Assembly (NCBI GenBank): GCA_001821765.1
Contig: MHOA01000007.1
Coordinates: forward strand, 9,565 to 73,564
DNA length: 64,000 nt
Reading direction: 5' to 3'
Source: Candidatus Ryanbacteria bacterium RIFCSPLOWO2_12_FULL_44_26
Lineage (GTDB): Bacteria > Patescibacteriota > Minisyncoccia > Ryanbacterales > HO2-45-13
Numbering within the stretch: position 1 is the first letter of the stretch; every line of letters starts with the position of its first letter. The position numbers were made by a program, and so were the translations under genes. The notes below the pieces were generated by a model that worked only from the letters and a program-made list of their open reading frames with translations, had not been told where the DNA came from and did no database searches. This document shows positions 1 through 64,000 of the stretch, piece after piece.

Positions 1-7
1 CGCGGGA

Positions 8-730
8 GTGTGCCAGCCGTTTTTTCTAAAGGCTATAAAGTTTGTAAGCGATATGATTTACGGCATGCTGCGGTTTTCTCTCAGGCGATATGCCCGGGAT
101 TATGCATGGCGCGTGATTGTGCGCTCCACCCGCGCGCACGTATTTATGCTCACTTTTTTTATTGCTGAAGAGACCGTTGGCTGTGAGCTTAAGCAAATGC
201 TTGCAGAGAAGTTACGTGACGCGCGGATGCGGCGGCATATTGAATATATCGCCGCAACAAGCAGAAAACACCGCGCGATTTTTGAGCGCATTATGTTTTC
301 TCTTGGGAGCGTTACGGCTGAATATGTGCCGCTTACGCAGGGAGATGTCATTCTCAAAACGAGATCAATGTTTGGAGAAGATTCCTATGAATTTTTTCTC
401 GCCGCAGCTATACTTTTTAAGCAGGAAGATGTTGAAAGTTTGCTGTCGTACGCGCGAGCTCTCGGCAGCATCGGCTTTTTTGATGTACGTGCATTGCTCA
501 GCGACATTGTTCAGGACGAAAAGATATATATAAAACAAGCGCGGAAAGAACTTGCTATACTTGCATCATTCCGAGAACGCGCTTTGCTTTTTAAGCTGGC
601 AAAGCGGATACAACGCCCATCACGCATTGCGTCGGTGAGCGTCGTCGCAAGGCGCCTTTTTACGATAACCCGTCACCCATTTTTTCTTTTTGTTTTATGG
701 TCAGCGAAATTACGCCTCCCATTGGTTTGA
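8..730 (+). CDS. hypothetical protein (5' end may lie upstream of window)
   Basis: ORF beginning with GTG at the window edge; upstream in-frame codons have no stop; no recognisable motifs. Confidence 0.3.
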   Translation: MCQPFFLKAIKFVSDMIYGMLRFSLRRYARDYAWRVIVRSTRAHVFMLTFFIAEETVGCELKQMLAEKLRDARMRRHIEYIAATSRKHRAIFERIMFSLGSVTAEYVPLTQGDVILKTRSMFGEDSYEFFLAAAILFKQEDVESLLSYARALGSIGFFDVRALLSDIVQDEKIYIKQARKELAILASFRERALLFKLAKRIQRPSRIASVSVVARRLFTITRHPFFLFVLWSAKLRLPLV

Positions 731-1959
731 AAGCGCTTCTCATGGATGCTTTGAAGGCGCCATTTTTTCCGCGCTCGGTGTTTTCCCGGCTTTCTTGCCA
801 CAGATCGATATGTTACCGAACAGTAGTTCCTTTTCTTGTTATCATCGGCATTGTGTGGATTCATATCCACAGCTTTCTTTTGTTCCGAGATCCGATATGG
901 AGCGATGCCTCACGTTGGATTCTTTACACGTTGCTTTTTGCGGCTTTTCCCGTCGTTGTATGGTTTGGAGTTTCTCTTTTTCTCAAAAGAGTGTTCTGGA
1001 TATTCTCGGTCGATTTGCCTCTCCGGTTTTTCGAAGTGGCCGTTTTCAACTTCGTTATAGTATGGGCAATGTTGCCTCTTTTTGACATTCCGCATCTTTT
1101 TTTGCCCATTCTTCTTCTTTCTTTCCCCTTTTTTGGCACTCATCCTTTTCATTTTTCTCTTATTATTGCCGCGGTCGCCATTTCTCTTGAGTTTTTTGTT
1201 TTTCTGCGGGTGTGGCTGCGGGCGCGCGTCTTGTGGGCGCTCCTTGCATCGCTCGCCGTGCTTCCGTTTGCGAAAATCGTTTTAGAAGACCTTGGGTTTC
1301 TCGTTGAAGAGTTTGTGTGGCGGTCTGGTTGGATCAGAGGAAAATACGACGACTCTGTTTTTGGATTTATTGTTGCTGTTCCTCTGCAGGCAAGTTTGAT
1401 CGTATGGAGAGGGCTTGAGGTTGGATGGTCTCGCGCAAAAATCGCAAGCGCAGTTTTTCTGCTTTCTGCGGCATCTTTCGGTATTGGGTTTGCTACGCTA
1501 CGCAACGTAACGCCCATTTTCCCGGGTTACGCGACCGACTCGGGCTTTCTTGACTCATCCGATGGAGTCTCAAAAACAGAGGATTTTGTGTTTGAGGATT
1601 CGGTGGTGTTCCCGTTTGATCCGTTACTCGAGCCCATCGGAGAGCTTCGCTGCATCGTGCAGTTTCTTGAAGGGACGCATCGCGCAGAAAAAAAACGAGG
1701 CTCGCCGAAGGCGCGTTGCGATTTTGCGCCGGGACCTGATGTCGGAGAAGGCGAATATGCCTTCAAAGGAGACACATGGGAAGAACTTGAAGGAGAAGCG
1801 CGTATGGTGACGCGCTGGAAAGATCCAGAATTACTTCGGATGCTCACCCCGCGTAATAACGACGTTCGGATTCATGTCGAGACAGCGCCGGGCGACCGCG
1901 CAGTATTCAGCGGCGTCTGGATTGATTGGACGCCTCTTGGAAATGGGCGCACGCCATGA
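697..1959 (+). CDS. hypothetical polytopic membrane protein with acidic C-terminal soluble domain
   Basis: First ~240 aa strongly hydrophobic with multiple predicted helices, followed by a soluble D/E-rich tail; true start probably an internal Met since the ORF overlaps the previous one. Confidence 0.4.
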   Translation: MVSEITPPIGLKALLMDALKAPFFPRSVFSRLSCHRSICYRTVVPFLVIIGIVWIHIHSFLLFRDPIWSDASRWILYTLLFAAFPVVVWFGVSLFLKRVFWIFSVDLPLRFFEVAVFNFVIVWAMLPLFDIPHLFLPILLLSFPFFGTHPFHFSLIIAAVAISLEFFVFLRVWLRARVLWALLASLAVLPFAKIVLEDLGFLVEEFVWRSGWIRGKYDDSVFGFIVAVPLQASLIVWRGLEVGWSRAKIASAVFLLSAASFGIGFATLRNVTPIFPGYATDSGFLDSSDGVSKTEDFVFEDSVVFPFDPLLEPIGELRCIVQFLEGTHRAEKKRGSPKARCDFAPGPDVGEGEYAFKGDTWEELEGEARMVTRWKDPELLRMLTPRNNDVRIHVETAPGDRAVFSGVWIDWTPLGNGRTP

Positions 1960-2276
1960 GAGTTTTATAGTTGCTCTTGCGTTTATGGTTACTGGAGTGG
2001 AGCTTGTGTGCAACGACGGTGCATGGTAGTTAATATTTGGCGTTCTCTTAAGCGACGAGCGAGCGGCAGGAGCACAGGCGCTCATCTTTTGAGGACATTC
2101 GTGCTTTGCCAGATTATCTTCATACTTGTTTACTTGAGCATTAGCGCGAGAAGTAGTGCATATATGACAGCACGTGACATAATATAGAGAAAATCGGCGC
2201 CTTGGAAGCAGTTGTGCCAGAGCTGCGATTTACATCGCATATTGCATGAGAGATTGAGTAGTCAAGAGAGGCGCTT

Positions 2277-2642
2277 ATGCACAAGAAAGAACGAATTTCA
2301 TTGGCACTTGAGTTTTTTTCTTCTCAAAAAATCCTCGAAGGCGGTTTTGTTGTATTTCTTGATGTATTTCGGACAGAGTTGCAAAGCAAGAGGATTGCTG
2401 TGCCGCCGGAGCTTGATGAGATTTTTAAGGAAGAGCATGAACGTGTTGGTTTGAACGATACGGTTTCGAAGCATCTTGCCGCGCCGTGTCGATTACGCTT
2501 TCTCGAGAGAAACTGCCGGAAAATTATCAGCCGTGCGCGGAGGACATGGTTACGGCACATTCTTGCAGGACTCTCAAAACATGCACATACATACACGTTT
2601 CGGTCCTTGCTTGTGCCTCTTCGGCTCTACGCTCTTTTTTGA
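2277..2642 (+). CDS. hypothetical small protein
   Basis: 121-aa ORF in an otherwise empty ~700 bp gap; no motifs. Confidence 0.2.
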   Translation: MHKKERISLALEFFSSQKILEGGFVVFLDVFRTELQSKRIAVPPELDEIFKEEHERVGLNDTVSKHLAAPCRLRFLERNCRKIISRARRTWLRHILAGLSKHAHTYTFRSLLVPLRLYALF

Positions 2643-2663
2643 TCGTGTGTTAGAGTCAGGGGC

Positions 2664-3674
2664 ATGGATGCAATAAAGGTGTATACGACCCGAATCCCCG
2701 GATTTTTGCTTGCGCGGGCGCTTCGCCGGTTTGGCATTTGTTCTGGGCGAGTTAAGATTTCTTCCGCGCCGTTTTCAGAAAAGAGTGCTGCCGAGCCCGT
2801 TGCAATTTTAATTCAGCCAGGAGGCATACAAGCGCTTGAGCAACTCGGCGTCTCGCCTAATGTTCTTTATAAAAAAGGGGCGCGCATTGTACGCGGCGTT
2901 ATCTTTGATAAAAGAGCGAAAACGCTTTTATCGTTCGATACCCGTCAGTTTCCGGCAATGCCCGCAGGGTGCAGTATAGAACTTGAGGAGCTGCGTACGG
3001 TATGTGCGCCTGAAAGTTTCGAGTTCTCTATGCAGGCGGGAGTAGCAGAAAAGCACATGTGGAGTTTTACTCCGTGTCCGGGGATATTTTTACGCGTTGT
3101 CCGTGGTGAATTGTATGATCCAGCAAGGCAGATTATATGGGACCTGCCCGGAGCGCATATCGGAGTTGCGCCGCTTGCGCGCAGAAAGATCCTTTTATGG
3201 AGCATCCCGAAGCAGAGTGTCATGAAAGATTTTGAAGAATCGGTTGCTCGCACGCAACTCGACTTCACTTTGCAAAAGCGTAACTTTATTTTTCTTGCCA
3301 TTGGTGACCTTCTTTATGAGCGGTGGTTTCCTCTTGCGAATGTAGGGTATCGGCCTTCATGGGACGGAGAACATCTTCACTGGGGAGCGTCATCGCTTCG
3401 TCTCCATCCACTAACCGGTCAGTTTGTGAGTTATTGGGCATTGCAAGCTCAATGGCTTGCCCGGGAGATTGCGACGAAAGGGTCGCTTACCGCTGAACTT
3501 GCACGCGAGCTTGACAGAAGAAATCAAAGAATGTTTTGGTCGCACAAAAGAGCGCTCAATTATTATCTAAAACCAAATGTTTTTTGGAAATCAGTATTTC
3601 GGCCGTATGCATTTGCTATGCGTCATTTTCCTTTCCTTAAAAGGCGTGTTATAAAAAAACTCGCCTTGCTTTGA
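2664..3674 (+). CDS. hypothetical protein
   Basis: 336-aa ORF; no confidently recognisable family motifs. Confidence 0.35.
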   Translation: MDAIKVYTTRIPGFLLARALRRFGICSGRVKISSAPFSEKSAAEPVAILIQPGGIQALEQLGVSPNVLYKKGARIVRGVIFDKRAKTLLSFDTRQFPAMPAGCSIELEELRTVCAPESFEFSMQAGVAEKHMWSFTPCPGIFLRVVRGELYDPARQIIWDLPGAHIGVAPLARRKILLWSIPKQSVMKDFEESVARTQLDFTLQKRNFIFLAIGDLLYERWFPLANVGYRPSWDGEHLHWGASSLRLHPLTGQFVSYWALQAQWLAREIATKGSLTAELARELDRRNQRMFWSHKRALNYYLKPNVFWKSVFRPYAFAMRHFPFLKRRVIKKLALL

Positions 3675-3905
3675 AGCCATGCCCGTAAGGTTGGTTATTT
3701 TTATCAAACCTGCATAGACCTTGCTGCTTTTGTATTTACCTTTTGTAAGTTATATGAACTTGAGCGGCTTGGCGGCGCGGATATGTTTGATATTATTGGA
3801 AGCCCGCGTGAAACGGGTATAAAAACTGACATGATAACTCACTTGAAAAGAAAAACTGTCTTCTATACTATAGGGTATAATGTTGAATCAGCACGTTGAT
3901 GGTAT

Positions 3906-6410
3906 ATGAAATTATTTACATCACTTTTTAAACGGGATACATCAACAGATACCACGCAGGGTGATATTGTTGACGATGGGTTTGTTTCAGAAACAGATGT
4001 CGTCCTGATGGAGGAAACCGACACAGTAGAGCAAAGCGGAGGTTTGACGTTCCAGAGTATTGCGCGCTGGGCGCTCTATCTTCTTATATTGTTTTTGCCG
4101 ATTTGGTTTTTGCCGGCGACCATTTTCCCTGTTGAGATGAACAAAGCCTTTCTTGCGCTTGCGCTTTCACTCATTGCGCTTGTGGCATGGATTGGAAGAA
4201 GCCTGCAAGAGGGCAGGATAACAGTGGCGCGGTCTCCCGTTATTTGGACGTTTGCGGCTTTTATTGTTGTATGGCTGGTTGCGTCGCTGTTTTCACAAAA
4301 TATATCCTTGTCGCTTTTTGGCTTTGGCGGCGAACCAACAACACTCATTACGTTCATAGCGGGGGGGCTTATGCTTTTTCTTATACCTTCCGTCCTTACC
4401 AATAAAGAACATTTGGTAAAAGCATATGTTATTATTCTTTTGTCTGCCCTGCTTGTTTTTGTATGGTTTTTCCTAAGGAGCATTTTGGATATACCGCTTT
4501 TTGGTGAGCGGGCGTTTAACACCATCGGTTCCTGGAATGGACTCGGCGCCTTTACGGGTTTTGTTTTGGCGATTGTTTTTCCGTTTTTAGGAGCCGCTTC
4601 CGCGCATATTTTTCGCAAGATAGCATTCATATTTTTAATCATCGGCTTTCTTGCAACGCTTGTGATCAATCTTTTGTGGGCTTGGGCCGGTATCGGTGTT
4701 GTTGCTCTTATATTTTTCTCTCTTTATTTTTCTACTGGAAGGCGGCGTTCACCCCTGTTTGTTGTGACGTTTCTCCTTATTATTACGTCTATTCTTTTCG
4801 TGTTGCTGAATAGTCCTTTAAGATCAATAGCTGAAAACTTTGGAGCAACGGCTGAAGTGGTTCCATCATTTGAAGGGACATTGAAGGTTGCAAAAAGCGT
4901 ACTTGAAACCTCGCCTGTTTTCGGTTTCGGCCCCAATACATTCGGGCTTGCGTGGGAAAAATTTAAGCCGCAAGGCGTGTTGTTCACGCCGTTTTGGAAT
5001 GTGCGGTTTAATCAGGGAAGCGGGACAGTTGCCACTATTCTTGTAGAAGGCGGGATTGCCGGAGCGGTGTTTTTTCTGATTTTCTTGGGCCTGCTTCTTG
5101 TAAGCGGCATCAAGGCAATTACGAAAAACCCCTATAGCGATGAAGATATATGGGACAGCGCCCTGTTGAGTTCCTTTTTCAGCGCAACGCTGTTTCTTTT
5201 TTTCTTGTGGTTTGTTTATCCGGTAAATGTTACGCTCGTCCTGCTGTCATTTGTTGTCGCCGGGCTTTTCATTGCCTCCGCGACGTTTGTTGGAGTTGGG
5301 AAAGTGTCAACAGTGTATCTATTTTCAAGCGTGACGAAGGGGTTTGTGGCCTCACTTGCGATGATAGTGACCGTAATCGTTTCGGTTATTGGTTTGTATT
5401 TTGGGACGGCAAAGTATGTGTCACATATTTTTTACCGCAGCGGTCTTGATATATATAATACTGAAGGGTCAATCAATAGCGCTCAAAACAAGATACAACG
5501 GGGTATTGAATTTTATGGGGAACAAGACAGATATTGGAGAACGCTTGCGGAGCTGGAGATTGTTAAGATGAACCGGGCTTTGAATGTGCAGGATATTTCA
5601 GAAGCGGAGAGAGCAAGCAGATTTCAAAATGCCCTTGGGCGATCAATTGAGTACGGAAGAAAAGCCGCTGAAATAAACGGCGCTGATCCGCAGAACTGGA
5701 GGGTGCTGGGCAGAGTATATGAAACCGCGATTCCATTTATTGACGGCGCCGAGAGCTTTGCTGTCCAGCATTATACAAAGGCAAGGGAGTTTTCTCCGCG
5801 CGATCCCTCTCTTGCCGCCGATCTTGCGCGCACGCATCTTAGCGCTGCCAACGCCATCATACAGAGAAGCGGTGATGTGGATTCACCGCAGGCGGCAGAA
5901 AAACGCAAAAGTGCCGTTAAGTTTCTTGAAGAGACACTTGTGCTAAAGAATGATTATGCTTCAGCCCATTTTCTCTTGGCCCAGCTTTACGCGTTTGAGG
6001 GAAGAACAAGTGAGGCGATCCAGCGTGCGGCAACGGCCTTTCAATTAGTTCCGCAGGACGTTGGTGTCGCATTTCAACTTGGCGTGCTTCATTACCAGGC
6101 CGGAGATTTCCAAAGCGCCAAGTTCGCATTTGAGCGCGCTATAACTTTAAATGAAAAATATTCGAATGCAAGATACTTCTTAGGCTTGATCCTTGCTACG
6201 GAAGGGGACACCAACGGCGCAATTGAGCAATTTGAGAACATCATTCAACTCAATCCCGGGAATGAAGAGATAAGGAGTATATTAACCAATCTCAAGAGCG
6301 AGAAAGACGCGCTGGAGGGTATTGTTCCTCCAGCCGTTTCGCCCGAGGATCGCCTTTCTCCTCCAATAGATGAGCCGAGCAGAGAAACAGGAGATGTAGA
6401 CATAGAATAA
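3906..6410 (+). CDS. O-antigen ligase-like (Wzy_C) polytopic membrane protein with C-terminal TPR repeats
   Basis: ~12 predicted TM helices including the SGTVATILVEGGIAG stretch typical of the WaaL/Wzy_C family; C-terminal ~250 aa composed of TPR-like repeats (AHFLLAQLYAFEGRTSEAI, AFQLGVLHYQAGDFQSA, YFLGLILATEGDTNGAI). Confidence 0.6.
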   Translation: MKLFTSLFKRDTSTDTTQGDIVDDGFVSETDVVLMEETDTVEQSGGLTFQSIARWALYLLILFLPIWFLPATIFPVEMNKAFLALALSLIALVAWIGRSLQEGRITVARSPVIWTFAAFIVVWLVASLFSQNISLSLFGFGGEPTTLITFIAGGLMLFLIPSVLTNKEHLVKAYVIILLSALLVFVWFFLRSILDIPLFGERAFNTIGSWNGLGAFTGFVLAIVFPFLGAASAHIFRKIAFIFLIIGFLATLVINLLWAWAGIGVVALIFFSLYFSTGRRRSPLFVVTFLLIITSILFVLLNSPLRSIAENFGATAEVVPSFEGTLKVAKSVLETSPVFGFGPNTFGLAWEKFKPQGVLFTPFWNVRFNQGSGTVATILVEGGIAGAVFFLIFLGLLLVSGIKAITKNPYSDEDIWDSALLSSFFSATLFLFFLWFVYPVNVTLVLLSFVVAGLFIASATFVGVGKVSTVYLFSSVTKGFVASLAMIVTVIVSVIGLYFGTAKYVSHIFYRSGLDIYNTEGSINSAQNKIQRGIEFYGEQDRYWRTLAELEIVKMNRALNVQDISEAERASRFQNALGRSIEYGRKAAEINGADPQNWRVLGRVYETAIPFIDGAESFAVQHYTKAREFSPRDPSLAADLARTHLSAANAIIQRSGDVDSPQAAEKRKSAVKFLEETLVLKNDYASAHFLLAQLYAFEGRTSEAIQRAATAFQLVPQDVGVAFQLGVLHYQAGDFQSAKFAFERAITLNEKYSNARYFLGLILATEGDTNGAIEQFENIIQLNPGNEEIRSILTNLKSEKDALEGIVPPAVSPEDRLSPPIDEPSRETGDVDIE

Positions 6411-6414
6411 CACC

Positions 6415-8085
6415 GTGAACATTTTTCACTTGTTTAAGAGTGAGCAACAAGGAGTGCATGCCGCTGCACTCCTTTTAGCGCTCGCTTCCGTTGTCAACGC
6501 GTTGCTTGCTCTTTTGAGAGATCGGCTGCTTGCCGGGCAGTTCGGCGCATCAGCTGAACTTGATATATACTATGCTGCCTTTCGTGTCCCTGACATTATT
6601 TATGCGTTTGCTCTTCTGTTTGTGGCTTCAACAGCTTTTATTCCGGTGTTCCTTGAACATCGCCAGCAATCGAGCAGCAGCGCAAAAGAGTTGCTGGATG
6701 CGGCGTTTACCTCCTTTTTCCTTGCTGTTGGATTATTGGTATTTATGGCGTATCTCCTGCTCCCGTTTGTTATTCCTTATACAGTACCGGGCTTTGATGC
6801 CGAGTCGCGTACCACGGTGTTGAAACTCGCATCGGTGCTGTTGCTTTCTCCGCTTCTTTTGGGGCTTTCTAATCTTGTTGCCGGAGTCATCCAATCATTT
6901 AAGAGATTTTTTATTTATGCCTTAAGTCCCGTTTTTTATAACATTGGCATTATCATAGGAATTCTGTTTTTCTTGCCGCGGTTTGGGCTTACCGGGCTGG
7001 TGTGGGGCGTGATATTGGGAGCATTCATGCATTTTCTTATTCAAGTGCCTAGTCTCATTACGCTCGGTTATTTTCCTTTTTTTAATAAAGTGTTTAAAAA
7101 AGGTGTTGGTAAGATTATTCGGCTTTCATTCCCCCGCGCGCTGGCGCTTTCTTTTCATCAACTTACATTTTTTGCCATCACTGCTATTGCGTCTACCCTC
7201 GGCGCAGGCGCTATCGCCGTTTTTCAGCTCTCATATAACTTACAATCGTTGCCGCTTGCGATTGTGGGGCTTTCGTATAGTGTTGCGGCGTTTCCAACGC
7301 TCTCCGAGCTCTCTCTTGCAAAAGAGCGCAGCATGTTCTTTCGGCAGTTTACCTCTGTAGTTCGTCACATTCTTTTTTGGACTGTTCCGATAAGCTTTCT
7401 TTTTATTGTGCTCCGCGCGCACATTGTTCGTGTTGTTCTTGGGAGCGGCGCGTTTGACTGGATTGATACACGTCTTACCGCCGCAAGCCTTCTGCTTTTC
7501 AGTTTTGGTATTGTAGCGCAAAGTTTGATCCATTTTTTCGTGCGTTCTTATTACGCGCTTGGGAGAACGCGCGAACCGGTTATGTATAACTTCTTTGGGT
7601 TTGCGTTGATCGTGCTGTTTTCCGTGGCGTTTTTGTATATGGCAAACACCTTTCCTTTATTGAAGCACTTTTTCATGAGTTTGCTGCGTGTTGAGGATCT
7701 TCGTGGAGTCGGCATTCTCGTCCTCCCGCTTGCGTACGTGCTCGGCACAACAGTGAATGCCTTTTTACTGATTTATTCTCTTTGGCATACTGACAAAGGA
7801 GAGGAAAAATGGGAGCTGCGGCGGGCGTTTAGGGAGATATTCGGGGCCGGTATGGTTATGGCCGTTGTAACATTTATTATGCTACGCGTGTTTGCCTCCT
7901 TTTTGAATATCAACACGTTTTTTGGAGTGTTGTTGCACGGCTTGCTTTCGGGGACGATTGGTATTGTTGCCGGCATTTGGCTGCTAAAGCATATGCGTAA
8001 TCGCGAGATGGAAGAGGTGATCGGTGCGTTTAAGAGCCGGTTTTGGAGAAAAAAACCGTTACAGCCGGAAACAGAACACCTCTAA
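6415..8085 (+). CDS. murJ: lipid II flippase MurJ (MviN family)
   Basis: N-terminal motif ...GASAELDIYYAAFRVPDIIYAFALLFVASTAFIPVF matches the MurJ consensus (DAFFVAF.P......F.EGAFS.AFVP); ~14 TM helices; 556 aa. Confidence 0.7.
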   Translation: MNIFHLFKSEQQGVHAAALLLALASVVNALLALLRDRLLAGQFGASAELDIYYAAFRVPDIIYAFALLFVASTAFIPVFLEHRQQSSSSAKELLDAAFTSFFLAVGLLVFMAYLLLPFVIPYTVPGFDAESRTTVLKLASVLLLSPLLLGLSNLVAGVIQSFKRFFIYALSPVFYNIGIIIGILFFLPRFGLTGLVWGVILGAFMHFLIQVPSLITLGYFPFFNKVFKKGVGKIIRLSFPRALALSFHQLTFFAITAIASTLGAGAIAVFQLSYNLQSLPLAIVGLSYSVAAFPTLSELSLAKERSMFFRQFTSVVRHILFWTVPISFLFIVLRAHIVRVVLGSGAFDWIDTRLTAASLLLFSFGIVAQSLIHFFVRSYYALGRTREPVMYNFFGFALIVLFSVAFLYMANTFPLLKHFFMSLLRVEDLRGVGILVLPLAYVLGTTVNAFLLIYSLWHTDKGEEKWELRRAFREIFGAGMVMAVVTFIMLRVFASFLNINTFFGVLLHGLLSGTIGIVAGIWLLKHMRNREMEEVIGAFKSRFWRKKPLQPETEHL

Positions 8086-8128
8086 TTTATATTGGTTGGT
8101 TTTATAAGAATATCGAAAGCGCGAGGAA

Positions 8129-9922
8129 ATGGAACAATTAAGCAACATCCGGAATTTTTCTATTATCAGTCACATTGACCACGGTAAAAGCACGCTCGCC
8201 GACAGATTTTTGGAATTGACGCATACCGTGGATGCGCGCCATATGCGTGCACAGATGCTGGATACCATGGATCTTGAGCGGGAACGCGGTATTACCATAA
8301 AAATGCAGCCTGTTAGGATGAACTACAAATTAAAAACTGCAAACTATATATTAAATCTGATTGACACCCCCGGCCACATTGATTTTTCTTATGAAGTCTC
8401 CCGGGCCCTTGCGGCCTGTGAGGGGGCGATTTTGCTTGTTGACGCGTCTCAAGGAGTGCAGGCGCAGACATTGTCGCATTTTCATGTCGCGCGCTCTCTT
8501 CAGCTGCCGCTTCTTCCCGTAATAAATAAAATTGATTTATCTTACGCGAATGTGGAAGGGGCTAAAGAGGAACTGACAACTCTCGGATTTAAAAGAGAGG
8601 ACATCCACAAGGTTTCTGCGAGAGAAAACATAGGTGTTGAGGAGTTATTGGAAAAAGTGCTCCATAAGATACCGCCGCCGAAAAGCACGGGGGAAATTCC
8701 CCGCGCATTAATATTTGATTCGTTATACGATGAGCATGGCGGTGTGATAGCGTACGTTCGCATTTTTGACGGAGCTATAAAAAAGGGCGACAAACTGTTT
8801 CTTTTAGCCGCTGGAAAGCAGTGTGAGGCAAAAGAAGTTGGTTTTTTTACTCCGGCCAGAAAGCCGGCTGGCATCCTTGCAGCCGGCGAGATTGGGTATG
8901 TGGTAACGGGACTGAAGTCAATGGATGCGGTGAGGATTGGAGATACCATCACCGCTTTGCCGGCCGCAAGTCGTTATAATGTAAAGCCGCTTGGCGGATA
9001 TAAAGAGCCGAAGCCGGTTGTGTGGGCGAGTTTTTTTCCGGAAACGGCAGGTGTATTTGTTCAGCTGGGAGATGCGTTGAAAAAACTGCGTTTAAATGAT
9101 GCCGCGCTTGCTTTTGAGGAATGTTCCACCAGTTTTCTGGGAAGGGGGTATCAATGCGGATTTTTAGGGGCACTGCATCTCGAAATAGTCGCTGAACGCC
9201 TCCGCCGTGAATTTGGTCTTTCTTTTATTATAACAGCTCCGTCTGTTAGTTATCGGGTATATATAAAAGGCCAACGAAAGATTATTGTTTCTCCTCACTT
9301 GTTTCCCCCAAAAGGAGCAGCCGATAAAGTTGAGGAGCCGATTATAAGAGCTACAATTATTATTCCCGAACGGCACGTTGCGTCTGTTTTGAAATTGAAT
9401 CAGAGGTTTGAGATGCATGTCGGGGATATGGAATCATTTGGCGCCGAGCGGCTTATGGTGCAAGCAACGATGCCGCTTAGAACGTTTGTGAAAGATTTTT
9501 TTGACACGCTCCATAGCGTGACATCCGGCTATGCTTCTATACATTACGAGCACGCCAGCTGGCAGGAAACCGAGCTTATTCGAATAGACGTTGCGGTAGC
9601 CGGTGACGTTGTGGAAGCGTTAAGCCGTGTTGTTTCTCCTGCGTCGGCAGTGCGGGAGGCCAAATCTGTTGTAACGGCGCTGAAAGACATTCTTCCAAAA
9701 GAGCAGTTTGAGGTCAAGATTCAGGCTATTTGTAACGGAAGGATCATAGCCTCCGAGAGACTGTCGCCCCTTAAAAAGGATGTCACAGGTTATCTTTACG
9801 GAGGAGACAGGACCCGCAAGATGAAATTATGGAAAAAACAAAAAGAAGGCAAGAAAAAGTTAAAGGGAAAAGGGAAAGTGCATATTTCAACAGAGACATT
9901 TCTAAAACTTCTCCGAAAGTAG
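8129..9922 (+). CDS. lepA: translation elongation factor 4 (LepA)
   Basis: NFSIISHIDHGKST G1 motif, DTPGHIDF G3, NKID G4, 597 aa with LepA-specific C-terminal domain; lysine-rich tail. Confidence 0.9.
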   Translation: MEQLSNIRNFSIISHIDHGKSTLADRFLELTHTVDARHMRAQMLDTMDLERERGITIKMQPVRMNYKLKTANYILNLIDTPGHIDFSYEVSRALAACEGAILLVDASQGVQAQTLSHFHVARSLQLPLLPVINKIDLSYANVEGAKEELTTLGFKREDIHKVSARENIGVEELLEKVLHKIPPPKSTGEIPRALIFDSLYDEHGGVIAYVRIFDGAIKKGDKLFLLAAGKQCEAKEVGFFTPARKPAGILAAGEIGYVVTGLKSMDAVRIGDTITALPAASRYNVKPLGGYKEPKPVVWASFFPETAGVFVQLGDALKKLRLNDAALAFEECSTSFLGRGYQCGFLGALHLEIVAERLRREFGLSFIITAPSVSYRVYIKGQRKIIVSPHLFPPKGAADKVEEPIIRATIIIPERHVASVLKLNQRFEMHVGDMESFGAERLMVQATMPLRTFVKDFFDTLHSVTSGYASIHYEHASWQETELIRIDVAVAGDVVEALSRVVSPASAVREAKSVVTALKDILPKEQFEVKIQAICNGRIIASERLSPLKKDVTGYLYGGDRTRKMKLWKKQKEGKKKLKGKGKVHISTETFLKLLRK

Positions 9923-10068
9923 TGTTTGCGAAAGAGCGTGGACTTAAAAAAGAAACGGGATAATGGTAAAGCCAATCATCCCAATAATAGCTGCAATAGA
10001 AATCACCATCCAGATGACGTGAAATTTTTTCCTTTTTTGCTTCATATTTCCTGTAGTATGATGAAAAT

Positions 10069-10452
10069 ATGAGTTTGTTTCAAGAGCATCGGAGATGGCA
10101 TAAGTTGTTGGGTTCCCGCCCGGTTTCGGTTGTTTTATGGGCGGTTATACTGGTGCTTTCAGTAAAAGTGATTGGGGTATATCTCGAAATTCGCGACATA
10201 AAAGATATTGTTTCTGAAACAGAAAATGAAATTGTTTCACTTCAGGCAAGAACCTCGGATTTTAAAGACAAGGTTGCCATGATAAAAGAAGGAAAGGGCG
10301 TTGAAAAGGAGGTGCGCACGCGTTTTAATATGAAAAAATCCGGTGAAAACACCGTAGTTATTGTTGAAGATGCCGAGAGTGGAAAGGAGCTTGAGCAGCG
10401 CAAAGAAACGGCAGGACTGTTTGCTTGGCTTAAGTCGCTATTGGGATTTTAA
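10069..10452 (+). CDS. septum formation initiator family protein (FtsB/DivIC-like)
   Basis: 127 aa, single N-terminal TM, then coiled-coil heptads and a VRTRFNMKKSGENTVVIVED segment resembling the conserved FtsB/DivIC C-terminal box. Confidence 0.5.
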   Translation: MSLFQEHRRWHKLLGSRPVSVVLWAVILVLSVKVIGVYLEIRDIKDIVSETENEIVSLQARTSDFKDKVAMIKEGKGVEKEVRTRFNMKKSGENTVVIVEDAESGKELEQRKETAGLFAWLKSLLGF

Positions 10453-10457
10453 GGGGA

Positions 10458-11039
10458 TTGATTATGAAGAAGATATTATATATCGGCGTGGTAGTTGTAC
10501 TGCTTACCGCTGGTATTGCGTTTATGTATAGTGCATTGCCCGTAGCAATGGTTGATGGAGAACGCATACTGTACCGCGATTTTCGCAGATATATACACGC
10601 TGTTGAACGGTTCGAGAAAAGCTCTGAAGTATTTGGCGAACTAATACCGAGCGGCTTTAAGTTTGCGGAGTTGTCGGATAAAGAGCTTTCCCGGGCAGTG
10701 CTTACACAGCTGATTACCGATAAAGTCCTTGCTGACGCGCTTGAACATGAGTTTGATCCGACAGTGAAAAAAGATCTTACTCTTTATTTGCAGGAAGTTA
10801 TTGGCGGAAAAGATACAGCGGCGCTTCAGACTGCATCCCGGCAGATTTTCGGACTTAACTTTAACATGTTAAACAGAATGATACTTTTGCCGAAAGCGCG
10901 GGAAAATGTATTGCGCTCGGTTGTAGAAACACAGGGCGCTCATTACAATGAGTGGGTTGCTGATCATCTTACTGCCGCCACTGTGAGGGTTTATTTTCTT
11001 CCGTATCGGTGGCAAAATGGAACGTTGGTGGATAAATAA
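10458..11039 (+). CDS. hypothetical membrane-anchored protein (possibly SurA-N-like chaperone domain)
   Basis: N-terminal TM helix followed by a soluble helical domain; weak resemblance to the SurA N-terminal domain only. Confidence 0.35.
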   Translation: MIMKKILYIGVVVVLLTAGIAFMYSALPVAMVDGERILYRDFRRYIHAVERFEKSSEVFGELIPSGFKFAELSDKELSRAVLTQLITDKVLADALEHEFDPTVKKDLTLYLQEVIGGKDTAALQTASRQIFGLNFNMLNRMILLPKARENVLRSVVETQGAHYNEWVADHLTAATVRVYFLPYRWQNGTLVDK

Positions 11040-11044
11040 CGTTT

Positions 11045-11118
11045 GCGGAATTAGTTTAATGGCAGAACACGACCTTCCCAAGGTTGAGGCACGGGTTCGA
11101 TTCCCGTATTCCGCACCA
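11045..11118 (+). tRNA. tRNA-Gly (anticodon CCC)
   Basis: Cloverleaf read by hand: acceptor GCGGAAT/ATTCCGC, D-arm GTTT/GAAC, anticodon stem CGACC/GGTTG with loop TTCCCAA, T-arm ACGGG-TTCGATT-CCCGT, discriminator A plus encoded CCA. Confidence 0.8.
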
Positions 11119-11181
11119 AGATTGTACAGGCAGGAATTTTGCCCACTGATTTGGTGGGCAAAATTCCTGCCTGTACAATCT
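11119..11181. terminator. 28-bp perfect inverted repeat (bidirectional terminator-like hairpin) between convergent tRNAs
   Basis: AGATTGTACAGGCAGGAATTTTGCCCAC - TGATTTG - GTGGGCAAAATTCCTGCCTGTACAATCT; lies exactly between the 3' ends of tRNA-Gly (+) and tRNA-Thr (-). Confidence 0.55.
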
Positions 11182-11257
11182 TGGAGCCGATGGTCGGATT
11201 TGAACCGACGACCTATCCCTTACGAGGGGATTGCTCTACCAGCTGAGCTACATCGGC
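11182..11257 (-). tRNA. tRNA-Thr (anticodon CGT)
   Basis: Reverse complement folds as GCCGATG acceptor, GCTC/GAGC D-stem, ATCCC/GGGAT anticodon stem with loop CTCGTAA, GTCGG-TTCAAAT-CCGAC T-arm, CCA encoded. Confidence 0.8.
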
Positions 11258-11438
11258 AAATGATTTTTCGGGACTGTGTTGCTAAGCTACTGCGGTATAA
11301 CATGTGAGAGCAAAAGCATTGTTTTGCAGCTTACAAAGAGCATATTCTACAAGACAACACTACCGTAGCATAAAAGTTACTGTAGTTAAATCCCTTGCAG
11401 CTCTTCCTTATTTATGTGAAAAGCGTTACCATAGTTTC

Positions 11439-12534
11439 ATGGATCAGATGGAAAAGGCAGTTGAAGCGTTACAGGATAAAATCCGCCTCACGGCGGACTG
11501 TCTTTGACCTGTCCGTAAAACAAGAGGAGTTGCACAAGTTAGAGCAGGAAACACAAAAGGAGGGATTCTGGCGTGATCAAAAGCACGCGCAAGAGTTAAC
11601 GAGCCGAATTGCTGAACTGAAAGAAGACTGCACAAGATGGGAAAAGTTACAAAAGGACACCTCCGAATTGCTTGAGCTCGCAGCGCTCCATGACGAATCT
11701 CTGGCTGGTGATATAGAAGATCGTTATAACGCTCTTTACAAAGAATACGTTGATGCTGAAAAGAAACTCTTTCTTTCCGGCCCCCACGACAAAGGTAGCA
11801 CAGTCGTTTCGCTGTATGCAGGCGCTGGTGGGCAGGATGCCGAAGAGTGGGCTGCGATCTTGTATAGGATGTATACGCGGGTTTCTGAGCGGAAGGGTTG
11901 GAGACACACAATACTTCACGAACATAGAAACGAACACGGGGGGTTAAAAAACGCAACGATTGAGATGATAGGGCCATATGCCTACGGGCTTTTAAAAAAA
12001 GAGCGTGGAGTGCATCGTTTGGTGCGCATATCGCCTTATTCTGCAAAGAAATTGCGCCATACAAGCTTTGCCTTTGTGGAAGTGCTCCCAGTGTTTACGG
12101 AAACTGGTAATATAGATATAAAAGCAGAGGATCTTGATGTATCCTTTGCGCGCTCTTCCGGCCCGGGGGGACAAAATGTGAATAAACGTTCCACCGCAGT
12201 TCGTTTGATGCATAAACCCACTGGCATACAGGTGCATGTTGATTCCGGGCGTTCGCAGTCGGGTAATAGGGAAAAGGCGCTTAAAATTCTTGAAGCAAAA
12301 CTGATGCATGTTATGGAAACAACGAAAAAGAAGGAAGTCGAATCCATTAAAGGAGCAAATCCGGTAAAAATTGAATGGGGCAACCAGATCCGCTCGTACG
12401 TTTTTCATCCCTATAAACTTGTAAAAGATCACCGGACCAATGTTGAAACGTCCAGCGTTGATGAGGTGCTTGATGGAGTTATTGATGCATTTATTGATGC
12501 GGAAATTAGACTGGAAGTGGGGACAAAAAAGTAA
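11439..12534 (+). CDS. prfB: peptide chain release factor 2, with programmed +1 ribosomal frameshift at codon 23
   Basis: Frame 0 encodes MDQMEKAVEALQDKIRLTADCL then UGA. The +1 frame continues DLSVKQEELHKLEQ... with the RF2 hallmarks SPY (SPF-type) tripeptide and GGQ (SGPGGQNVNK). The two tracked ORFs (11304..11507 and 11395..12534) are halves of one gene. Confidence 0.9.
11499..11508 (+). promoter_or_regulatory. prfB autoregulatory +1 frameshift site (CUU UGA C)
   Basis: TGT CTT TGA C with the canonical slippery CUU followed by in-frame UGA and C; a GGCGGA Shine-Dalgarno-like element lies a few nt upstream. Confidence 0.85.
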
Positions 12535-12737
12535 AAGCCCAAAAGCAACCCCGCCATTTTTTGCGAGAGTACATATGATAACAAGCAGAACAATTATTCA
12601 TAACAAAAGCGCAACAGGGTGTCTTGTCCGTCAAAGGATGAGCTCTGCACACACGCACCTCGCGAGGCGTAGAGCGGTAAAAAATGCTTGGGGTGTTCAG
12701 GGTTTCATTTTCACTGCCATTTAATAAATTTTTACAC

Positions 12738-13418
12738 ATGATATACTTTGAAAACGTTTCAAAAATCTATAATGCAATTTCCGTAGCTCTTGAGAATATT
12801 ACGTTTTCTGTTGAGCCGAAAGAGTTTGTTTCTCTTGTCGGGCAGTCAGGCGCGGGGAAGACAACGCTTATTAAGCTGCTGCTTGCCGAAGAATACCCAA
12901 CGGAGGGGAGCGTGTTTTTTGAATCGTTGGACGTTCATCGGCTCCTTTCCGAAGAGCTTCCTATGGTTAGAAGGCGCATGGGTACTATTTTTCAGGATTT
13001 TAAACTGCTCCCCGCCAAGACCGCTTATGAAAATATTGCCTTTGCTATGGAGGCTTCCGGGAGAACCAATGAAGAGATAGCGTCGGACGTTCCGCAAATT
13101 CTGGAACTCGTTGGGCTCTCGGACAAGGCGGATAACTTCCCACACGAGCTTTCAGGCGGCGAAAAACAGCGCGTTTCCATTGCCCGCGCGCTTATTAACC
13201 GGCCGGACGTGATTATTGCGGATGAGCCGACCGGAAACCTTGATCCATTAAACGCCTGGGAAATCGTGCGGTTGTTGGGTAAAATTAACGATCTGGGAAC
13301 GACGGTGCTTCTCGCGACGCATGATAAGGATGTTATTAATGCCATAGGAAAGCGCGTTGTTACCATGGAAAAAGGAAAGATCATACGCGATGAAAAAAAA
13401 GGGAGATACGTGTTATAA
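12738..13418 (+). CDS. ftsE: cell division ATP-binding protein FtsE
   Basis: Walker [10 protein letters not shown], signature [15 protein letters not shown], Walker [13 protein letters not shown]; ~226 aa; immediately followed by ftsX. Confidence 0.85.
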
Positions 13419-13421
13419 ACT

Positions 13422-14327
13422 ATGATTGTTACCTATATCGGAAGAGTTATCAAAGCGGGATTTACCAGTTTTTGGAGGAACGGTTCTGTTTCTTTTGCAT
13501 CCATTCTTGTTATGGTGCTTGCGCTTTTTATGATAGGAAGCCTTCTTTTTTCCCAAGTATTGTTAAGAGCAACACTGGATGCGGTAAAAGGCAAGATTGA
13601 TATAAGCGTGTATTTTAAGGCAACAGCGTTGGAAGGTGAAATTGCGAGCTTGCAAGCTTCTCTCGCGGCGCTTCCGGAGGTTTCGGAGATAGAATATATT
13701 TCCCGGGAGGATTCGCTCGCGATATTTAGAGAAAGGCACCAAAATAACGCTCTTATCTCGAGTTCACTTGAAGAGCTTGGTGAAAATCCGCTTGGAGCGG
13801 CACTCAATATTCGCGCAAAAAACCCCCAGCATTATGAAAACATTGCTCTGTTTCTTGAAGAGGGCAATTTTCCCGTTATCGATAAAGTAAATTACCGAAA
13901 GAACAAGCTTGTTATTGACCGCCTCACCGCGATTATTTCAGGGTCGCAGAAAGTCGGCATCGGAATTACCGTTGTTCTGGGAGCCATCGCGATGCTCATC
14001 GTGTTTAACACGATTCGGCTTGCGATTTTTACGTCAAAAACCGAAATAGAGATCATGAAACTGGTTGGAGCTTCGCGGCGCTATATCCGCTCGCCCTATC
14101 TGGTGGAAGGGTTTTTATACGGTGCAGTAGCGAGCATTGTTACAACGCTGCTGTTCTGGCCGCTTACGTATTGGCTGAGTCCTCGTGCGGTGCAGTTTTT
14201 CGGGTTTGATTTATATTTGTACTATATTGCCAATATTTTTCAGTTCTTTCTTCTTTTGTTCCTCTCCGGCGTCATTCTTGGAGTATTTTCCAGTTTTATT
14301 GCAACAAGGCGATATTTGAAGGTGTAG
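13422..14327 (+). CDS. ftsX: cell division permease FtsX
   Basis: 301 aa, N-terminal TM, large extracytoplasmic loop, three C-terminal TMs; 4 bp after the ftsE stop. Confidence 0.8.
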
Positions 14328-14394
14328 AAGATAAAGGTTTTTTCTGTTTATAGGGGGGGTTGCAAAAAAATTGAATAGAGTGTAGAGTAGTACA

Positions 14395-14420
14395 CAAAAA
14401 CCGCATGGTGCGGTTTTTGT
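14395..14420 (+). terminator. intrinsic terminator after ftsX
   Basis: AAAAACCGCA-TGG-TGCGGTTTTTGTGTT hairpin flanked by A and T tracts. Confidence 0.55.
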
Positions 14421-14443
14421 GTTCTTCGAAAAAGGAGAAAGAG

Positions 14444-16126
14444 ATGAAGTTGGCAATGAAATTGTTGGTTGCCGTCGCGCTCATCGTGTGCGCGTCAGCC
14501 GAGGCGCGCGCCCAGGCGGGTACGCTTCCGCTCGATCACTTCATGTGCTACAAGGCGAAGCCGCCCAAGGGCACGCCAAAGTTCGTGCCGATCTCCGAAG
14601 TCATGCTCTGGGATCAGTTCGAGCGCGTAACCTTCGAGGTCAAGAAGCCGCTTGGCATCTGCAATCCGGCGCAGAAGTTTGAAGAACCGGTCTACGATGC
14701 CAAAACGCACCTGAAGGCGTACGCCATCAAGGCGATGCGCGACTCGGCAAAGCCAACCGAGCGCGAGTCGCTTGTGAAGGATCAGTTTCACAGGAACGGC
14801 CTTCGCATGTTGACCAAGCGCGCGCAGATTCTGCTCGTGCCGACGAGCAAGGATCTCGGCAATGTCGTGCCGCCTCCGCCGGATCCCGCGACGCACGTGG
14901 TGGATCACTTCATGTGCTACAAGGCGAAGCCGCCCAAGGGCATGAAGTGGGACAAGGTGACTGGAGTGAAGGTGGAGGACCAATTCCTTCAGCCAAAGCT
15001 CTACAATCTTCTACCGCGCTGGCTCTGCAACCCGGCCGACAAGTACTGGCAAGGCAAAGTTGAACCGCGGCACATTCCGCAGAGACATTTGCTTTGCTAC
15101 ATTGCGCGCCCCGCAAAGGGTCAGCCAAAGCATGAGCCGCGGCGCGTGAGTGTCAACAACCAGTTCGGCTCCGAGGTACTGGATACGGTCAAGGAAGATA
15201 TCTTCTGCATCCCCGCGGAGAAGGAGATCATTGTCCCTCAGCCGACCTGCGGCGACAACGCCGTCAATCAGGCAAGTGAGCAGTGCGACGGCGCTGACGA
15301 CAACGCATGCCCAGGCCAGTGCAAGCCGGATTGCACTTGTCCAACGACGGAGCCATTCTGTGGCGACGGTACGGTGAATCAGCCGAGCGAAGAATGCGAT
15401 CCCCCGGGATCGGTATGTGCTGGTGGGTTCGGCATTTGCAGTACAGACTGCAAGTGCAATGAGACAGACATCTTCTCGGCCACCACCGCTCAGGTGGAGG
15501 TGCGCTTTCCAAACGGCGCATCTGAAATCATCAATATGTCTGGGCCGACGACTGTAGAGGTTCGGCTTGGAGGTATCAGCGACATGGATGGTGACGGTCG
15601 TGAGGAGGTTGAGACCGAGATGCTGCAGCTCGAGCTCACGGGCACAAGCCCAATGCTTGGGCCGGTGAATGTTCGTCTGAATCCGACCATGCCGAGCCGC
15701 GGCATGATCAAGGAGCAGACGAACAATACGCCGGGCGTACTTGATCTGCCGCCGCTTGCGCCGTCAGGGTTGGCTGACTCGTTTTTCGATGTGTTCTTTG
15801 ACATCGAAGTGGCGGGCCAGACCCTGCACAATCAGCAGCCGAAGCACATGCGGACCGTGATCACGCACAAGCCGCCGGCGGAAGGCGAGACCTACGAGGA
15901 CCCGACGCCGATCGAGCTTTATGATGAGAACGGCCGGCCGACTGGTATCACGTTGGTCGGCGCGCACCACACACCCAATCCACCGCATGATCTTTGCGGC
16001 AACGGGCGAGTGGATCCGGGGGAGCTCTGCGACTGGTCGGCGAACCCGCCGACTTGCGCGTGTTCTACACTGGTGGTGGTCGGTTCCTGCGGGAACGATT
16101 GCCGGACCTGCTACGGCTGTCCGTAG
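14444..16126 (+). CDS. secreted cysteine-rich repeat protein (Myxococcus-type CxxCG.G...GE.CD repeats), on a high-GC island
   Basis: RBS AAAGGAGAAAGAG then ATG; signal peptide MKLAMKLLVAVALIVCASAEARAQA; three copies of the HFMCYKAKPPKG / LLCYIARPAKG motif; repeats CGDNAVNQASEQCDGADDN, CGDGTVNQPSEECD, CGNGRVDPGELCD; GC content far above flanks. Confidence 0.6.
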   Translation: MKLAMKLLVAVALIVCASAEARAQAGTLPLDHFMCYKAKPPKGTPKFVPISEVMLWDQFERVTFEVKKPLGICNPAQKFEEPVYDAKTHLKAYAIKAMRDSAKPTERESLVKDQFHRNGLRMLTKRAQILLVPTSKDLGNVVPPPPDPATHVVDHFMCYKAKPPKGMKWDKVTGVKVEDQFLQPKLYNLLPRWLCNPADKYWQGKVEPRHIPQRHLLCYIARPAKGQPKHEPRRVSVNNQFGSEVLDTVKEDIFCIPAEKEIIVPQPTCGDNAVNQASEQCDGADDNACPGQCKPDCTCPTTEPFCGDGTVNQPSEECDPPGSVCAGGFGICSTDCKCNETDIFSATTAQVEVRFPNGASEIINMSGPTTVEVRLGGISDMDGDGREEVETEMLQLELTGTSPMLGPVNVRLNPTMPSRGMIKEQTNNTPGVLDLPPLAPSGLADSFFDVFFDIEVAGQTLHNQQPKHMRTVITHKPPAEGETYEDPTPIELYDENGRPTGITLVGAHHTPNPPHDLCGNGRVDPGELCDWSANPPTCACSTLVVVGSCGNDCRTCYGCP

Positions 16127-16252
16127 CGAGCCAACACGGCCACTTTCTCCTAAATTAAACTTGGCGGTCCGACCGCCAAATCAGCCCCGGGGCGCATCCC
16201 ACGCGCCTCGGGGTATTTTTTTGATATTGATGCTGTACTGTAGATGGTTTCC

Positions 16253-16797
16253 TTAGACGCGGCTATAAGCTATAAGCCGGGAAAGGAGCGGCTGATATGC
16301 TGTATGCAATGTTTGCGTCGGTTTCGGTTTTGGCGTTGCGGCTTCTCTCGCCGCCGGCGCCGGTTTCAAAGGACTGCGCTTGTTCAATAGTTCCCAGCGA
16401 TCCAGCGTGCGTTTGACCGAAAACAGGCTTACTACAATTCCATCGTTGAGTAGCCCTCGATGGACAACTTCTGCGCTTCGTTTGACCTTCTTTCTCTTTT
16501 CTATGATTGTCCAAATCATTTCCTGTGATAATTCCTTTGGGTGATGATGAGGCCGTGATGATTGTGTGGTATCCGCTGCCATCCTCCGGTCGGGTCTTTT
16601 TTGTACCATTGTACTATTGTCCCTTGTGCATAACCCAGATGACAAGCGGCCTTTCTGGCACTCCAGTCCCTGTATTTTACGAGGCGGACTGCCTCCATGC
16701 GAACAAGAGGCATCTTGGGATTGGTTGTATATGGCATATGCATATATTCTTGCACAGGGTGATTCCAAGCTGTTGAACCATAACGGGGGGTTGACAT
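16253..16797 (-). pseudogene. transposase/integrase N-terminal remnant (IS481/IS3-like, HTH domains only, frameshifted, DDE core absent)
   Basis: Two HTH-like segments: AVRLVKYRDWSARKAACHLGYAQGTIVQWYKK and, in another frame, ELSQEMIWTIIEKRKKVKRSAEVVHRGLLNDGIVVSLFSVKRTLDRWELL. No catalytic domain follows. The ORF track splits it into 16516..16797 and the C-terminal part of 16253..17089. Confidence 0.45.
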
Positions 16798-16896
16798 AGC
16801 TATAATAGCATGCTACACTCCTTCCCAGTCGCACTTTATATAACCTGCCTATGAGGTCAATGACCAGTAGGCCAATAAATAGAAGGAGGGCCAGTA

Positions 16897-17436
16897 ATGG
16901 CGCCAAGTAACGATTTTCCTCCGCTCGATCTCGTTTTCCGTCGCGTCCAAAGGCGCGACAAGCCGGGCCAGAAGCAATGGCAGGCTTGCCGAAAGGGGAA
17001 TACTGCCACTGTTGTCTACACTCCGGACGACACCTCTCCTGATCCGGAAGCCGAGAACGAGCGGTGGCGGTGCGAGGAGGGACGGACAATCTTCAACGGG
17101 AATGACCTGCAGATTGTCTCGGTACATCTGCAGGAAAAGCTCCTCACCTATGGGGAGGTGGTGAAGCTTTGTTTCGAGCTCGTCGAACGCGGGAACGGCA
17201 AAGGAAAAAGCTGGCAGGCGCGCCGGAATGAAAACGGTGTCACCACCATTTTCGTCCCGGACAAGCGCGGCCCGCAACCGACCTCCTCGGACACGTTCTG
17301 GGAGGGGACGGTATCCTTTCTCGTTTACCGGAGTGATAATGGTTTACTCCGGATCGTCGCTGTTCAACTTGCCAAGGAGTTGATCAGTGAACGCGGAAAA
17401 CGGCGCCGTGATCGGAAGAAGGCGGCCAAGGTGTAG
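16897..17436 (+). CDS. hypothetical protein (high-GC island cargo)
   Basis: 179-aa ORF with the same elevated GC as 14444..16126; basic C-terminus; no motifs recognised. Confidence 0.4.
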   Translation: MAPSNDFPPLDLVFRRVQRRDKPGQKQWQACRKGNTATVVYTPDDTSPDPEAENERWRCEEGRTIFNGNDLQIVSVHLQEKLLTYGEVVKLCFELVERGNGKGKSWQARRNENGVTTIFVPDKRGPQPTSSDTFWEGTVSFLVYRSDNGLLRIVAVQLAKELISERGKRRRDRKKAAKV

Positions 17437-17441
17437 CATGT

Positions 17442-17482
17442 GCCCCGGGTGTGGTTTGAACCACGCTCGGGGCAATTTTTTA
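17442..17482 (+). terminator. imperfect hairpin plus T-tract at the right island boundary
   Basis: GCCCCGGGTGTGG-TTTGAA-CCACGCTCGGGGC followed by AATTTTTTATT. Confidence 0.35.
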
Positions 17483-17784
17483 TTATCGCATTATTCTTTT
17501 CCGAACAATTTTCTAAGTTTCGTTCCCGCTTGCTCAAGAATTTGTTTTTGATTTTTTTGGATGAATTTTTCCCGTAGATAATGATGTTTTTTGCTTTCCG
17601 CGCCATAGCATTTCGGTTTTACGTGATGTTATATTTTAATTTTTAACTTGGATAGTTATCAACAATGTTTCTCGACAGGAAGTAATACATATATTACCCT
17701 TAAAAAAGGCGATGTTCGTTTCCTTCGTTCCATGGCTCGAGGGAGGGTTCCAATATATGATTGTGCCCTAAAAACCCAATAGCT

Positions 17785-17830
17785 GGGCCGCCCAACTCGC
17801 AACCCTTGGGCGGCCCTTTTTATTTGTTTT
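17785..17830 (+). terminator. strong orphan intrinsic terminator in non-coding stretch
   Basis: Perfect 11-bp stem GGGCCGCCCAA/TTGGGCGGCCC with 10-nt loop, followed by TTTTTATTTGTTTT; no convincing upstream CDS. Confidence 0.5.
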
Positions 17831-18181
17831 ACTTTCATGTTCTTGAGCGTATGAGAGCAAACTTTCGTTATGAGCAGGAAATCGGTTTCTTGCTGTTGCC
17901 GATAGACATTTCTTCTTTGAATGTTATAGGCGCAAAACCGGAATCTTTGAGGCGTGCGCTTAAAAGACCTTCAAACTGCCCGGGCACACTTGAGTGGAAA
18001 TAGCGAGCTTCATTTGGTAATGGTTTTTTCAAACCACGGGTAATAACGGACTACTTTCTAATTCATCGGCTTCAACCCCTTCCTCTCATAATATCTCTGG
18101 ATTGAAAACTGGCTTGTCTTTGAAGAAAAACTCAAAATAAAAAATCTTTATAGTGCACAACTATTATGTTACATTCAAACT

Positions 18182-20257
18182 ATGCGGTATCTCAAAACCC
18201 ATTGGAAAGTAATAATCGTGGCGTTCTTTAGCGTATGGGCGGTATCGCGCACAATGAGCAATCATATTCTGTTTCTCTACGAGGCCCAGAAGTCCAATAT
18301 TGTTGTAGATCGAAATGGAAACGAAATTCTCATAAAACCAAACACTAAGGGGCACTATATGCGCCCCGTGGAGTCTGTTCCCGATGAGTTCTCAAAACAA
18401 CTCATAGCAAAAGAAGATCGCTTTTTCTACTACCATTTAGGGGTAAACCCTGTCAGCATCGTTCGTAGCCTTGCGAGCTATATTTTTACAAGCCGTTTTT
18501 CGGGGTCAAGCACGATTACCCAACAACTCGTTAAAAACCTCCTGGGCAATGAAAATGAGAGAAACATAAAAAATAAACTTGTGGAGATGCTGTATGCAGT
18601 AAGCCTTGAACTAAATACATCAAAAAAAGATATCCTCCAAATGTATTTTGACTCAGCATATTTCGGGAATCAATCCGAGGGCATTGTTGAGGCCTCAAAA
18701 TTCTACTTTGACAAAAATACTCAATCTTTAAGTACAATCGAGACTCTCCAGTTGCTTGCAACTTTAAACTACCCAGCAGATGGGCCACGGACACGCAGAA
18801 ACGATGAACGGGTTCTCGCCCTCGCAAGTCGTTTTGAACTCGAAATAGATGGGCAGACTTTAGCTGACACGCCGGATCCTACATATCAACGAAAGAGTGA
18901 AAATATATTTGAGCTCTTTTCCCTCTACAACTGCGAGACCTCGTGCAAACTCAGTATCGATAGCAATCTTACAAGCACTCTTCGAGAAGTACTTAAGAGA
19001 CATTTAGAAGGTCCGGCGTACGAGAGTGTAAAAAACGGCGCAATCGTTGTTATACGGCTGGACAAGACTAAAAATACAAACGAAATTCTGGCCATAGTAG
19101 GATCTCCATACCCTCATGTATCGCGCGATGGATATCAAATCAATATGGCAACCAGGCCGCGTCCCATAGGATCTACATCAAAACCATTTATATACGCAAA
19201 AGCTTTTGAGTCAGGAGCTCGACCTTATACAATTGTCGAGGACAGAGAATACAAGTACGACATTGGTACAGGATTTGCATTTTATCCAAAAAACTATGAT
19301 GGCAAATACCACGGCCCTGTTACTTTTCATTATGCACTCGCAAATAGTCTTAACGTGCCCGCGGTACGTGTATTGCAGTACGTGGGACTTGAAAACTTTG
19401 CGGAATTTTTAAGAGAAAAACTCGATTTTCGACCACAACAAGAACTCGAACAATATCAATTGAGTATTGCTCTTGGTGGACTTGAGATGGATTTACTTGA
19501 TCTTGCTCAATACTTCACCATTTTTCCAAATGAAGGAATACTAAAGCCACTTGCCATCAGCGAAAATCAATATCCAGAATTGCCAATGATGACACAACCC
19601 ATTATAGGAAGAGAGGCCTTTGATTCTGCTTATGCTCAGTTGGTGACAAAAGTGCTTTCTGATCGGACAACGGGCGTCGATCAGTTTGGTCTCAAAAGTA
19701 ACTTAAATTTACCAACACAAAACTATGCTGTAAAAACAGGCACGACATATGATTACCACGATAGTTGGACAATTGGCTATACACCTGATTTTGTCGTTGG
19801 TGTTTGGCTTGGCAACAGTGATAATACGGCAATGGAACACCTTTCAGGATCGGTTGGTGCTGGGAAAATCTGGCACGATGCGATGAATATTCTTCTAAAC
19901 TCTCCGTATAATTCAAGCAGGCAATTTAACTTTGATGAGGTTGTAGAGTATTGGGATGAAAATACCATAGAATACGGGCTTTGGGGAGATGATTACGAAT
20001 CAATAAAAAGACTCCTCGATTATGAAAGCCTTGTTTTAGAGCCTCACCATGGTGATACGTTGCAATTGGAAAAAGGAATGAAAGTGCCTTTCAGCGCAAG
20101 CGAGGTGGCACGTTGGTACGTCAATGGCGCTCTTATTGGGACGGAATCACAGATAACATGGGAGCCACAATCTGAAGGAAGTTTTAACATCACCGCAGAG
20201 AGTTTCGATGGAACAATAGAACGTTTAACGATATCAATTACTGCGAGAGGATTCTAG
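18182..20257 (+). CDS. class A penicillin-binding protein (transglycosylase + transpeptidase), PbpC-like with extra C-terminal domain
   Basis: GT51 motifs EDRFFYYHLGVNP and GSSTITQQLVKN; transpeptidase SxxK (GSTSKPF), KTGTT; ~170-aa C-terminal extension after KTG as in PBP1C. Confidence 0.8.
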   Translation: MRYLKTHWKVIIVAFFSVWAVSRTMSNHILFLYEAQKSNIVVDRNGNEILIKPNTKGHYMRPVESVPDEFSKQLIAKEDRFFYYHLGVNPVSIVRSLASYIFTSRFSGSSTITQQLVKNLLGNENERNIKNKLVEMLYAVSLELNTSKKDILQMYFDSAYFGNQSEGIVEASKFYFDKNTQSLSTIETLQLLATLNYPADGPRTRRNDERVLALASRFELEIDGQTLADTPDPTYQRKSENIFELFSLYNCETSCKLSIDSNLTSTLREVLKRHLEGPAYESVKNGAIVVIRLDKTKNTNEILAIVGSPYPHVSRDGYQINMATRPRPIGSTSKPFIYAKAFESGARPYTIVEDREYKYDIGTGFAFYPKNYDGKYHGPVTFHYALANSLNVPAVRVLQYVGLENFAEFLREKLDFRPQQELEQYQLSIALGGLEMDLLDLAQYFTIFPNEGILKPLAISENQYPELPMMTQPIIGREAFDSAYAQLVTKVLSDRTTGVDQFGLKSNLNLPTQNYAVKTGTTYDYHDSWTIGYTPDFVVGVWLGNSDNTAMEHLSGSVGAGKIWHDAMNILLNSPYNSSRQFNFDEVVEYWDENTIEYGLWGDDYESIKRLLDYESLVLEPHHGDTLQLEKGMKVPFSASEVARWYVNGALIGTESQITWEPQSEGSFNITAESFDGTIERLTISITARGF

Positions 20258-23200
20258 CGCGCCTCTTTTACAGTAAATAGTTCTCCGCGAGTTCTACCGA
20301 AGTTTTCAGGAAAGTACATTTCACTTGCGACGGCAGGCAGATGGTGAAATGTTCCAGGAACAAGGGCACGTACAAAATATTCATATTCGTATACACCGGG
20401 AGCAAGGCGTTCTTTGAAGAGAAAGGCGCGATCATCATGTAACTCATCTGCATCCGGGTAGAGAGGAGATACGATTTTTACTTGCCTGCCATAAAAATCG
20501 TCTTCGAGTTCACCTTCAACGGCTGGAGAAACGGCAGGCCCGTCCAGTCTAAAGAATCGACGAAATGACGACCAAATATTTGCAAGACCGGGATTACTCA
20601 ACATACCGACCCCGCCCTCATAATAATCGTCGTTATAGTAATTATCATAGTAGTAATCATTTCCAGGAAATTCACTTTGTAGAGATTGATCTTCTGTGGC
20701 GAGACTCAAATTCACAATCTCCATACCAGCAGGAATGTAATCTTCAATCGACACAAAGTTTCTCTGATGCGGGGTAGCGATCACAAGACGAACCCTAAGC
20801 ATATCTCCCTGAGTAGCTTCGAGTATTGGGGTTTCTCTTTCCTCATCATCAACTCTATAGAACTCACGAGTTACGGAAAAGCCTTCATCACGAGGTGGAA
20901 TATTTTCCACGGGCAAGTAATATTTCAGCAGGATGTCGTAGTAGTAATTATTTGGCATCTCGTTTTTGTTTGTCTTTGTCAAAGTAAACGACCTCAATTT
21001 TCCAAGACCTAGGTCTTGGGTGGAAATAAACTTTGTGAACGTCTTAAAAATTGAATCTTTTTTGAAAGTAAAGGTTGCTTGTGGGTTTGTATCGAGAGAA
21101 AGATTAAGATCAAACTCTGACTCGGTTTCCTGTTTCCATAAGAGAAAATCGGTAAATGCATCGACAACGGCAATAGTATTATTCGTAGAACCCCATGCGC
21201 CATCTTTCGCCCTGCTTCGCAAGATCCACCGCAGTACTTTATCAATCACTGGATTATCACGCTCATCAACAGCTAATGCTTTTAGATACAGTGCGGTGTC
21301 TTTAACTGGAGTTTCATAAAATTGATAGAGTGTATTTGCTACATTCGGCCTTATCGATGCTCCTCGAGAATCAATAACAAGTTTATTCTCAAGCGCGGTG
21401 AAGACATTGTTCGCGAGATCCTGGGAAGCACTACCCGATAGAATGAGAGCTAAATATGTAAGACTTGTGTTTGAAGCTTTCTCGCTCACATACTGCTGAT
21501 TACGAGCAAGCGTTAAAGTCTTGTTTCGTATTTCCCCGTCATAGTTGTGGCCATAAATACGAGAAAGCGTGTAATCGCTCAAAATAACAAGATCGTTGTT
21601 ATCCCGAAGCTCATTTTTTTGACGAAGTTGCCCGCGAAGAAATGTTCCTGCACGATCGATCCGCGAAGCATCAATGTCGTAGCCGGCTTCTTTAAGATCT
21701 ACTAAGGCAGTTACGACATGAAGGGTTAGATAGTAATTAGAGGGCATGCCCTTGTAATATGAAAACCCTCCGTCTGATGATTGATTTTCATATAGCCGTG
21801 CAAGACCAATACGAACCACATCGTCAGGAGAATAGGTTTGCCCCTCAAATGTTACATTATCAAGTGTGAATGCATCACCAATGTTTTTTAGAGAGAGCCC
21901 ACGCCTGAGAATACCAAGAGCGCTTAACTTGCTTGCGATCTGCTCACTACAACCGTATGGGTATTCAACCAGGTAATTAAGAGCATCGGAAAGGAATACA
22001 GCAAGTGTAGCGCTAGTTTTTACTTCAAGACCACCACGATCAGGAATAACATTCGGGGGTAGATATATATACTCTCGTGTTGTTGCAACGTCCGTATATG
22101 CTGCGGTTGCAACTGATTCATACGTATTGTTTCGTGTGATGCTTATCGAATTCTCGACGGTATCCTCGTAGTCACTGTTCTTGGCAGAAACGATGAATGT
22201 ATGCGATCCATCCTGTACTGCTTGTGGTGCTTCAACTGGGAAATACACGGTCATAGAGTCATGTGCATTCAATGTTATTGAGAGTTCCTTCTTCCCAGTC
22301 AGAATAAGGCCGCCACCTTCAAGAGAGACGTCGAGTTTCTGGCGATTCTCTGTTTCATTAAATACTTGGGCACCAATGAAGAACGCGTCACCCGGGACAA
22401 TAAAGCGGGGTCTTAGTGGCACTACTGTCACTTCCTTCTGCGCCTTAAATTCCCGATACCCAACACCGACTTTGGAATCTTTTGTGATACCAACAGATTC
22501 GATTTGCCACGTTGTTAAGTTATCCGGCAAGATGAATGAAACTCTTGCTCGACCGCTTGTATCAGTGCGAACTATGCCCTCCCAATATGCGGTGTCTTTG
22601 AATACACCTCGTTTTTTCTTTGCCGGATCCTCACCGCCGCCGCTACCACCTTTCGTGCCAGTGGGTATATCAACTTCGTGTAATATATTTTTAATATTTG
22701 AAGCGGTACTCACCGTGAGCGGAGTTCCTCGATAGAAAAAGAGTACTGGGTTCTTCTTTGGATTTCCCTTGAGCGCGAGTACACTCATATCAACAACTGC
22801 AAGAGAAACCTCCGTCTCTAACGATCTGCCAAATTTATCCTTTGTTTCAACGTTGAGCTCAACCGTTTCCCCAGGAAGATAACTATTTTTATTGGACTGA
22901 ACGTTTATATCAATTTCTCGTTCTTTTGTGTTTACTTGATATTGAATCTGATTATGTTTGATCTCTGGTTCTGGAGATAAGAGAAGAACGGAACCGAATA
23001 CATTCGGAATATGCTCATCTTTCACCTGAAATACATACTCTGTTAAATTGTTGACTATAGAAATAATCTCATAGTGAAATACCTTGCCGCGCTCAAGGGT
23101 TACAAGAGCTTTTGCACGCTCATATGGAGACTTGATAATTATTTTTACTTGATCGCCAACATTAACCTCCGCCTTATTTGTTGCAAGTTCGAGCGTTTCG

Positions 23201-26200
23201 TTATTGGTTGGTCGTATGCTTACACTTCCTCTTCCCGAGACATAAAGATCGTATGTTGCAACAACGCGGTTACCACGATCATCATTCCCTGCTACAAAAA
23301 CCTCATATTCTCCTGGCGTTTCAAGAGAAAACTCATAAGAAGCGTCCCCATTTCCGTTCGTCCTGAGAGTTGTCTTTTTGACGGTCTCTTTTTTCTGTTC
23401 GGTTCTATAGTAATAGTTGCCATCTACTTCCCGACGCTTAAACGACTCCCAAGTAACTTTCTTAATCTCAAGCTCGAGCCCGCCAACTGATATTGGCGCA
23501 CCCTTCACATCGACAGTTTTTATACGTGCCGTTGTGCTTTCGTTTTGACCGAGAAAACTTCGATCAAGATTAATGCCTGTGTAGTGCCCCCCGCGGTGAA
23601 CAATGAATGATTTTTGAGTCGAAATAGATTGGCCATTCCTATTCCTTACCGTTACGTTGAGTGTGAATATCTTGCTTCTTACACTTTCCTCTTCTTTAAA
23701 TAACTTTTCAAAATCAAGCTTCTGTTCAAGCGACGCACTCCCGTCAGTTCCAAGAGGAACACTGCCTCGTAAGATGTATGTATCACCATAATAGCCATCA
23801 AACCCGTAGTACCAGGGATTCCCGAACCTAAAGTATTGATCACGGTAACGGTCAAAAAAGAAGTCCTGACTTGAAAGCGAGTATTCAACAGTCCCGCTCT
23901 CCACTGGAACGCCAAAGAAGTATTCAGCATTCACAGCGATATGAGCAGTATCGCCCGCAACATATTCTTCTTGATTGGTTTTTGCTTCAACATTAAACGC
24001 TGCGGGTACGTACTCTTCTACATCAAACGACACGTAACCACCGAGTGCCGAGATAGAGTACGTTCCAAGTGGGGCATTTGCGTCCAATGTGAAATTGGCA
24101 GTAAATGTTCCGTATTCACTTACATCTACAGACTGCTTGGAGACAGTTTCATACTTGCTATTTCGGATTTCTATTTCTGCTTTCTTGCCACGATATATCT
24201 CATACTCATCATCATATCCAAGACGAAAGATTCCTTTAATAAAGACCTGGTGGCCCGGGCGGTAAATAGGGCGGTCCGTATAGAGATACGTTCGTTCAGC
24301 AGCCTGAGCAGTTGATGCGTACTGTAGCTTATCGTAACTAGAGGCGACAATCGCGCTGTCACCACCCTTTCGAACGATGGCAGCCATAAGATTATCGAAC
24401 GTATTCGTAAGTGCAATACCATCGTTACCTGTAAAGTAAGAGCCGACGGCTTCCTGATTTTTGCGATAGAGAGTCACTTGTGCACCAGCGACTGGGGCAA
24501 GACTCCCAATTTCGGAAACCCAATAGAGATTTTGTGGGGTTTGTGATAATAAAACATTCGTTAACACATCTTTGCTCGCGGAAGCGCTACCAAAGTCTCG
24601 CCGCTCAATTTTTTTCTCTTGGACCGCAAGGTGTGTTATGGAAAGATATGATTTTTCATAAAGCGCCTGGTCAACCCTCTCCTCATACTTTCTCTCTTGT
24701 GCATTCCATATGCGGTGCACTCTCCTATAATCAGGGTGACTAAACGTTAAAACATAGTGCCCGAGCGAGTCTCCGATATAATTCTTGAGATTGACTTGGA
24801 AGTAACTACGTGACCAGTATTTCCTTGGTAAATTGATGCGATCTTGAATTGTGTTTATACAATTCAATGTACTTGGTGGCGACGTAATTTCTGGTCTGTC
24901 TTCGATATACGATAACATTACTTCTGGTGAGACTTCGCATATGTGTAAGTTGACGTATTCTAGGTTATCTGAAGCAAAGGTCAGTTTTGTACGTCCCGGA
25001 GAAGTAATGTTGTACATGCCTTGCATCTGATAGAAGGTACGATCAAACGAAGTCAATTTGCCACTCGTGAAGCTTACCTTTCTCGATATACTTTGACCAA
25101 AATCATCAAGAAGATTCAATGTGATTTCATAGGGAAACTCGGGCACAAGACCGTACAAGATTGTGTTTTCAAACTGCCCAACCTCACATGCAACCTCCGA
25201 GGTTTTCTCGCGTACCCTATATGGCCCGTACCAATTCCACAATCCGATAGTCACATTACTCTTAACGCGCTCGTAAAAAACTTCTTCATCAGGAACAGTG
25301 AGCGGGTTTGATGTGCAGACCTTTAATGCCTTCAAATCAGCGCCCTGAGCACCACTTTCGGGAGAAGTTTTGTATATAACAAGATCGGGGAACGTTTTAA
25401 CGGTTCTCGTTATTGTTTCTGCGTTGAGTTGTAACCCGGCTGTATTGTATATGCGCTTAAATTCTATAGATATTGATTGTCCGCGTTGCAATTTTGACTC
25501 GTCAAATTTGATAGAAACCCGCTTTCTATCTGGAACTTTTTCACAATTACTACCGTATGAGACTTCCTCGCCCGCATCTGGTTCGCGGCATTTCTCGCCA
25601 TATTCGATACTTGAAATGTGATCCGCCGAAATGAAACTCGCATCCTTATCTATATCTTCAAAAAATGAAACCCAAATCTTTCCTTGGGGATCAAAAAGAT
25701 CTGATTCAGCAAACTGTGTGCGAGGCGATTCAGCCGATACCGTGTCTATAATGTCTGTCGTTTGCATTGCTCCCGCACGTACCTGATTGAGGTCTATATC
25801 TCCTTCAAGTGGATATGCTTTCTTTAAAGTATACGTGTACCCAGTATTAAAATCCCAAAATTGTTTACGCCCATGCTGATCAGCTTCGTTGTAAATCTCA
25901 AGTATTGATTTATCGAGTTTGCGTATTCGCTTTCCAGATGCATCATCATGTACAAACCGAGATCCATAAGAAGCGATAAAATTAACCCGATCATTCCCAC
26001 GCTTTAGAGTAAGTTCGCCTTTCGTTCGCTCGATATTGATCGGTTGATTAAAAACAATGCGAATTGGTTCGTTATATAATGTTTTCGAACTATTATGATT
26101 TTGTGGGATCTCACCTTCATAACGGAGTGGCCATGTAATAAATGCATACTCTTTTTCGTTTACCGAAAGACCATCCGTTGAAACAAAGCCAGACTTCACA

Positions 26201-26895
26201 CGGACCGTGTAGTGAGACGAACGCTGCAGGCGACTCTCTGGAATAAACTGTAGATCACGTGTCGTAATCCATTTGAATTTACCAGGAGTTGTTGGATGTA
26301 TCTCGACAGGAATATTTTCTTCAGACAAAACATCAAGCGCGGTAAGGGGAACCATTGGCCTATTAAATATAATTGTTATTTCGGAGTATTCCGACGCTTC
26401 CGACCCTCCTGCAGGAAAAATGGATATTACCTTCGGATCTTCATCCGCAAGAAAGTCCTTTTCGAGGCGTATTTCGTTCGTTGCCAGAATAACTGTATAG
26501 TATTTTCCAAGTTCAAGTTTCTCTTTCGGTTGATACACCAGCTCGTCATCCTTATTGCCAGCCCTCCAATCACCAGCAACAGCGGGCTCGAACGTCACTT
26601 TAGTGCTTGCTTCGGCGACGTTGAATTTGATGCCTTCGGGTAACCGCACCACAATAGCAGCGCTTTGTGAGATTTTATCCGGAACAAGCGTATAAATTTC
26701 TTCGTACCCGCCCTGTAGATTGCCTCCGTATTTTTGGAATATAAAAAAACCGCCGATGACGATTACCGCAAACACACCTAAAACCACTTCCCATTTTTTG
26801 AGGTGAAAATGATGTGGTTCTGGTGTTTGCACTTGGGCGGGAATGTTGGGTTGAGGTGGATTTACTGGCAAGCTAAGTCCTGTCGACTCATCCAT
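20254..26895 (-). CDS. alpha-2-macroglobulin family protein (bacterial A2M-like, 2213 aa, membrane-anchored)
   Basis: N-terminal TM anchor; YPYGCSEQ thioester-type CxEQ motif in the expected C-terminal third; very long MG-domain-like beta-rich body; size typical of bacterial A2M (YfhM-like) homologues. Confidence 0.6.
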   Translation of the reverse strand: MDESTGLSLPVNPPQPNIPAQVQTPEPHHFHLKKWEVVLGVFAVIVIGGFFIFQKYGGNLQGGYEEIYTLVPDKISQSAAIVVRLPEGIKFNVAEASTKVTFEPAVAGDWRAGNKDDELVYQPKEKLELGKYYTVILATNEIRLEKDFLADEDPKVISIFPAGGSEASEYSEITIIFNRPMVPLTALDVLSEENIPVEIHPTTPGKFKWITTRDLQFIPESRLQRSSHYTVRVKSGFVSTDGLSVNEKEYAFITWPLRYEGEIPQNHNSSKTLYNEPIRIVFNQPINIERTKGELTLKRGNDRVNFIASYGSRFVHDDASGKRIRKLDKSILEIYNEADQHGRKQFWDFNTGYTYTLKKAYPLEGDIDLNQVRAGAMQTTDIIDTVSAESPRTQFAESDLFDPQGKIWVSFFEDIDKDASFISADHISSIEYGEKCREPDAGEEVSYGSNCEKVPDRKRVSIKFDESKLQRGQSISIEFKRIYNTAGLQLNAETITRTVKTFPDLVIYKTSPESGAQGADLKALKVCTSNPLTVPDEEVFYERVKSNVTIGLWNWYGPYRVREKTSEVACEVGQFENTILYGLVPEFPYEITLNLLDDFGQSISRKVSFTSGKLTSFDRTFYQMQGMYNITSPGRTKLTFASDNLEYVNLHICEVSPEVMLSYIEDRPEITSPPSTLNCINTIQDRINLPRKYWSRSYFQVNLKNYIGDSLGHYVLTFSHPDYRRVHRIWNAQERKYEERVDQALYEKSYLSITHLAVQEKKIERRDFGSASASKDVLTNVLLSQTPQNLYWVSEIGSLAPVAGAQVTLYRKNQEAVGSYFTGNDGIALTNTFDNLMAAIVRKGGDSAIVASSYDKLQYASTAQAAERTYLYTDRPIYRPGHQVFIKGIFRLGYDDEYEIYRGKKAEIEIRNSKYETVSKQSVDVSEYGTFTANFTLDANAPLGTYSISALGGYVSFDVEEYVPAAFNVEAKTNQEEYVAGDTAHIAVNAEYFFGVPVESGTVEYSLSSQDFFFDRYRDQYFRFGNPWYYGFDGYYGDTYILRGSVPLGTDGSASLEQKLDFEKLFKEEESVRSKIFTLNVTVRNRNGQSISTQKSFIVHRGGHYTGINLDRSFLGQNESTTARIKTVDVKGAPISVGGLELEIKKVTWESFKRREVDGNYYYRTEQKKETVKKTTLRTNGNGDASYEFSLETPGEYEVFVAGNDDRGNRVVATYDLYVSGRGSVSIRPTNNETLELATNKAEVNVGDQVKIIIKSPYERAKALVTLERGKVFHYEIISIVNNLTEYVFQVKDEHIPNVFGSVLLLSPEPEIKHNQIQYQVNTKEREIDINVQSNKNSYLPGETVELNVETKDKFGRSLETEVSLAVVDMSVLALKGNPKKNPVLFFYRGTPLTVSTASNIKNILHEVDIPTGTKGGSGGGEDPAKKKRGVFKDTAYWEGIVRTDTSGRARVSFILPDNLTTWQIESVGITKDSKVGVGYREFKAQKEVTVVPLRPRFIVPGDAFFIGAQVFNETENRQKLDVSLEGGGLILTGKKELSITLNAHDSMTVYFPVEAPQAVQDGSHTFIVSAKNSDYEDTVENSISITRNNTYESVATAAYTDVATTREYIYLPPNVIPDRGGLEVKTSATLAVFLSDALNYLVEYPYGCSEQIASKLSALGILRRGLSLKNIGDAFTLDNVTFEGQTYSPDDVVRIGLARLYENQSSDGGFSYYKGMPSNYYLTLHVVTALVDLKEAGYDIDASRIDRAGTFLRGQLRQKNELRDNNDLVILSDYTLSRIYGHNYDGEIRNKTLTLARNQQYVSEKASNTSLTYLALILSGSASQDLANNVFTALENKLVIDSRGASIRPNVANTLYQFYETPVKDTALYLKALAVDERDNPVIDKVLRWILRSRAKDGAWGSTNNTIAVVDAFTDFLLWKQETESEFDLNLSLDTNPQATFTFKKDSIFKTFTKFISTQDLGLGKLRSFTLTKTNKNEMPNNYYYDILLKYYLPVENIPPRDEGFSVTREFYRVDDEERETPILEATQGDMLRVRLVIATPHQRNFVSIEDYIPAGMEIVNLSLATEDQSLQSEFPGNDYYYDNYYNDDYYEGGVGMLSNPGLANIWSSFRRFFRLDGPAVSPAVEGELEDDFYGRQVKIVSPLYPDADELHDDRAFLFKERLAPGVYEYEYFVRALVPGTFHHLPAVASEMYFPENFGRTRGELFTVKEAR

Positions 26896-27157
26896 GTAAT
26901 TTATTATCCTTCAAAATCAAAAACTATTCTAGGAACTGAGCGAACATTGTCTTCACTCCTCAAGAGGGTTCACGGAATGGCGAATCTTAATTCAATAACC
27001 TACCCAAATTGTCTATCCTACAAATCCTTATTTTCCCTTTGGATACGGCTCGCAGCCGGTATGTGATGACGGAAGAGTATCGTGTAGTTCCTCGATGCTC
27101 CTCGAGCGGGAGAACCTATCACGAGTTGGTCTTTCGGCTGTGCTCATAGCCAAAGTC

Positions 27158-27424
27158 CTAGCTCAAGTTATTGATTAAGTTTAATTTCTTTTCTCTACGC
27201 CAACCTTTGAATTCCCTTTCTCGTCTTCGGGCCTCAACTAAAGTTTTAAAATTTTCTGAGTACACAAGTATAACTGGTCGCCTAATTTTTGTGTATTGTG
27301 CGCCGCGTTTTGATTCGTTGTGCTGTTTGATTCGTTTTTCCAGATTATTAGTACACCCAACGTAAAGCGACCTGTCGGCACATTCTAAAATGTAGACGAA
27401 ATAATTCATACTATTTTTTGGCAC
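27158..27424 (-). CDS. GIY-YIG nuclease superfamily protein
   Basis: YFVYILECADRSLYVGCTNNLEKRIKQHN...RRPVILVYSE...EARRREREFKGW matches the ~90-aa standalone GIY-YIG (UPF0213-like) family nearly position by position. Confidence 0.8.
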   Translation of the reverse strand: MPKNSMNYFVYILECADRSLYVGCTNNLEKRIKQHNESKRGAQYTKIRRPVILVYSENFKTLVEARRREREFKGWRREKKLNLINNLS

Positions 27425-27611
27425 CTCGTTTCACCCCTCGGTCTGAGAAACCTCGGGATCGAAGACTCAGTGTCTTCGTCGCTTTTATTATTAAAAAGGC
27501 AGAAGGCTCTGATGAGCGGAATAATGCATCCCTCACATTCGTTCGGGAACTTCTCCTCGCTTTTGATTTAGAAGGTCGAAGACACTGAGACGAGTGTAGC
27601 GAGTCGAAGTG

Positions 27612-27682
27612 CTGCCGGGCTAGGATTCGAACCTAGGTGACGACGTCCAGAGCGTCGCATCCTACCGCTAGATGACCCGGCA
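27612..27682 (-). tRNA. tRNA-Gln (anticodon CTG)
   Basis: Reverse complement: acceptor TGCCGGG/CCCGGCA (U1:A72 as in bacterial tRNA-Gln), anticodon stem GCGAC/GTCGT with loop CUCUGGA, T-arm CTAGG-TTCGAAT-CCTAG; CCA not encoded. Confidence 0.7.
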
Positions 27683-28105
27683 ATGACACACTACACATTA
27701 ACAAATATTTTAATGAATAGAAATACTTGGTTTAATAATCAAAAATCCATTGGTAACATTCATTAAAAAAGAAAAAGAGCTCAGGTAAAGCATTGCCCTA
27801 AGCCATCTTATCTTCTTTGAGGCGGAGGACGTCTTTTAGCAGATGTATAAAGATTTATCTGTCAGACTGTAAGCGCGGCTACACCTTACCGCCCACCCCA
27901 TAGCGCATCTAGCGGGGATTACGCATCCGGCATTAACATTTACTTATCACATGTACTGCCGCTTTTCTTCCAGTGGTTCCTGTTTCTGGATTTTTTGGTT
28001 TATAGAGAGGAAATAGCTTAACAAATTTATTGAGTCTGTTACACTAAATGACAGCGTAGGCGCGCTTCTTATTTGTAATTTGTAATAAAGTGGCATAAGA
28101 ACATT

Positions 28106-29467
28106 ATGTATCAACAAGTAAGATCTGCGCTGGTTGTGATAATTTTGGCAACGGTAGGCATATTGGCTCTTGGTGGTATTTATTTTTATCAAAACAAGGC
28201 CGAACAGGTAAAGACACGGCGAATAGAGACGCTTCGGGAAACGCTTGAACGGGAAGCGAAAACAGGAGTGGACGGGCAAATATTACCTGACGATTTTCCT
28301 ACACCCGCCCCTGATCATCGTGAAGCTGGCAAAAACGAGAACAGCGGGAAGGAAATTGTCATCCCCCCTGTAAGTGAACCACTCAACCATTTAAAAATAA
28401 GGGAGATCATCGCGAAAAGTGTCCAGTGGTTTAAGGAAGCCCAGGAACAAAGCGGCCATTTTCGCTATGAATACGCGCCATTTATGAATATATATGGAAG
28501 CGATGATAATATTGTTCGGCAAAGCGGAGCGCTTTACATACTTGGGGAGGTTTTCATAAGAGATCATAACAACAGATACACTCTTAAAGATACTTTAGAA
28601 AATGCTATATCGTATTTTACAGAAAGAACAGCGGAAGGTGAGTTAGATGGAACAACGTTTCTGTGTATTACAGATGGCGGCAATAACAGATGTACGCTCG
28701 GCACTTCAGGTTTGGCGCTCGTTGGAATTCTGGATTTGATTAAGAAACATCCTGAACTGGAAAGTCAGTACCGGCCGTTGATTGGTGGATATGCGAGTTA
28801 TATACTCGCCATGAAAAAGCCCAACGAAGGGTTTCGCGGGTATTATTATTTTGCAGGAGATCAAACGGCGAGCGAGTCGCCTTTTTCCAACGGAGAGGCG
28901 TTTTTAGCGCTGGTGAGATATTACGAAAATTATCCCTCTGACGAAGTCAAAACTGTCATTGATGATGCTTTTGATTACTTTAACACACAATACCGCCAGC
29001 AATGGGACGGCAACTTTTACCTTTGGGGGATGATGGCCATAAAGGATTTATATCGTGAAAATCTTAAACAGCAATATGTTGATTTCGTAAAAGAGTATAC
29101 GGACTGGCGGATTAGCGGACATAAGTCCAAACGACTTTCTGACCACAACAGGTGTGCTTACATTGAGGGGGTTATAAGCGCCTATTCTGTTTTAGAACCG
29201 GTTATCAATGATGATGAAAAACAGTATTACATTGAAGAAATAAATTTCTGGCTTTCTCAAAGCAGTAACTTGCAAGTGAAGGAACATGATACGCTTGACA
29301 TACACGCCGGCGGGGAGCGTACTGTCCTTAAGATAAAAAATCCCGAAAGGGCTGTTGGCGGATTTTTAACGGGATTGGGAAACCCCCTGCAAAGGATTGA
29401 TTTTACCCAGCACTGTTTAAGCTCCTATTTGCAGAAGCTGGTTGATATAGATAAAGAAGCCCTGTAG
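28106..29467 (+). CDS. hypothetical membrane-anchored extracytoplasmic protein
   Basis: N-terminal TM, then a 400-aa aromatic-rich domain with no confidently recognised motif. Confidence 0.4.
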   Translation: MYQQVRSALVVIILATVGILALGGIYFYQNKAEQVKTRRIETLRETLEREAKTGVDGQILPDDFPTPAPDHREAGKNENSGKEIVIPPVSEPLNHLKIREIIAKSVQWFKEAQEQSGHFRYEYAPFMNIYGSDDNIVRQSGALYILGEVFIRDHNNRYTLKDTLENAISYFTERTAEGELDGTTFLCITDGGNNRCTLGTSGLALVGILDLIKKHPELESQYRPLIGGYASYILAMKKPNEGFRGYYYFAGDQTASESPFSNGEAFLALVRYYENYPSDEVKTVIDDAFDYFNTQYRQQWDGNFYLWGMMAIKDLYRENLKQQYVDFVKEYTDWRISGHKSKRLSDHNRCAYIEGVISAYSVLEPVINDDEKQYYIEEINFWLSQSSNLQVKEHDTLDIHAGGERTVLKIKNPERAVGGFLTGLGNPLQRIDFTQHCLSSYLQKLVDIDKEAL

Positions 29468-29523
29468 ATTTCTCGCCGCAAGAGTTTTAAAAGCCGCGTT
29501 TTTATGTATGATATACATATAAA

Positions 29524-30282
29524 ATGCAGCAAAATTACTTTGAACTAACCAAAGCAATCGCGTTGAGTGATTTTAAGCTTCGATATCACGGATCAGTTCT
29601 TGGTATTTTCTGGTCGTTTTTAAAGCCTCTTTTAACGTTCGGTGTCTTGTATCTTGTTTTCTCGGTGTTTATACGTTTTGACATAGAAAATTATGCTCTG
29701 TATCTGCTTCTCGGAATCATACTTTGGAATTTTTTTGCTGAAGCGACCATCCTTTCTCTCAACAGCCTTGCCGGCAAAGCGCCCGTTATTAAAAAGATCG
29801 CATTCCCAAGGAGCATCATTATTGTTTCCTCAACGCTGACGGCTCTTTTAAGTTTCTTTTTTAATATTGTTGTTTTTGGAATCTTTTTTCTTTTCTCGGA
29901 TTTATCTTTATCTATTTCAGCGCTTTTATTTGTTATATTTACTGTTTGCCTTTATTTTGTTGCGCTTGGGACGAGTTTTTTTATTTCGGCTTTAAACGCA
30001 AAGTTTAAGGATGTTCGCCATATCTGGGAAGTGCTTTTACAGCTCGGATTTTGGCTCACTCCTATTATTTATACGGTGAGCATGATTCCCGAGAAACTGC
30101 ATTGGTTTGTGTATCTAAATCCCATGACTCGGGTGATCCAGTATTCACGTGAGGCAATTTTGCAGCAGAAGGTTTCTAATCTAGATGGAGTGTTTGCACT
30201 TTTTTTAATGACCCTCATTATTTTTTTTATTGGCTACTATGTTTATAAAAAACGGTCGCCCTATTTTGCCGAAGAACTCTAA
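29524..30282 (+). CDS. wzm: ABC-2 type polysaccharide export permease (Wzm/TagG-like)
   Basis: N-terminal LSDFKLRYHGSVLGIFWSFLKPLL signature of the ABC-2/Wzm family; 6 TM helices; 252 aa. Confidence 0.75.
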   Translation: MQQNYFELTKAIALSDFKLRYHGSVLGIFWSFLKPLLTFGVLYLVFSVFIRFDIENYALYLLLGIILWNFFAEATILSLNSLAGKAPVIKKIAFPRSIIIVSSTLTALLSFFFNIVVFGIFFLFSDLSLSISALLFVIFTVCLYFVALGTSFFISALNAKFKDVRHIWEVLLQLGFWLTPIIYTVSMIPEKLHWFVYLNPMTRVIQYSREAILQQKVSNLDGVFALFLMTLIIFFIGYYVYKKRSPYFAEEL

Positions 30283-30292
30283 TTAAATAACT

Positions 30293-30309
30293 AGACACCA
30301 GGTGTTTAA
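30293..30309. repeat. palindromic repeat copy 1 (ACACC-A-GGTGTTTAA), 21 nt upstream of RAYT start
   Basis: Self-complementary CACC-A-GGTG core shared with the copies at 30500-30522 and 30997-31011. Confidence 0.6.
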
Positions 30310-30499
30310 TAAATTAAAATAATAGCGGTATGCGCAAAATACAATTTGTTCCGGGTGAGTATTATCATGTGTATAGTAGGGGAAACGATAAATGTACTAT
30401 TTTTCGTTCTCACTACGACTACGCACGGTTTTTATTTCTCATTCTTTACTTTCAGTCGCCGTTTTCGGTATATAACGTCGGCAATGCTGCTGCTTATTT

Positions 30500-30522
30500 T
30501 ATTAAACACCAGGTGTTTAATA
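30500..30522. repeat. palindromic repeat copy 2 (perfect 11-1-11 palindrome TATTAAACACC-A-GGTGTTTAATA) inside the RAYT CDS
   Basis: Encodes FIKHQVFNI within the transposase reading frame. Confidence 0.6.
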
Positions 30523-30996
30523 TACGTGGTTCGAGAAAGGAGCAACTTTTCAAAAATCGTCTTGTGTCGTTGGTTAACTTCACTCAAATGCCAAATCACT
30601 TTCATTTGACTTTACTCGAGCGAGTGAAAAATGGAATTTCCTCTTATATGCAGCGTGTTTTAAATGCGTATGCGAAATATTTTAATACCCGCTATGAAAG
30701 ATCTGGGCATCTTTTTGAAGCGCCATTTCAAGCCGTGCATATAGAAGACAACGAACAACTTCTTTATCTCTCGGCATATGTTCATCGGAATCAACGCGAG
30801 ATTAAGAAGTGGAAGAATAGAGAACACCTTTATCCATGGTCGAGCTATCAAGACTATATTAGAGAGAATCGTTGGGGCGAACTCATTGAGCCGGGAATTG
30901 TATTAAAGCAATTTTCGAGTAAAAGTGAGTATAAAGATTTTGTTGAGACAAGTGGTGCAAAGGACAAATTACCTGATGATGTTTTTATCGACTATC

Positions 30997-31011
30997 AAAC
31001 ACCAGGTGTTT
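30997..31011. repeat. palindromic repeat copy 3 (AAACACC-A-GGTGTTT) forming the last codons and stop of the RAYT CDS
   Basis: CAA ACA CCA GGT GTT TAA = QTPGV-stop. Confidence 0.6.
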
Positions 31012-31030
31012 AATTAATGAATATTGTTTA

Positions 31031-31765
31031 ATGTTTATGGTTGAGGTTGCGATAAAAGTTGAACATCTTACCAAAGAGTTTAAAATTCCCCACGAGAGGC
31101 GTGACAGGTTAAAAGAACATTTTGTTCACCTGTTTCGTCCGCTAAAATATGAAACATTTAAGGCATTAGACGATGTTTCATTGGAAGTGAAAAAAGGCGA
31201 GTTTCTTGGTATCATTGGTCCAAATGGTGCGGGCAAATCCACATTATTAAAACTCATTGCCGGTGTTTTAAAACCAGACGCAGGATCGATTACAGTAAAT
31301 GGCAGAATATCGCCCTTTTTGGAGCTAGGGGTCGGTTTTGAGCCTGAACTTTCAGGAAAGGATAACGTATTTTTGTACGGCGTTCTTTTAGGCATTTCGC
31401 GAAAAGAAATCAAAGAGCGATATAATACCATTGTTGCATTTGCGGAACTTGAGCGATTTATGGATCAAAAGGTAAAAAACTATTCTTCGGGGATGCAGAT
31501 GCGCCTCGCTTTCGCGATTACTGCCCACGTCGATGCTGATATTCTTCTTGTGGATGAGGCACTTGTTGTTGGGGATGAGAGTTTTCAACAAAAATGTCTT
31601 CAGACAATGGATCGGCTGAGTGAGGAGGGGAAAACAATTATTTTTGTTTCTCACGATCTTGATCAGGTAATCGACTTATGTATTTCCGCACTACTTATTA
31701 CCAATGGAAAGGTTCGATGTAGTGGCACTAGTGAGGATGTAGCTAAGATTTATCTAGCTCAATAA
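31031..31765 (+). CDS. wzt: ABC transporter ATP-binding protein, polysaccharide/teichoic-acid export type (Wzt/TagH-like, no C-terminal carbohydrate-binding domain)
   Basis: Walker A GPNGAGKST, signature YSSGMQMRLAFA, Walker B ILLVDEAL, H-loop SHDL. Confidence 0.8.
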   Translation: MFMVEVAIKVEHLTKEFKIPHERRDRLKEHFVHLFRPLKYETFKALDDVSLEVKKGEFLGIIGPNGAGKSTLLKLIAGVLKPDAGSITVNGRISPFLELGVGFEPELSGKDNVFLYGVLLGISRKEIKERYNTIVAFAELERFMDQKVKNYSSGMQMRLAFAITAHVDADILLVDEALVVGDESFQQKCLQTMDRLSEEGKTIIFVSHDLDQVIDLCISALLITNGKVRCSGTSEDVAKIYLAQ

Positions 31766-31772
31766 GGGTTTT

Positions 31773-32699
31773 ATGTCCTTTGTTTTTAATGTAATTGTAA
31801 AAATTGAAAAAGGCACACAGGGTAACCCTGCTCGCCAGTATCTAGGAAGATTTATACGTTTTATTTTCCCCAAATTTTGGTTTTCGACATTTTTAATGAG
31901 ATTAATCGAAGAATGGCGCAGGACTATTTCTGTTACCGTGCAAGGTAAATCAATGTATGTCAATCTTAAGGATAAGGGAGTTTCACTGTCACTTTACCGT
32001 GATCACATCTGGGAACCTTATGAAACATCGCTTTTATTAAAATTACTTAAACAGAAAATGACTTTTGTCGATATTGGGGCTAATATCGGTTATTACACAG
32101 TTTTGGCTTCCGATGCTGTTGGGCCCCAAGGAAGAGTTTTTGCTTTTGAACCAGATCCAGTTAACCTCGACTTACTTAGAAAAAATATACGGATTAATCA
32201 TTGTTCCAATATTATCATTGAACCAAGAGCAGTGTCAGACAAATCAGGGCATGGTCAACTCTACTTATCTAAAATTTATTTCGGAGATCATAGAATATAT
32301 AAGTCGCACGATAATGAGATTTACAATTTAGGAGTAGAACGAAGTACAATATCTATCGGAGAAGTTGCTTTAGATGAATATTATGACATAAATCCAAAAG
32401 GAATAGATGTGGTAAAAATGGATATTCAAGGCGCTGAGTATAAAGCGTTGCAGGGCATGAAAGAGACACTTAAGAAAAATAAAGATATTATCATGGTTAG
32501 TGAATTCTGGCCTCATGGATTGTTTCAGGCGGGCGCTAACCCTAACACCTTTTTGCAAGAACTTGTTGACCTTGGATTTATGATCTACGACTTTGCTATC
32601 TTATGTAAAATTCCTGTTTCACCAAAGGTAGTTCTTACTCGCTTGAAAGGAACAGAGCACACCGATTTACTTTTTATACGTCGTATTTTAAATGTATAG
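31773..32699 (+). CDS. FkbM family methyltransferase
   Basis: FVDIGANIGYYTV...RVFAFEPDPVNLDLL matches the FkbM (TIGR01444) core. Confidence 0.75.
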   Translation: MSFVFNVIVKIEKGTQGNPARQYLGRFIRFIFPKFWFSTFLMRLIEEWRRTISVTVQGKSMYVNLKDKGVSLSLYRDHIWEPYETSLLLKLLKQKMTFVDIGANIGYYTVLASDAVGPQGRVFAFEPDPVNLDLLRKNIRINHCSNIIIEPRAVSDKSGHGQLYLSKIYFGDHRIYKSHDNEIYNLGVERSTISIGEVALDEYYDINPKGIDVVKMDIQGAEYKALQGMKETLKKNKDIIMVSEFWPHGLFQAGANPNTFLQELVDLGFMIYDFAILCKIPVSPKVVLTRLKGTEHTDLLFIRRILNV

Positions 32700-32747
32700 T
32701 GCGCTAGCTCCTTATCAAAGGATATCGGGAATGATTGGTTAAACTTT

Positions 32748-33353
32748 ATGGAGTGGAAGGATTTTTATACTAAAAAAGAAGTAACGCCGCATTTTGTTCT
32801 AGAAAATATTTGCGTCCATCGAGCACTCCTCACAGAGATTTTTAAGGAGCGGCCCCGAGCGGTGCTCGAAGTAGGTATTGGAACAGGAACAATGAGTGCC
32901 TTCCTGTCCTTATCTGGCATAGAATGTATTGGGGTTGATAATAACGACGCAATCGTAACAGCGGCGAATGGTGTTAATAAAATCTTAGGAGCGCACGCAA
33001 TTTTTCATAAAGCCGATGCATCATCTTTACCATTCAAAAATCTCTATTTTGACATCGTATTCTCTCAGGGTTTTTTTGAGCATTTTACGGATGACGCGAT
33101 AATAATTTTTTTACGAGAACAATTGCGTGTGGGAAAGAAGGTTATATTGAGTGTTCCTAACAACTTCTATCCAAAAAAAGATATTGGGAATGAACGTCTG
33201 CTAACAAAAGAATACTGGGATGGGTTTTTAAGTAGTAATTTCAGGATGCTTTACTCGACCAATTATTATGAATTTTCCAAAGAAGTTGCTGGTTGGTGGA
33301 ACAAAAAAATTGAAAGAGCGCTTGTTATGTATATGGCTAAGATATCTTTATGA
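32748..33353 (+). CDS. class I SAM-dependent methyltransferase
   Basis: VLEVGIGTGTMSAFLSL glycine-rich motif I, acidic motif II GVDNND. Confidence 0.6.
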   Translation: MEWKDFYTKKEVTPHFVLENICVHRALLTEIFKERPRAVLEVGIGTGTMSAFLSLSGIECIGVDNNDAIVTAANGVNKILGAHAIFHKADASSLPFKNLYFDIVFSQGFFEHFTDDAIIIFLREQLRVGKKVILSVPNNFYPKKDIGNERLLTKEYWDGFLSSNFRMLYSTNYYEFSKEVAGWWNKKIERALVMYMAKISL

Positions 33354-34510
33354 GGATTGGAGTAGATGTTAGACCGCTACATATTGCTACCTCACGTACT
33401 CGTGGCATCGGAATCTATGTTGCTAATTTAGTCCAAGAATTAAAAAAGTATCAAGCGTATGAAATCGTGCCGTATGCACAATCAAACGCCGTTGTTGATT
33501 TTTTGAGGAGAGAAACGTCCTTTAGGTCCCGAAGACGTACTTTATATAGGATGGAACGCGCCGAATGGCTTATACGGTCGCTTTTTATAAAACATAAAGC
33601 GAAGAAAGATCATATTAGCATCTTTCACTCGACGGATCCGCTGAGTGTTTTACCGCCCTCGAGATTTTATAGGGCAGTTGCGACGGTCTACGATATTATC
33701 CCCCTTTTATTTGAGGAAGACTTCAAACATAAAAATTTTTATGGGCGCTATTTATATAAACGTGCTCTTCAACAATTAAAAAAAATGGATAAAATTATAA
33801 CTTTATCGTATACCTCCCGTGAAGACATTCATCATGTCTTAAGAATTCCGAGAGAGAAGATTGTACCGATTTACCTCGGAGTAGCCCCGTATTTTAAACC
33901 CACCAATGACCACAATCAGGTCTTGCGAGTAAAAGAGAAATACGGTGTCAAGGGAAAATATATCCTCAATGTCGGTGGTGTTGATCATAGAAAAAATATT
34001 ATACGACTCCTTGAGGCTTATTCCCTCCTATCTAAAAAGGGTTACAAAGAAAAAGTTTATCTTGTACAGGTTGGTGGAGACATAGAACTAAACTTACATC
34101 AACGATCTAAAATTTTTAACAAGATGCAAGAACTTAAGCTGGATAAGTCGGTTATCTTCTGTGGCGCTGTTGATACCGCTGATTTAGTTGTCTTGTATAA
34201 TGGAGCAGAACTCCTTTCTTTTCCCTCTCTTTATGAAGGGTTTGGTCTTCCCCTAATTGAAGCTATGGCTTGTGGTACACCTGTGGTTACCTCTAACGTG
34301 CCTTCACTTAAAGAAATTTCCGGAGATGCGGCAGTCTTTGTCAATCCAATGAATACTGAGGACATATCAATTGGTATTCTAAAGTTGTTATCTGATAATG
34401 ATCTTAGGAAATCTCTAAAAGAAAAGGGGTTAAAACGAGCGGCAAACTTTACATGGGAGAAAACGGCACAGGAAACTGCGAAAGTATACGAAGAAATACT
34501 GACCACGTGA
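33350..34510 (+). CDS. glycosyltransferase family 4 (GT-B, group 1)
   Basis: C-terminal SLYEGFGLPLIEAMACGTPVVTSN (EX7E-type motif). Confidence 0.8.
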   Translation: MRIGVDVRPLHIATSRTRGIGIYVANLVQELKKYQAYEIVPYAQSNAVVDFLRRETSFRSRRRTLYRMERAEWLIRSLFIKHKAKKDHISIFHSTDPLSVLPPSRFYRAVATVYDIIPLLFEEDFKHKNFYGRYLYKRALQQLKKMDKIITLSYTSREDIHHVLRIPREKIVPIYLGVAPYFKPTNDHNQVLRVKEKYGVKGKYILNVGGVDHRKNIIRLLEAYSLLSKKGYKEKVYLVQVGGDIELNLHQRSKIFNKMQELKLDKSVIFCGAVDTADLVVLYNGAELLSFPSLYEGFGLPLIEAMACGTPVVTSNVPSLKEISGDAAVFVNPMNTEDISIGILKLLSDNDLRKSLKEKGLKRAANFTWEKTAQETAKVYEEILTT

Positions 34511-35689
34511 TTGATCGTTGCTATGAACATTCTCTTTATTAGTCCCTCTCCGCCATCACGATTTCATCGGATTAGAACATTAAATCTCATAAAATATCTT
34601 AGTTTGTCTCATAAGATATATTTAGTATCGCTTACCTTCGAGAGAGAAAATGATACAAAAGAATATGAGCCATTTTGTCAGGAACTTAAATTAGTCTATC
34701 AGCCAAAAGCGAAAGCTCTCGCCAACTCGGCTCTTTTTTTGTTTACTCCAGTCCCATTGGAGGTTGCCTACTGCCGAAATAAAAAAATGAATTCAACCGT
34801 GAAAGAAATGATGAAAGAAAAAAGAATTGATCTCATCTATATTAAACGCCTACGCGCTGCCCAATTCGTTGATCCAGAAACTACCATTCCCGTCGTTCTT
34901 GATACCACCGATGCGATGAGCCGATATTACCGAGAAGCTACAAAGAGCGCTCCCTGGTACCGGAAGCCCCTCTTCCTTGAGGAGCAATTCAAGTACCGCC
35001 TCTATGAAAAACGAATGTCTCGAGCATTTAAGAACTGGGTGGTATGCTCGCCTGTCGAGCTGGAATATCTAAAGAGGCGAACATCGGCCGATGTAAAATT
35101 TTTTCTTGTTCCTAATGGTGTTGATACTGATTTCTATACGCCGACGGATTTTGCGCCAGAGCGACACTCCATACTTTTGAGTGGTCTTATGGATAAATTT
35201 GTAAATATAGAGGCTGCTCAATATTTTATAAAAGATATTTTGCCAGCGATTTTAGAGAAAATTCCTGATGTCAAGCTCTATATCGTTGGTCCCAATCCAC
35301 CGCTATCCCTAAGGAAATTGGCTCGCCATAATATTATAATCACTGGAGGAGTAGAGGACTTAAGAGGATATATATCAAGGAGCAAAGTTGTCGTGGTACC
35401 AATAAAGACAGGGACAGGAACTAGAAATAAAATACTCCAATCATGGGCAATGGCAAGGCCAGTGGTGACGACTTCTAAGGGGCTTCAAGGTCTTAAAGCC
35501 ATTGACAACGAGCATGTTTTTGTGGCTGATGATCCCAAATTGTTCGCCGACAAAATTATAATGCTTCTCAAAGATGATACTCTCCAGAAAGAACTGATCC
35601 AAAATTCACTTAAACTTGTAGAAGAAAAATATGCCATGAAAACAATAGTTGACGAACTAAACACCATCCTCCAACGTGTGGCTTCTTGA
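34511..35689 (+). CDS. glycosyltransferase family 4-like (GT-B)
   Basis: C-terminal GT-B donor-binding region KTGTGTRNKILQSWAMARPVVTT; start adjacent to previous stop. Confidence 0.65.
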   Translation: MIVAMNILFISPSPPSRFHRIRTLNLIKYLSLSHKIYLVSLTFERENDTKEYEPFCQELKLVYQPKAKALANSALFLFTPVPLEVAYCRNKKMNSTVKEMMKEKRIDLIYIKRLRAAQFVDPETTIPVVLDTTDAMSRYYREATKSAPWYRKPLFLEEQFKYRLYEKRMSRAFKNWVVCSPVELEYLKRRTSADVKFFLVPNGVDTDFYTPTDFAPERHSILLSGLMDKFVNIEAAQYFIKDILPAILEKIPDVKLYIVGPNPPLSLRKLARHNIIITGGVEDLRGYISRSKVVVVPIKTGTGTRNKILQSWAMARPVVTTSKGLQGLKAIDNEHVFVADDPKLFADKIIMLLKDDTLQKELIQNSLKLVEEKYAMKTIVDELNTILQRVAS

Positions 35690-36734
35690 TATCATTGTCG
35701 TTCTTGGGGGCTTTTCTCTCGCCTACGGCCTTCGTGAATTTGCCCTGCCTCTTCCTTCGATCCAGCCGTTATCTTTCTACTCTTCTTTTATTATTGCCTC
35801 GGTTGTAGCTTTTGTGTTTTCTTTCACCTTTTTTGGAGTTTACGACAGAAAAAGAGTGCTTCTGTCACTTTCATATTTGGTTGATTTTTTAAAAGGGCTT
35901 TTTCTTTGGGGTGCCTTTGTAGTGGCTTTTTCCTATTTTACAAGAACTGATTATTCAAGAGCGGTGGTCATTATGTTTTTCGCTTCAGCTTCCGGTTTCG
36001 CGTATATATCGCGCTTTTTTCTTGCGTGGCGTCTCTCGCGAGCTACGAAAGAAAATGGGGATACGGAAATCAAAAACACGATAAGTGAAATGGTTCGTCT
36101 TTCAAGAGTTTCTTCCGATGAGCTTTCGTTATTGGAAGGATTGCGTGTGCGCAGAATACCGGGCGCGTTTTATTTCATCACAAAGCGCATTATTGATATA
36201 GTGTTTGCGATCATTGGTCTTTTGTTTACTGTATTACTGTTTCCGCTGATCTCTTTTTTTATCCGGAAAGACAGCCCGGGGAAAACACTTATAAAGCAGG
36301 ACAGGATTGGATTGAATGGAAAAAAGTTTGTGATTTATAAGTTCCGGACGATGAAAATCGAAACGCCGCTTTATGAACAATCTCCAAGAGATAGCGGCGA
36401 CAGCAGGATAACAAAAGCAGGGAGAGCGCTGAGAAAGTATAGTATAGATGAGTTTCCTCAATTCTGGAATGTTTTAAAGGGAGATATGAGTGTCGTTGGC
36501 CCGAGGCCGGAAATGCCTTTTGTTGCGGAAAGGTATAACGAGTGGCAGAAAATCAGACTTACAGTAAAGCCCGGCATTACCGGAGCATGGCAAATATTGG
36601 GAAGGAAAGATATCCCGCTTGAAGAGAATTTGGAATACGACATTTATTACGTTTTCCACCAATCGTTGTTTTTGGATCTTGCAATCATTTTAAAAACCGT
36701 TCCTCATCTTTTGTTTCCGCGCGGAGCATATTAA
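35676..36734 (+). CDS. undecaprenyl-phosphate sugar phosphotransferase (bacterial sugar transferase, WbaP/WcaJ-like)
   Basis: KRIIDIVFAIIGL...KFRTM...DEFPQFWNVLKGDMSVVGPRPE...KPGITGAWQ are the hallmark PF02397 motifs. Confidence 0.8.
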   Translation: MWLLDIIVVLGGFSLAYGLREFALPLPSIQPLSFYSSFIIASVVAFVFSFTFFGVYDRKRVLLSLSYLVDFLKGLFLWGAFVVAFSYFTRTDYSRAVVIMFFASASGFAYISRFFLAWRLSRATKENGDTEIKNTISEMVRLSRVSSDELSLLEGLRVRRIPGAFYFITKRIIDIVFAIIGLLFTVLLFPLISFFIRKDSPGKTLIKQDRIGLNGKKFVIYKFRTMKIETPLYEQSPRDSGDSRITKAGRALRKYSIDEFPQFWNVLKGDMSVVGPRPEMPFVAERYNEWQKIRLTVKPGITGAWQILGRKDIPLEENLEYDIYYVFHQSLFLDLAIILKTVPHLLFPRGAY

Positions 36735-36744
36735 ACTGTAAGAT

Positions 36745-38379
36745 ATGCATTTGAAGGATTATATCATTGAAAGCCTTTTTGTATTGCTTATTTTTATTCC
36801 CGCCTTTTTCTATGGCGGGCGCTCAAACACGGCACTATTCCTCTTTTTTGCTTTGTTAGCAGCGGCCGTTTTTTTTCAACGAAACTCGTTTATACCGCCC
36901 CACGTCCAGCATCCGTTTTGGATTTTTTTTGTTTTTCTTATATGGGTCATTATTCAAACAATTTTTTTCTCGCGCGTTCCTTACATATCTTCGCAGCTTT
37001 TTCTGCCGTTTGCCGGAGCCGGAATGCTGTATCTTGTTGGACTAAAAATCAGAAGAGCGGTTTTTGCCCCGATGCTTGTTGCCGGCGCCGCAGTGCTTGT
37101 TGTTATTGGCCTTATCTTTTTTATACAATCAGAAAACTTTTCATATCTGCGCCTTATATCAACGTTTTTCCATCATAACGGTTTTTCGGGATTTCTCATT
37201 TTACTAGCCACCCTTTCAGTATGGTTTGCGCTTTCCAATAGACCAAGCGTTCCAATACTTGCGTTCTTCGCGGCGTTTCTCATTATCACCGGATTTATTC
37301 TTACATTCTCGCGCGGGGGATACATCAGTTTGGGTGTTTCGTTACTTATATTTTTAATCATATTATGGAAGTCCTCGCTTGCAACGAAATGGTATATAGG
37401 GAAACTCGGGATTTTAGCACTCCTTATTATATTAAGCATCGGCGCCGCATATGGCATTTTTTCTTTCAAAGGAATACAAGCGCGGCGCGCGGCAATCGCG
37501 GAAGCAGGAACGGAAGAAAAAGTAAAAGTCGCCGCTCCCCACGAATTTGAAAGGCCCGGTGAGACTGGATTGACAGCGCGGCTTTATTATATGAGGCACG
37601 CGTTCCTTTTATTTAAGGAAAGGCCGCTTACCGGTTTTGGCCTCGGGTCGTTTGGCACGGAAGCCAGAAAAGTGCAAGACGATGTTCGTTTTTTCAGCAG
37701 TGATCCTCATAATCTCTATCTTCGGTTTGCTTCAGAACTCGGTGTTATTGGAATAGGCCTTTTCCTTATTTTTATTGTGTGGATACTCGCTATCGGTTTA
37801 CGGTACCTGTTGCAAAATAAGGAGGATCTGTTATACGGCGCTTTTTATGCGGGATTTGTTGGCATGCTGATACATAACGGCGGGGACGTTGATTTTCAAT
37901 TTCCTGCCAACATCTTTCTTCTTTTTGCTATAAGCTCGATTCTGTCAAATCCTGCTTCTCAATCAACCACGCTGGTGGCGCCGGCGCGGTTATGGAAGTT
38001 GGGAGTTTGGGGGAGTACAATAATCTTATTCATCGCCTCTGTATTCGTGTTGCTTGATAAAATCCCTGTTCAGCAAAACGAAAGAGTTGTTGAACTTCGC
38101 CGAGCGTATTTGTTAAGCCAGGAAGGCAGTTTTTCAGAAGCAGAAAAGTCATACAAAAAAGCGCTTCAGCTCGCACCTTACAAAGACCTTGAGCCTGTTT
38201 TTGGCCTTGTTGATATATATATGCAGGCAGGGCAATTGTCGCAAGCCAAATCCGTTGCAGAAGATGCTATAAAACGTTTTCCCGCTGAAGCGCTCGATGC
38301 TCCTATTTGGGTTGATCCGGCCAAAGAGGCAATAAAAAAACAGGTTCTGTTGCTGCAAAATTTTGTGGAAGGATTATAA
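36745..38379 (+). CDS. O-antigen ligase-like (Wzy_C) membrane protein with C-terminal TPR
   Basis: TFSRGGYISLG and FGLGSFG motifs typical of Wzy_C; ~12 TMs; C-terminal TPR-like repeats. Confidence 0.6.
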   Translation: MHLKDYIIESLFVLLIFIPAFFYGGRSNTALFLFFALLAAAVFFQRNSFIPPHVQHPFWIFFVFLIWVIIQTIFFSRVPYISSQLFLPFAGAGMLYLVGLKIRRAVFAPMLVAGAAVLVVIGLIFFIQSENFSYLRLISTFFHHNGFSGFLILLATLSVWFALSNRPSVPILAFFAAFLIITGFILTFSRGGYISLGVSLLIFLIILWKSSLATKWYIGKLGILALLIILSIGAAYGIFSFKGIQARRAAIAEAGTEEKVKVAAPHEFERPGETGLTARLYYMRHAFLLFKERPLTGFGLGSFGTEARKVQDDVRFFSSDPHNLYLRFASELGVIGIGLFLIFIVWILAIGLRYLLQNKEDLLYGAFYAGFVGMLIHNGGDVDFQFPANIFLLFAISSILSNPASQSTTLVAPARLWKLGVWGSTIILFIASVFVLLDKIPVQQNERVVELRRAYLLSQEGSFSEAEKSYKKALQLAPYKDLEPVFGLVDIYMQAGQLSQAKSVAEDAIKRFPAEALDAPIWVDPAKEAIKKQVLLLQNFVEGL

Positions 38380-38411
38380 TATAAAGTATTATTTATAATC
38401 GGTTATTTTTT

Positions 38412-39203
38412 ATGAGAATCACCATAAAAGATGCGCTCAATATCTCAATTATTATCATACTGCTTGTTGGGGCTTATGGCGTTTGGAATTTTGTGCGCTC
38501 ATATGCTGAAAGCATTGATCCTTCATCTTTGCGCAGTTTTACTGTTACGGGAGAAGGGAAAACTGTGGCTGTTCCTGATGTGGCGATATTTCATTTTAGT
38601 ATCATCACAGAGGGCGGAACGGATCTCGGGGGCTTGCAGTCAAAGAATATAAAAGATGCAAATAGCGCTATTGCGTTTGTGAAATCTGAAGGTGTTGACA
38701 GCAAGGACATCAAAACAACAAGCTATAACATACAGCCGAGGTATCAGTATTATGATTGCCGTATCTACGGGCCGCTTGGGGAAGGGAGCGCTGAACCGTG
38801 TCCGCCGCCTAAGATAGTTGGCTACACGGTCACGCAAGCAGTGCAGGTGAAGGTAAGAGATTTTGATAAAACGGGGAATATTCTTTCCGGCGTTGTTGAT
38901 AGAGGAGCAAACGATGTTTCCGGGCTCACTTTTACCGTTGACGATCCGACGGAACCGGAAACTCAGGCGAGAACTGAAGCAATCGCCAAGGCAAAGGAAA
39001 AAGCGCAGGCGGTTGCAACAGCAGGCGGCTTTCGGCTTGGCAAACTTATTTCAATTGACGAGGGGTTCTATGCGCCCGTGCCTTATTATAAACTTGGTGT
39101 TGGGGGTGAGGTTGCCAGCAGAGCGGACACTACTCCTCCATCAATTGAGCCCGGCTCGGAGGAGGTGAGAGTAAATGTGACTCTCCGGTTTGCTATTGAA
39201 TAA
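38412..39203 (+). CDS. SIMPL domain protein (DUF541 family)
   Basis: N-terminal TM/signal; the TVTGEGKTVAVPDVAIFHFSI...GYTVTQAVQVKVRDFDK...GLTFTVDDP layout matches the SIMPL family. Confidence 0.6.
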   Translation: MRITIKDALNISIIIILLVGAYGVWNFVRSYAESIDPSSLRSFTVTGEGKTVAVPDVAIFHFSIITEGGTDLGGLQSKNIKDANSAIAFVKSEGVDSKDIKTTSYNIQPRYQYYDCRIYGPLGEGSAEPCPPPKIVGYTVTQAVQVKVRDFDKTGNILSGVVDRGANDVSGLTFTVDDPTEPETQARTEAIAKAKEKAQAVATAGGFRLGKLISIDEGFYAPVPYYKLGVGGEVASRADTTPPSIEPGSEEVRVNVTLRFAIE

Positions 39204-39238
39204 AAACCATCACCACAATAGGGTTTACACGGCGAGCT

Positions 39239-40339
39239 GTGTTTTCATTGTTTATGTTGGAGTATGCAAAAACATATACTGTTGAGAGTGTTACAGCGGG
39301 GCATCCGGATAAGATTTGTGATCAGATTTCCGATGCTATTTTGGATGCATGCCTTCGTCAGGATTCCCAAAGCCGCGTTGCCATAGAATCATTCGGTGCA
39401 CACGGTCTTTTGGTGATTGGAGGAGAGGTGACAACGGACGCGAAAGTTGATGTTAAGAACATTGCTAAAGATGTTTATAAAGATGTTGGGTATGACGATG
39501 CAATTAATATCATTACCAATGTTGTTGCGCAATCGCCAGACATCGCGCAAGGCGTGGACACCGGAGGAGCCGGAGACCAGGGAATTATGTACGGTTATGC
39601 AACGGATGAGACAGAAGAGTTTTTACCAAAAGGCGTTGTACTGGCGCACAAGCTTGTGAAGGGGCTTGAACGATTGCGCGTAAGCGGTGCAGTCCCTTGG
39701 CTTGGTCCTGACGGAAAGTCTCAAGTAACAATGGAAGGGGGAAAAACCAAAGCGATTCTTATAGCCTGCCAGCATGCCGAAGATGTTTCTCTTAAAGAAA
39801 TCCGCCAGACAATTACCGATAAACTTATTCAACCGTTTATAGGTGATGTTTCCCATACCGAAATACTCGTAAATCCAACCGGAAAGTTTGTACGAGGCGG
39901 TTTTGCCGCAGACACGGGTCTTACCGGAAGAAAAATCATGGTAGATACCTATGGAGGCCTTATTCCTCACGGCGGAGGGTGTTTTTCAGGGAAAGATCCC
40001 ACTAAAGTTGATCGCTCCGCTGCTTACATGGCGCGATTTGCGGCAAAAAATATTGTAGCGGCCGGGCATGCAAAGAGGTGTCTTATATCAGTTTCATACG
40101 CTATCGGGCGCGCAGAACCATTGATGGTGGAGGCAATAAACGAAAAAGGGGAAGACCTCGCATCGTTCGTAAAAGAGCTGTTTGATTTTCGTCCATTGGC
40201 AATCATTGAGCGGTTGAATCTCCGTCGTCCCATCTATCGCCAAACCGCTTCCTACGGACATTTTGGAAGGGAGGGCTTTCCGTGGGAGGAGATTGTTTTG
40301 CAGTTTCCAAAGAAACGCTTCTTAAGGGGTTATATATAA
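39239..40339 (+). CDS. metK: S-adenosylmethionine synthetase (bacterial type)
   Basis: GHPDKICDQISD, GAGDQGIMYGYA, GGGCFSGKDPTKVDRSAAY, ASYGHFGR align with E. coli MetK along the full length; start may be the internal Met at 39254. Confidence 0.9.
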   Translation: MFSLFMLEYAKTYTVESVTAGHPDKICDQISDAILDACLRQDSQSRVAIESFGAHGLLVIGGEVTTDAKVDVKNIAKDVYKDVGYDDAINIITNVVAQSPDIAQGVDTGGAGDQGIMYGYATDETEEFLPKGVVLAHKLVKGLERLRVSGAVPWLGPDGKSQVTMEGGKTKAILIACQHAEDVSLKEIRQTITDKLIQPFIGDVSHTEILVNPTGKFVRGGFAADTGLTGRKIMVDTYGGLIPHGGGCFSGKDPTKVDRSAAYMARFAAKNIVAAGHAKRCLISVSYAIGRAEPLMVEAINEKGEDLASFVKELFDFRPLAIIERLNLRRPIYRQTASYGHFGREGFPWEEIVLQFPKKRFLRGYI

Positions 40340-40343
40340 TGGT

Positions 40344-40751
40344 ATGTCGTATGAAATTCTTAAGCATACGGCGGATATAAGGTTGCATGTAACAGCCAAT
40401 TCGTATAAATATTTGCTGTCTGAAGCCTTAGCTGGCGTATGTAATACACTGAAGGAGCATGTTGACAAGTCAAGTCCGGAAATCGTAAGAAATGCTATTG
40501 TTGAGTCGGCAGACAGAACAGCGCTGTTGGTTGATTTCTTAAATGAAGCACTCGCACTTGCGCACATTAATAAGGAAGTCTATATCGGAGTTATTTTCAC
40601 ACATTTTTCAGATACAGCCCTCCGAGCCCAATTAACCGGTCGAGGGGTATCAGGCTTTGATAGAGATATTAAAGCGGTGACATACCACGAGGCCGAGGTT
40701 TTGCAAAATGAGGAAGGGAAGTGGGAAGTAACGCTTGTTTTTGATATTTAA
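40344..40751 (+). CDS. archease
   Basis: MSYEILKHTADIRLHV N-terminus and ~135-aa length typical of archease (PF01951), the RtcB activator. Confidence 0.75.
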   Translation: MSYEILKHTADIRLHVTANSYKYLLSEALAGVCNTLKEHVDKSSPEIVRNAIVESADRTALLVDFLNEALALAHINKEVYIGVIFTHFSDTALRAQLTGRGVSGFDRDIKAVTYHEAEVLQNEEGKWEVTLVFDI

Positions 40752-40759
40752 GGTGTTGC

Positions 40760-41290
40760 ATGAAAAAACGCGTTTTTGTGGCGATAGGCATTTCAGAGGA
40801 GCTGAAGGGTAGAATTTCTCAGTGGCAAAATAAATTTTCAACACTACCAGTCAGATGGATCGGGAAAAAGAATTTACACGTCACGATTATCCCGCCATGG
40901 TATGAGGAAAACGTGGAAAAAGTAAAACAGGCGATACAAGAAGCTGTATGTCATGTCGGTTTTTTTGATTTGCAATTTCATCGGATAACATTCGGTCCCA
41001 GCCAGAATCGTCCGCGTCTTATCTGGATAGAAGGACCCAGCCCTAAAAAGCTTATTGATCTTACAATGAAGCTCGAAAAAGTGTTGAGAAAAAAAAGCGA
41101 AAGACGCTCTTTTCTTTTGCATCTTACCGTCGCGAGGTTTAAGCCGGAAATATACTCAACATTTTCCATAAAGCAACTGGATGAAAAAGTTTTATGGAAT
41201 GAAAAAGTGGCATCAGTTGTTCTTATGGAATCGCGTCTTTTAAAAGGCGGGGCTGACTACGAATCAATAGCCGCATGTTCACTACAATAA
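40760..41290 (+). CDS. RNA 2',3'-cyclic phosphodiesterase / 2'-5' RNA ligase (2H family, ThpR/LigT-like)
   Basis: Two H-x-T motifs (LHVTII and LHLTVARF) at the expected spacing; 176 aa. Confidence 0.7.
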   Translation: MKKRVFVAIGISEELKGRISQWQNKFSTLPVRWIGKKNLHVTIIPPWYEENVEKVKQAIQEAVCHVGFFDLQFHRITFGPSQNRPRLIWIEGPSPKKLIDLTMKLEKVLRKKSERRSFLLHLTVARFKPEIYSTFSIKQLDEKVLWNEKVASVVLMESRLLKGGADYESIAACSLQ

Positions 41291-41294
41291 ATGT

Positions 41295-42701
41295 ATGTTT
41301 ACAAAAAAAGATTTAAAGAGAATCAGTGATATTCTTTGGGAGATTCCAAAAAGCTATCGAAGCGATATGCGTGTTCCAGCGCGGCTCTATAGTTCCGAAA
41401 AAATGCTTGAGGATATTTTCCGCGACCGCTCTGTTGAACAATTGGTCAATGTTTCCACACTGCTCGGCATTCAAAAATACGCCATTGCCATGCCTGATAT
41501 TCATGAGGGCTACGGTTTTCCTATAGGAGGCGTTGCCGCCTTTGACGTTGAAGAGGGCATTATCTCCCCCGGGTCGGTTGGGTACGATATCAATTGCGGT
41601 GTGCGGTTGCTGCGGTCCGAGAAATCTTTTCCTGAAGTAAAACCAGCTCTCGAGGCGCTGGGGCTTTCCATTTATCAGGAAGTTCCCTCCGGTGTTGGAA
41701 GGAGCGGGAGATTAAAACTGAAAGGAAAAGATCTTGATTCGGTTCTCATGGGAGGAGCGCAAAGCGTCATTGCCATGGGATATGGGGAAGAAGAAGATAT
41801 GACGCATGTTGAATCTGAAGGCTGGCTTGAACATGCAGCCCCGGATTGTGTTTCGGAGCGTGCAAAAAAAAGAGGGCATGATCAACTCGGCACCATGGGA
41901 GCCGGAAATCATTTTGTTGAGGTGGGGCGCATTGAACGGATTTTTGATAAAACAACTGCACAAGCGCTTCATCTTTTTGAAAACCAGGTTACGATTCTTA
42001 TCCATACGGGTTCCCGGGGGCTTGGACATCAGGTTGCGACGGATTACATCACAACTATGATGAAAGTTATGCCGAAGTACGGTATTACGCTTCCAGACAG
42101 AGAGCTTGCCTGCGCGCCGTTTAGATCTGACGAGGGGAAAAATTATTTTTCCGCAATGGCTGCAAGCGCGAATTTTGCCTGGGCCAACAGACAACTCATT
42201 ACACACGAAGTTCGGCATGCCTGGAATCATGTGTTCGGACAAACGGGAGGGACGCTACACGTTGTGTATGATGTTGCTCACAACATTGCAAAACTTGAGG
42301 AGCATGAAATTTCTCAAGAAAAGAAAAATGTTGTTGTTCACAGAAAAGGCGCGACGCGCGCTTTTCCAAATCAGCCGGTGCTTATTCCCGGAAGCATGGG
42401 GACCGCTTCTTATGTGCTGATTGGAGGAGAAAAATCATTAGAGGAAAGTTTCGGATCAACGTGTCACGGCGCCGGAAGAAGAATGTCCAGAACACAGGCG
42501 CGAAAGACGATTCGCGGTTCGGTGTTAAAGGAAGAACTCAAACAACAGGGGATTGTGATAAATGCTGGATCGTTTCCCTCTCTTGCAGAGGAAGCGCCCA
42601 GCGCTTACAAAGACGTTGACGCAGTTGTTGATGTGGTGCATCAAGCCGGTATCGCAAAAAAAGTTGCGCGTCTAAGACCCATTGCTGTTATTAAGGGATA
42701 G
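41295..42701 (+). CDS. rtcB: RNA-splicing ligase RtcB (3'-phosphate/5'-hydroxyl nucleic acid ligase)
   Basis: GYDINCGVRLL, GTMGAGNHFVEV, IHTGSRGLGHQVA, HNIAKLE, STCHGAGRRMSR conserved RtcB metal/GTP-binding motifs; 468 aa. Confidence 0.9.
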   Translation: MFTKKDLKRISDILWEIPKSYRSDMRVPARLYSSEKMLEDIFRDRSVEQLVNVSTLLGIQKYAIAMPDIHEGYGFPIGGVAAFDVEEGIISPGSVGYDINCGVRLLRSEKSFPEVKPALEALGLSIYQEVPSGVGRSGRLKLKGKDLDSVLMGGAQSVIAMGYGEEEDMTHVESEGWLEHAAPDCVSERAKKRGHDQLGTMGAGNHFVEVGRIERIFDKTTAQALHLFENQVTILIHTGSRGLGHQVATDYITTMMKVMPKYGITLPDRELACAPFRSDEGKNYFSAMAASANFAWANRQLITHEVRHAWNHVFGQTGGTLHVVYDVAHNIAKLEEHEISQEKKNVVVHRKGATRAFPNQPVLIPGSMGTASYVLIGGEKSLEESFGSTCHGAGRRMSRTQARKTIRGSVLKEELKQQGIVINAGSFPSLAEEAPSAYKDVDAVVDVVHQAGIAKKVARLRPIAVIKG

Positions 42702-42945
42702 TATGTTACATTTTTAACGCGAGCAGATGTTGTGATGGTTTCGCATCAACGTTTCGCTCGGCTCTGTTTTTTTAAAAAAAACTACAAAGCCGTCTTTTTG
42801 AAATAAAGGACGGTTTTTTTTCTTTACGCACTAATAAGTTCCGGAGCGGCCTTTTCAGGACAGCGGGAAGTCTGATATTGAAGAGCTCTTGACAAGCAAT
42901 CCGGATCTATGCTTTCTTATAAAATTAAAAGCTTGAAAAGACTTG

Positions 42946-43018
42946 GGTACGGACGCCGAGCAAAGCCCTTAAAAGGCTTGGTTTCCCCAAATTCGGCGTC
43001 CGTACCCAGGTTTTTTTT
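42946..43018 (+). terminator. long-stem hairpin plus T8 tract downstream of rtcB
   Basis: GGGTACGGACGCCGAG...(30 nt with inner AAGCC/GGCTT hairpin)...TTCGGCGTCCGTACCC followed by AGGTTTTTTTT. Confidence 0.45.
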
Positions 43019-43165
43019 AATCCCGGGAGGGCGCCCAAGGGTGTATTAACTTTTCCTCCATTATAACAACTTGACAAAGAAATGGAAATTTTCTGTAGTG
43101 TATAGTCAAATTTGACAGCATATATTGTATGTGGTTTTTTCTTGGAAAAACTGTGTACAACTATT

Positions 43166-43200
43166 GACATATATTGGCGTGACTACTACACTATAGGTAA
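43166..43200 (+). promoter_or_regulatory. putative sigma70-like promoter for the leader at 43214
   Basis: TTGACA - 17 nt - TACACT; a second TTGACA lies ~50 nt further upstream. Confidence 0.3.
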
Positions 43201-43213
43201 CAATTCAATAAAA

Positions 43214-43338
43214 GTGTCTTTGAGGGGAAACCAAGACAGAGCAGAGTGAAAGAAATTTATGGTTTCCCATAAAGGAAAGACAAATGTAAAAAGGCCAACC
43301 TTTGGTTTAAAGACCAAGGGTTGGTCTTTTTGTTTTTT
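43214..43338 (+). ncRNA. candidate structured 5' leader RNA, copy A (P1 hairpin GGGGAAACC/GGTTTCCC plus intrinsic terminator), unclassified
   Basis: GTGTCTTTGAGGGGAAACC...ATGGTTTCCC then the AGGCCAACCTTTGG...CCAAGGGTTGGTCT hairpin and TTTTTGTTTTTT. A homologous copy sits at 50491-50642. Confidence 0.5.
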
Positions 43339-43473
43339 ATCCGATTCCAGTGAGATGCAGGTTTCTTAAATGTTTCCTTTTAGGAAATCTGAATTTGGCT
43401 GGAATCACTGCCCATGGGCGGACGGCCAATGCAAAGGTCGAACACACATTAAAGGATAAACGATATTGAACCT

Positions 43474-44151
43474 ATGTTGAAAAAAATCTTTGTAGGACAC
43501 ATGACGTTTATCATGTCGTTGGGTCTTTTTGCGGTCCCGGCGCTTGCCAATAACTGGAGCAATGACGTCACTGTTGAAAACAACAATGGCGCCGTTGTAA
43601 ACAATTGGGTTGGCGCATTTGCCAGCACTGGCAGTAACGATGCCAACGGCGGATACGCCGGAGGCGCTGGAAACGGCGGCAATGCCGGAAACGGAAACGG
43701 AAGCAGCAACGACGAAAACAGCGCTGATGGCGGAAACGGCGGTGACGGCGGAAACGGCGGTGATATTCTCACCGGTTTTGCAGTTGCTGTCGCTGGTGTG
43801 ACGAACAACGTGAACTGGAATAAAACAGAAGTGGAGCCATGCGACTGCAGTGAGCATAATCACGACAACGACGTTCGCGTCAGAAACAACAATGGCGCCG
43901 AGGTAGGAAATGAAGTGCTCGCTAAAGCCAAGACCGGTAAAAACAATTCTAACGGCGGCGATACCGGTAACGGCGCAGGAAACGGCGGCAATGCCGGAGA
44001 CGGCGATGGCAGCAGCAATGACGGCAATAACGCCGATGGCGGCAATGCCGGAGACGGCGGCATGGGAGGTATCATTACGACACTCGATGCTCTTTCAGAA
44101 GTGTCAGTCGTAAATGTTATCAACCGAAACGTCACACGCATTCGACGTTAA
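43474..44151 (+). CDS. secreted Gly/Asn/Asp-rich repeat protein
   Basis: Signal peptide MLKKIFVGHMTFIMSLGLFAVPALA; two ~100-aa internal repeats (V.NNNGA.V.N....A...TG.N..NGG...GNGGNAG.G.GSSND.N.ADGGN.GDGG). Confidence 0.6.
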   Translation: MLKKIFVGHMTFIMSLGLFAVPALANNWSNDVTVENNNGAVVNNWVGAFASTGSNDANGGYAGGAGNGGNAGNGNGSSNDENSADGGNGGDGGNGGDILTGFAVAVAGVTNNVNWNKTEVEPCDCSEHNHDNDVRVRNNNGAEVGNEVLAKAKTGKNNSNGGDTGNGAGNGGNAGDGDGSSNDGNNADGGNAGDGGMGGIITTLDALSEVSVVNVINRNVTRIRR

Positions 44152-44273
44152 GTTTCTTGGAGGATGGAAATAACTTCATAGGGTTATTTCCTCCTTCAGG
44201 CAAGGTTTGGATCGTGGTCCAAACCTTGCCGTGAGGGAGATCTTTAAAAGCATTACGGCTTTAAAACGAACTC

Positions 44274-44903
44274 ATGAGCAAACAACGGAAAGCACCAGGT
44301 AATAATTTTATACTTGCAGGGCTGGCAGTGATGATCGTGCTGATTCCAGTAAAAACGTTGGCGTTTTTTGAGAACATTGATGTGAATGATTTTTTTTCTT
44401 GGGGCGATGAAGCGATTGTGATCACGAATAAAGTAGAAGCCACTGCAAACACGGGAGGCAATACGGCTAAAGAAGGAAAGATAAACACGGGGAGCGCGAA
44501 AGCATCGGTCGTTGTGGAAACAAAGACAGACGATGACATAACAGAAGTTGATGTTGTGGTTACCGTTGAAGGTGAGGCAACTTCTACAAAGCAAGAGATA
44601 CGGGCAGGCAATGTAACGGTTCAAGCTGAAGCAGGAAGCACCGCATCCGTTGACGTATATGTGAAGGAGGTGAGTTCAAACAGAGAGGAGCAATTTTTTG
44701 ATGGAGCGTTGCCGTTACCGCTTACCGGAGAAGATGAGGCGGCGGATACTTCAGAAGAAGATATTGGTACGTCAGAGAAAAGCAATGAGTTACCAAAAGA
44801 AGCGCCGGCCGGCATTGATAAGAAAAAGGGATTTATTGGCCATATCATTGTTTCATTAACATCATTTATACAACATGTATTTTCATTTTTTACATTTACA
44901 TAG
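44274..44903 (+). CDS. secreted repeat protein (membrane-anchored N-terminus, acidic C-terminus)
   Basis: N-terminal TM/signal, ATANTGGNTAKEG...TGSAKASVV motifs related to the neighbouring genes. Confidence 0.5.
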   Translation: MSKQRKAPGNNFILAGLAVMIVLIPVKTLAFFENIDVNDFFSWGDEAIVITNKVEATANTGGNTAKEGKINTGSAKASVVVETKTDDDITEVDVVVTVEGEATSTKQEIRAGNVTVQAEAGSTASVDVYVKEVSSNREEQFFDGALPLPLTGEDEAADTSEEDIGTSEKSNELPKEAPAGIDKKKGFIGHIIVSLTSFIQHVFSFFTFT

Positions 44904-47751
44904 AGTTAAAAAAGAACGCGTACCCGCATTGCTTTTGATTGCAACGCTTTCAATAAGTTATTCGGTTTTACCTTTATTTTCCTTGTCTGCGGAAGGAACA
45001 GAAGGAGCGACAACAGATCAATCAACAGAGGAAGTTGTCACAACTAATGTCAATGAATCTCCAGCGCCTTTAGAAGAGCAAGGAAGTAATGAGGTGACGG
45101 CGGGAAATGCTTCCGAACCCAACGCAAGTGATGTAGGGGAAGATACAGTGATAGAAACGGGCGATGCTGTAGCCGGAGCTGATGTGGTAAACGAGGTAAA
45201 TACTAATACGATCAGTTCCGAAAATTCCGGCCAAGACGGGACAACCAACGAAGGTGACGGAGATGCTGGCGGTAGCGAAGAAGCAGTAAATGCCACTTCT
45301 ACCACTCCAGCAGCACAAGATCAGAATGACCCTTCTTTAAATACGGATTTTATAGAAAACAATGCGACATCCACCCCCCATCTGTCAGATAACATGCAAG
45401 ATCCTAACGCATCTACCCTTGATGTTTCTGATGGTGATATGGCTGCTACAAATACTGCCCCATTGATCATAACATCGGACAATACCAATGAAGCAGCAGT
45501 TTCAAATGCCGTAGAGACTGGAGCTGGAACGGGTTCCAATGAAGCAAGCAATAATGGAGGAAATGTCGTCATTGATACGGGCGATGCCTACGCCAGCGCA
45601 AATGTTGCCAATATTGTAAACAGCAACTTTATCGGCGCTGAAGGGTTTTTCAATATACTGACGGTGTTTGGAGCAATGTTTGGTGATATTGAGATGGAGT
45701 ATGGTAGTTCCGCGCTTTGCAGTACGTTCGGATGCGATATCTCGGTGCTGGATCTTTTAAATAGAAATAGTGCCTTGGTGGAGAATACCGTTGAGGCAAA
45801 TGCAGTGACCGGTGAGAATACCGCCAGCAACAATGGGGGGGATGTGACGATTGCCACCGGCGATGCTTATGCGGCCGCAAACGTCGTCAATTTTGTAAAT
45901 ACCAATGTCGTAAGCGCGCATTTTCTCTCGTTTATTTTAAACGCGTTTGGACCATGGGTCGGCGATTTAGTCCTTCCCCCCGCTTCCTCTTTTGAAGAAG
46001 AGGGGAGCTTAGGATGTCCCAACTGTTTTGGAGAGGTGAGTGTTGCCAACGACAATACGGTCGACATTGAAAATGGCGTTGCTGCCGGAGCCGATACCGG
46101 TTCTAACAGCGCAAATGGCGGCGATGGTGACGGCGGAACAATTACAACAGGAAATGCTGTAGCTGAAGCAAATGTGATGACTGTTGCAAATATGAATATT
46201 TTCGGGAACAACTCCATTCTTATTTTCATACGCACTCAAGGACGATGGAGCGGCAACATTTTTAGTCTTCCACCGGGTGTTGAGGTTATTAAAACCGACA
46301 GCGGTTTTATTCTTGACGGTATGGGTATTTTCTCAAATGCCTCAACCGTTTTGGGGAATGCTTCCGTTGCGCTGAACGCGGCGAATGAGAATAGCGCAAC
46401 AATTGTAAATCAAGTGAGCGCCAACGCATCAACTGGTTCTAATACGGCGAACGCCAATGGCGGAGAAACTTCCATCACTACGGGAAACGCCTATGCGGCT
46501 GCTAACGTGATAAATTTTGCAAACATCAATGTGGTAAGCCGTAACTGGCTGCTTGCCATTGTCAATGTTTTTGGAGACTGGAACGGAGATCTCGCGTTTG
46601 GAAGACCGGATTTATGGATTGGAGAATCTGCGACCCCTTCCTCGGTGCCGCTTGAAGCCGGTTCAACGATCGTATACACCTTTACCTATCGGAATAACGG
46701 CAATGCCGCTGCTACCGGGGTGAGTATCACCGATGTGTTTGGTCCCCACTTAACTTTCCTTGACAGCGGCGGCGGGAATACCGGTGTTGCGGGTCAAATA
46801 AGCTGGGATATCGGCACGGTTGAGCCGGGCGAGTACGGCACGGTTTCCTACACCATGCAAGTGCCCACGCCCAGCAACGTTCCGGAAGGCCAAAATAGGT
46901 GGGTGACGAATACCGTATCTATAACCGCGTTTGAGGATGATGTAAGTACAGCAGACAACACCGATTCGCTCACTTTTAATGTATACGAAAGAAATTACGA
47001 TGTTTCCAAAACTCATTACTATCCTGATTTGAAGATTGAGAAAAGAAGAATTGGAGGGGGGATTGTCCTTCCGGGGGATAAAGTGGATTACGTGGTCGCC
47101 ATCTATAATCAAGGAATTGGATCTGCATATGATGTTGTTGTTGAAGATATCATGAAGGATCCGAATGGCGGAGTTGTCAGCGAACAGATGTGGGATTTGG
47201 GAGAGGTGTTTCCTGACGAGCGGATTACCCTTGATTACACCATAGAGCTTGCATCAAATGCGCCATATGGAACATACATCAATATCGCTCAGGCAAAAGG
47301 GTTGATGCCGTATGGAGGAGCGATGCTTCCTTATTATTCAGGCTATGGAACACAGGAACTTGAAGTGGGAGGCGTTGGAGGAGGTGAAACCGTTGAATTC
47401 GTGCCCCCACCAGAAAGCGTTCAACAGGATAGCGAGACGGTATTGGCGCTTGACGAAGCAAGTGTTGGCGAAACCCCTGTTCCCATCGTTGCTGCTGTTG
47501 TAGCAGGCGCAGATGGCGGGGGAGAAAACCCCGAGGGCAATGGATTTGAAAAGGTGTTTTTTGACCACGTGAATGTGGCTCAAGTGCACTCCTATCCTGA
47601 ATATATCATTGAAAAGAAGCATAAAGGCCTTGCTATGGCGGCCGTTCCGTTCCTCTTTGAATCTGCTTGGTCGGCATTGGCAGCTTTATTAGCGCTTCTT
47701 TTCGCGCTTTTCCTGTATTGGTTGATGCGCCAAAGAGAGATCAGGAAATAG
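44875..47751 (+). CDS. large surface protein with five ~40-aa ANTG.N.A.NNGG...TGDA.A.ANV.N.VN.N repeats, two DUF11-like domains and a C-terminal hydrophobic anchor
   Basis: Signal peptide; repeats at aa ~90, 215, 300, 385, 500; DUF11 (TIGR01451-like) segments PLEAGSTIVYTFTYRNNGNAAATGVSITDVF... and GDKVDYVVAIYNQGIGSAYDVVVEDI...; C-terminal AAVPFLFESAWSALAALLALLFALFLYWLMRQREIRK. Confidence 0.6.
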   Translation: MYFHFLHLHRVKKERVPALLLIATLSISYSVLPLFSLSAEGTEGATTDQSTEEVVTTNVNESPAPLEEQGSNEVTAGNASEPNASDVGEDTVIETGDAVAGADVVNEVNTNTISSENSGQDGTTNEGDGDAGGSEEAVNATSTTPAAQDQNDPSLNTDFIENNATSTPHLSDNMQDPNASTLDVSDGDMAATNTAPLIITSDNTNEAAVSNAVETGAGTGSNEASNNGGNVVIDTGDAYASANVANIVNSNFIGAEGFFNILTVFGAMFGDIEMEYGSSALCSTFGCDISVLDLLNRNSALVENTVEANAVTGENTASNNGGDVTIATGDAYAAANVVNFVNTNVVSAHFLSFILNAFGPWVGDLVLPPASSFEEEGSLGCPNCFGEVSVANDNTVDIENGVAAGADTGSNSANGGDGDGGTITTGNAVAEANVMTVANMNIFGNNSILIFIRTQGRWSGNIFSLPPGVEVIKTDSGFILDGMGIFSNASTVLGNASVALNAANENSATIVNQVSANASTGSNTANANGGETSITTGNAYAAANVINFANINVVSRNWLLAIVNVFGDWNGDLAFGRPDLWIGESATPSSVPLEAGSTIVYTFTYRNNGNAAATGVSITDVFGPHLTFLDSGGGNTGVAGQISWDIGTVEPGEYGTVSYTMQVPTPSNVPEGQNRWVTNTVSITAFEDDVSTADNTDSLTFNVYERNYDVSKTHYYPDLKIEKRRIGGGIVLPGDKVDYVVAIYNQGIGSAYDVVVEDIMKDPNGGVVSEQMWDLGEVFPDERITLDYTIELASNAPYGTYINIAQAKGLMPYGGAMLPYYSGYGTQELEVGGVGGGETVEFVPPPESVQQDSETVLALDEASVGETPVPIVAAVVAGADGGGENPEGNGFEKVFFDHVNVAQVHSYPEYIIEKKHKGLAMAAVPFLFESAWSALAALLALLFALFLYWLMRQREIRK

Positions 47752-47787
47752 TTGATTTTTTTGCGCAATAGTAGTAAGGTAAGAGGC

Positions 47788-50334
47788 ATGAAAAGACCAC
47801 TGTTTTTAGCATTATTGTTCGTTGGCATTTTCATTTTCTCTGCCGGCTCGGCTGAAGGCGTTTTGAGAGGGGATACAGAACGCCTTGTTCAAACGGAACG
47901 GCCTTTGTATCGCGCAGGTGAAGTCATTATCAAACGGAAAGGAGAAGCATGGTTTGAGCGCGTATCTGTTGCTTCTGGAGAAGATGTTACAGGAGCCCTT
48001 CGGCGTTTTCGAGGGAGAAGTGACATTGAATATGCAGAGCCAAACTATATTGCCCGTGCATTTTTTACACCCAACGACCCTTATTATTCATATCAGTGGC
48101 ATTTAGATAATGCCGTTTACGGCGGCATTGAGACTGAACAGGCTTGGGATATTGCGCGAGGGAACGGGGTGACGATTGCCGTTGTTGACACCGGCGTTGC
48201 ATATGAAAATAACGGGTCTTTCTATAAAAAAGCGCCAGATCTTGTGAATACCGCTTTTACTGCCGGCTTCGATTTTGTAAATAACGATACACACCCGAAC
48301 GATGACAACGGTCACGGTACTCACGTAACCGGCACGCTTGCACAAAGCACTGATAACAATACCGGCGTTGCAGGAGTTGCCTTTCAAGCAAGCATTATGC
48401 CGGTCAAAGTGCTTGATAGTCGGGGGAGCGGCACGTATGCGGACGTGGCGGATGGCATTCGATGGGCGGCTGATAACGGGGCTACGGTTGTTAATCTTTC
48501 GCTTGGCGGACCGACGCCCGCAACGTATTTAGAAAGCGCTATACGGTACGCTTATGAGAAAGGAGTTACCATTGTAGCGGCATCAGGAAATGACGGCGCA
48601 GGTGTTGTGTCGTATCCGGCCGCGTATGATGATTATGTCATTGCCGTTGGCGCGACGCGTTTTGATGAAGCGCGCGCTCCATATTCTAATTACGGCTCTG
48701 CTCTTGATATTGTCGCTCCCGGCGGAGACCTTTCAGTTGATCAAAATGGTGATGGCTACGGCGACGGAGTGTTACAGCAAACATTCAACAACCGTCCCTA
48801 CAGCTTCGGCTACTTCTTTTATCAGGGGACCTCAATGGCCACACCGCATATTGCAGGCGTTGCGGCGCTTGTGATCTCCAGCGGCATTGCGACAACTCCC
48901 GATCAAGTGCGGCTGGCTTTACAGTCAACGGCTGATGACTTGGGAGATTCTGGCCGAGATGATATGTTTGGCTGGGGAATCGTTAACGCCGGAGCAGCTC
49001 TTGGCTATACTACAGGGCCGGCAGATAATCCTCCCTCGGTTGCGATAACATCTCCTGCTGCAAACGCAACCGTTGAGGGCACGATCAACATTTTAGCCGC
49101 TGCGACGGATGACAACGGAATTGACAAAGTTGATTTTTATGCTGACGGCGCACCTATTGGCGCTGATACTGCTTTTCCATATGAAATTTCGTGGAATTCA
49201 GCAAGTGTTGCTGATGGTTCGCACGCGCTGAAGGTTGTTGCCGTTGATACTGTTGGTCAAACCGCAGAGCATTTGATATATGTTATTGTTGACAACATTA
49301 ATAATCCGCCGGTTGCTAACGCAGGCCCCGATCAGTCATTGATGGATTCCAATGATGACGGCGTTGAATCAGTTGCCCTCAACGGCTCCGGTTCCAGCGA
49401 TCCGGATGGCGGAATTGCGGCGTACGAATGGAGGGAGGGATCGAATATTCTTGGAACGTCGCCAATCATTACTCCAACTTTTGTGGTGGGCATTCATGTA
49501 GTAACACTGACGGTTGTTGATGATAAAGGCGCGGCAGGAAGTGATGATGTTACTGTGGAGGTATTGGCATATCAAAACATGTTGCCTGTTGCCAACGCCG
49601 GATCTGATAAAACGGTTACTGACAATGACAATAATGGTTCGGAGCCGGTGACCTTGGACGGCTCTGGTTCCTACGATCCGGATGGTTCTATTGTTGCCTT
49701 TGAATGGAAAGAAGGGCCGAGTGTTTTTGGAACATCAGCGCTGATAGTAAAAGACTTTGCAGTAGGCATTCATACAGTAACGCTTACTGTGACCGATGAT
49801 AAAGGGGCGGCGTCTTTAGATGAGGTTGTCGTTACGGTAAACCCAAAGCCGAGCGGGCCGACCACGATGTTTTTTGATGATTTTGAAGGGGGAAACCCCG
49901 CTACTCACTGGACAGAGTCAGGTGATGGCAACTGGACTATTGAGCAACCGGCAGAGCGCAATATTTCCGGCCACGCCTCCGGCAATCTCGTTGCACACGC
50001 TGATCAGTGCAGCAGCGCTCAAGGGTGTGTTTTGACGCTGAAGGACGCCATTGATCTAAGCGGTTATTCAAGCGCATCGCTTCAATTCTGGAGGTATGTG
50101 GATCGCTCGCTTGATAATGGTGAGTTTTTAAAAGTGGAGCTTTACAATGGGAGTTCGTGGGACACGGTTTTTTACTGGACGTACCGATCGGGCGCCGATG
50201 ACAAGTGGTACTATAAAACCGTTGATCTTTCCGGTTATCTGGTGAATACCTTTAAAGTGCGCTTTACGTCAAAAGAAAACAGCAACGGCGAAGACACTGA
50301 AATTGACGACGTGCTCATTGAAGCATTGCTATAG
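47788..50334 (+). CDS. subtilisin-like serine protease (peptidase S8) with tandem PKD-like domains and a C-terminal beta-sandwich domain
   Basis: RBS AAGGTAAGAGG; signal peptide; catalytic triad motifs VAVVDTGV (Asp), HGTHVTGT (His), GTSMATPHIAGVAAL (Ser); three repeats beginning P(P/V)ANAG(P/S)D. Confidence 0.8.
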   Translation: MKRPLFLALLFVGIFIFSAGSAEGVLRGDTERLVQTERPLYRAGEVIIKRKGEAWFERVSVASGEDVTGALRRFRGRSDIEYAEPNYIARAFFTPNDPYYSYQWHLDNAVYGGIETEQAWDIARGNGVTIAVVDTGVAYENNGSFYKKAPDLVNTAFTAGFDFVNNDTHPNDDNGHGTHVTGTLAQSTDNNTGVAGVAFQASIMPVKVLDSRGSGTYADVADGIRWAADNGATVVNLSLGGPTPATYLESAIRYAYEKGVTIVAASGNDGAGVVSYPAAYDDYVIAVGATRFDEARAPYSNYGSALDIVAPGGDLSVDQNGDGYGDGVLQQTFNNRPYSFGYFFYQGTSMATPHIAGVAALVISSGIATTPDQVRLALQSTADDLGDSGRDDMFGWGIVNAGAALGYTTGPADNPPSVAITSPAANATVEGTINILAAATDDNGIDKVDFYADGAPIGADTAFPYEISWNSASVADGSHALKVVAVDTVGQTAEHLIYVIVDNINNPPVANAGPDQSLMDSNDDGVESVALNGSGSSDPDGGIAAYEWREGSNILGTSPIITPTFVVGIHVVTLTVVDDKGAAGSDDVTVEVLAYQNMLPVANAGSDKTVTDNDNNGSEPVTLDGSGSYDPDGSIVAFEWKEGPSVFGTSALIVKDFAVGIHTVTLTVTDDKGAASLDEVVVTVNPKPSGPTTMFFDDFEGGNPATHWTESGDGNWTIEQPAERNISGHASGNLVAHADQCSSAQGCVLTLKDAIDLSGYSSASLQFWRYVDRSLDNGEFLKVELYNGSSWDTVFYWTYRSGADDKWYYKTVDLSGYLVNTFKVRFTSKENSNGEDTEIDDVLIEALL

Positions 50335-50490
50335 GCGCCTTTTTACGCTTGATTGTGGGGCTTGCTATTTCCTTCATAAAGCAGTAAGGTTACGGTGGTG
50401 TTCGTTCCGCCAAAGCAGACTGCTTAAAAGCAAATCGTTTGCTGGGCAAGGTGCTTTGGGAGCGAATTGAAACAAATATATAATATTAGT

Positions 50491-50642
50491 GTGTCTTTTA
50501 AGGGGAAACCGAAGACGCCGGTGTTTTTGTGAAGCTTAAAGAACCGTTTCAGCGGACAGCGCATGGTTTCTCCTTTCAGACTCTTTCTAAGGGATAAAAA
50601 GCCAGCCTTTGCTTTCCATGCTGAAGGGTGGCTTTTTGTTTG
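50491..50642 (+). ncRNA. candidate structured 5' leader RNA, copy B (same motif as 43214-43338)
   Basis: GTGTCTTTTAAGGGGAAACCGAAGAC...CATGGTTTCTCC then the AGCCAGCCTTTGC...GAAGGGTGGCT hairpin and TTTTTGTTTGG. Confidence 0.5.
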
Positions 50643-50730
50643 GCAGCTTGGTATGTATATCGCTGTTGTTTCGGAAGTGAAAAGATTTATTGTAAACCGT
50701 TTATCGTTTTGATTCCCGAGGTCATGTTTT

Positions 50731-52281
50731 ATGGTGGATAAGATTATCCAATATTCAAAAAGGTATTTGTTTGAGTGGAGCATATTTGTTGCACAACTCA
50801 AGGCGACGGTTATTGCGGTATTCCCATTTCTTAGATCCATTCATATATCCGAGGAGGTTTCCCTAGATTTTCAAAACAGCGATGATTATCTTTTTCTTGC
50901 TTTCGTTCACAGTGTTAAAAAACACATACATATTGAGACCGTTTCGCTGATGACTGTGGTGTTCACGCTGTTCTTTGGGGCCGTGTACGGCGCGGTACAA
51001 TTTTTTCACGTTCCGGGACTGGTTGTGATATCCAGCATTGTTGCTTTTTTTTATTTGGTCTTGATGGCGTTTAAACTCTGGATTGTTTATCACGGCGTGT
51101 CCTATCCGCTGATCGATTTTTCGAAAAAGGAGATTGAGCATATAAACGACGATGATTTGCCTCTCTATACCATATTAATTCCTCTATACAGAGAAGCCGA
51201 AGTAGCTGACCAAGTCATAAAAGCGATGTCCGCCATAGATTATCCAAAAGACAAGCTGGATATTATCATCACACTAGAAAAATATGATGCGGAAACTCTT
51301 TCAGCTCTTAAAAAGTCAGGTCTGCCTTCCCATTTCAAGACGCTGATACTGCCCGATGTATGTCCTAAAACAAAGCCGAAAGCGCTGAATGTCGCTTTTC
51401 TTGAGGCAATGGGTGAGTTTTTAGTCATCTACGATGCTGAAACTGTTCCTGATGCGGATCAGCTTAAAAAAGCGTATCTTGCGTTTCGATCACATCCGGA
51501 TATTGCGTGTTTCCAAACCCGCCTTGAACATTACAATGCAAACCATAATATATTGACAAAACTTTTTAATACCGAATACTCTTTCCACTACGATCTCTTT
51601 TTGCCCGGTTTGCAAAAGCATAATTTTCCCGTTCCGCTTTCAGGTCACAGCATTCACTTCAGGCGTCACGTCATAGAGAAGATAGGAGCGTGGGATCCGT
51701 ATAATGTAACGGAAGATTGCGATATCGGAATTCGGCTGTATCGTCAGGGGTTTAAGACGGGAATGATGAATTCAGTGACTTATGAAGAGGCCACCTGTAC
51801 GTTAAAAAGCTGGACTATCCAAAGAACAAGATGGATGAAGGGGTTTATCCAGACAAGCATTGTGCATTTGAGGCATCCGTTGCGCTTTAAACAGGAAGTG
51901 GGAGGGTGGAGAAATTTTTTCGTTTTTTTATTAACCGTGCCCGGGACGGTGGCGGTTAACATTCTTAATTTAGTGCTATGGGTGATTCTTGTCATATGGC
52001 TTGTCATGCACTCTTCGTTCATTCAAACGCTCTATCCGCAGCCGGTCCTTTATATGTCAGGGGTTGCATTTATCGTCGGCAGTTTCATATTTACGTACCT
52101 CAATCTGCTTGGGGCCTACCGGAGGAAAAAGTTTTATTTGGTAAAGTACGGCATGCTCACGCCAATATATTGGGTGATGATTGCTATAGCAACCACACGC
52201 GCAGCATTACAGATTATAAAGAATCCTCACGGATGGGAAAAGACAAAACACGGCTCGCACTTATCAAAACAATCCGGCTAG
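50731..52281 (+). CDS. processive family-2 glycosyltransferase (cellulose synthase / CslA / NodC-like), membrane-integrated
   Basis: D, DxD (YDAE), TED (VTEDCD) and QRTRW (QxxRW) motifs; TM helices at both ends. Confidence 0.7.
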   Translation: MVDKIIQYSKRYLFEWSIFVAQLKATVIAVFPFLRSIHISEEVSLDFQNSDDYLFLAFVHSVKKHIHIETVSLMTVVFTLFFGAVYGAVQFFHVPGLVVISSIVAFFYLVLMAFKLWIVYHGVSYPLIDFSKKEIEHINDDDLPLYTILIPLYREAEVADQVIKAMSAIDYPKDKLDIIITLEKYDAETLSALKKSGLPSHFKTLILPDVCPKTKPKALNVAFLEAMGEFLVIYDAETVPDADQLKKAYLAFRSHPDIACFQTRLEHYNANHNILTKLFNTEYSFHYDLFLPGLQKHNFPVPLSGHSIHFRRHVIEKIGAWDPYNVTEDCDIGIRLYRQGFKTGMMNSVTYEEATCTLKSWTIQRTRWMKGFIQTSIVHLRHPLRFKQEVGGWRNFFVFLLTVPGTVAVNILNLVLWVILVIWLVMHSSFIQTLYPQPVLYMSGVAFIVGSFIFTYLNLLGAYRRKKFYLVKYGMLTPIYWVMIAIATTRAALQIIKNPHGWEKTKHGSHLSKQSG

Positions 52282-52292
52282 ATTAAAAACGT

Positions 52293-54116
52293 ATGCTAAA
52301 GCGCACCACACAAACAACGTTGTCAGCAAAACTAGCAAGAACAGAGGTTCTGTTGTTTGCTGCTGTATTGGTTATCGGATCGCTGTATGCATGGTATGTC
52401 TACGAGCTTGGGTTTACCTTGTTTCTTGTTGACCAAAATGCCCATTTAAATATTTCACGCCTTATCATTGACAGTTTAACGCCTGGAATCAGTCAGATCG
52501 GTTTTTGGCCCCCGCTTCTCCATATACTCATGATTCCGTTTTCGTTCATTGATGTGCTGTATCAAAGCGGTCTTGCCGCCCCTTTTGCGCTGGTGCCGGT
52601 TTTAGGAGTGGGGGCGCTTTTTCTTTATAAACTGCTGTTTCTTTTTACAAAAAGAAAAGCAGCAGGTGTTCTGGGCGCGTTTCTGTTTGTTTCTAATCCG
52701 TACGTGCTTTACTACTCTGTAACGCCAATGACCGAAGCGCTTTTCATATCATCCCTCTTTATTGTCGCGTATTTTCTTGCACACTGGTTGGTTACAGAGC
52801 AATTTTCTTCACTATTATATCTCGGTATATCTATAACGCTTGCAGGCCTTGCCCGCTTTGAGGGATTTCTGCTCGTTCCGATCGCGGTAGTTATTGTTGT
52901 TCTAAAACTAGTATTGCAAAAGAAACACTATCATGAGATTGAGGCGCTGCTTATTTTGTTCGGGCTGATAGCGGTGCTCGGAGGCGTCTTTACTGTTATG
53001 TACGGATGGGTATTTACGGGTGATCCGTTTGCATTTCTCAATAACCCCTTTTCCCCCCAAGCTCAACAGCGGGACTACTTTTTACCATCCAAACACAGCA
53101 TTGTAAATTCATTTCTGTATCTTCTTTACGCTTTATACCACCTGATAGGAAAAACCTTAGGTCTGCTTGCAATAGGTGCATTTGCGGCGCTGCTGTTCTT
53201 GCTTAGAAACAACCGTTTTAATTTTATTGCCGTAAGTTTGGTGCTGATAAGCCCCTTCTTTTTTGACTGGTTTGCCCTTTTTCAGGGCAGCGCTCTTATT
53301 TATGTCCCGGACCTGCCTCCCTTCGGAGAGTTTGCGAACGAGCGATATGGTCTTTATCCGTTCGGGTTCACGGTCTTTGCGGCAGGAATGTTTGTATATT
53401 TTTTGTATGAGCGGGCGCTGTCGCAAAGGGTACTTTGGCCTGTGACTGCAATCGCGACGGGCTTGATCATGGGGCTTCTTTTTTGGAATAGCGCCTTACT
53501 TTTTTATAACGTAACCTATGCGGACACGTTTAAGGTTATCCAAATGTCCGGTAAGGGTTCATTAATACCGGATCAGAGAGAACTTGCGTTGGCGTTGAGG
53601 GGTCAGTATGATTACGGGAAGATTTTGCTTATGCGCGCTATGCAGAACCACATAACCGTTACGGCACAAATTCCGCTCAAGAGCTATATTGTTGAAAGCA
53701 ATTACCCTTACTTCGATGAAGCGCTGGAACTGCCGTGGTTTTTTGCGCGATGGGTGGTTATGTATAACCCCGACATAGCGGTTGTGGAGTGGAGGAAGGA
53801 AAACGAACGCATTTCGGCTCGCTGGGCAAATTCGGATGAATTTCGTGAAGCATATGAGCTTGTTTTTGAAAACGAATCCGAACGTTTATACCGTTTAAGG
53901 GAAGATGTTGTAAGAAAAAAAGCCGCGATGATTGGTATGGATGCATCAACTATTCCTTCATTGAATCCTGATATGGTTCGGTGGGAAACAAGGACGGTAT
54001 ATGCTGAAATTACAGGGAAGTTGAGAGTTTACTATGAGGGGATCATGGTGAAAGCTGACGAAGCAAAGACGTTAGGTTTTGAGATGCAAACCGATGAGGA
54101 TGCTGAAGATAATTGA
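52293..54116 (+). CDS. GT-C fold-like polytopic membrane protein (PMT/ArnT-like putative glycosyltransferase)
   Basis: ~12 TM helices over the first 420 aa, then a soluble C-terminal domain; architecture only, no catalytic motif confirmed. Confidence 0.4.
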   Translation: MLKRTTQTTLSAKLARTEVLLFAAVLVIGSLYAWYVYELGFTLFLVDQNAHLNISRLIIDSLTPGISQIGFWPPLLHILMIPFSFIDVLYQSGLAAPFALVPVLGVGALFLYKLLFLFTKRKAAGVLGAFLFVSNPYVLYYSVTPMTEALFISSLFIVAYFLAHWLVTEQFSSLLYLGISITLAGLARFEGFLLVPIAVVIVVLKLVLQKKHYHEIEALLILFGLIAVLGGVFTVMYGWVFTGDPFAFLNNPFSPQAQQRDYFLPSKHSIVNSFLYLLYALYHLIGKTLGLLAIGAFAALLFLLRNNRFNFIAVSLVLISPFFFDWFALFQGSALIYVPDLPPFGEFANERYGLYPFGFTVFAAGMFVYFLYERALSQRVLWPVTAIATGLIMGLLFWNSALLFYNVTYADTFKVIQMSGKGSLIPDQRELALALRGQYDYGKILLMRAMQNHITVTAQIPLKSYIVESNYPYFDEALELPWFFARWVVMYNPDIAVVEWRKENERISARWANSDEFREAYELVFENESERLYRLREDVVRKKAAMIGMDASTIPSLNPDMVRWETRTVYAEITGKLRVYYEGIMVKADEAKTLGFEMQTDEDAEDN

Positions 54117-54141
54117 CGATATCAGTAATATCATTATCACG

Positions 54142-57100
54142 ATGAGTACAAATATATCTACACCACTGACAAAAACGTTCGTACGCCCGCTTTGTGCTGT
54201 AGCATTTTTTGTGTTTTTCGGTCTTGTCTTTGCCGGTGTTGCAGATGCGCATGAGATGCGCATCAACACCGGAGGCCTCTCCTTCGTTGATACCGGCGGC
54301 AACACTTGGGAAGCCGATGCGCATTTCAACACCGGCAACACCTTCTCCACCGCTGCTGCGATCAGCAACACGGCCGATGACCTGCTCTATCAGACCGAGC
54401 GGTGGGATGATGCGCCCGCCCCAGAGCTTGCGTATGCCATTCCCGTAGCAAACGGCGATTACATGGTTACCCTCCACTTTGCAGAAATCTGGTCAGGAGC
54501 TTTTTCCATCGGTGCACGGGTGTTCGATGTAGGGATGGAAGGAATCACCGTCTTAGACAATATTGATATCTATGCCGAGGCCGGAGCAAACACCGCGCTT
54601 ACAAAAACCTTTACTGCCACCGTCACCGACGGCGCATTGGACATACTTTTTACCCATGTAGTCCAGAATCCCAAGATCGCTGGGATTGAGGTGATGGAAC
54701 ATGAGGAAGAGACGCACCTTATGCATGTGGTGGCGGGTCCTGATCAAACCGTAGTGGATGATGACGGTGATGGCGCCGAATTAGTCACGCTGGATGCAGG
54801 TGATTCCCACACCCATGCGTTTGGCGAAACAATTGTAAGCTGGGTTTGGGCGGAAGGCGTCGAAACCATTGGCACAACTGAAGTCATCACCGCACCTTTT
54901 TCGGTCGGTGTCCATGAAATTTTGCTTGTTGCAACAGATAGTGCAGGAAATACCGGCAGCGATGCGGTAATGGTCACAGTGCTTGCGCCGAACGATGTAC
55001 CCGGCCTTGCCGGCTATTATTTTGATTTTACCGGCACCCCGCTTACATCCATACCGGATGTAAGCGCCCTGCAAGCCGACTGGGCGCAAATAGAGCCAAA
55101 TCTTAATTATGATGCGACATCAGGAAATTTTGCTGGAACTCCTTTTAGCGAAAACTTTGCCGCCCGCTATACGGGATTTATAGATATTCCGGTTGGCGGA
55201 TCATACGGCTTCGCGATAGAAAGCGATGACGGCTCGCGGCTTTTTATAGACGACGCGCTTTTGATCAACAATGACGGACTCCATGCGATGAAGAAGATGT
55301 CCGCGGTCAGCGCGTTATCTGCCGGGATGCATAAGGTTATGATTGAATTTTTTGAGGCAAGCGGGCAAGCAGGATTGAAATTTTACTGGACGCCTCCTGC
55401 GATAGCAGAGCAGATTGTTCCTTCAAGCGCGTTGTTTTATGAATATCCAGCGCTCCTCCCCGTCATCAATGTTATTGATCCTCTTTCAGGGCCCGAGGTC
55501 GGCGGCAATAAAGTAACGATAAACGGTTTTGGGTTTATTTTTTCTGTAGATGAAACAACGGTCAATTTCGGGGGAACAGCGCTTACGGGGAGCAGCCTTA
55601 CGATTATTGACGAAAATACTATAGAGGTTATTGCACCTGCGGGAATCGGAACGGTAGCGGTAAGCGTGGCAACGCCAAATAGCGTAAGCAAAGGAGAAAA
55701 TTATCTTTATATCGAAGATGCTCCGCCGCCCGTTCTGTTTACGAGCGGGACGCTCTTTTCAGGTATTAATGGCCCGACAAGCCTTGCTTTTGGACCTGAC
55801 GGCAAGCTCTATGTAGGAACGCAGTTCGGGACAGTATGGGTGTTAACGCTTGATGATAATCTCAACGTCATTAATTCCTATTCTACCGGCATCATTCAGG
55901 ATTCAGAGTCGACGTTTCGGAGTATTCTTGGCATCGCCTTTAATCCTTTAGATGATCCTTTAAACCCAAAGCTCTATGTGGCGCACAGCTTTCTTTTTCA
56001 TGGAGACGATATTGATTTTTATAAAGGAAAAATAAGCACCTTGAGCGGTCCCGGTTTAAGCGTTAAAGAAGACATTATCACGGGTCTTCCGGTTTCCGAT
56101 CACGATCACGGCATGAACGGCATGGAATTCGGAATGAAAGGGGAAATGTATATTCAAGTCGGAGGCAATACCAATGCCGGTGTCCCGGGAGTGCTCAGTT
56201 CTTCGGGGGAGCTGGATGAAGGGGCGCTTTCAGCGGCCACGCTGGTTGCCCATCTTGAGCGGGAAAATTTTGATGGGAATGTCACTCATAACTCAGCGGG
56301 GGAGCAAACTGGAGGGTTTGATGTTGAGGTTTTTGCTTCCGGTTTTCGCAACCCCTATGATTTGGTTCTGCATTCTAACGGAGGGCTCTATGGAACTGAC
56401 AACGGCCCGAACTTCGGGTATGGAGGGAAATCAACCGGGTGCGCGGCAGAAGGCCCTGACCCTGAAGAGCCTGACGAGCTCAATCTCATTGTTGAGAATG
56501 GATATTATGGCCACGCAAATCGTCTGCGCGGAGCAAGCGATCCTCGGCAGTGCGTGTGGCGCAGTATCTTTGAGCCGAGCGACGCGCAATATACCGCTCC
56601 CATGACAACATTCACCCCATCTACCAATGGCATTACCGAATATCGCTCAAACACCTTCGGCGGGCAATTAAAGGGCCATCTGCTTGCCTCGCGCTGGGAA
56701 GGGGAGCTCTATGACGTTGAGCTTTCAGGTGATGGCAAGAGCGTGGCAAGCCAAAACATCTTAACGCCGCAGGGGGGTCTTGATGTAACGACTGGTCCTG
56801 ATGGAACGATTTTCATCGCCCAACATCTGGCTGGTAAGATTATTTATCATAAGCCCAGTGAACCCGTCCCTTCCGTTCCTCATATTATATCGGCAACACC
56901 CTACCGAGGTCCGCTGACCGGAGAACGAACAGCGCTTATTACCGGTTCTGGGCTTAATGCGGGCGGTATGGCCATGGTCACGTTTGGAGGAAAAAATTGT
57001 CCAACCGTTTCTGTTACATCAACAGCTATAAAGTGCATGGTTCCAGCCGGCGACGCGCCGGGAGCGGTAGACATAGTGGTAACTACCGCAGGCATGACCG

Positions 57101-58557
57101 CCGTTCTTCCCGGGGGATATACCTATATGGATTCAACACTTCCGCCTCCGCCGCCCTTGGTTGGCAAGTGGTTTGCCAAGGTGCCGCTTCCCATTGCAAT
57201 CGGTGAGATGTCGGCTGCGGCGATTGGAGATTTTGTTTATGTGCTGGCTGGTCACGGCGAAGGCGCATATAACGATACGCTCTACCGGTATGATACGATG
57301 CAAAATGTCTGGGAGAGTATGGCGCCGCAGACGGTAGCCCCGTTGGCGGATCACGCAGCTGTTGAGGTTATTAACGGGAAGATATATATGTTTGGCGGGA
57401 TTTTACCTCCGGGGGAAGGAGAATCAAACACACTTGCGATTTATAATCCTGTCACGGATGCATGGTCGCTTGGTTCACCCCTCATGAAAGAAGGCGTGCC
57501 GTATGGGCTTGGCTCGGTTGCATCCGGCGTTATTGGCGGAAAGCTCTATATTGCGGGAGGCATCCACGATGGGAATCTTGCCGGGAATCCAACTGACACG
57601 TTCGTGTATAATCCGGTGGCGGACATATGGACGGAACTTGCCCCAATGCCGTCCGGCAGGAATCACGCCGCTGGCGTGGGTTACAGCGGCAAGTTCTACG
57701 TTTTTAGCGGCAGGCAAGGAGAGAATGATCCAAACGAATTGACGTTTGACGATTCGTACGTGTACGATCCATCCTCTAATACATGGGGAATGCTCGCTCC
57801 CATTCCGACGCCAAGAGGCGGCATGGGAACAGCTGTTGCGCTGCTGGACGAACTTTTTGTAATTGGCGGGGAGGGCGGAGGACCGTCGTCCGGGACGTAT
57901 CCGAATGTTGAAGCGTATAATCCCGTAACAAACACATGGCGCGCACTGCCGGATCTCCCCACGCCCCGGCATGGTATTTATCCCGTGCTGGTTGGGGATG
58001 ATATCCATGTGGTCGCCGGTGGGACAATGGAGGGTCATTCCCATAGCGCAATACACGAAATGTACAATCCCTACGGTATTGATGAGCACCAAGCGCCATC
58101 AGCAGGCATCCGCATCAACACCGGCGGCCTCTCCTTCGTTGATACCGGCGGCAACACTTGGGAAGCCGATGCGCATTTCAACACCGGCAACACCTTCTCC
58201 ACCGCTGCTGCGATCAGCAACACGGCCGATGACCTGCTCTATCAGACCGAGCGGTGGGATGATACCCCAGCTCCGGAATTAGCGTATGCTATTCCGGTAG
58301 ACAATAGTCATTACGAAGTGACCCTCCATTTTGCCGAAATCTGGTCGGGCGCCTTTGCGGTTGGCGCGCGCGTGTTTGATGTGGCCATTGAAGGCGCCAC
58401 GGTTCTAGACGACTTTGACATTTATGCCGAAGCGGGAGCAAACACCGCGCTTACGAAAACCTTCCATGTTGAGGTCTCCGATGGCACGCTGAACATCCTC
58501 TTTTCCCGCGAAGTCCAAAATCCCAAGATCGCTGGGATTGAGGCGGTCAGGCACTAA
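54142..58557 (+). CDS. giant secreted carbohydrate-active multidomain protein: malectin - PA14 - IPT/TIG - sugar-dehydrogenase-like propeller - IPT - Kelch propeller - malectin
   Basis: Signal peptide at the internal Met (MSTNISTPLTKTFVRPLCAVAFFVFFGLVFAGVADA). Malectin-like domains at both ends (INTGGLSFVDTGGNTWEADAHFNTGN...LYQTERWDD...LHFAEIW...RVFDV...NPKIAGIE). PA14 (GLAGYYFDF...SDDGSRLFIDDALLINND...GLKFYW). Kelch repeats (GKIYMFGG, GKLYIAGG, GKFYVFSG). Confidence 0.65.
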   Translation: MSTNISTPLTKTFVRPLCAVAFFVFFGLVFAGVADAHEMRINTGGLSFVDTGGNTWEADAHFNTGNTFSTAAAISNTADDLLYQTERWDDAPAPELAYAIPVANGDYMVTLHFAEIWSGAFSIGARVFDVGMEGITVLDNIDIYAEAGANTALTKTFTATVTDGALDILFTHVVQNPKIAGIEVMEHEEETHLMHVVAGPDQTVVDDDGDGAELVTLDAGDSHTHAFGETIVSWVWAEGVETIGTTEVITAPFSVGVHEILLVATDSAGNTGSDAVMVTVLAPNDVPGLAGYYFDFTGTPLTSIPDVSALQADWAQIEPNLNYDATSGNFAGTPFSENFAARYTGFIDIPVGGSYGFAIESDDGSRLFIDDALLINNDGLHAMKKMSAVSALSAGMHKVMIEFFEASGQAGLKFYWTPPAIAEQIVPSSALFYEYPALLPVINVIDPLSGPEVGGNKVTINGFGFIFSVDETTVNFGGTALTGSSLTIIDENTIEVIAPAGIGTVAVSVATPNSVSKGENYLYIEDAPPPVLFTSGTLFSGINGPTSLAFGPDGKLYVGTQFGTVWVLTLDDNLNVINSYSTGIIQDSESTFRSILGIAFNPLDDPLNPKLYVAHSFLFHGDDIDFYKGKISTLSGPGLSVKEDIITGLPVSDHDHGMNGMEFGMKGEMYIQVGGNTNAGVPGVLSSSGELDEGALSAATLVAHLERENFDGNVTHNSAGEQTGGFDVEVFASGFRNPYDLVLHSNGGLYGTDNGPNFGYGGKSTGCAAEGPDPEEPDELNLIVENGYYGHANRLRGASDPRQCVWRSIFEPSDAQYTAPMTTFTPSTNGITEYRSNTFGGQLKGHLLASRWEGELYDVELSGDGKSVASQNILTPQGGLDVTTGPDGTIFIAQHLAGKIIYHKPSEPVPSVPHIISATPYRGPLTGERTALITGSGLNAGGMAMVTFGGKNCPTVSVTSTAIKCMVPAGDAPGAVDIVVTTAGMTAVLPGGYTYMDSTLPPPPPLVGKWFAKVPLPIAIGEMSAAAIGDFVYVLAGHGEGAYNDTLYRYDTMQNVWESMAPQTVAPLADHAAVEVINGKIYMFGGILPPGEGESNTLAIYNPVTDAWSLGSPLMKEGVPYGLGSVASGVIGGKLYIAGGIHDGNLAGNPTDTFVYNPVADIWTELAPMPSGRNHAAGVGYSGKFYVFSGRQGENDPNELTFDDSYVYDPSSNTWGMLAPIPTPRGGMGTAVALLDELFVIGGEGGGPSSGTYPNVEAYNPVTNTWRALPDLPTPRHGIYPVLVGDDIHVVAGGTMEGHSHSAIHEMYNPYGIDEHQAPSAGIRINTGGLSFVDTGGNTWEADAHFNTGNTFSTAAAISNTADDLLYQTERWDDTPAPELAYAIPVDNSHYEVTLHFAEIWSGAFAVGARVFDVAIEGATVLDDFDIYAEAGANTALTKTFHVEVSDGTLNILFSREVQNPKIAGIEAVRH
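54255..54690 (+). repeat. intragenic direct repeat copy 1 (malectin domain), partner at 58107-58542
   Basis: First ~160 nt and last ~35 nt are nearly identical to the partner copy; the middle is ~75% identical. Confidence 0.7.
58107..58542 (+). repeat. intragenic direct repeat copy 2 (malectin domain)
   Basis: See copy 1. Confidence 0.7.
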
Positions 58558-58646
58558 AGCGCAAATAATCTGATACACTGTCTTTGTTCTCTAGAGGAGA
58601 GAACTGTTTTGTCCATCAAGAAACATGATCATTTCGGGAAAACAAT

Positions 58647-59840
58647 ATGCAGTTTAAGAGCCCCGTAAGACTATTTATACTCCTTTTTGGTTTTATATTC
58701 ATTTTTATCGCTGTTTCAAGCGTAGTTATTGCTGTTTCTTTTTTTAATATGCTGTTGGATACCAAAAAAGAGAATAATACGCCAGCTATTTCGTATCACA
58801 GCACAGATCAGGATTCTGTTGATTCCAAATATCAAGAAGCGCCAGCTATAAAGGAAGAGAACCAGAGAACAGAACATGAGGATCAATCAGTGAAGGGGCT
58901 TGCATTGTCGTTTCCGCCGCCCCCTTCCATTCTTAGAAAACCGCTGACCGGAGAGGCATGTGAGGCGGCGATCAACTCCTCTCCCTTTTACCGTGATCCG
59001 AAATCTCAAGCCGCAAAAGCGCAAATGGCGCTTGCCACAGAGGGACGCACGGAAGACGCCGATGTATTGAGGGAAATTTCCTGTTTTCCGCAGGCTGCAT
59101 GGATTATCGGAGGTTCCCCGGCCGAAGCGCGCGCCCGCGTGGAAGAAATAAACGCTAGAGCAGCGGATCAAAATAAAATTGCGCTTTTTGTTCTTTATAA
59201 TATTCCTTCACATACGACGCCCGCATGGCGAAGCGGTTTAAAGAACGAAGTCTATCGCGATTGGGTTGGCGCCGTTGCCCAAGGAATTGGCATAAGACGG
59301 GCATGGATTGTTCTTGAGCCGGATGCGCTCCCGCTGGCCACCGGCCTTAGTTTAAACGATCAGGCAATTCGGTTAGGAGAAATACGCGATGCCGTTGAAA
59401 TACTAAAAAAACATTCTCTAAACGTTCGGGTGTATCTTGATGCAGGGCACAGTTTCTGGAAAACGCCGGATGCAATTTCAGCGTTGCTGCTGAAGGCGGG
59501 AATCGCGAGAGCGGACGGATTTATCGTGAATGTATCAAACTATCAATTACTCTCCGATGAGCTGATATTTGGTCGCGCGGTTTCGGCGCGCACGGGCAAC
59601 ACGTCATTTATTGTGGATACAAGCCGCAACGGAAACGGCCCTCCCAGCGATAAAGAATGGTGCAATGCGCGGGGACGGGCATTGGGACTGAAGCCAACAA
59701 TCAAGACTGGCGAGCCGTTGGTGGACGCTTATCTTTGGATAAAGCCCCCGGGCGAGTCGGATGGAGATTGCAACGGCGGCCCGCCAGCAGGAAAATTCTG
59801 GCTTGAGTATGCGCTTGATTTGGCACGGAACGCCCTTTAA
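58647..59840 (+). CDS. glycoside hydrolase family 6-like protein (cellulase fold), membrane-anchored; DRDC catalytic-acid motif apparently replaced
   Basis: N-terminal TM; IVLEPDALPLA, YLDAGHSFW, GFIVNVSNY, WCNARGRALGLKP, WIKPPGESDG align with GH6 signature blocks; the segment aligning to the YDLPDRDC box reads YNIPSHTT. Confidence 0.65.
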   Translation: MQFKSPVRLFILLFGFIFIFIAVSSVVIAVSFFNMLLDTKKENNTPAISYHSTDQDSVDSKYQEAPAIKEENQRTEHEDQSVKGLALSFPPPPSILRKPLTGEACEAAINSSPFYRDPKSQAAKAQMALATEGRTEDADVLREISCFPQAAWIIGGSPAEARARVEEINARAADQNKIALFVLYNIPSHTTPAWRSGLKNEVYRDWVGAVAQGIGIRRAWIVLEPDALPLATGLSLNDQAIRLGEIRDAVEILKKHSLNVRVYLDAGHSFWKTPDAISALLLKAGIARADGFIVNVSNYQLLSDELIFGRAVSARTGNTSFIVDTSRNGNGPPSDKEWCNARGRALGLKPTIKTGEPLVDAYLWIKPPGESDGDCNGGPPAGKFWLEYALDLARNAL

Positions 59841-60035
59841 GGGATGGGTATATCTTGTGGATATTTTGTGACCAAAGTGTTTATGAATTTTGGTTCATTT
59901 TTATTGACCATGAGTGTTTGGAATTGTTAAAGTTGTAATGGTAAGAACATGGCATAGAAATATCGAAATAAGAAAACTTAGATCAAGGAAATAAGAGCGC
60001 AGGTTTTTATGAATGTTGGTTTTTAATACAACTTA

Positions 60036-60090
60036 AAAAAGCGCAGGGAAACCGCTTTTCATCAAGTTCTGTACCTGCGCTTTTTTATTA
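60036..60090 (+). terminator. hairpin (large loop) plus T-tract between the GH6 gene and the next cluster
   Basis: AAAAAAGCGCAGG ...26 nt... CCTGCGCTTTTTTATT. Confidence 0.35.
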
Positions 60091-60148
60091 CTTCATTTAA
60101 ACAGAAAATATTGCCGATATCTGATTATTAAGTACTAAGTGAATTTTT

Positions 60149-61441
60149 ATGAAAAAGAATGTTGTTTTAAGTCTTATCGCGTTCGGCATAGCCATTGTGT
60201 TATTGCCATTGGTTTCAGCGTTTGAGGCGCATGTCATTAACGTAACCGCGCAGATTGATAATAATTTTCTTCTGGACCCCATTCCGGATCTGGATTTCGG
60301 GACTGCCTTTCCGCAGGAAATGCTCGATTTAACGTTTCTTGTTTCTCTCTCTGAATCAATCGCGAATTTTAATGTTGACGATGTTGAATACGTACTCCGG
60401 CAGAAACCGAAATGCGTAAATGATAACGATCCTTCCGACCATCCTCCTGTGTATGAGGACGAAAATGGCAATTTCTTCTGCCCTGAAGGATCAACAATGA
60501 TGCCATTGCTTTGCCCGTATTTATCTAAGACCGAGATTACCTTAGACGGCGATGAAGGCGAAAACGACGGCCCCGCTATACCTCCATTTCATGGACTTCC
60601 CGGACCGTGGACACTCGCCACTACTTTAGCCCACGAGACATTTGGACGCCTCATAGCGTCAGCGAATGATTCCCAAGATGAGTGGAATATTGACCTTAAA
60701 GTGCCTTGTTTTGAGGATCACTGCAGTCAGGATTGGTCTGATTTTATAAGGGATACATCGGAAAATCCCGATATTGATCCTGAAATCTACAAGCTTGATC
60801 CGCTCTTGGAGCACAGCATTTTTGGCTGTGATTTGTGGCTTGAAGTGACTGCCACATCAACCCCCCCCGGATGCGAGGAACAGCTTGATCTCATGCTGGT
60901 TTTGGACCGTTCAGGATCAATTGACGCTGGTGAGCTTACGACGCTTAAGGACGCCGCTAATTCGTTTGTTGATGCCTTAGCTCCTTCAGTAGATACAGTG
61001 CATATTGGGCAGACGAGTTTTTCTACTACTGGAAGTTTAGACCTTCATTTAACCGACGTTGCGTCTGATATACATGACGCGATAAATGCTCTGGTTTCGG
61101 GTGGATTTACCAATCTCAAAAAAGGTATTGAGCTTGCTACAGATGAACTTGATGACGCGCATGAACATGAGCGGCCGGCAACGCCCGACGTGATGGTAAT
61201 CCTCACAGATGGTTTGCCAAATAGGCCGGCCGGTGATCCCGCAGGAGATGCGGCAGCTGCCGCTGATGCCGCGCGCGCGGCAGGCATAGAAATATTCGTG
61301 GTGGGGATAGGCGTGAGCCCCGCGACTGAATCGTATCTAAAAACTGAAATTGCCGATTCAGAGGCGCATTATTTCGGTGCGGCTGATTTTGAGGATCTTG
61401 AACCGATTCTTATAGGGCTTGCGGAGTGCCCAGCGGATTAA
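60149..61441 (+). CDS. secreted protein: TasA-like N-terminal domain (AFEAHVINVTA class) fused to a von Willebrand factor A domain
   Basis: Signal/TM MKKNVVLSLIAFGIAIVLLPLVSA then FEAHVINVTAQIDN...LDFGTAFPQEML; C-terminal VWA with MIDAS DRSGS, ...TDG... Confidence 0.6.
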   Translation: MKKNVVLSLIAFGIAIVLLPLVSAFEAHVINVTAQIDNNFLLDPIPDLDFGTAFPQEMLDLTFLVSLSESIANFNVDDVEYVLRQKPKCVNDNDPSDHPPVYEDENGNFFCPEGSTMMPLLCPYLSKTEITLDGDEGENDGPAIPPFHGLPGPWTLATTLAHETFGRLIASANDSQDEWNIDLKVPCFEDHCSQDWSDFIRDTSENPDIDPEIYKLDPLLEHSIFGCDLWLEVTATSTPPGCEEQLDLMLVLDRSGSIDAGELTTLKDAANSFVDALAPSVDTVHIGQTSFSTTGSLDLHLTDVASDIHDAINALVSGGFTNLKKGIELATDELDDAHEHERPATPDVMVILTDGLPNRPAGDPAGDAAAAADAARAAGIEIFVVGIGVSPATESYLKTEIADSEAHYFGAADFEDLEPILIGLAECPAD

Positions 61442-61623
61442 GCTTCTTGCTACATTCTCTTCTTCTTTTTTAGGAGAAGAGAGACGTAGCCGGAAGATAA
61501 GGGCTGTGAATGGCGCATTAAATAATTTTTTTAAGAAGTGCGTCATCAATAGCTCTTAAGCGAGCTTTCGGTTACAAAATGGTCGATAAATTATTATTAG
61601 TTAAAGACGAATAATAATAAAAA

Positions 61624-62571
61624 ATGAAAAAAAGAATTTTACTTGCATTAGGTTCGGCAGGAGCGGCTGCAGCGATAATCCCGCTTTTTGCGGCATTTGA
61701 AGCGCATGTCATTAATGTGACTGCGAAAATTGAAAACGCTCTTCAAGTGCAGACCGAAGCAATTGAGTTTGGGACTGTTTTCCCAGAAGAAGTGCTCTTT
61801 AAGGATTTTGGCGTTCAATTGAGCGACTCCTTCAGAGAGGAAGGGCGAGTTGATGACGTTGAGTACCATATCAAGCAGAAGGATAAGCCGATAGATCCTC
61901 AAGGGAAAGTCTGTCGCGACGGCACAACAGATTGCGCGCCTGAATTACAGATATCTACCACTCAATTCTGTCACAAAAATCGTCCTACGGATCCAGGGGA
62001 TCCTGAAGATCCTTACTACGATGTCTGCTATCCAAGTCTTTGTCCGTACTTGTCAAAAGATTCGGACGATGATGAACAGGGTTCTTTAGGCAATGACAAT
62101 GACGGAAGCATTGGAGCGTTTCACCGCGCTGAATGCGATGACGGAGAGGATAATGATCTGGATGGAGATATAGATTGGCCTGATGACAATGAGTGCACAT
62201 CGAAATATGACGACGACGAAGATGAAGAAGGTCAGCAGGGATTGGTTAATGGCTATCTTGCCAAGTCCATTCAAGACATTGTAGACATCTGGACTATTGA
62301 CCTCCATGTGCCTTGCTTTAAGGGAAGCTGCGCGCAGGATAATGTCATTCCGGAGGACTACCAGCTTGACCCCCGACTTGAGCATGAAGTATTCGGATGC
62401 GATTTGTGGGTAGAGGTAACGGGAGTAAGCGAGTCAAACGGAGAAATATTGCCGCAATGCAGCGATGGTCTTAATAATGATAGTGACGAAGACATTGATT
62501 CAGCAGATTTAGGTTGTTTAGACGATAGTGGTAATTGGGATCCGACTGACGATGATGAATCGGATGCATAA
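61624..62571 (+). CDS. secreted paralogue with the same AFEAHVINVTA N-terminal domain and a D/E-rich Cys-containing C-terminal region
   Basis: MKKRILLALGSAGAAAAIIPLFAAFEAHVINVTAKIEN...IEFGTVFPEEVL; shares the WTIDLHVPCF...YQLDPRLEHEVFGCDLWVEVT block with 60149; many DxDxD stretches. Confidence 0.55.
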   Translation: MKKRILLALGSAGAAAAIIPLFAAFEAHVINVTAKIENALQVQTEAIEFGTVFPEEVLFKDFGVQLSDSFREEGRVDDVEYHIKQKDKPIDPQGKVCRDGTTDCAPELQISTTQFCHKNRPTDPGDPEDPYYDVCYPSLCPYLSKDSDDDEQGSLGNDNDGSIGAFHRAECDDGEDNDLDGDIDWPDDNECTSKYDDDEDEEGQQGLVNGYLAKSIQDIVDIWTIDLHVPCFKGSCAQDNVIPEDYQLDPRLEHEVFGCDLWVEVTGVSESNGEILPQCSDGLNNDSDEDIDSADLGCLDDSGNWDPTDDDESDA

Positions 62572-62655
62572 GAGGAATTAATATTTGATCCTCGATCACT
62601 CCGGTTCCGGCTTGCCGGGACCGGAGGATTGGGGGATTAACAAACCAAAGGTCGT

Positions 62656-63165
62656 TTGGTATATTATAAGGTCATGGACCCAGTCATGGATTTACGGAAT
62701 GTAAATCGTCAAAAACCGGAAGAAACCGCCATAAAATCAAGAAAATTTACGGGAGGCGAGAAAGTTTTGATAGGAGCAATCACCCTTGTTTTTCTTTTTG
62801 TTTTCTACGTCACGCTGGATGCCAATAAATATAAAGCGCTTGTGCGGGTGATTGAGGGTGAGGGAAGAGTCGGGGTAAATCCCACGACCGAAGCTCTAGA
62901 TTTCGGGGATCTCTCGCGCGGCACCTCCGCCGTAAGAGGAGTTGAAATAGTGAATGCCACTCCTATTCCCATGTTCATTATGGTGCTGCGGGTGGGCGGA
63001 ATTTCCGAGCTTATGGATCTTGATAAAAACAATTTTGTGCTTTCTGCCAGAGAGACCGAGCGCCTCCAGTTTACAGTCTTTATTCCTGCTTCCGCTCCGG
63101 TCGGGGAAGAATTTTCCGGTAGGGTATTCCTTTTTAAAGTTCCAGGGCCTTGGCGTAAGAGCTGA
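62656..63165 (+). CDS. hypothetical membrane-anchored protein with LDFGDLSRGTS motif (possible accessory of the SipW-dependent system)
   Basis: One TM helix, then a beta-rich 110-aa domain; it shares the LDFG motif with the paralogues. Confidence 0.4.
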   Translation: MVYYKVMDPVMDLRNVNRQKPEETAIKSRKFTGGEKVLIGAITLVFLFVFYVTLDANKYKALVRVIEGEGRVGVNPTTEALDFGDLSRGTSAVRGVEIVNATPIPMFIMVLRVGGISELMDLDKNNFVLSARETERLQFTVFIPASAPVGEEFSGRVFLFKVPGPWRKS

Positions 63166-63167
63166 GG

Positions 63168-63608
63168 ATGATAAAAAGAGCCGCTCGCGTAATCCTAAAC
63201 GCGGCTGTCTACATTTTAATAATTGTGAGTATCGTATGGGGGCTCCCTCAATTTTTGTCGTGGAAGCTGGAAACTCCTTATCCTTTAGCCGCGATTACTT
63301 CCGGCTCCATGTGGCCCGCTTTGAAAGAGGGCGATCTTGTTTTGATAAAGCGCGTCGGGAAGGATGAGATCAAAAAAAGCGACATTATCGTCTGGAAAAA
63401 CGAGCGCGGCTTTACGATCCACAGGGTTGTGGCGCTCAAGGATAAGATGCTCGTTACGAAAGGAGATGCCAACTTCGTCGAGGACGAGCCGGTGCGCTAT
63501 GAAAACGTCGTTGGCGAGGCGCTGACGTTTCGCGGCAAAACCGCGCGCATTCCGTATCTTGGATTTATTTCAGTGATGGGAGCAAACATTCTGGAATCCG
63601 CCAATTGA
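63168..63608 (+). CDS. signal peptidase I, archaeal/ER type (S26B, SipW-like)
   Basis: 146 aa, single N-terminal TM, catalytic Ser box ITSGSMWPAL, His region FTIHRVVAL, TKGDANFVEDEP box; far shorter than LepB-type SPases. Confidence 0.65.
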   Translation: MIKRAARVILNAAVYILIIVSIVWGLPQFLSWKLETPYPLAAITSGSMWPALKEGDLVLIKRVGKDEIKKSDIIVWKNERGFTIHRVVALKDKMLVTKGDANFVEDEPVRYENVVGEALTFRGKTARIPYLGFISVMGANILESAN

Positions 63609-63925
63609 ATTATTTATTGTTTATGAAACGCGCCGGAAAAAATCTGAAAAAGCGAAGCGTCACCGGGTTCAAAGAAGGACCGCGACTTTGGGATTGGGCA
63701 ATAACGGAAGAAGCCGACGGCATGATATTACGATTCGTAAAAGTGCCACGGCGCATCCGCTACGTGCCGGTAACGGATATTGTTCCTCCGGCGGCACCTT
63801 GCAGGCCAACAACCGCTGGAACCGGACATGCCTATAAAAAATCCATTGCGCTAGATCGTTCACGGAGAAGTTCCATTGCGGGAAGGATCATAAAATCGCT
63901 CTTTCAAAGGCGCTCGCTTGTCGGC

Positions 63926-64000
63926 ATGACATCGGGAGCGCTTATTATAACCGTTGCCCTTTTGCCGCTGCTTTCCGCGTTTGAAGCGCATGTCATTAAT
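63926..64000 (+). CDS. third paralogue of the AFEAHVIN secreted protein family (3' partial, runs off window)
   Basis: MTSGALIITVALLPLLSAFEAHVIN; an upstream in-frame extension to 63624 exists but the paralogues start at the signal peptide. Confidence 0.45.
   Translation, partial: MTSGALIITVALLPLLSAFEAHVIN

Follow-up and report, generated by a model that had tools for sequence, protein, structure and literature searches.

Bacteria of the candidate phyla radiation (CPR) are thought to lack membrane-lipid synthesis of their own, and where their lipids come from is unknown (bioRxiv 10.1101/465690 = PMC7242380). Several described systems provide a frame for the locus presented here. DynF, whose barrel holds palmitate in a hydrophobic cavity (PMC8725005), is encoded in an enediyne gene cluster, the dynemicin cluster of Micromonospora chersina. 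It is a free-standing chain of about 211 residues that forms a dimer in the crystal (PDB 6ubl; DUF6073, PF19550). The DUF7450 (PF24247) proteins of the Binatia, Deltaproteobacteria, and Myxococcota are built of half-units with the pattern H(F/L)xCY ... (D/N)QF ... CNP..K, are fused to other extracellular modules, and number about 10 or more paralogues per genome in GC-rich genomes. In the Myxococcus cysteine-rich repeat (TIGR02232 / DUF4215, PF13948), an opening half CG(D/N)G.V....E.CD is followed by a second half DGN...GDGCS..C; a genuine repeat of this type, CGNGQLDGAEQCDDGNTAAGDGCSANC, adjoins DUF7450 in the protein P0097. Intact elements of the IS481 family (NF033577; rve + rve_3) are approximately 950–1200 bp long and have an N-terminal HTH region, an 'SRPHH.P' linker, and a terminal inverted repeat. 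Finally, phage receptor-binding proteins and polymorphic toxins combine a constant N-terminus with an exchangeable C-terminus.

We analyzed a window of 64,000 nucleotides from Candidatus Ryanbacteria (contig MHOA01000007.1), in which ftsX and a penicillin-binding-protein gene flank two GC-rich genes; the features described below are on the forward strand unless stated otherwise. A sequence-only reading had treated the two genes and the integrase fragment between them as one horizontally acquired island. Our analysis indicates that the region consists of two separate transcription units of foreign composition (units A and B), not of one island, and that both genes reached this host via other CPR bacteria, not straight from a myxobacterium, in what is an ordinary old transfer. 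It is likely, in our judgment, that a decayed IS481-type element separates two foreign units, the first of which is an old GC-rich import that has been passed among CPR bacteria and diversified there.

Composition of the region

The GC content at third codon positions (GC3) is 0.743 for 14444–16126 and 0.678 for 16897–17436, compared with 0.38–0.50 for the neighboring prfB, ftsE, ftsX, and penicillin-binding-protein genes. The mean of the 43 long ORFs in the window is 0.438 (sd 0.073), which places 14444–16126 about 4 sd away. Because the GC content at four-fold sites is 0.71–0.81, the GC excess is not explained by amino-acid content. In a profile computed with 300-nt windows, GC is 0.39–0.45 up to 14499, 0.54–0.65 over 14350–16300, 0.46–0.50 over 16300–16900, 0.52–0.58 over 16750–17500, and 0.38–0.43 beyond. 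The jump at 14444–16126 and the drop past 17440, which had been read by eye from the letters, are thus confirmed by both computations, as is the foreign composition (GC3 of 0.74 and 0.68, with 0.44 as the mean of the window). Overall, GC climbs from 0.40–0.45 to 0.58–0.65 in 14444–16126 and 16897–17436. The composition is nevertheless uneven, with about 770 nt of host-like DNA between the two GC-rich coding regions. This host-like middle, and the finding that the two genes are unlinked everywhere else examined, speak against a single acquired unit carrying both. Direct repeats flanking the region were sought and none was found; as for a tRNA gene that might have served as the target of an island, the closest tRNAs are at 11045–11257.

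Sharp composition steps, such as those at 14444, 16126, 16897, and 17440, would also be expected if assembly or binning had joined a GC-rich fragment of another organism into an AT-rich contig, an explanation that is hardly conceivable here. The region is 100% identical over 16–20 kb in six independent assemblies from different groups, assemblers, and samples (NCBI, ENA [megahit], and JGI), and the join is therefore not chimeric, a concern that the sequence-only reading had itself raised. It is noteworthy that the steps fall on start and stop codons within AT-rich regulatory DNA that is conserved in other CPR copies, and that four further loci (L008, L010, L012, and L014) likewise have a GC-rich gene of this kind in AT-rich surroundings.

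A secreted protein with an exchangeable C-terminal module

The coding sequence of unit A (14444–16126; the GenBank start is 14405) specifies a modular protein of 560 aa, identical in sequence to NCBI protein A3C80_00100 of Candidatus Ryanbacteria. It comprises a signal peptide, DUF7450 repeats, Cys-rich linkers, a DynF-like barrel, and a Cys-rich tail. The n-region of the signal peptide (residues 1–25, MKLAMKLLVAVALIVCASAEARA/QA; 14444–14518) is charged, its core is hydrophobic, and it has an AxA site; the peptide is without a canonical lipobox and is modeled as a helix at residues 2–25. Judged from these sequence features, the product is predicted to be exported by the Sec pathway.

Two DUF7450 repeats, in other words four half-units, occupy residues 29–260 (14528–15223) and are matched by PF24247 in two stretches (E 9.7e-20, 71.3 bits, cut-off 27). 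Each half-unit has H(F/L)xCY at its start, (D/N)QF within it, and a ...P..K motif at its end. In three of them a Cys precedes the terminal motif, C(N/I)P..K; half-unit 1b, which starts with HLKAY and ends with LLVPTSK, has none. The three motif copies noticed earlier are borne out as H[FL]xCY at residues 32, 155, and 215, to which the degenerate HLKAY at residue 89 adds a fourth. Cys158/195 and Cys218/255 are invariant. The region is all-beta in the AF2 model (pLDDT >95), and a Foldseek search for a structural relative in the PDB found none. The half-units are the same as those of the DUF7450 proteins introduced above, and in both cases they are fused to other extracellular modules; the small-genome CPR host has one such gene.

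Two of the motif copies are encoded by identical stretches, as the sequence-only reading had stated, although these form an exact direct repeat of 40 nt, not 37 nt (14534–14573 and 14903–14942). Because the two sub-repeats are only 29% identical at the DNA level outside this stretch, and the 40-nt identity is absent from the closest relative, L008, the repeat represents a recent intragenic conversion tract.

The barrel is preceded by two Cys-rich linker repeats of the CGDG type (residues 269–342; 15248–15469), placed by their motif (pLDDT 50–60), and followed by the C-terminal Cys-rich tail (residues 518–560, CGNGRVDPGELCD...CYGCP; 15995–16123), modeled with low confidence and common to the proteins P0002 and P0003. 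CG(D/N)G...E.CD units begin at three residues, 269, 306, and 518. The earlier assignment to the Myxococcus cysteine-rich repeat stands for the opening motif, CGDG.V....E.CD, in all three copies, but not for the remainder: the second half reads C.G.C..DC.C here, and neither PF13948 nor TIGR02232 matched the whole protein at E≤1 or the Cys-rich segments in isolation at E≤10, searches in which HMMER filters may drop very weak matches. The general description of the product as secreted, Cys-rich, and repeat-built is supported.

Residues 343–513 (15470–15982) form a predicted eight-stranded, DynF-like or DUF6073-like beta-barrel (pLDDT >95 in the AF2 model), recognized by Foldseek and by profile. 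The sole PDB match of the predicted model at E≤0.001 is DynF, 6ubl_A (E 8.6e-8, prob 1.00, TM(target) 0.63, 186 columns), and the model has the same up-and-down arrangement of strands. At the sequence level, the likeness is weak and of the profile kind, over '...TE(I/M)..L.LTG....LG.V.V.LNP', with 18% identity. The family profile aligns DynF residues 57–129 with the barrel domain, and PF19550 scores 23.4 bits against the whole protein and 26.5 bits against the isolated domain (cut-off 25), over profile positions 87–174 of 219 only. Whereas DynF is free-standing, the barrel here is a module of a secreted, disulfide-rich, multidomain protein, and no biosynthetic genes lie near unit A.

The loci L010 and L012 are 99.6–99.9% identical up to codon ~283, unrelated from there to the stop codon, and then similar again; they part in the conserved Cys-rich linker (residues 269–342), which is the exchange junction. 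In other words, near-identical strains (>99.6% elsewhere) carry different C-terminal modules: their first 283 residues are identical and their flanks agree at 99.6–99.9%. Within the window's own species, L007 carries a mosaic allele. The N-terminal DUF7450 beta-module is constant and the C-terminal DynF-type barrel is exchangeable. Recombination would diversify the binding end of the protein, and the swaps between near-identical strains mark it as under diversifying pressure. Phage receptor-binding proteins and polymorphic toxins have a similar construction, but no toxin, immunity, or phage gene lies near unit A, the 560-aa product had no match among viral protein structures, and PADLOC had none in the region. 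The likeness is confined to the evolutionary pattern.

The architecture suggests that the product is most likely an extracellular or surface protein for ligand binding or adhesion. A more specific proposal is that a lipid-auxotrophic CPR symbiont secretes it for lipid capture or host attachment, as a recombination-diversified barrel on a DUF7450 stalk that is traded via the cassette described below; we consider this quite improbable. An exchangeable, fatty-acid-binding barrel of the DynF type would be displayed on the constant stalk and would either draw hydrophobic molecules from host cells or dock onto their membranes; the hairpin-bounded cassette would be the vehicle for trading modules among the Ryanbacteria. 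A Sec-exported protein with a palmitate-type (DynF-like) variable barrel is a concrete candidate, open to testing, for a role in capturing lipids or contacting the host in CPR bacteria.

The cassette of unit A and its descent

Unit A is a self-contained gene cassette (~14356–16222) with its own promoter-like element, leader hairpin, ribosome-binding site (RBS), coding sequence, 3' hairpin, and terminator. Nucleotide similarity to L008 (80–89%) spans exactly 14356–16182, and the flanks are unrelated. At the 5' edge, a predicted promoter-like element, TTGCAA-N17-TAGAGT (14360–14388), which falls under the threshold of the scan, is common to the window, L008, L010, and L012 despite their differing upstream genes (ftsX versus peroxiredoxin). 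It is followed by a leader hairpin (14389–14425; inverted repeat I2, with 17-nt arms that are 94% complementary) with a 14–17 bp stem, a 3-nt loop, and a T run, whose RNA fold has an energy of −24.4 kcal/mol (z −5.6) and which is kept in all four cassette copies aligned. In a small hairpin predicted 3' of it, UUCUU could pair with the Shine-Dalgarno sequence; the RBS AGGAG (14433–14437) lies 6 nt 5' of the ATG at 14444. At the other end, the same four copies (window, L008, L010, and L012) share the hairpin CTTGGCGG-TCCGA-CCGCCAA (16160–16179), also when the coding half before it is unrelated. An intrinsic terminator with a 12-bp GC-rich stem and T7 (16184–16222; hairpin 16184–16214) comes next, and the double hairpin has a z-score of −4.7. 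Hairpins or terminators had been seen at the borders of the region and are indeed present there (the third, at 17441–17474, belongs to unit B). The promoter region, RBS, and hairpins that had been called host-type are, however, part of the transferred cassette, being conserved in genomes with different neighbor genes. A mobility gene, a target-site duplication, and an empty site were looked for at unit A and none was found, and an FtsX-based scan of metagenome contigs for a sister genome returned only relatives of 25–31% identity.

The closest relatives of the 560-aa product (49–86% identity) are from other CPR bacteria; those of 80%, 60%, 50%, and 47% identity are found in Ryanbacteria or in CPR-type contigs, within the same lineage and not in the myxobacteria or deltaproteobacteria where the best hits had been expected. 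The best non-CPR match is 33–44% identical over the N-terminal part. The CPR copies form one clade in 198 of 200 neighbor-joining bootstraps, and the sister group of this clade has a bootstrap of 38/200. At L008, L010, L012, and L014, the gene has a GC3 of 0.70–0.79 against 0.40–0.50 in the flanks. The distribution of unit A is patchy and its family is centered in other lineages: DUF7450 is most expanded in GC-rich MAGs of the Binatia, 'delta proteobacterium', and Myxococcales. In these, the GC content of the gene matches that of its flanks, and GC3 is 0.8–0.93 in most sampled (range 0.60–0.95). Because its GC3 of 0.74 lies between those of the GC-rich homes and the host (0.44), the cassette appears to be partly ameliorated. 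An origin in GC-rich deltaproteobacteria or myxobacteria, as first proposed, therefore agrees with the home of the family but, as a direct import, fails the nearest-relative test.

The GC-rich composition, the abundance of DUF7450 in Myxococcales, delta-proteobacterial, and Binatia MAGs, and the IS fragment between both GC-rich genes could be taken to indicate that an IS481-type element recently brought the whole 3-kb island directly from a myxobacterium or deltaproteobacterium. We regard this as very improbable, since non-CPR identity is at best 33–44% against 49–86% within the CPR, the CPR copies form a clade in nearly all bootstraps, the AT-rich leader and hairpins are common to other CPR copies, the GC3 is under that of most sampled GC-rich homes, and the two genes are never linked elsewhere. 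Instead, the CPR lineage would have acquired the coding sequence of unit A from a GC-rich donor of the DUF7450-rich kind (Binatia, 'Deltaproteobacteria', or Myxococcota), a step that we infer, probably in one event that was not recent; the cassette would then have been handed on from one Ryanbacteria-type genome to another and would have changed locus.

On the other hand, a single ancient acquisition could have been inherited vertically in the Ryanbacteria, with no transfer from one CPR bacterium to another and with GC3 kept by selection or GC-biased gene conversion. The monophyly of the CPR copies, the recombination at the locus, and the peroxiredoxin gene that adjoins the cassette gene in both L008 and L010/L012 fit such a history, which we nonetheless find rather unlikely. 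The cassette lies elsewhere in other genomes, after ftsX in the window and before prfB in a 53%-GC CPR genome. The dS values among Ryanbacteria cassette copies are 0.55–1.29; between L008 and L010, the cassette dS of 1.13 is far under the saturated dS of the neighboring housekeeping genes, and four-fold-site identity is 0.47 in the cassette gene versus 0.29–0.37 in those genes, although codon bias could account in part for the lower cassette dS. Moreover, the effects reported for GC-biased conversion in bacteria amount to a few percent, not 30 points. The dN/dS of 14444–16126 against CPR orthologues is 0.15–0.24, which shows purifying selection on the gene. As a case of gene transfer, a partly ameliorated GC-rich foreign gene in an AT-rich genome is itself ordinary, and of modest interest for CPR biology.

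The IS481-type remnant and the second GC-rich gene

An IS481-type remnant (16310–16790, reverse strand) lies between the two units and consists of a left inverted repeat and ~125–140 N-terminal transposase codons, with two HTH segments and one frameshift near 16575. It is matched by NF033577 at positions 46–118 (E 1.9e-5) and by HTH_28. The frameshift-corrected peptide is 60–66% identical to rve/rve_3 transposases of ~280 aa (E down to 1e-45), and the similarity stops near residue 125–140. The ends of intact IS copies match its terminal repeat, CCGTTATGGTTCAACAGCTTGGAATCAC; the right end and the rve catalytic (DDE) domain are absent, the Pfam search giving no rve match and only the left repeat being present. 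The remnant thus shares the HTH region, linker, and terminal repeat of the intact family but, at ~450 bp, frameshifted and without the DDE domain, it is dead.

This confirms the truncated, frameshifted N-terminus without a DDE core that had been recognized from the letters, but not the role of acquisition vehicle that had been assigned to it. The GC content of the remnant, 0.495, is host-like, and intact copies occur in AT-rich contigs of the same aquifer project. In another genome (L100), a related IS occupies the corresponding position next to a unit B homologue; the same IS-promoter junction arose there independently, and an empty site exists there too. These observations also count against direct import, and an independent insertion therefore fits better than a vehicle for both genes. 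The element would have inserted directly upstream of the −35 box of unit B and later lost its catalytic two-thirds.

Unit B (16791–17481), which is unrelated to unit A, is predicted to be a strongly promoted gene, composed of a promoter, a coding sequence, and a terminator. Its sigma-70-type promoter (TTGACA, 17 nt, TG-n-TACACT; 16791–16819) abuts the IS end directly and agrees with the consensus at 10 of 12 positions, plus the TG. Family members in L097, L098, L100/L101, and L104 have a promoter of the same architecture, and the one in L103 lacks the TG. The RBS GAAGGAGG (16882–16889) serves a coding sequence (16897–17436) for a 179-aa cytoplasmic protein with two tandem OB-like beta-barrel modules and a basic C-terminal helix. 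This protein has 32 distant relatives (best E 3e-18), and the family alignment reveals an internal duplication. The family is small and, as far as its members are named, is found in Patescibacteria only. It is GC-rich relative to the host at five of six loci, which would also suit vertical inheritance with a retained GC3. The AF2 model has a pLDDT of 93.9, and its only fold matches, all of them weak (E 2e-3 and above, TM 0.2–0.3), are to tandem OB nucleic-acid binders; on the basis of this model, the protein probably binds nucleic acid. Three uncharacterized families, namely DUF7450, DUF6073 as it occurs in a secreted protein, and the tandem OB-like family to which unit B belongs, thereby gain their first structural handles. 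The unit ends in an intrinsic terminator (17441–17481) with a 15-bp stem and a T run, in which the hairpin (17441–17474) is followed by T6 and has a fold energy of −30 kcal/mol (z −6.2).

Composition and integrity of the region

The region between ftsX and a class A PBP gene holds a foreign cassette, old and partly ameliorated, which circulates in the candidate phyla radiation (CPR) and encodes a strain-variable secreted protein; next to it are a foreign-looking gene unrelated to it and a dead insertion sequence (IS). The sequence-only reading had taken the whole for one GC-rich island with a Myxococcus-type repeat gene, brought in by an IS481/IS3-like element; its observation was confirmed, and its interpretation was supported in part only. 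The jump in GC that it placed at the borders was borne out by GC windows and by GC3, which is 0.743 for the first gene (14444-16126) and 0.678 for the second (16897-17436), against 0.38-0.50 in four adjoining genes and a window mean of 0.438 (sd 0.073, n = 43 long ORFs). Since GC at four-fold degenerate sites is 0.71-0.81, the excess is no by-product of a Cys/Gly/Pro/Ala-rich amino-acid content, an explanation that GC3 also rules out. The composition of the region is uneven, with a GC of 0.46-0.50 at 16300-16900.

A chimeric join, a concern raised by the same reading, is excluded so far as assemblies can tell: six independent assemblies (two NCBI MAGs, three ENA megahit assemblies, and one JGI assembly) show 100% identity over 16-20 kb. 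The 560-aa and 179-aa products of the two genes are identical to the NCBI proteins A3C80_00100 and A3C80_00115, respectively, both from Candidatus Ryanbacteria bacterium RIFCSPHIGHO2_02_FULL (GCA_001819895.1), a CPR (Patescibacteria) genome from the Rifle aquifer, whose genome set has been described (PMC5079060).

The genes are ordered murJ, lepA, an ftsB-like gene, prfB, ftsE, ftsX, the region itself, the class A PBP gene, and, adjoining it, a gene of the alpha-2-macroglobulin (A2M) type (20254-26895, minus strand; 2213 aa) with MG2, A2M, and TED domains. The pairing of A2M and PBP genes is a known arrangement, here in a CPR genome. Just upstream of prfB are two convergent tRNA genes, tRNA-Gly(CCC) and tRNA-Thr(CGT), at 11045-11257; between one NCBI MAG (L001) and the remaining assemblies there is a length difference of ~40 nt at 11134-11184. 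The start of prfB (11395-12534) varies among gene callers (352-379 aa), and some assemblies have ORFs of 67 aa and 357 aa, which is compatible with the programmed +1 frameshift usual in this gene.

The secreted protein and its cassette

The 560-aa protein consists of a Sec signal peptide with an AxA site (residues 1-25), two DUF7450 repeats (residues 29-260; PF24247, 71.3 bits), two Cys-rich units (residues 269-342), a beta domain with a marginal DUF6073 score (residues 343-513), and a third Cys-rich unit (residues 518-560), and the mature protein contains 26 cysteines. Each DUF7450 repeat is made of two half-units opening with H(F/L)xCY; this motif, counted three times in the sequence-only reading, is real, and a degenerate fourth copy exists at residue 89. 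The Cys units were also likened there to the Myxococcus cysteine-rich repeat, with which they have the opening CG(D/N)G.V....E.CD in common. The resemblance stops at that motif. PF13948 and TIGR02232 do not match the units, even as isolated segments at E<=10, and membership of that family was rejected. A true PF13948 repeat stands beside DUF7450 in relatives such as P0097.

An AlphaFold model based on 120 homologues has a pLDDT above 95 in both beta modules and of about 50-60 in the Cys linkers. Among PDB structures, only DynF matches it significantly (6ubl; E 8.6e-8, TM 0.63), and a profile search assigns that match to the C-terminal of the two beta modules. In DynF, whose role is unproven, an eight-stranded barrel encloses palmitate (PMC8725005). 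A search of the PDB and a viral set yielded no structural relative of the DUF7450 module. As a case of gene transfer the cassette belongs to a known kind, and the variable module of predicted lipid-binding type is the single lead worth experimental work.

An exact direct repeat of 40 nt lies within the gene, at 14534-14573 and 14903-14942. Because the two protein sub-repeats are 29% identical at the DNA level beyond these copies, and because the identity is absent from the closest relative, the repeat is a recent intragenic conversion tract.

Between the window and the locus of the closest relative (L008), nucleotide similarity is 80-89% over exactly 14356-16182, and the flanks are unrelated. 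In the 5' non-coding part, a promoter-like TTGCAA-N17-TAGAGT is accompanied by a long hairpin, which a T run follows, and by GTTCTTCGA-AA ahead of the RBS; the hairpin motifs of the cassette are ACCGCATGGTGCGGTTTTT and CTTGGCGGTCCGACCGCCAAG. These 5' elements and the 3' hairpin CTTGGCGGTCCGACCGCCAA are kept in the window, in L008, and in two loci of another Ryanbacteria species, L010 and L012. The RBS, hairpins, and terminators exist as claimed. Conservation of the 5' elements and the 3' hairpin in four copies means that the supposedly "host-type" signals travel with the gene. The gene itself follows ftsX in the window and a peroxiredoxin gene in L008, L010, and L012, and precedes prfB in L011, a 53%-GC CPR genome. 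The absence of any tRNA at the borders rules out tRNA-targeted integration. An integron-cassette reading of the 3' hairpin, judged by eye only, seems unlikely: there is no integrase nearby, and the 20-nt perfect hairpin is unlike the usual form of attC sites. A search of metagenome contigs with FtsX returned only relatives of 25-31% identity and no empty site of the first gene.

Several minor features of the leader should be mentioned. The GTTCTTCGA-AA segment is invariant across the four copies. A small conserved hairpin at 14426-14443 allows UUCUU to pair with the first gene's Shine-Dalgarno GGAGA and may be a translational control element; an Rfam scan of the leader matched no riboswitch and no other known RNA. 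The RBS region (14433-14454) contains AGGAGAAAG, the perfect complement of CTTTCTCCT just past the stop codon (16130-16151); the 22-nt arms of this pairing are 73% complementary, and L008 has kept the downstream copy.

Relatives, exchange, and strain variation

When one genome per species was scanned, Candidatus Binatia, Myxococcales, and 'uncultured delta proteobacterium' MAGs proved to have many copies of DUF7450 genes, which several further GC-rich phyla also have. In these GC-rich genomes (host GC 0.57-0.72), gene GC equals flank GC, and GC3 is mostly 0.8-0.93 (full range 0.60-0.95). The nearest relatives had been expected among deltaproteobacteria or myxobacteria; instead, the closest full-length ones are all from the CPR (P0002, P0003, P0005, and P0008, with 80%, 60%, 50%, and 47% identity), and their genes are surrounded by small-genome housekeeping genes. 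A neighbor-joining tree of the DUF7450 part placed every CPR copy in a single clade (198/200 bootstraps) and resolved no sister group for it. All Ryanbacteria copies exceed their flanks in GC (GC3 0.70-0.79), and in the 53%-GC CPR genome (L011, the same as L013) the composition of the gene is native. The GC3 of 0.74 would be explained by partial amelioration if the donor value was near 0.85-0.9, an estimate from a simple two-state decay.

Among the Ryanbacteria copies, dN/dS is 0.15-0.24, and dS ranges from 0.55 (window and L008) to 1.29 (window and L010). Between L008 and L010, the adjoining housekeeping genes are synonymously saturated, with a four-fold identity of 0.29-0.37, as against 0.47 for the cassette gene. 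This difference, to which codon bias could contribute, favours exchange among CPR lineages after their divergence.

L010, L012, and L014 come from one species, Ryanbacteria RIFCSPLOWO2_12_FULL_47_9c. In the flanks, and over the gene's first ~850 nt, L010 and L012 are 99.6-99.9% identical; from there to the stop codon they cannot be aligned, and similarity returns thereafter. The proteins P0003, P0008, and P0012 have their first 283 mature residues in common (P0003 numbering) and differ in their C-terminal modules; P0003 and P0008 are identical at 282/283 positions, the single difference being P278T. The species RIFCSPLOWO2_12_FULL_47_9c has three alleles of the DUF7450 gene with identical N-terminal halves and unrelated C-terminal modules, one DynF-like and two with PT-rich linkers and a divergent domain ending in SFFDIF. 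The comparison is of 10850-11604 in L010 with 10889-11805 in L012; L014 stops at the divergence point, and assemblies break at the gene or just past it. In L007, a contig of the window's own species, there are zero mismatches over the 11.6 kb downstream of 15860; upstream of this position is a mosaic segment, where the contig breaks.

The second gene and the IS481-type remnant

A word-index search returned only the 179-aa protein itself, and a full HMMER scan ruled out its being an orphan, finding 32 relatives (best E 3e-18), one of them named as from a Patescibacteria bacterium. The family comprises two tandem modules of ~80 residues and a basic tail, and has no match in Pfam. The model (pLDDT 93.9) has two beta barrels plus a helix, and its fold matches, all weak, are only tandem-OB nucleic-acid binders (the RNase R/II N-terminus, HIN-200, RPA, and SSB). 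A phage or defence origin was rejected: the second-gene family has no match in PHROG, PADLOC matches neither protein, and the first has no meaningful match among viral folds.

Gene GC is above host GC at five of the six second-gene loci examined, all six have a near-consensus TTGACA-N17 promoter, and five have a TG-extended -10. Homologues lie at L097 5106-5678, L098 1061-1615, L100 1113-1634, L104 8001-8909, and L103 8001-8663. At the first four of these loci, in addition to the window, they are GC-rich relative to AT-rich CPR-type hosts (GC3 0.49-0.85, host GC 0.35-0.49); the L103 homologue has the composition of its host.

Between the two genes, at about 16310-16790 on the minus strand, is the N-terminus of an IS481-type transposase (~125-140 residues, one frameshift). 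The corrected peptide is 60-66% identical to rve/rve_3 transposases of about 280 aa, whose intact IS copies (about 0.95-1.2 kb, GC 0.49-0.52) occur in AT-rich contigs, including some from the same aquifer project. The remnant has kept its left terminal repeat, which ends at 16786-16790 and directly touches the -35 box in the promoter of the second gene. A homologue of the second gene in L100 has a similar neighbour: a related IS (N-terminus 46% identical), oriented the same way, stands right before its -35 box, and L101 and L102 show the site empty. The integrase fragment of the sequence-only reading is truncated and frameshifted as described, and its supposed role as the vehicle of the island therefore gives way to a better explanation: judging from these junctions, it would be an independent insertion beside such a promoter, truncated later. 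The junctions are at 16786-16796 in the window and at 1010-1045 in L100, as compared with the empty 440-470 in L101. Related IS481-type elements abut the -35 TTGAC(A/T) box of two distant family members in different genomes, which suggests that these elements may prefer such strong promoters as targets.

Follow-up and report, generated by a model that had tools for sequence, protein, structure and literature searches.

A Y1 HUH endonuclease gene lies between wzm and wzt in the window, i.e., the whole 64-kb stretch of Candidatus Ryanbacteria (CPR) DNA analysed here. It probably belongs to a compact REPtron-like or IS200-like unit of ~750 bp, in which a class 2 Y1 HUH gene has been inserted between these two genes. 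The putative recognition hairpin of this unit is a short perfect palindrome with a 9–11 bp stem and a 3-nt loop; two copies bracket the gene, and a third, which keeps the reading frame, falls ~25 codons ahead of the HUH motif, where the protein has a permissive insertion. Comparison of homologous loci shows that the internal hairpin is under selection at the nucleic-acid level and is preserved even at the cost of peptide changes, a situation in which selection on DNA structure overrides the amino-acid sequence of a protein segment. An earlier note on this DNA, which had read the locus as a RAYT- or IS200-like transposase gene accompanied by palindromes and inserted between wzm and wzt, was largely right as a whole. 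The features of the locus are listed in Table 1.

Table 1. Features of the Y1 HUH unit and its neighbours in the window
Feature	Position	Strand	Basis or description
wzm-type ABC-2 permease, left neighbour	29524..30282	+	Pfam ABC2_membrane, 68 bits; homologs
Inserted unit, ~754 nt	30283..31036	+	wzm stop codon to likely wzt start; junction alignment with relatives
Upstream hairpin copy	30292..30310	+	TAGACACC-A-GGTGTTTAAT, degenerate left arm
Y1 HUH endonuclease gene	30330..31013	+	227 aa, ATG to TAA; H90-F-H92, Y150, WSSY tail motif
Internal in-frame hairpin	30500..30522	+	TATTAAACAC-CAG-GTGTTTAATA; encodes F57-I-K-H-Q-V-F-N-I65
3′ hairpin copy	30995..31014	+	TCAAACACC-A-GGTGTTTAAT; read in another frame as QTPGV + stop
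Partial repeat of right hairpin arm	31024..31032	+	TTGTTTAAT, shortly after 3′ hairpin
wzt-type ABC ATPase, right neighbour	31037..31765	+	Pfam ABC_tran, 86 bits; N-terminal alignment

The flanking genes, which encode an ABC-2 permease and an ABC ATPase, are consistent with wzm and wzt. In the four closest Wzm relatives (75–77% identity; L165, L166, L167, and L168), the gap between wzm and wzt is only 2, 2, 40, and 3 nt, respectively, and the Y1 gene is absent from the junction in all four cases. Because wzm and wzt are nearly adjacent in these relatives and lack a Y1 gene between them, the intervening ~754 nt of the window are an insertion, which bears out the previous suggestion that the element splits the wzm-wzt pair. 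The start of wzt had been placed at 31031; homology favours the ATG at 31037, which is probably the true start, since the resulting N-terminus (MVEVAIKVEHL) aligns with those of relatives (MADVAIKVEHL and MPELAIKVEHL). A search of viral contigs yielded one distant relative only, and the unit is therefore not phage-borne.

The ORF encodes an intact Y1 HUH enzyme. It matches the Pfam family Y1_Tnp (PF01797) over residues 72–153 with 30.1 bits (gathering cut-off 23), and both H90-F-H92 and Y150 are invariant in alignments of 20 and of 60 homologs, in agreement with the full Y1 transposase signature reported for this ORF before. The catalytic Tyr, Y150, is located in the sequence YVHRNQ, for which the family consensus is YIHRNP; N154 is invariant, and the final P is replaced by Q in the window protein. 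Beyond the Y1 core, the protein has an insertion at residues 41–78 and a C-terminal tail, and the Pfam scan detected Y1_Tnp alone. When its AlphaFold2 model (pLDDT 89.3) was searched with Foldseek, the top match was 4er8_A, the TnpA_REP structure with a REP hairpin (E 1.4e-5, prob 1.00, target TM 0.68), followed by 2xm3, 2xqc, and 2vjv (ISDra2 and IS608 TnpA). A sequence search of PDB returned ISDra2 only, with weak similarity (E 0.005), and the likeness to TnpA_REP emerged from the fold search. Because it combines the motifs NHFH and Y-x-x-x-N-P/Q with 4er8 as the best structural match, the protein is assigned, by motif and fold, to class 2 (TnpA_REP-like) and not to the IS200 type, which has DH[VI]H and Y-x-x-x-Q. 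The Y-x-x-x-N-P and Y-x-x-x-Q motifs are signatures of class 2 and class 1, respectively (PMC6006769). The choice between RAYT and IS200 TnpA, raised in the earlier note, thus falls on the RAYT side. At the same time, the score against the NCBIfam equivalog NF047646 (REP_Tyr_transpos) is 20.9 bits, far under the cut-off of 80; judged by this model the protein is RAYT-like and not a canonical RAYT, so that the RAYT identity proposed for it holds in the broader sense only. A plain 'IS200 transposase' label would be unsuitable for these genes, which form a large family: 88 clusters were found at E <= 1e-30 and ~4,000 at E <= 1e-10, and the close homologs (more than 1,400) occur in small-genome Patescibacteria.

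In the window, CACCAGGTG has exactly three occurrences (30296, 30507, and 31000), always on the + strand and always at the Y1 gene, which confirms the three copies described previously; no further copy was found within the 64 kb. Only 0.12 copies are expected, and three were reached in 0/100 shuffles. The internal copy is indeed a perfect 11-1-11 palindrome (TATTAAACACC-A-GGTGTTTAATA), and its hairpin loop corresponds to exactly one codon. In the AlphaFold2 model, the encoded peptide occupies a helix end and loop within the insertion between alphaA and beta2. As predicted by DNA folding, this is the only strong hairpin of the three (-6.4 kcal/mol, z -4.8); the values are -1.5 kcal/mol (z ~0) for the upstream copy and -3.3 kcal/mol (z -1.8) for the 3′ copy, each of which has a left-arm mismatch. 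Thus, the earlier claim of three palindromic copies stands for their sequences and has to be restricted to the internal copy with regard to a strong hairpin. Given that both flanking copies carry arm mismatches, the unit in the window may no longer be mobile. The upstream copy terminates 20 nt 5′ of the ATG, and homolog loci have a perfect hairpin at the equivalent site, 9–60 nt before the ATG. The 3′ copy does form the last five codons and the stop (CAA ACA CCA GGT GTT TAA), as had been noticed, and this QTPGV extension is not conserved among homologs. Partial arm copies also trail the 3′ hairpin in L005, L008, L012, L016, L021, and L029. A symmetric site that is bound as a double strand would be self-complementary as well, and this property alone does not single out a hairpin.

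The same architecture recurs in other Patescibacteria, in which 76 homolog loci with an ORF were used for counting. Of these 76 loci, 25 have matching hairpins at all three sites (upstream of the gene, in frame ~25 codons ahead of the HUH motif, and at the stop), seven have the internal copy with one flank, and 19 have the flanks only; concordant flanking hairpins are therefore present in 44 loci (25 three-copy plus 19 flanks-only), and an in-frame internal copy in 32. The main internal site is fixed, lying 55–108 nt upstream of the HUH codons, and its loop is one codon long in 30 of the 32 loci. Since 19 loci have retained the flanks but lost the internal copy, the latter is dispensable. L054 and L070 have an additional copy 220 nt after the HUH codons, beyond the Tyr. 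In most homologs the stop codon is 0–17 nt before the 3′ hairpin; in five displayed loci (the window, L017, L024, L025, and L030) the ORF extends 15–29 nt into or through it. A syntenic subgroup of loci (L023, L026, L027, and L028) is devoid of hairpins.

The hairpin sequence varies from locus to locus and agrees inside each locus: arms differ by no more than 1 in 10 nt in 60–72% of comparisons within loci, compared with 2–3% between loci, as exemplified by the contrasting stems of L011 (GTCCAAAGC) and the window (GTTAAACAC). The bases of the stems are mostly TGT...ACA, with TGA...TCA in L032, L035, and L052, and inspection by eye of the printed hairpin sequences revealed no GTAG or GTGG (the 5′ GT[AG]G guide). 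Loop orientation varies among copies without a pattern. Loci with more similar catalytic cores also have more similar arms (arm distance versus core identity, rho -0.39; Mantel 0/500), showing that, at the level of sequence, hairpin and enzyme core co-diversify.

Selection on the internal hairpin was analysed by covariation, with the HUH codons serving as the anchor of the alignment and hairpin-less loci included. In the 10-bp helix, 80.9% of cells are paired, and double-sided changes number 52, compared to 20.1 ± 3.4 in shuffles (52 was reached in 0/500). The covariation score is 0.38, against 0.18 for shuffled and 0.04–0.12 for slid controls. Compensatory stem changes alter the encoded peptide (KH.VF, KS.AF, QS.AL, and QS.TL), and the peptides of different subfamilies are unrelated (FVKHRVFNI, KLQGSTLEE, ISEVGPPRL, and IERGFASFI). 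Codon usage in the motif is also skewed, His being encoded by CAC in 10/10 cases (29/89 elsewhere) and Val by GTG in 10/10 (24/108 elsewhere). Among the 120 closest proteins, diversity was too low for protein-level covariation to be informative unless DNA was considered.

Copies of the hairpin also occur away from Y1 genes. A metagenome scan with AAACACCAGGTGTTTAA, which is informative for relatives, returned 83 stretches, ~60 of which are chance matches without an extended palindrome. In relatives' contigs, TGTTAAACACCWGGTGTTTAACA was found as perfect 23-nt copies that have no Y1 gene close by, and the solitary copies L083 and L140 share contigs with the gene loci L135 and L116. Such copies are few: the contigs that have the identical palindrome and a solitary copy elsewhere are 208 kb and 404 kb long, which amounts to about one exact copy per 200–400 kb in these two contigs. 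Solitary copies are found in either orientation, and some of them lie in frame within RecG, Pif1-like helicase, and RNase HII genes of relatives, which bears on the spread of palindromes into DNA-metabolism genes.

The closest rival explanation, which we consider unlikely, is that the unit is an ordinary IS200-type insertion sequence, whose flanking palindromes are the left and right subterminal hairpins, whose active transposase moves only itself, and whose internal palindrome is a by-product without a role. The length of ~750 bp is that of IS200, hairpins are found just inside both ends, and the fold resembles IS608 and ISDra2 TnpA as well; in addition, the unit occupies a tight position between genes that are adjacent in relatives, and contexts of homologs vary (neighbouring genes across 81 homolog loci are mostly unrelated). 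However, the NHFH and Y-x-x-x-N-P motifs differ from those of subclass 1.1 (DH[VI]H and Y-x-x-x-Q), and TnpA_REP is the best structural match. Multiple near-identical copies are also lacking: the exact protein was found in a single genomic context (24 contigs), hence recent transposition is not apparent, the window has one copy of the gene in its 64 kb, and three paralogs inside one MAG (L004, L013, and L019) show only a 49–56% match to the query. Moreover, an element moving only itself would not explain gene-less solitary hairpins, and a by-product would hardly be expected to show constraint at the nucleic-acid level.

The palindromes might also be double-stranded operators to which the Y1 protein or another regulator binds as a symmetric dimer, so that the three copies would autoregulate transcription of the gene and would not be there to be cut or moved; we regard this as quite improbable. 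Perfect dyad symmetry would suit binding by a dimer, TnpA-type enzymes are dimeric, the specificity of one protein for three copies would explain their agreement within a locus, and a promoter-like -35 (TAGACA), followed by a -10 (TAAAAT) at 30315–30320, is overlapped by the upstream copy. This promoter-like match (10/12) is, however, no better than shuffles yield, and no HTH DNA-binding domain was detected by Pfam in the protein. Operators usually conserve contacted positions only, whereas complementarity here is unbroken over 10–11 stem positions up to the 3-nt centre, freely varying positions included. Operators would also leave the solitary copies in the RecG, Pif1-like, and RNase HII coding sequences unexplained.

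Even less probable is a role of the hairpins in mRNA, as 5′-UTR, internal, and 3′-terminal stem-loops that influence stability, translation, or termination. All three copies are on the sense strand within or adjoining the transcript, and stem-loops in mRNA are known in IS200. Nevertheless, a structural RNA role needs no common sequence in three stems, loops are often inverted between copies, and solitary copies occur in either orientation and also inside other genes. Sense-strand mismatches (20 G-T versus 34 A-C) do not differ significantly and provide a weak argument, by which the folding strand is not identified. The promoter/terminator scan gave no terminator-like site at the hairpins, no T-run follows the 3′ hairpin, and a search of Rfam at a permissive threshold over 29500–31800 gave no match. 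Finally, the idea that the conserved V-K-H-x-V-F-N peptide produces the internal palindrome incidentally, its commonest codons being reverse complements by coincidence, and that the flanking matches are due to chance can practically be dismissed: in this gene, which is rich in A+T, AAA/TTT and AAC/GTT are common codons, and the closest homologs share the motif, but three copies far exceed expectation, the rare codons CAC and GTG are used throughout the motif, amino acids change while the stem persists, and distant homologs with unrelated peptides still have a hairpin there that matches their own flanks.

The reading that we prefer, a REPtron-like or IS200-like unit with its cognate hairpins, can be developed into a tentative mechanism. 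By analogy with related systems, the bracketing hairpins are most probably the sequence recognised by the enzyme. Both binding and cleavage are inferred here from knowledge of the family: as in TnpA_REP and the TnpA proteins of IS608 and ISDra2, the enzyme would bind a hairpin extruded from single-stranded DNA and would cut and rejoin the DNA at the hairpin feet. Its symmetry ('double foot') would allow the hairpin to be cut on both sides and be moved or exchanged as a ~25-nt module. Such two-sided cutting would explain how hairpins come to lie inside coding sequences without breaking the frame, in the enzyme's own gene as in others, why the three copies stay alike, and how the flanking pair could transfer the complete gene to another location. 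On this view, the internal copy would be an in-frame REP whose sequence follows the specificity of the enzyme, and it may also be a self-binding (autoregulatory) site. A more far-reaching version, which we put forward as a rather doubtful possibility, is that the ~25-nt hairpin is itself the mobile module, which the enzyme would cut at both feet and swap or paste from site to site, and that the copy in the enzyme's own gene is a functional cis-element for self-binding or self-cleavage. Through this element, the dosage of the enzyme or the integrity of its gene would be coupled to hairpin specificity, and hairpin and enzyme would be a closed co-evolving pair throughout Patescibacteria. If this were true, dozens of cognate pairs (potentially hundreds to thousands) would offer a readable protein–hairpin recognition code.

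To our knowledge, how RAYTs recognise, move, and co-evolve with palindromes is largely unsettled, and most work concerns a small number of proteobacterial systems, in which REPs number in the hundreds. The system described here is minimal: a single gene with a hairpin on either side and another in frame inside it, plus a few solitary copies. With hairpins that are uniform within loci and different between them, the specificity code and the homogenising mechanism become directly testable.

Several known systems share features with this unit. Elements of the IS200/IS605 family (IS200, IS608, and ISDra2) are alike in size (~0.7 kb), in having subterminal hairpins at both ends and no inverted terminal repeats, and in their tight intergenic sites, and a single-strand 'peel and paste' chemistry is likely to be shared. 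Their TnpA (subclass 1.1), however, is a core-only protein of ~150 aa with DH[VI]H and Y[IV]ENQ, compared with 227 aa, NHFH, and YVHRNQ in the window. Furthermore, multiple identical copies are absent here, one and the same perfect palindrome forms both the left and the right hairpin, and solitary hairpins exist. The E. coli TnpA_REP REPtron (RAYT group 2 or subclass 2.2; PDB 4ER8; PMC3333891, PMC3479197) has the same Y1 HUH fold and a gene that is bracketed by cognate hairpins, with the hairpin found elsewhere in the genome as well (here in relatives' contigs); its gene occurs once per genome, as may also be the case here. The window protein is only ~12% identical to E. coli TnpA_REP and scores below the NCBIfam RAYT cut-off. 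In contrast to the E. coli REPs, each hairpin is a short perfect palindrome that lacks bulges and the 5′ GT[AG]G guide, and solitary copies are few instead of hundreds; in addition, the whole unit appears as an insertion polymorphism, and a third copy is in frame in the gene. The RPEs of Rickettsia and REP-tagged proteins (PMC3733652) are likewise in-frame palindromes in functional genes, often of DNA metabolism, whereas the modules considered here are much shorter (~25 nt) and are linked to a cognate Y1 gene that itself carries one.

Within class 2, inspection of the published motif table shows that subclass 2.1 (Bertels group 1) shares NH[YF]H, FQ for WQ, and Y[IV]H.NP, together with a length of more than 200 aa and a C-terminal tail with a conserved SS motif. 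Members of that subclass are reported without REP-like sequences and with a C-terminal HTH (Bac_DnaA_C, HTH_23, or HTH_28), whereas the Patescibacteria proteins come with hairpins, and no HTH is detected by Pfam in the window protein. TnpA_Y1 subclass 2.4 (Bertels group 4; Cyanobacteria and Bacteroidetes), whose tnpA_REP genes contain in-frame REPs (Quentin et al. 2018, PMC6006769), resembles our system in its symmetric 'double foot' cognate REPs, which flank the gene and also lie inside it with the frame kept, and in an HUH motif of the NH[IFV]H type. The differences are that the main internal site here is fixed upstream of the HUH codons, that the motifs are FQ and YIHRNP (not WQ and YIxNNP), and that the hosts are Patescibacteria; covariation between the internal copy and the flanks is shown here, and we found no description of it for subclass 2.4. 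The in-frame recognition palindrome, which the earlier note had called unusual, is unusual indeed but has this precedent. In-frame REPs inside tnpA_REP are already known from subclass 2.4, and the Patescibacteria system is a variant of this arrangement.

The protein of the Y1 gene matches Pfam Y1_Tnp at 30.1 bits (gathering score 23), and its HUH motif (H90-F-H92) and Tyr 150 (YVHRNQ) are invariant across alignments of 20 and 60 homologs, which bears out the full Y1 signature described in the earlier note. The three palindrome copies described there (upstream, within the CDS, and as the last five codons and stop) were also recovered, including the perfect symmetry of the internal one. The CACCAGGTG core occurs three times in the 64-kb window (30296, 30507 and 31000, all on the + strand) versus 0.12 expected, and none of 100 shuffles reached three. 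The upstream copy ends 20 nt ahead of the ATG, and the 3′ copy supplies the final five codons and stop of the ORF. No further palindrome copies were found in the window, where AACACCAGGTGTT with at most two mismatches matched just one further, unrelated site, and no second copy of the gene was detected. In DNA folding, the internal copy alone is strong (-6.4 kcal/mol, z -4.8), the upstream and 3′ copies giving -1.5 and -3.3 kcal/mol with a left-arm mismatch in each; because these flanks are degenerate, the unit in the window may be immobile. The identical protein appears in the annotation of a Candidatus Ryanbacteria MAG obtained from groundwater at Rifle (GCA_001819895.1).

Features of the window and solitary hairpin copies in relatives (L numbers, loci fetched from relatives)
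Feature	Position	Strand	Remarks
Y1 ORF	30330-31013	+	227 aa
Internal hairpin copy	30500-30522	+	perfect 11-1-11 palindrome
GIY-YIG nuclease-domain protein	27158-27424	-	stand-alone, 88 aa; ~3 kb upstream; Pfam 65 bits
ORF directly upstream of wzm	28106-29467	+	453 aa; no Pfam match; conserved beside operon in NCBI record
Other perfect palindrome	14392-14422		14-bp stem, ACACAAAAACCGCA-TGG-TGCGGTTTTTGTGT; unrelated to Y1 hairpin; looks like a terminator
Other perfect palindrome	55040-55066		11-bp stem; unrelated to Y1 hairpin
Solitary copy in RecG ORF	L103:3012-3034		in frame, ORF intact, 23-nt perfect
Solitary copy in Pif1-like helicase ORF	L099:7877-7899		in frame, ORF intact; encodes NVKHQVFNS
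Solitary copy in RNase HII ORF	L140:11657-11679		in frame, ORF intact, 23-nt perfect

A promoter-like -35 (TAGACA) and -10 (TAAAAT) at 30292-30320 (10/12 matches), whose score is not above shuffle expectation, overlaps the upstream hairpin: the -35 is its left arm and arises from that arm's A-to-G mismatch, while the -10 ends 9 nt before the ATG, and an mRNA would be near-leaderless. One hairpin arm is partly repeated downstream of the 3′ hairpin in the window (31024-31032) and in six homolog loci (L005, L008, L012, L016, L021 and L029), and ahead of the 5′ hairpin in L011, L020 and L021; these repeats may be cleavage or guide sequences, or doublet remnants.

More than 1,400 homologs of the Y1 protein at 55-64% identity are present in Parcubacteria-type candidate phyla, and an exhaustive search of 50%-identity representatives gave 88 family clusters at E <= 1e-30, 4,005 at <= 1e-10 and 13,896 at <= 1e-3. 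We sampled 80 homolog loci from species-representative genomes, counted the 76 with an intact ORF, and scanned them without bias for any palindrome with a 3-nt loop. Three mutually concordant hairpins were found in 25 loci, an internal hairpin with one matching flank in 7 (the window among them), matching flanks only in 19, and none in 25. Hairpin positions are fixed: 9-60 nt ahead of the ATG, in the coding sequence, preceding the HUH codons by 55-108 nt (+174 relative to the ATG among close relatives), and, in most loci shown, 0-17 nt past the stop, although in five loci the ORF extends 15-29 nt into or through the 3′ hairpin, as the window gene does. The stem sequence varies from locus to locus and is alike within one locus, such as GTCCAAAGC-nnn-GCTTTGGAC (three times) in L011 and L020, GTGCAAAGT... 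in L024, GAGCAACAT... in L032 and L035, GTTCGGAGT... in L038, TCCAAGGT... in L050 and L075, and CTTGAAAGGT... in the Chisholmbacteria locus L066 (36% protein identity). Ten-nucleotide arms are at most one base apart in 60-72% of within-locus comparisons versus 2-3% between loci, and arm distance correlates with catalytic-core identity (Spearman -0.39; Mantel 0/500). Loops are often inverted between copies. Two loci (L054 and L070) carry an extra in-frame copy of their own hairpin 220 nt after the HUH codons, past the catalytic Tyr, and the gene has therefore taken up hairpins at more than one place.

In the homolog at L151:281-914 the reading frame shifts precisely where the internal hairpin lies (tblastn puts segments 1-46 and 69-227 in different frames); a pseudogene, a rearrangement there or a sequencing error could explain this. 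MAG H14-bin043_1 has three paralogs (49-56% match to the query), two of which (L013 and L019) have a common flanking hairpin (GTTAGACGC...) and have each lost the palindrome inside the gene, and the third (L004) a weaker, unlike flanking hairpin.

Selection on the internal hairpin acts on the nucleic acid rather than on the peptide. Among close relatives the hairpin codes for V-K-H-x-V-F-N, and its stem changes in both arms together, altering the amino acids too: AAA CAC/GTG TTT (K H. V F), AAA AGC/GCT TTT (K S. A F), AAA CAT/ATG TTT (K H. M F), CAA CAC/GTG TTG (Q H. V L), CAA AGC/GCT TTG (Q S. A L) and CAA AGT/ACT TTG (Q S. T L). In a 33-locus alignment anchored at the HUH codons, with hairpin-less loci kept in, 80.9% of cells in the 10-bp helix are paired, double-sided changes number 52 compared with 20.1 +/- 3.4 after shuffling (0/500 shuffles as high), and the covariation score is 0.38 versus 0.18 shuffled (0/500) and 0.04-0.12 with the partner slid. 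Within the K/Q/R-H-x-V-F/L peptide, His is CAC in 10/10 cases and Val is GTG in 10/10, versus 29/89 and 24/108 elsewhere in the same genes. The loop matches one codon precisely in 30 of the 32 loci, and distant subfamilies have their own hairpins encoding unrelated peptides (KLQGSTLEE, ISEVGPPRL, IERGFASFI and AVRSPTPNS). An AlphaFold2 model (pLDDT 89.3) places residues 57-65 at a helix end and loop, within an insertion (41-78) between alphaA and beta2 where, within the core, confidence is lowest. This fits a permissive stretch that takes its sequence from the DNA.

The proposal that the element was inserted between normally adjacent wzm and wzt agrees with their relatives. The junction is uninterrupted in the four relatives closest in Wzm (75-77% identical, one of them annotated Candidatus Ryanbacteria), with gaps of 2, 2, 40 and 3 nt, no Y1 gene, and the same downstream methyltransferase and glycosyltransferase genes. 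Junction alignment gives ~754 additional nt in the window (30283-31036), indicating that the unit is an insertion. The wzt start is listed at 31031; homology favours the ATG at 31037 (MVEVAIKVEHL vs MADVAIKVEHL in the relative L165). Neighbour genes are mostly unrelated over 81 loci, the largest common neighbour family covering 8. No sign of recent transposition was seen: the exact protein occupies one context across all 24 contigs read, the window has a single gene copy, and viral contigs contain practically no members of the family. Four loci (L023, L026, L027 and L028) form a syntenic subgroup with four neighbour gene families in common; no hairpins were detected in L026-L028, L023 being unscanned as it lacks an intact ORF, and the subgroup may be a domesticated, vertically inherited branch.

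A metagenome scan for the palindrome covered relatives, the source organism not being among them. In relatives with the same palindrome it extends to a perfect 23-mer, TGTTAAACACCWGGTGTTTAACA, present in three perfect copies at the gene loci L094 and L116; the gene locus L135 has a perfect internal copy but flanks that are off by two bases. Solitary copies, whose fetched surroundings (~0.3-8 kb either side) contain no Y1 gene, are intergenic (L082, L110 and L158) or lie within ORFs (see table), and those of L083 and L140 share their contigs (404 kb and 208 kb) with the gene loci L135 and L116. Given these solitary copies, the hairpin behaves as a low-copy REP-like module, although classical REPs are far more abundant. 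The three host genes are all DNA-metabolism genes. The RNase HII ORF also contains a second palindrome, TAATAGACCC-CGA-GGGTCTATTA, right beside the hairpin (~30 nt upstream on the gene strand), whose likeness to the hairpin ahead of the L022 Y1 gene suggests two hairpin families in one genome.

A plain IS200-type element is a partial fit, agreeing in size and insertion but not in motifs, copy number or solitary hairpins. Double-strand operator sites also fit partially: they would have the palindrome symmetry, whereas complementarity here is unbroken even at freely varying positions and copies lie inside unrelated genes. Hairpins acting in mRNA are disfavoured, considering that identical sequences are required among copies, that loops are inverted, that G-T is not enriched over A-C on the sense strand (20 vs 34), and that there was no Rfam match or terminator signal. 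A codon-driven coincidence is refuted by the compensatory amino-acid changes, covariation, CAC/GTG bias and unrelated peptides in distant subfamilies.

Alongside the features established here (architecture, selection on the internal copy, within-locus agreement, hairpin-enzyme co-diversification, insertion, and solitary copies in relatives), the most likely mechanism, by analogy with the biochemistry of TnpA_REP and IS608/ISDra2 TnpA, is that of a mobile hairpin. A dimeric enzyme would bind the hairpin extruded from single-stranded DNA, and cut and rejoin at its foot. Because the hairpins are symmetric, both feet would be equivalent, and a ~25-nt module could be excised, pasted or exchanged. 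Such mobility would account for hairpins landing in frame in genes, that of the enzyme included, and for the homogenisation of the three copies and the frequent loop inversion. With its two flanking hairpins the gene could travel as an IS200-like unit, the internal copy may additionally serve as a self-binding site, and the upstream copy, lying on the non-significant promoter-like match, would permit autoregulation.

Compared with known systems, the structure search ranks 4er8_A first (E 1.4e-5, probability 1.00, target TM 0.68), E. coli TnpA_REP in complex with a REP hairpin, and then ISDra2 and IS608 TnpA. The motifs (NHFH; FQ; Y[IV]HRNP; WSSY tail) are those of TnpA_Y1 class 2 rather than IS200 subclass 1.1, and by inspection closest to the published subclass 2.1 pattern (PMC6006769). 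Subclass 2.1 reportedly lacks REPs and has a C-terminal HTH (PMC6006769), unlike our protein, in which Pfam finds no such HTH. With the NCBI RAYT equivalog model the protein reaches 20.9, below the cut-off of 80, and no GT[AG]G guide of the canonical REP kind is visible in the hairpin sequences inspected. On placement between RAYT and IS200 TnpA, the protein is thus RAYT-like by motifs and fold rather than a canonical RAYT. The in-frame palindrome, regarded in the earlier note as unusual, is indeed in frame, but in-frame REPs within tnpA_REP genes have a precedent in Quentin et al. (PMC6006769), and Rickettsia RPEs and REP-tagged proteins are described as in-frame palindromic elements in other genes (cited in PMC3733652). 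With these two corrections, the observation in that note is confirmed and its interpretation supported. A literature search found no description of a Y1/hairpin family in Patescibacteria. New relative to known systems are the Patescibacteria-wide family with its fixed in-frame site, the demonstrated covariation of the internal hairpin with the flanks, at a cost to protein sequence, and the evidence that the whole unit has moved.

Follow-up and report, generated by a model that had tools for sequence, protein, structure and literature searches.

The window analysed here, a stretch of 64,000 nucleotides (64 kb) from a CPR genome of Rifle groundwater, holds two operons on the + strand, each preceded by one copy of the same leader. 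The operon behind copy A (43474..50334) encodes a 225-aa Gly/Asn-rich protein with a signal peptide, a 209-aa protein, a 958-aa DUF11/CLIPPER repeat protein, and an 860-aa subtilase. The operon behind copy B (50731..58557) encodes a processive GT2 similar to cellulose and PNAG synthases, a PMT_2-like membrane protein, and a 1492-aa malectin/kelch/PA14 protein. The leader-to-gene distances given in the initial annotation were reproduced, with 135 nt to the ATG at 43474 for copy A and 89 nt to the ATG at 50731 for copy B. Both leaders are headed by sigma-70-like promoter sites on the + strand: TTGACA and TACACT separated by 17 nt for leader A (43164..43192; -35 at 43164, -10 ending at 43192), and TTGGGA and TATAAT, also 17 nt apart, for leader B (50456..50484; -35 at 50456, -10 ending at 50484). 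The inferred transcription start is located at ~43199 for leader A and at ~50491 for leader B, where it coincides with the first base of the leader's first hairpin.

The sequence shared by the two copies had been described before, and is present as GTGTCTTTGAGGGGAAACCAAGAC (43214-43237) and ATGGTTTCCC (43259-43268) in copy A, and as GTGTCTTTTAAGGGGAAACCGAAGAC (50491-50516) and ATGGTTTCTCC (50563-50573) in copy B. The motif AGGGGAAACC is found twice in the 64 kb, solely in copies A and B, against a chance expectation of 0.14, and none of 100 shuffles reaches this count. As whole elements, the copies fold with z-scores of -6.9 (copy A) and -3.4 (copy B). Their GTCTT and AAGAC segments pair with each other in a local hairpin, S1, which had been overlooked. 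On the + strand, S1 occupies 43215..43238 in copy A (5' arm TGTCTT(T)G, loop AGGGGAAAC at 43223-43231, 3' arm CAAGACA) and 50491..50518 in copy B (5' arm GTGTCTTT, loop TAAGGGGAAACC at 50499-50510, 3' arm GAAGACGC). The helix previously named P1, here S2, forms between GGGGAAACC and GGTTTCYCC in both copies when they are folded to minimum energy. The variable insert between the shared segments does exist, but not with the proposed length of 28-54 nt: the distance from AAGAC to ATGG is 21 nt in copy A and 46 nt in copy B, or 26 and 52 nt, respectively, when counted from GGGGAAACC.

The homologue search suggested by the initial annotation recovered further copies in other CPR lineages. The resulting collection comprises 12 distinct leaders (copies A and B plus ten further versions) and a divergent form, L039; the sources include Saccharibacteria (L007), Taylorbacteria (L010 and L024), and, for another eight, contigs from other Patescibacteria. 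All ten further versions precede the same surface-protein operon as copy A, the first three proteins of which are kept behind the leader in other CPR genomes, and promoter-like sites equivalent to those of the window are present upstream of the leaders in L024, L031, and L033. A model trained without the window sequences returns copy A as the top non-training match in 311 kb (23.4 bits, E 0.0097). The proposed location upstream of cell-surface loci holds across genomes for the operon of copy A only; orthologues of the copy B GT2 in two other genomes have no leader, and the position of copy B ahead of this gene is a lineage-specific recruitment.

Both helices covary across the collection. In alignment A4, which was registered by hand and is thereby biased toward pairing, compensatory changes affect 7/7 pairs of S1 across the 12 leaders (91.7% of cells paired) and 5/13 pairs of S2 (77.8% paired), with a covariation score of 0.473 against 0.172 in shuffles (0/500 reach 0.473) and 0.09-0.13 for slid partners. 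The claim of a long-range helix gains further support from RNAalifold, which also predicts S2 on the unedited MAFFT alignment. In L028 the cis S2 is weak, with only 5 bp. The joining segments of 0-3 nt make a full S2 of 8-11 bp incompatible with an intact S1, suggesting that the geometry could be that of a partial pseudoknot or of alternative folds. The conserved nucleotides fall almost wholly within S2, including all the invariant or near-invariant columns (GGG.A.C and T.C), and the joining segments differ in length and sequence, as do L1 and L3, the latter measuring 19-48 nt.

The unclassified status of the element also stood when compared with Rfam, where no family reaches its threshold. 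At the gathering threshold of the Rfam 15 covariance models, tRNAs alone pass (in the window, L007, and L010). In E-value mode, the best matches fall well short of their thresholds and are owed to the terminator: Spy1186876 (25.7 vs 208 bits), the greA leader (24.1 vs 60 bits), and PyrR (16.8 vs 54 bits, E=7). Copies A and B are confirmed as genuine members of one undescribed regulatory RNA leader kept across the ultra-small CPR/Patescibacteria.

Downstream of S2, the intrinsic terminator that had been proposed is borne out by strong hairpins followed by T-runs at 43287-43332 (copy A) and 50594-50639 (copy B), and this terminator, T1, is present in 11/12 leaders. In copy A, T1 (43287..43340, +) has a 20-bp stem followed by TTTTTGTTTTTT; in copy B (50594..50643, +) it is an intrinsic terminator by sequence and fold. 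No antiterminator or alternative fold competing with T1 was seen across the leaders. A third conserved domain of the leader, D (43350..43400, +), consists of GAGATGCAGGTTTC and then a hairpin, TTTCCTTTTAGGAAA, and has GGTCGATGCAGGTTTG...TTCCCTTAAGGGA as its homologue in other genomes.

A short upstream open reading frame (uORF), opening with the ATG of ATGGTTTC and continuing across the terminator, was likewise overlooked in the initial annotation. In copy A it covers 43259..43369 (+; 36 codons, MVSHKGKTNVKRPTFGLKTKGWSFCFLSDSSEMQVS), its first codons being the 3' strand of S2 (TGGTTTCCC, 43260-43268), and it runs through T1. In copy B it covers 50563..50712 (+; 49 codons, MVSPFRLFLRDKKPAFAFHAEGW...), again opening on the S2 3' strand (GGTTTCTCCTT, 50565-50575) and running through T1, to stop 19 nt upstream of the GT2 start codon. 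Throughout the collection, L036 excepted, the ATG is located 2-19 nt upstream of the C-rich strand or inside it. Under a criterion set post hoc, after the sequences had been viewed (an ATG placed -20 to +3 relative to the C-rich strand, with a frame into T1), the pattern is found in 11/11 leaders with T1, where shuffles expect 2.1/11; multiplied together, the null probabilities give 1.2e-8. In L036 the only start is a GTG and no T1 can be clearly recognized, and L039, which has neither S1 nor T1, carries an ATG inside the pairing strand. The encoded peptides are not conserved, are mutually unrelated, and hold no codon runs. No ribosome-binding signal is evident at the uORFs. Any Shine-Dalgarno-like tetramer is found in 12/38 genes of this genome, indicating that Shine-Dalgarno sequences are rarely used, which makes the accessibility of the start site a plausible control point. 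Coupling of ribosome and polymerase within 30-45 nt would require a pause.

About 200 nt upstream of the leader, on the same strand, lies another RNA-like element that the initial annotation did not report, named U (42935..43020, +). It consists of an outer stem of ~25 bp, an inner hairpin (AGCC-CTTAAAA-GGCT), and a T-run, and folds with -49.5 kcal/mol (z -7.75). A C-rich segment at ~42979-42992, GGTTTCCCC(AAAT), is predicted to be unpaired and has the same C-rich sequence as the leader strand. With U, the S1 loop and 3' arm of copy A share 12 nt of complementarity (CUUGGUUUCCCC), and the copy B loop 9 nt. It occurs at the same position in 12/12 operon loci (the window and 11 others), with compensatory changes at 25/26 pairs of its outer stem. 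Model R1 finds one U per locus, scoring the + strand 25-50 bits above the - strand, and U has no match in Rfam.

The C-rich sequence of U covaries with the loop of its own leader. Watson-Crick complementarity between loop and U extends over 6-14 nt in cognate pairs, with a mean of 8.75 against 6.9 in non-cognate ones (permutation p = 0.00025); the core of this complementarity is conserved, so that non-cognate pairs also match over 6-9 nt. The pairing covers 14 nt in L039 and 12 nt in both L027 and copy A of the window, and in L026 the loop (GGGGAAC) and U (GUUCCCC) are both shortened by one base. Sigma-70-like promoter sites are found upstream of U in L033 and L024, and no convincing site for U was seen in the window or in L031. 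The 3' end of U is terminator-like, and in L027, L031, and L039 it cannot be the terminator of the upstream gene, because that gene is on the opposite strand. A Csr/Rsm-type sponge RNA would bear several GGA-containing hairpin loops; U has none of these and shows a single unpaired C-rich site.

Judged from sequence and predicted structure, the CPR-wide 5' leader family that includes both copies may act as a translation-coupled transcription attenuator, a reading that is plausible but tentative, at somewhat less than an even chance. Transcription would begin a few bases upstream of S1, which would display the loop AGGGGAAAC. Some 20-50 nt further on, the C-rich strand GGUUUCYCC would pair with this loop to form S2. 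The same strand would provide the opening codons of the short, non-conserved uORF extending into or through T1. Once S2 is formed, the uORF start would be masked, no ribosome would follow the polymerase, T1 would fold, and transcription would end. If the loop is otherwise occupied, the start would be exposed and a ribosome would cross T1, blocking the hairpin and letting the polymerase enter the operon. The loop would probably be captured by U, a long hairpin RNA that could mimic the cis C-rich strand in an anti-antisense logic, and a single U could serve copies A and B. We infer that U is a separate transcript, that the uORF is translated, that this translation suppresses T1, and that regulation runs in the direction just described.

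In an alternative proposal, an RNA-binding protein would read the G-rich loop or the C-rich strand, and U would act as a titrating decoy in a Csr/Rsm-like fashion. This is unlikely, even though the identical C-rich sequence is shown unpaired in two RNAs, the S1 loop holds GGGA/GGA, and sequence conservation exceeds the needs of pairing. The loop and its C-rich partners change jointly, including the one-base deletion on both sides in L026, which points to RNA-RNA pairing. Moreover, U has one site rather than many, and the Pfam tables of the loci contain no gene for an RNA-binding protein conserved beside the operon.

The initial annotation favored a riboswitch- or attenuator-like layout, of which the conserved structured leader with its terminator stands. 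The riboswitch part is weaker, given the conservation within S2, the variable joints, and the lack of an antiterminator. As a metabolite or second-messenger riboswitch, the S1/S2 pseudoknot would be the aptamer, and a ligand would stabilize or block S2 to control T1 or uORF translation. The topology, an H-type pseudoknot followed by a terminator, would suit such a switch, as would its location ahead of surface and polysaccharide genes and its size, comparable to that of known small pseudoknot riboswitches. The 3' strand of S2 has nucleotides in common with the uORF start. On the other hand, Rfam gives no match, no antiterminator rivalling T1 was found, and no conserved unpaired nucleotides able to form a ligand pocket were found in the aligned leaders. 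Candidates for such a pocket are few because the conserved positions are nearly all in S2 and L1 and L3 are variable, and U, as a third partner, accounts for the strict sequence conservation of S2. A riboswitch is accordingly improbable, and the leader has more the look of a switch for termination that is controlled by a tiny reading frame together with an adjacent small RNA.

Equally improbable is a pair of independent small RNAs, in which the unit from promoter to T1 would be an RNA with a G-rich loop, serving as sponge or partner of U, and the operon mRNA would start elsewhere. Both units are indeed bounded by promoter-like and terminator-like ends, and the T1 of copy A, with its 20-bp stem, is very strong. 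However, there is no consistent promoter between T1 and the first gene, the conserved domain D downstream and the constant place ahead of the same operon favor a leader, and the uORF pattern is left unexplained.

The order of promoter, conserved hairpin, terminator, and long operon of large surface or polysaccharide proteins also recalls processive antitermination, where S1 would recruit a NusG-like factor, or the RNA would modify the polymerase (as in LoaP-hairpin, EAR, or put systems), and T1 and later terminators would be ignored. This is very unlikely: Rfam gave no hit to EAR or related families, the Pfam tables of the 12 loci list no NusG/KOW paralogue, and S2, the uORF, and U would lack explanation. 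Finally, S1, which is separated from the inferred transcription start by 0-16 nt, could be no more than a 5'-terminal hairpin that shields the mRNA of a highly expressed surface protein against 5'-end-dependent decay, everything else being incidental. This is hardly credible, since the conserved loop, the covarying S2, T1, the uORF, and U would all be unexplained.

Several known systems resemble parts of the translation-coupled attenuator proposed here. In ribosome-mediated attenuators, especially pyrBI from E. coli, a short leader ORF and an intrinsic terminator overlap upstream of the structural genes, an arrangement also found in the 11/11 leaders with T1. As in pyrBI, a ribosome translating the leader ORF is predicted to block the terminator hairpin, but the decision would apparently be taken at initiation, through masking by S2, and not by ribosome stalling or UTP-sensitive polymerase pausing. 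Contrary to leader-peptide attenuators, this leader has no 1:2/2:3/3:4 alternative hairpins and no regulatory codon runs, and its peptide is not conserved. A trp/his-type attenuator is ruled against by the unrelated peptides, the lack of codon runs, and the lack of an alternative hairpin to T1.

H-type pseudoknot riboswitches (preQ1-I/II, SAM-II/V, fluoride, and guanidine-III) share with this leader a small size and a loop that pairs with a downstream strand overlapping a translation start. They differ from it in that this leader has no covariance-model match, no conserved unpaired pocket, and an L3 varying from 19 to 48 nt, and in that its strand is repeated in a third, conserved RNA. RsaE/RoxS of Firmicutes are C-rich small RNAs targeting G-rich sites, and the unpaired C-rich motif of the structured RNA U is likewise predicted to pair with a G-rich leader sequence. 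Here, however, the target is not a Shine-Dalgarno sequence, hardly used by this genome, and there is no sequence or Rfam relationship.

Attenuation by antisense RNA is known from the plasmids pT181, pIP501, and pAMbeta1, and from Anti-Q/prgQ of pCF10. As in these systems, a small RNA is predicted to meet the nascent leader at a hairpin loop and to decide the use of an intrinsic terminator. The pT181-type RNAs, however, are fully complementary countertranscripts that refold the leader into a terminator, whereas here the partner is on the same strand, T1 has no alternative fold, and the predicted effect is read-through via translation. Antisense attenuation of the plasmid type (pT181/pIP501) was rejected for U, which lies ~200 nt upstream on the leader's own strand and is complementary to it over no more than 6-14 nt.

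The activation of rpoS by the small RNAs DsrA, RprA, and ArcZ follows an anti-antisense logic. Asr9, in turn, unfolds the 5'-UTR of the ISPpu9 tnp gene (PMC8450116). The leader resembles both cases in that a cis helix hides a translation start and a trans RNA pairing with the inhibitory strand would open it: S2 contains or abuts the uORF ATG, and U is complementary to the inhibitory upstream strand. Unlike DsrA on rpoS, the candidate small RNA and its target lie in tandem on one strand, the RNA immediately upstream, their complementarity is short (6-14 nt), and the start that U would free is not that of the main gene but that of a uORF coupled to a terminator.

Two copies of the leader RNA lie in the window, copy A at 43214-43338 and copy B at 50491-50642. 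Copy A consists of GTGTCTTTGAGGGGAAACCAAGAC (43214-43237), a 21-nt spacer and ATGGTTTCCC (43259-43268), and copy B of GTGTCTTTTAAGGGGAAACCGAAGAC (50491-50516), a 46-nt spacer and ATGGTTTCTCC (50563-50573); the stretches that the initial annotation described as common to both are found where it had placed them. The string AGGGGAAACC occurs just twice in 64 kb, in these two copies, with 0.14 occurrences expected and two reached in none of 100 shuffles. In the minimum-energy fold of both copies GGGGAAACC pairs with GGUUUCYCC, reproducing the helix previously named P1, and the terminator said to follow it is present as a strong hairpin with a U-run (43287-43332 in copy A, 50594-50639 in copy B). 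Fold z-scores are -6.9 for copy A and -3.4 for copy B. Sigma-70-like promoters lie directly 5' of both; the -10 element ends at 43192 for copy A and at 50484 for copy B, so that the leader elements start 0-16 nt into the transcript. An Rfam search gave no family at threshold for either copy, which upholds their unclassified status; weak matches by E-value (Spy1186876, greA leader and PyrR, the last with E = 7) are noise, as the terminator drives their scores. The sole Rfam matches in the window are three tRNA genes, at 11045-11115 (+), 11185-11257 (-) and 27612-27682 (-). The window also holds an open reading frame of 2213 aa at 20254-26895 (-).

A pattern scan of a genome collection, with one genome per species, returned 19 matches, two of them real: L007, from an uncultured Saccharibacterium, and L010, from Candidatus Taylorbacteria and identical to the metagenome locus L024. 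The others are chance matches within genes. In L007 and L010 a TATAAT box leads straight into GGTCTTGAGGGGAAACCAAGAC, ATGGTTTC(Y)CC comes about 20 nt further on, a terminator follows, and the three-gene operon behind the leader matches that of copy A. The pattern proved too strict for the metagenomes, where the single match was a duplicate of L010, and the viral collection gave nothing by DNA pattern or by DUF11 protein profile. The 958-aa protein encoded after copy A has more than 200 relatives in Patescibacteria (CPR), and a diverged leader was present at the equivalent position in all nine of the protein-guided loci fetched. These leaders, in which a 5' hairpin (S1) presents a G-rich loop, read ATTTGG-AGGGGAA-CCAAAT ... 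TCCCCTC in L026, CACTCGG-AGGGGGA-CCAGTG in L028, TCTCTCG-TTGGGGAAAC-CGGGGGA ... GTTTCTCCAAC in L025 and GTTCG-AAGGGAAAC-CGAAC ... GTTTCCC in L031; L036 has a 10-bp stem with the loop CGGGGAAA ... TTTCCCCG, L040, L033 and L027 carry further variants, and L039 is divergent and lacks S1. With the window locus, leaders are present at all 12 operon loci examined, across several CPR classes. In a leave-out test, a covariance model trained on ten foreign leaders only (R2) and run against 311 kb returned copy A as the top non-training match (23.4 bits, E ~0.01). The automatic consensus structure of R2 is poor (2 bp), and the model does not find copy B because of its 46-nt insert. A descriptor scan across all loci gave no convincing additional leaders, the descriptor being unspecific (66 matches in shuffled sequence).

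Comparative data put a local hairpin, S1, in place of the outer helix that appears when single sequences are folded; S1 is formed by GUCUU and AAGAC in the window and has the G-rich sequence as its loop. That outer helix, GUCUUU with a distal AAAGAC in the minimum-energy fold of the window, was rejected because the distal AAGAC is missing in L024 and L007, whereas S1 covaries. The alignment used (A4) was registered by hand, with artificial linkers and N for gaps, and its registration is biased toward pairing; in it, compensatory changes occur at 7 of 7 pairs of S1 (91.7% of cells paired) and at 5 of 13 pairs of S2 (77.8%), the helix between the loop and the downstream C-rich strand. The overall covariation score is 0.473, against 0.172 when shuffled (0 of 500 as high) and 0.09-0.13 with slid partners. 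S2, which is the former P1, is also recovered independently by RNAalifold from an unedited MAFFT alignment. S1 and S2 together have the topology of an H-type pseudoknot with joining segments of 0-3 nt, so a full S2 is hardly compatible with an intact S1; we infer that S1 is the early, loop-presenting form and S2 the thermodynamic end state. The intrinsic terminator (T1) is found in 11 of the 12 leaders, the exception being L036, which has no clear T1, and GUUUCC-like strings appear inconsistently in the T1 loops of some leaders. The initial annotation had called the layout riboswitch- or attenuator-like. Of these, a ligand-sensing riboswitch is disfavoured, since the usual conserved unpaired positions are missing and so is an antiterminator: no alternative pairing that competes with T1 was found. 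The attenuator half of the description stands, and the leader is probably gated by RNA and translation rather than by a ligand.

Between T1 and the first gene there is a third conserved domain, D, with GGUCGAU..GUUUG.. followed by a hairpin with a UCCCUUAAGGGA cap. It is located at 43350-43400 in the window, 675-725 in L024, ~4752-4700 (-) in L007, 5494-5550 in L025, 8018-8065 in L031 and 8573-8625 in L033. Its consensus is GGTCGAT(G/A)CA..GTTTG.TC, the hairpin stem covaries (CGGT/ACCG, CCGT/ACGG, CCAT/ATGG) below the tip TTCCCTTAAGGGA, and Rfam holds no match for it.

Directly 5' of the copy A promoter lies a further RNA-like element, U (42935-43020), which combines an outer stem of ~25 bp, a small inner hairpin, an unpaired GGUUUCCCC and a U-run, with a fold z-score of -7.75. 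U takes the same position in 12 of 12 operon loci, and its outer stem shows compensatory changes at 25 of 26 pairs. In 425 kb, its covariance model matches exactly once at each locus and nowhere else, with scores 25-50 bits higher on the + strand than on the - strand; Rfam has no match for U either. In L027, L031 and L039 the gene 5' of U is on the opposite strand, so U is not the terminator of that gene. Promoter-like sites precede U in L033 and L024, and none is clear in the window. The leader represents a new family, conserved widely in the CPR and accompanied by a partner element. Two neighbouring features may be recorded here. In the window, an RNA-repair cluster (40344-42701) of archease, a LigT-like 2',5' ligase/phosphoesterase and RtcB stands directly 5' of U. 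In L033, repeated GTGTTGAACATTTCGAGTGTTGAACATTT units surround an assembly gap 5' of U (7740-7930) and recur inside the leader (8480-8515), perhaps as a mobile element or small repeat.

The unpaired C-rich segment of U is identical in sequence to the cis strand of S2 and changes along with the cognate loop. In L026 the loop GGGGAAC faces GUUCCCC in U, both one base shorter, and in L028 GGGGGA faces UCCCCC. The match spans 12 nt in L027, 14 nt in L039 and 12 nt in copy A, where GGGGAAACCAAG with CUUGGUUUCCCC extends into the S1 3' arm. Measured as contiguous Watson-Crick length (RNAduplex energies were dropped as too permissive), cognate pairs average 8.75 nt versus 6.9 for non-cognate ones (permutation p = 0.00025). 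Copy B, which has no U of its own, matches the window U over 9 nt. Its 5' arm and loop CUUUUAAGGG (50494-50503) show a further 10-nt complementarity, to CCCUUAAAAG (42966-42975) in the inner hairpin of U, possibly as a second contact, possibly by chance. It is possible that U instead titrates a protein, but the paired changes in loop and U favour contacts between RNAs.

The ATG within ATGGTTTC is the predicted start codon of a small leader reading frame (uORF). The frame covers 43259-43369 in copy A (36 codons) and 50563-50712 in copy B (49 codons, with the stop 19 nt 5' of the downstream GT2 start), and runs through T1 in both. Of the 12 leaders, 11 have an ATG inside the C-rich strand or 2-19 nt before it, and L036 has GTG instead. 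All 11 T1-bearing leaders have a frame that extends into or across the terminator, against 2.1 of 11 expected from composition-matched shuffles; the multiplied null probabilities, 1.2e-8, are indicative only, the criterion having been set after inspection. The peptides (13-49 residues) are mutually unrelated, and it seems to be translation itself, not the product, that matters. The leader is identical in close strains (L001-L004 and others), which leaves no microdiversity for testing the frame. A Shine-Dalgarno-like tetramer lies within 25 nt of the start in just 12 of 38 larger genes of the window, whose genome is thus predicted to initiate mostly without such sequences; initiation here probably requires a start region free of structure, a state that S2 abolishes. 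The G-rich loop was rejected as a Shine-Dalgarno sequence, being 25-50 nt away from the uORF ATG in a genome where these are rare. A type I toxin-antitoxin pair of uORF and U was likewise rejected, since the peptides are neither conserved nor hydrophobic and the position is fixed before one operon. The divergent L039 (6925-7050) lacks S1 and T1; there, the 5' G-rich strand reaches across a three-way junction to pair with CUUUGUAUGGUUC, where the uORF ATG is located, and the frame ends ~10 nt 5' of the first gene, an arrangement that suggests translational coupling in place of attenuation. Were leader and U simply two free-standing small RNAs, the uORF pattern and the absence of a downstream promoter would be left unexplained.

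In the translation-gated attenuation proposed here, S2 would hide the uORF start; with no uORF translation, T1 would form and transcription would stop. If the S1 loop were captured first, the start would be freed, a ribosome could cross T1 and the polymerase would enter the operon. The likeliest captor would be U, expressed as a mimic of the cis strand, which would make it an activator. Against processive antitermination, no NusG paralogue is encoded nearby. A role as 5' stabiliser only accounts for S1 alone.

Copy A is followed by genes for a 225-aa Gly/Asn-rich signal-peptide protein, a 209-aa protein, the 958-aa DUF11/CLIPPER repeat protein and a subtilase, and copy B by genes for a processive GT2, a PMT_2-like protein and a 1492-aa malectin/kelch/PA14 protein. 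The position upstream of cell-surface loci, as first described, holds generally for the copy A operon: the leader accompanies it in 12 of 12 loci, from Saccharibacteria, Taylorbacteria and other Patescibacteria. A general link with GT2 is rejected, because the leader is missing before the GT2 orthologues of two other genomes; this makes copy B a reuse specific to its lineage, consistent with a U acting in trans. A repeated module, I.TG.A.A..N..N.VNTN, is common to the 225-aa (43474-44151) and 958-aa (44875-47751) proteins; it does not vary among 13 Patescibacteria homologues (alignment A5) and has no Pfam or NCBIfam model. This is a surface repeat family specific to the CPR, with DUF11 domains at the C-terminus. 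A different repeated leader occurs 5' of two GT2-type genes in the Parcubacteria contig L041 (3690-3900 and 7855-8060), with GGCATTGCATTTTT..., GATTGGTCAC.CGTGATC.CAC.AGGAGTCAAATAGTGAAACCGGCTTAAACC and then a terminator; this looks like a further unclassified RNA that regulates polysaccharide genes in cis.

Members of the CPR have tiny genomes with few recognisable regulators and rely on surface structures for attachment to host cells; to our knowledge, almost nothing has been reported on their gene regulation. An elaborate RNA control region at 12 of 12 operon loci, in several CPR classes, points to a regulated step central to this lifestyle. As a tentative reading, which we consider rather less probable than its being wrong in some part, the main surface-protein operon of these episymbionts, from Saccharibacteria to Parcubacteria, is controlled by a three-part RNA circuit: a small RNA in tandem that mimics the cis strand, a helix between loop and strand that covers the uORF start, and an intrinsic terminator crossed by the ribosome, with one small RNA also serving recruited leaders such as copy B before a polysaccharide synthase. 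If true, this would be the first regulatory pair of small RNA and leader described for the CPR. Rfam and similar databases gain at least two new families, the leader and U, and U, the S1 loop, the uORF and T1 are concrete parts that can be tested in the few genetically tractable Saccharibacteria.

The proposed leader model resembles known systems in each of its halves. Its translation-coupled attenuation is of the pyrBI type, and its anti-antisense logic is that of DsrA on rpoS and of Asr9 on the 5'-UTR of ISPpu9 (PMC8450116). If the model is true, small RNA control and translation-coupled attenuation would be joined in a previously undescribed combination, and the mechanism would add a case of a small RNA that affects an intrinsic terminator by way of a leader uORF.
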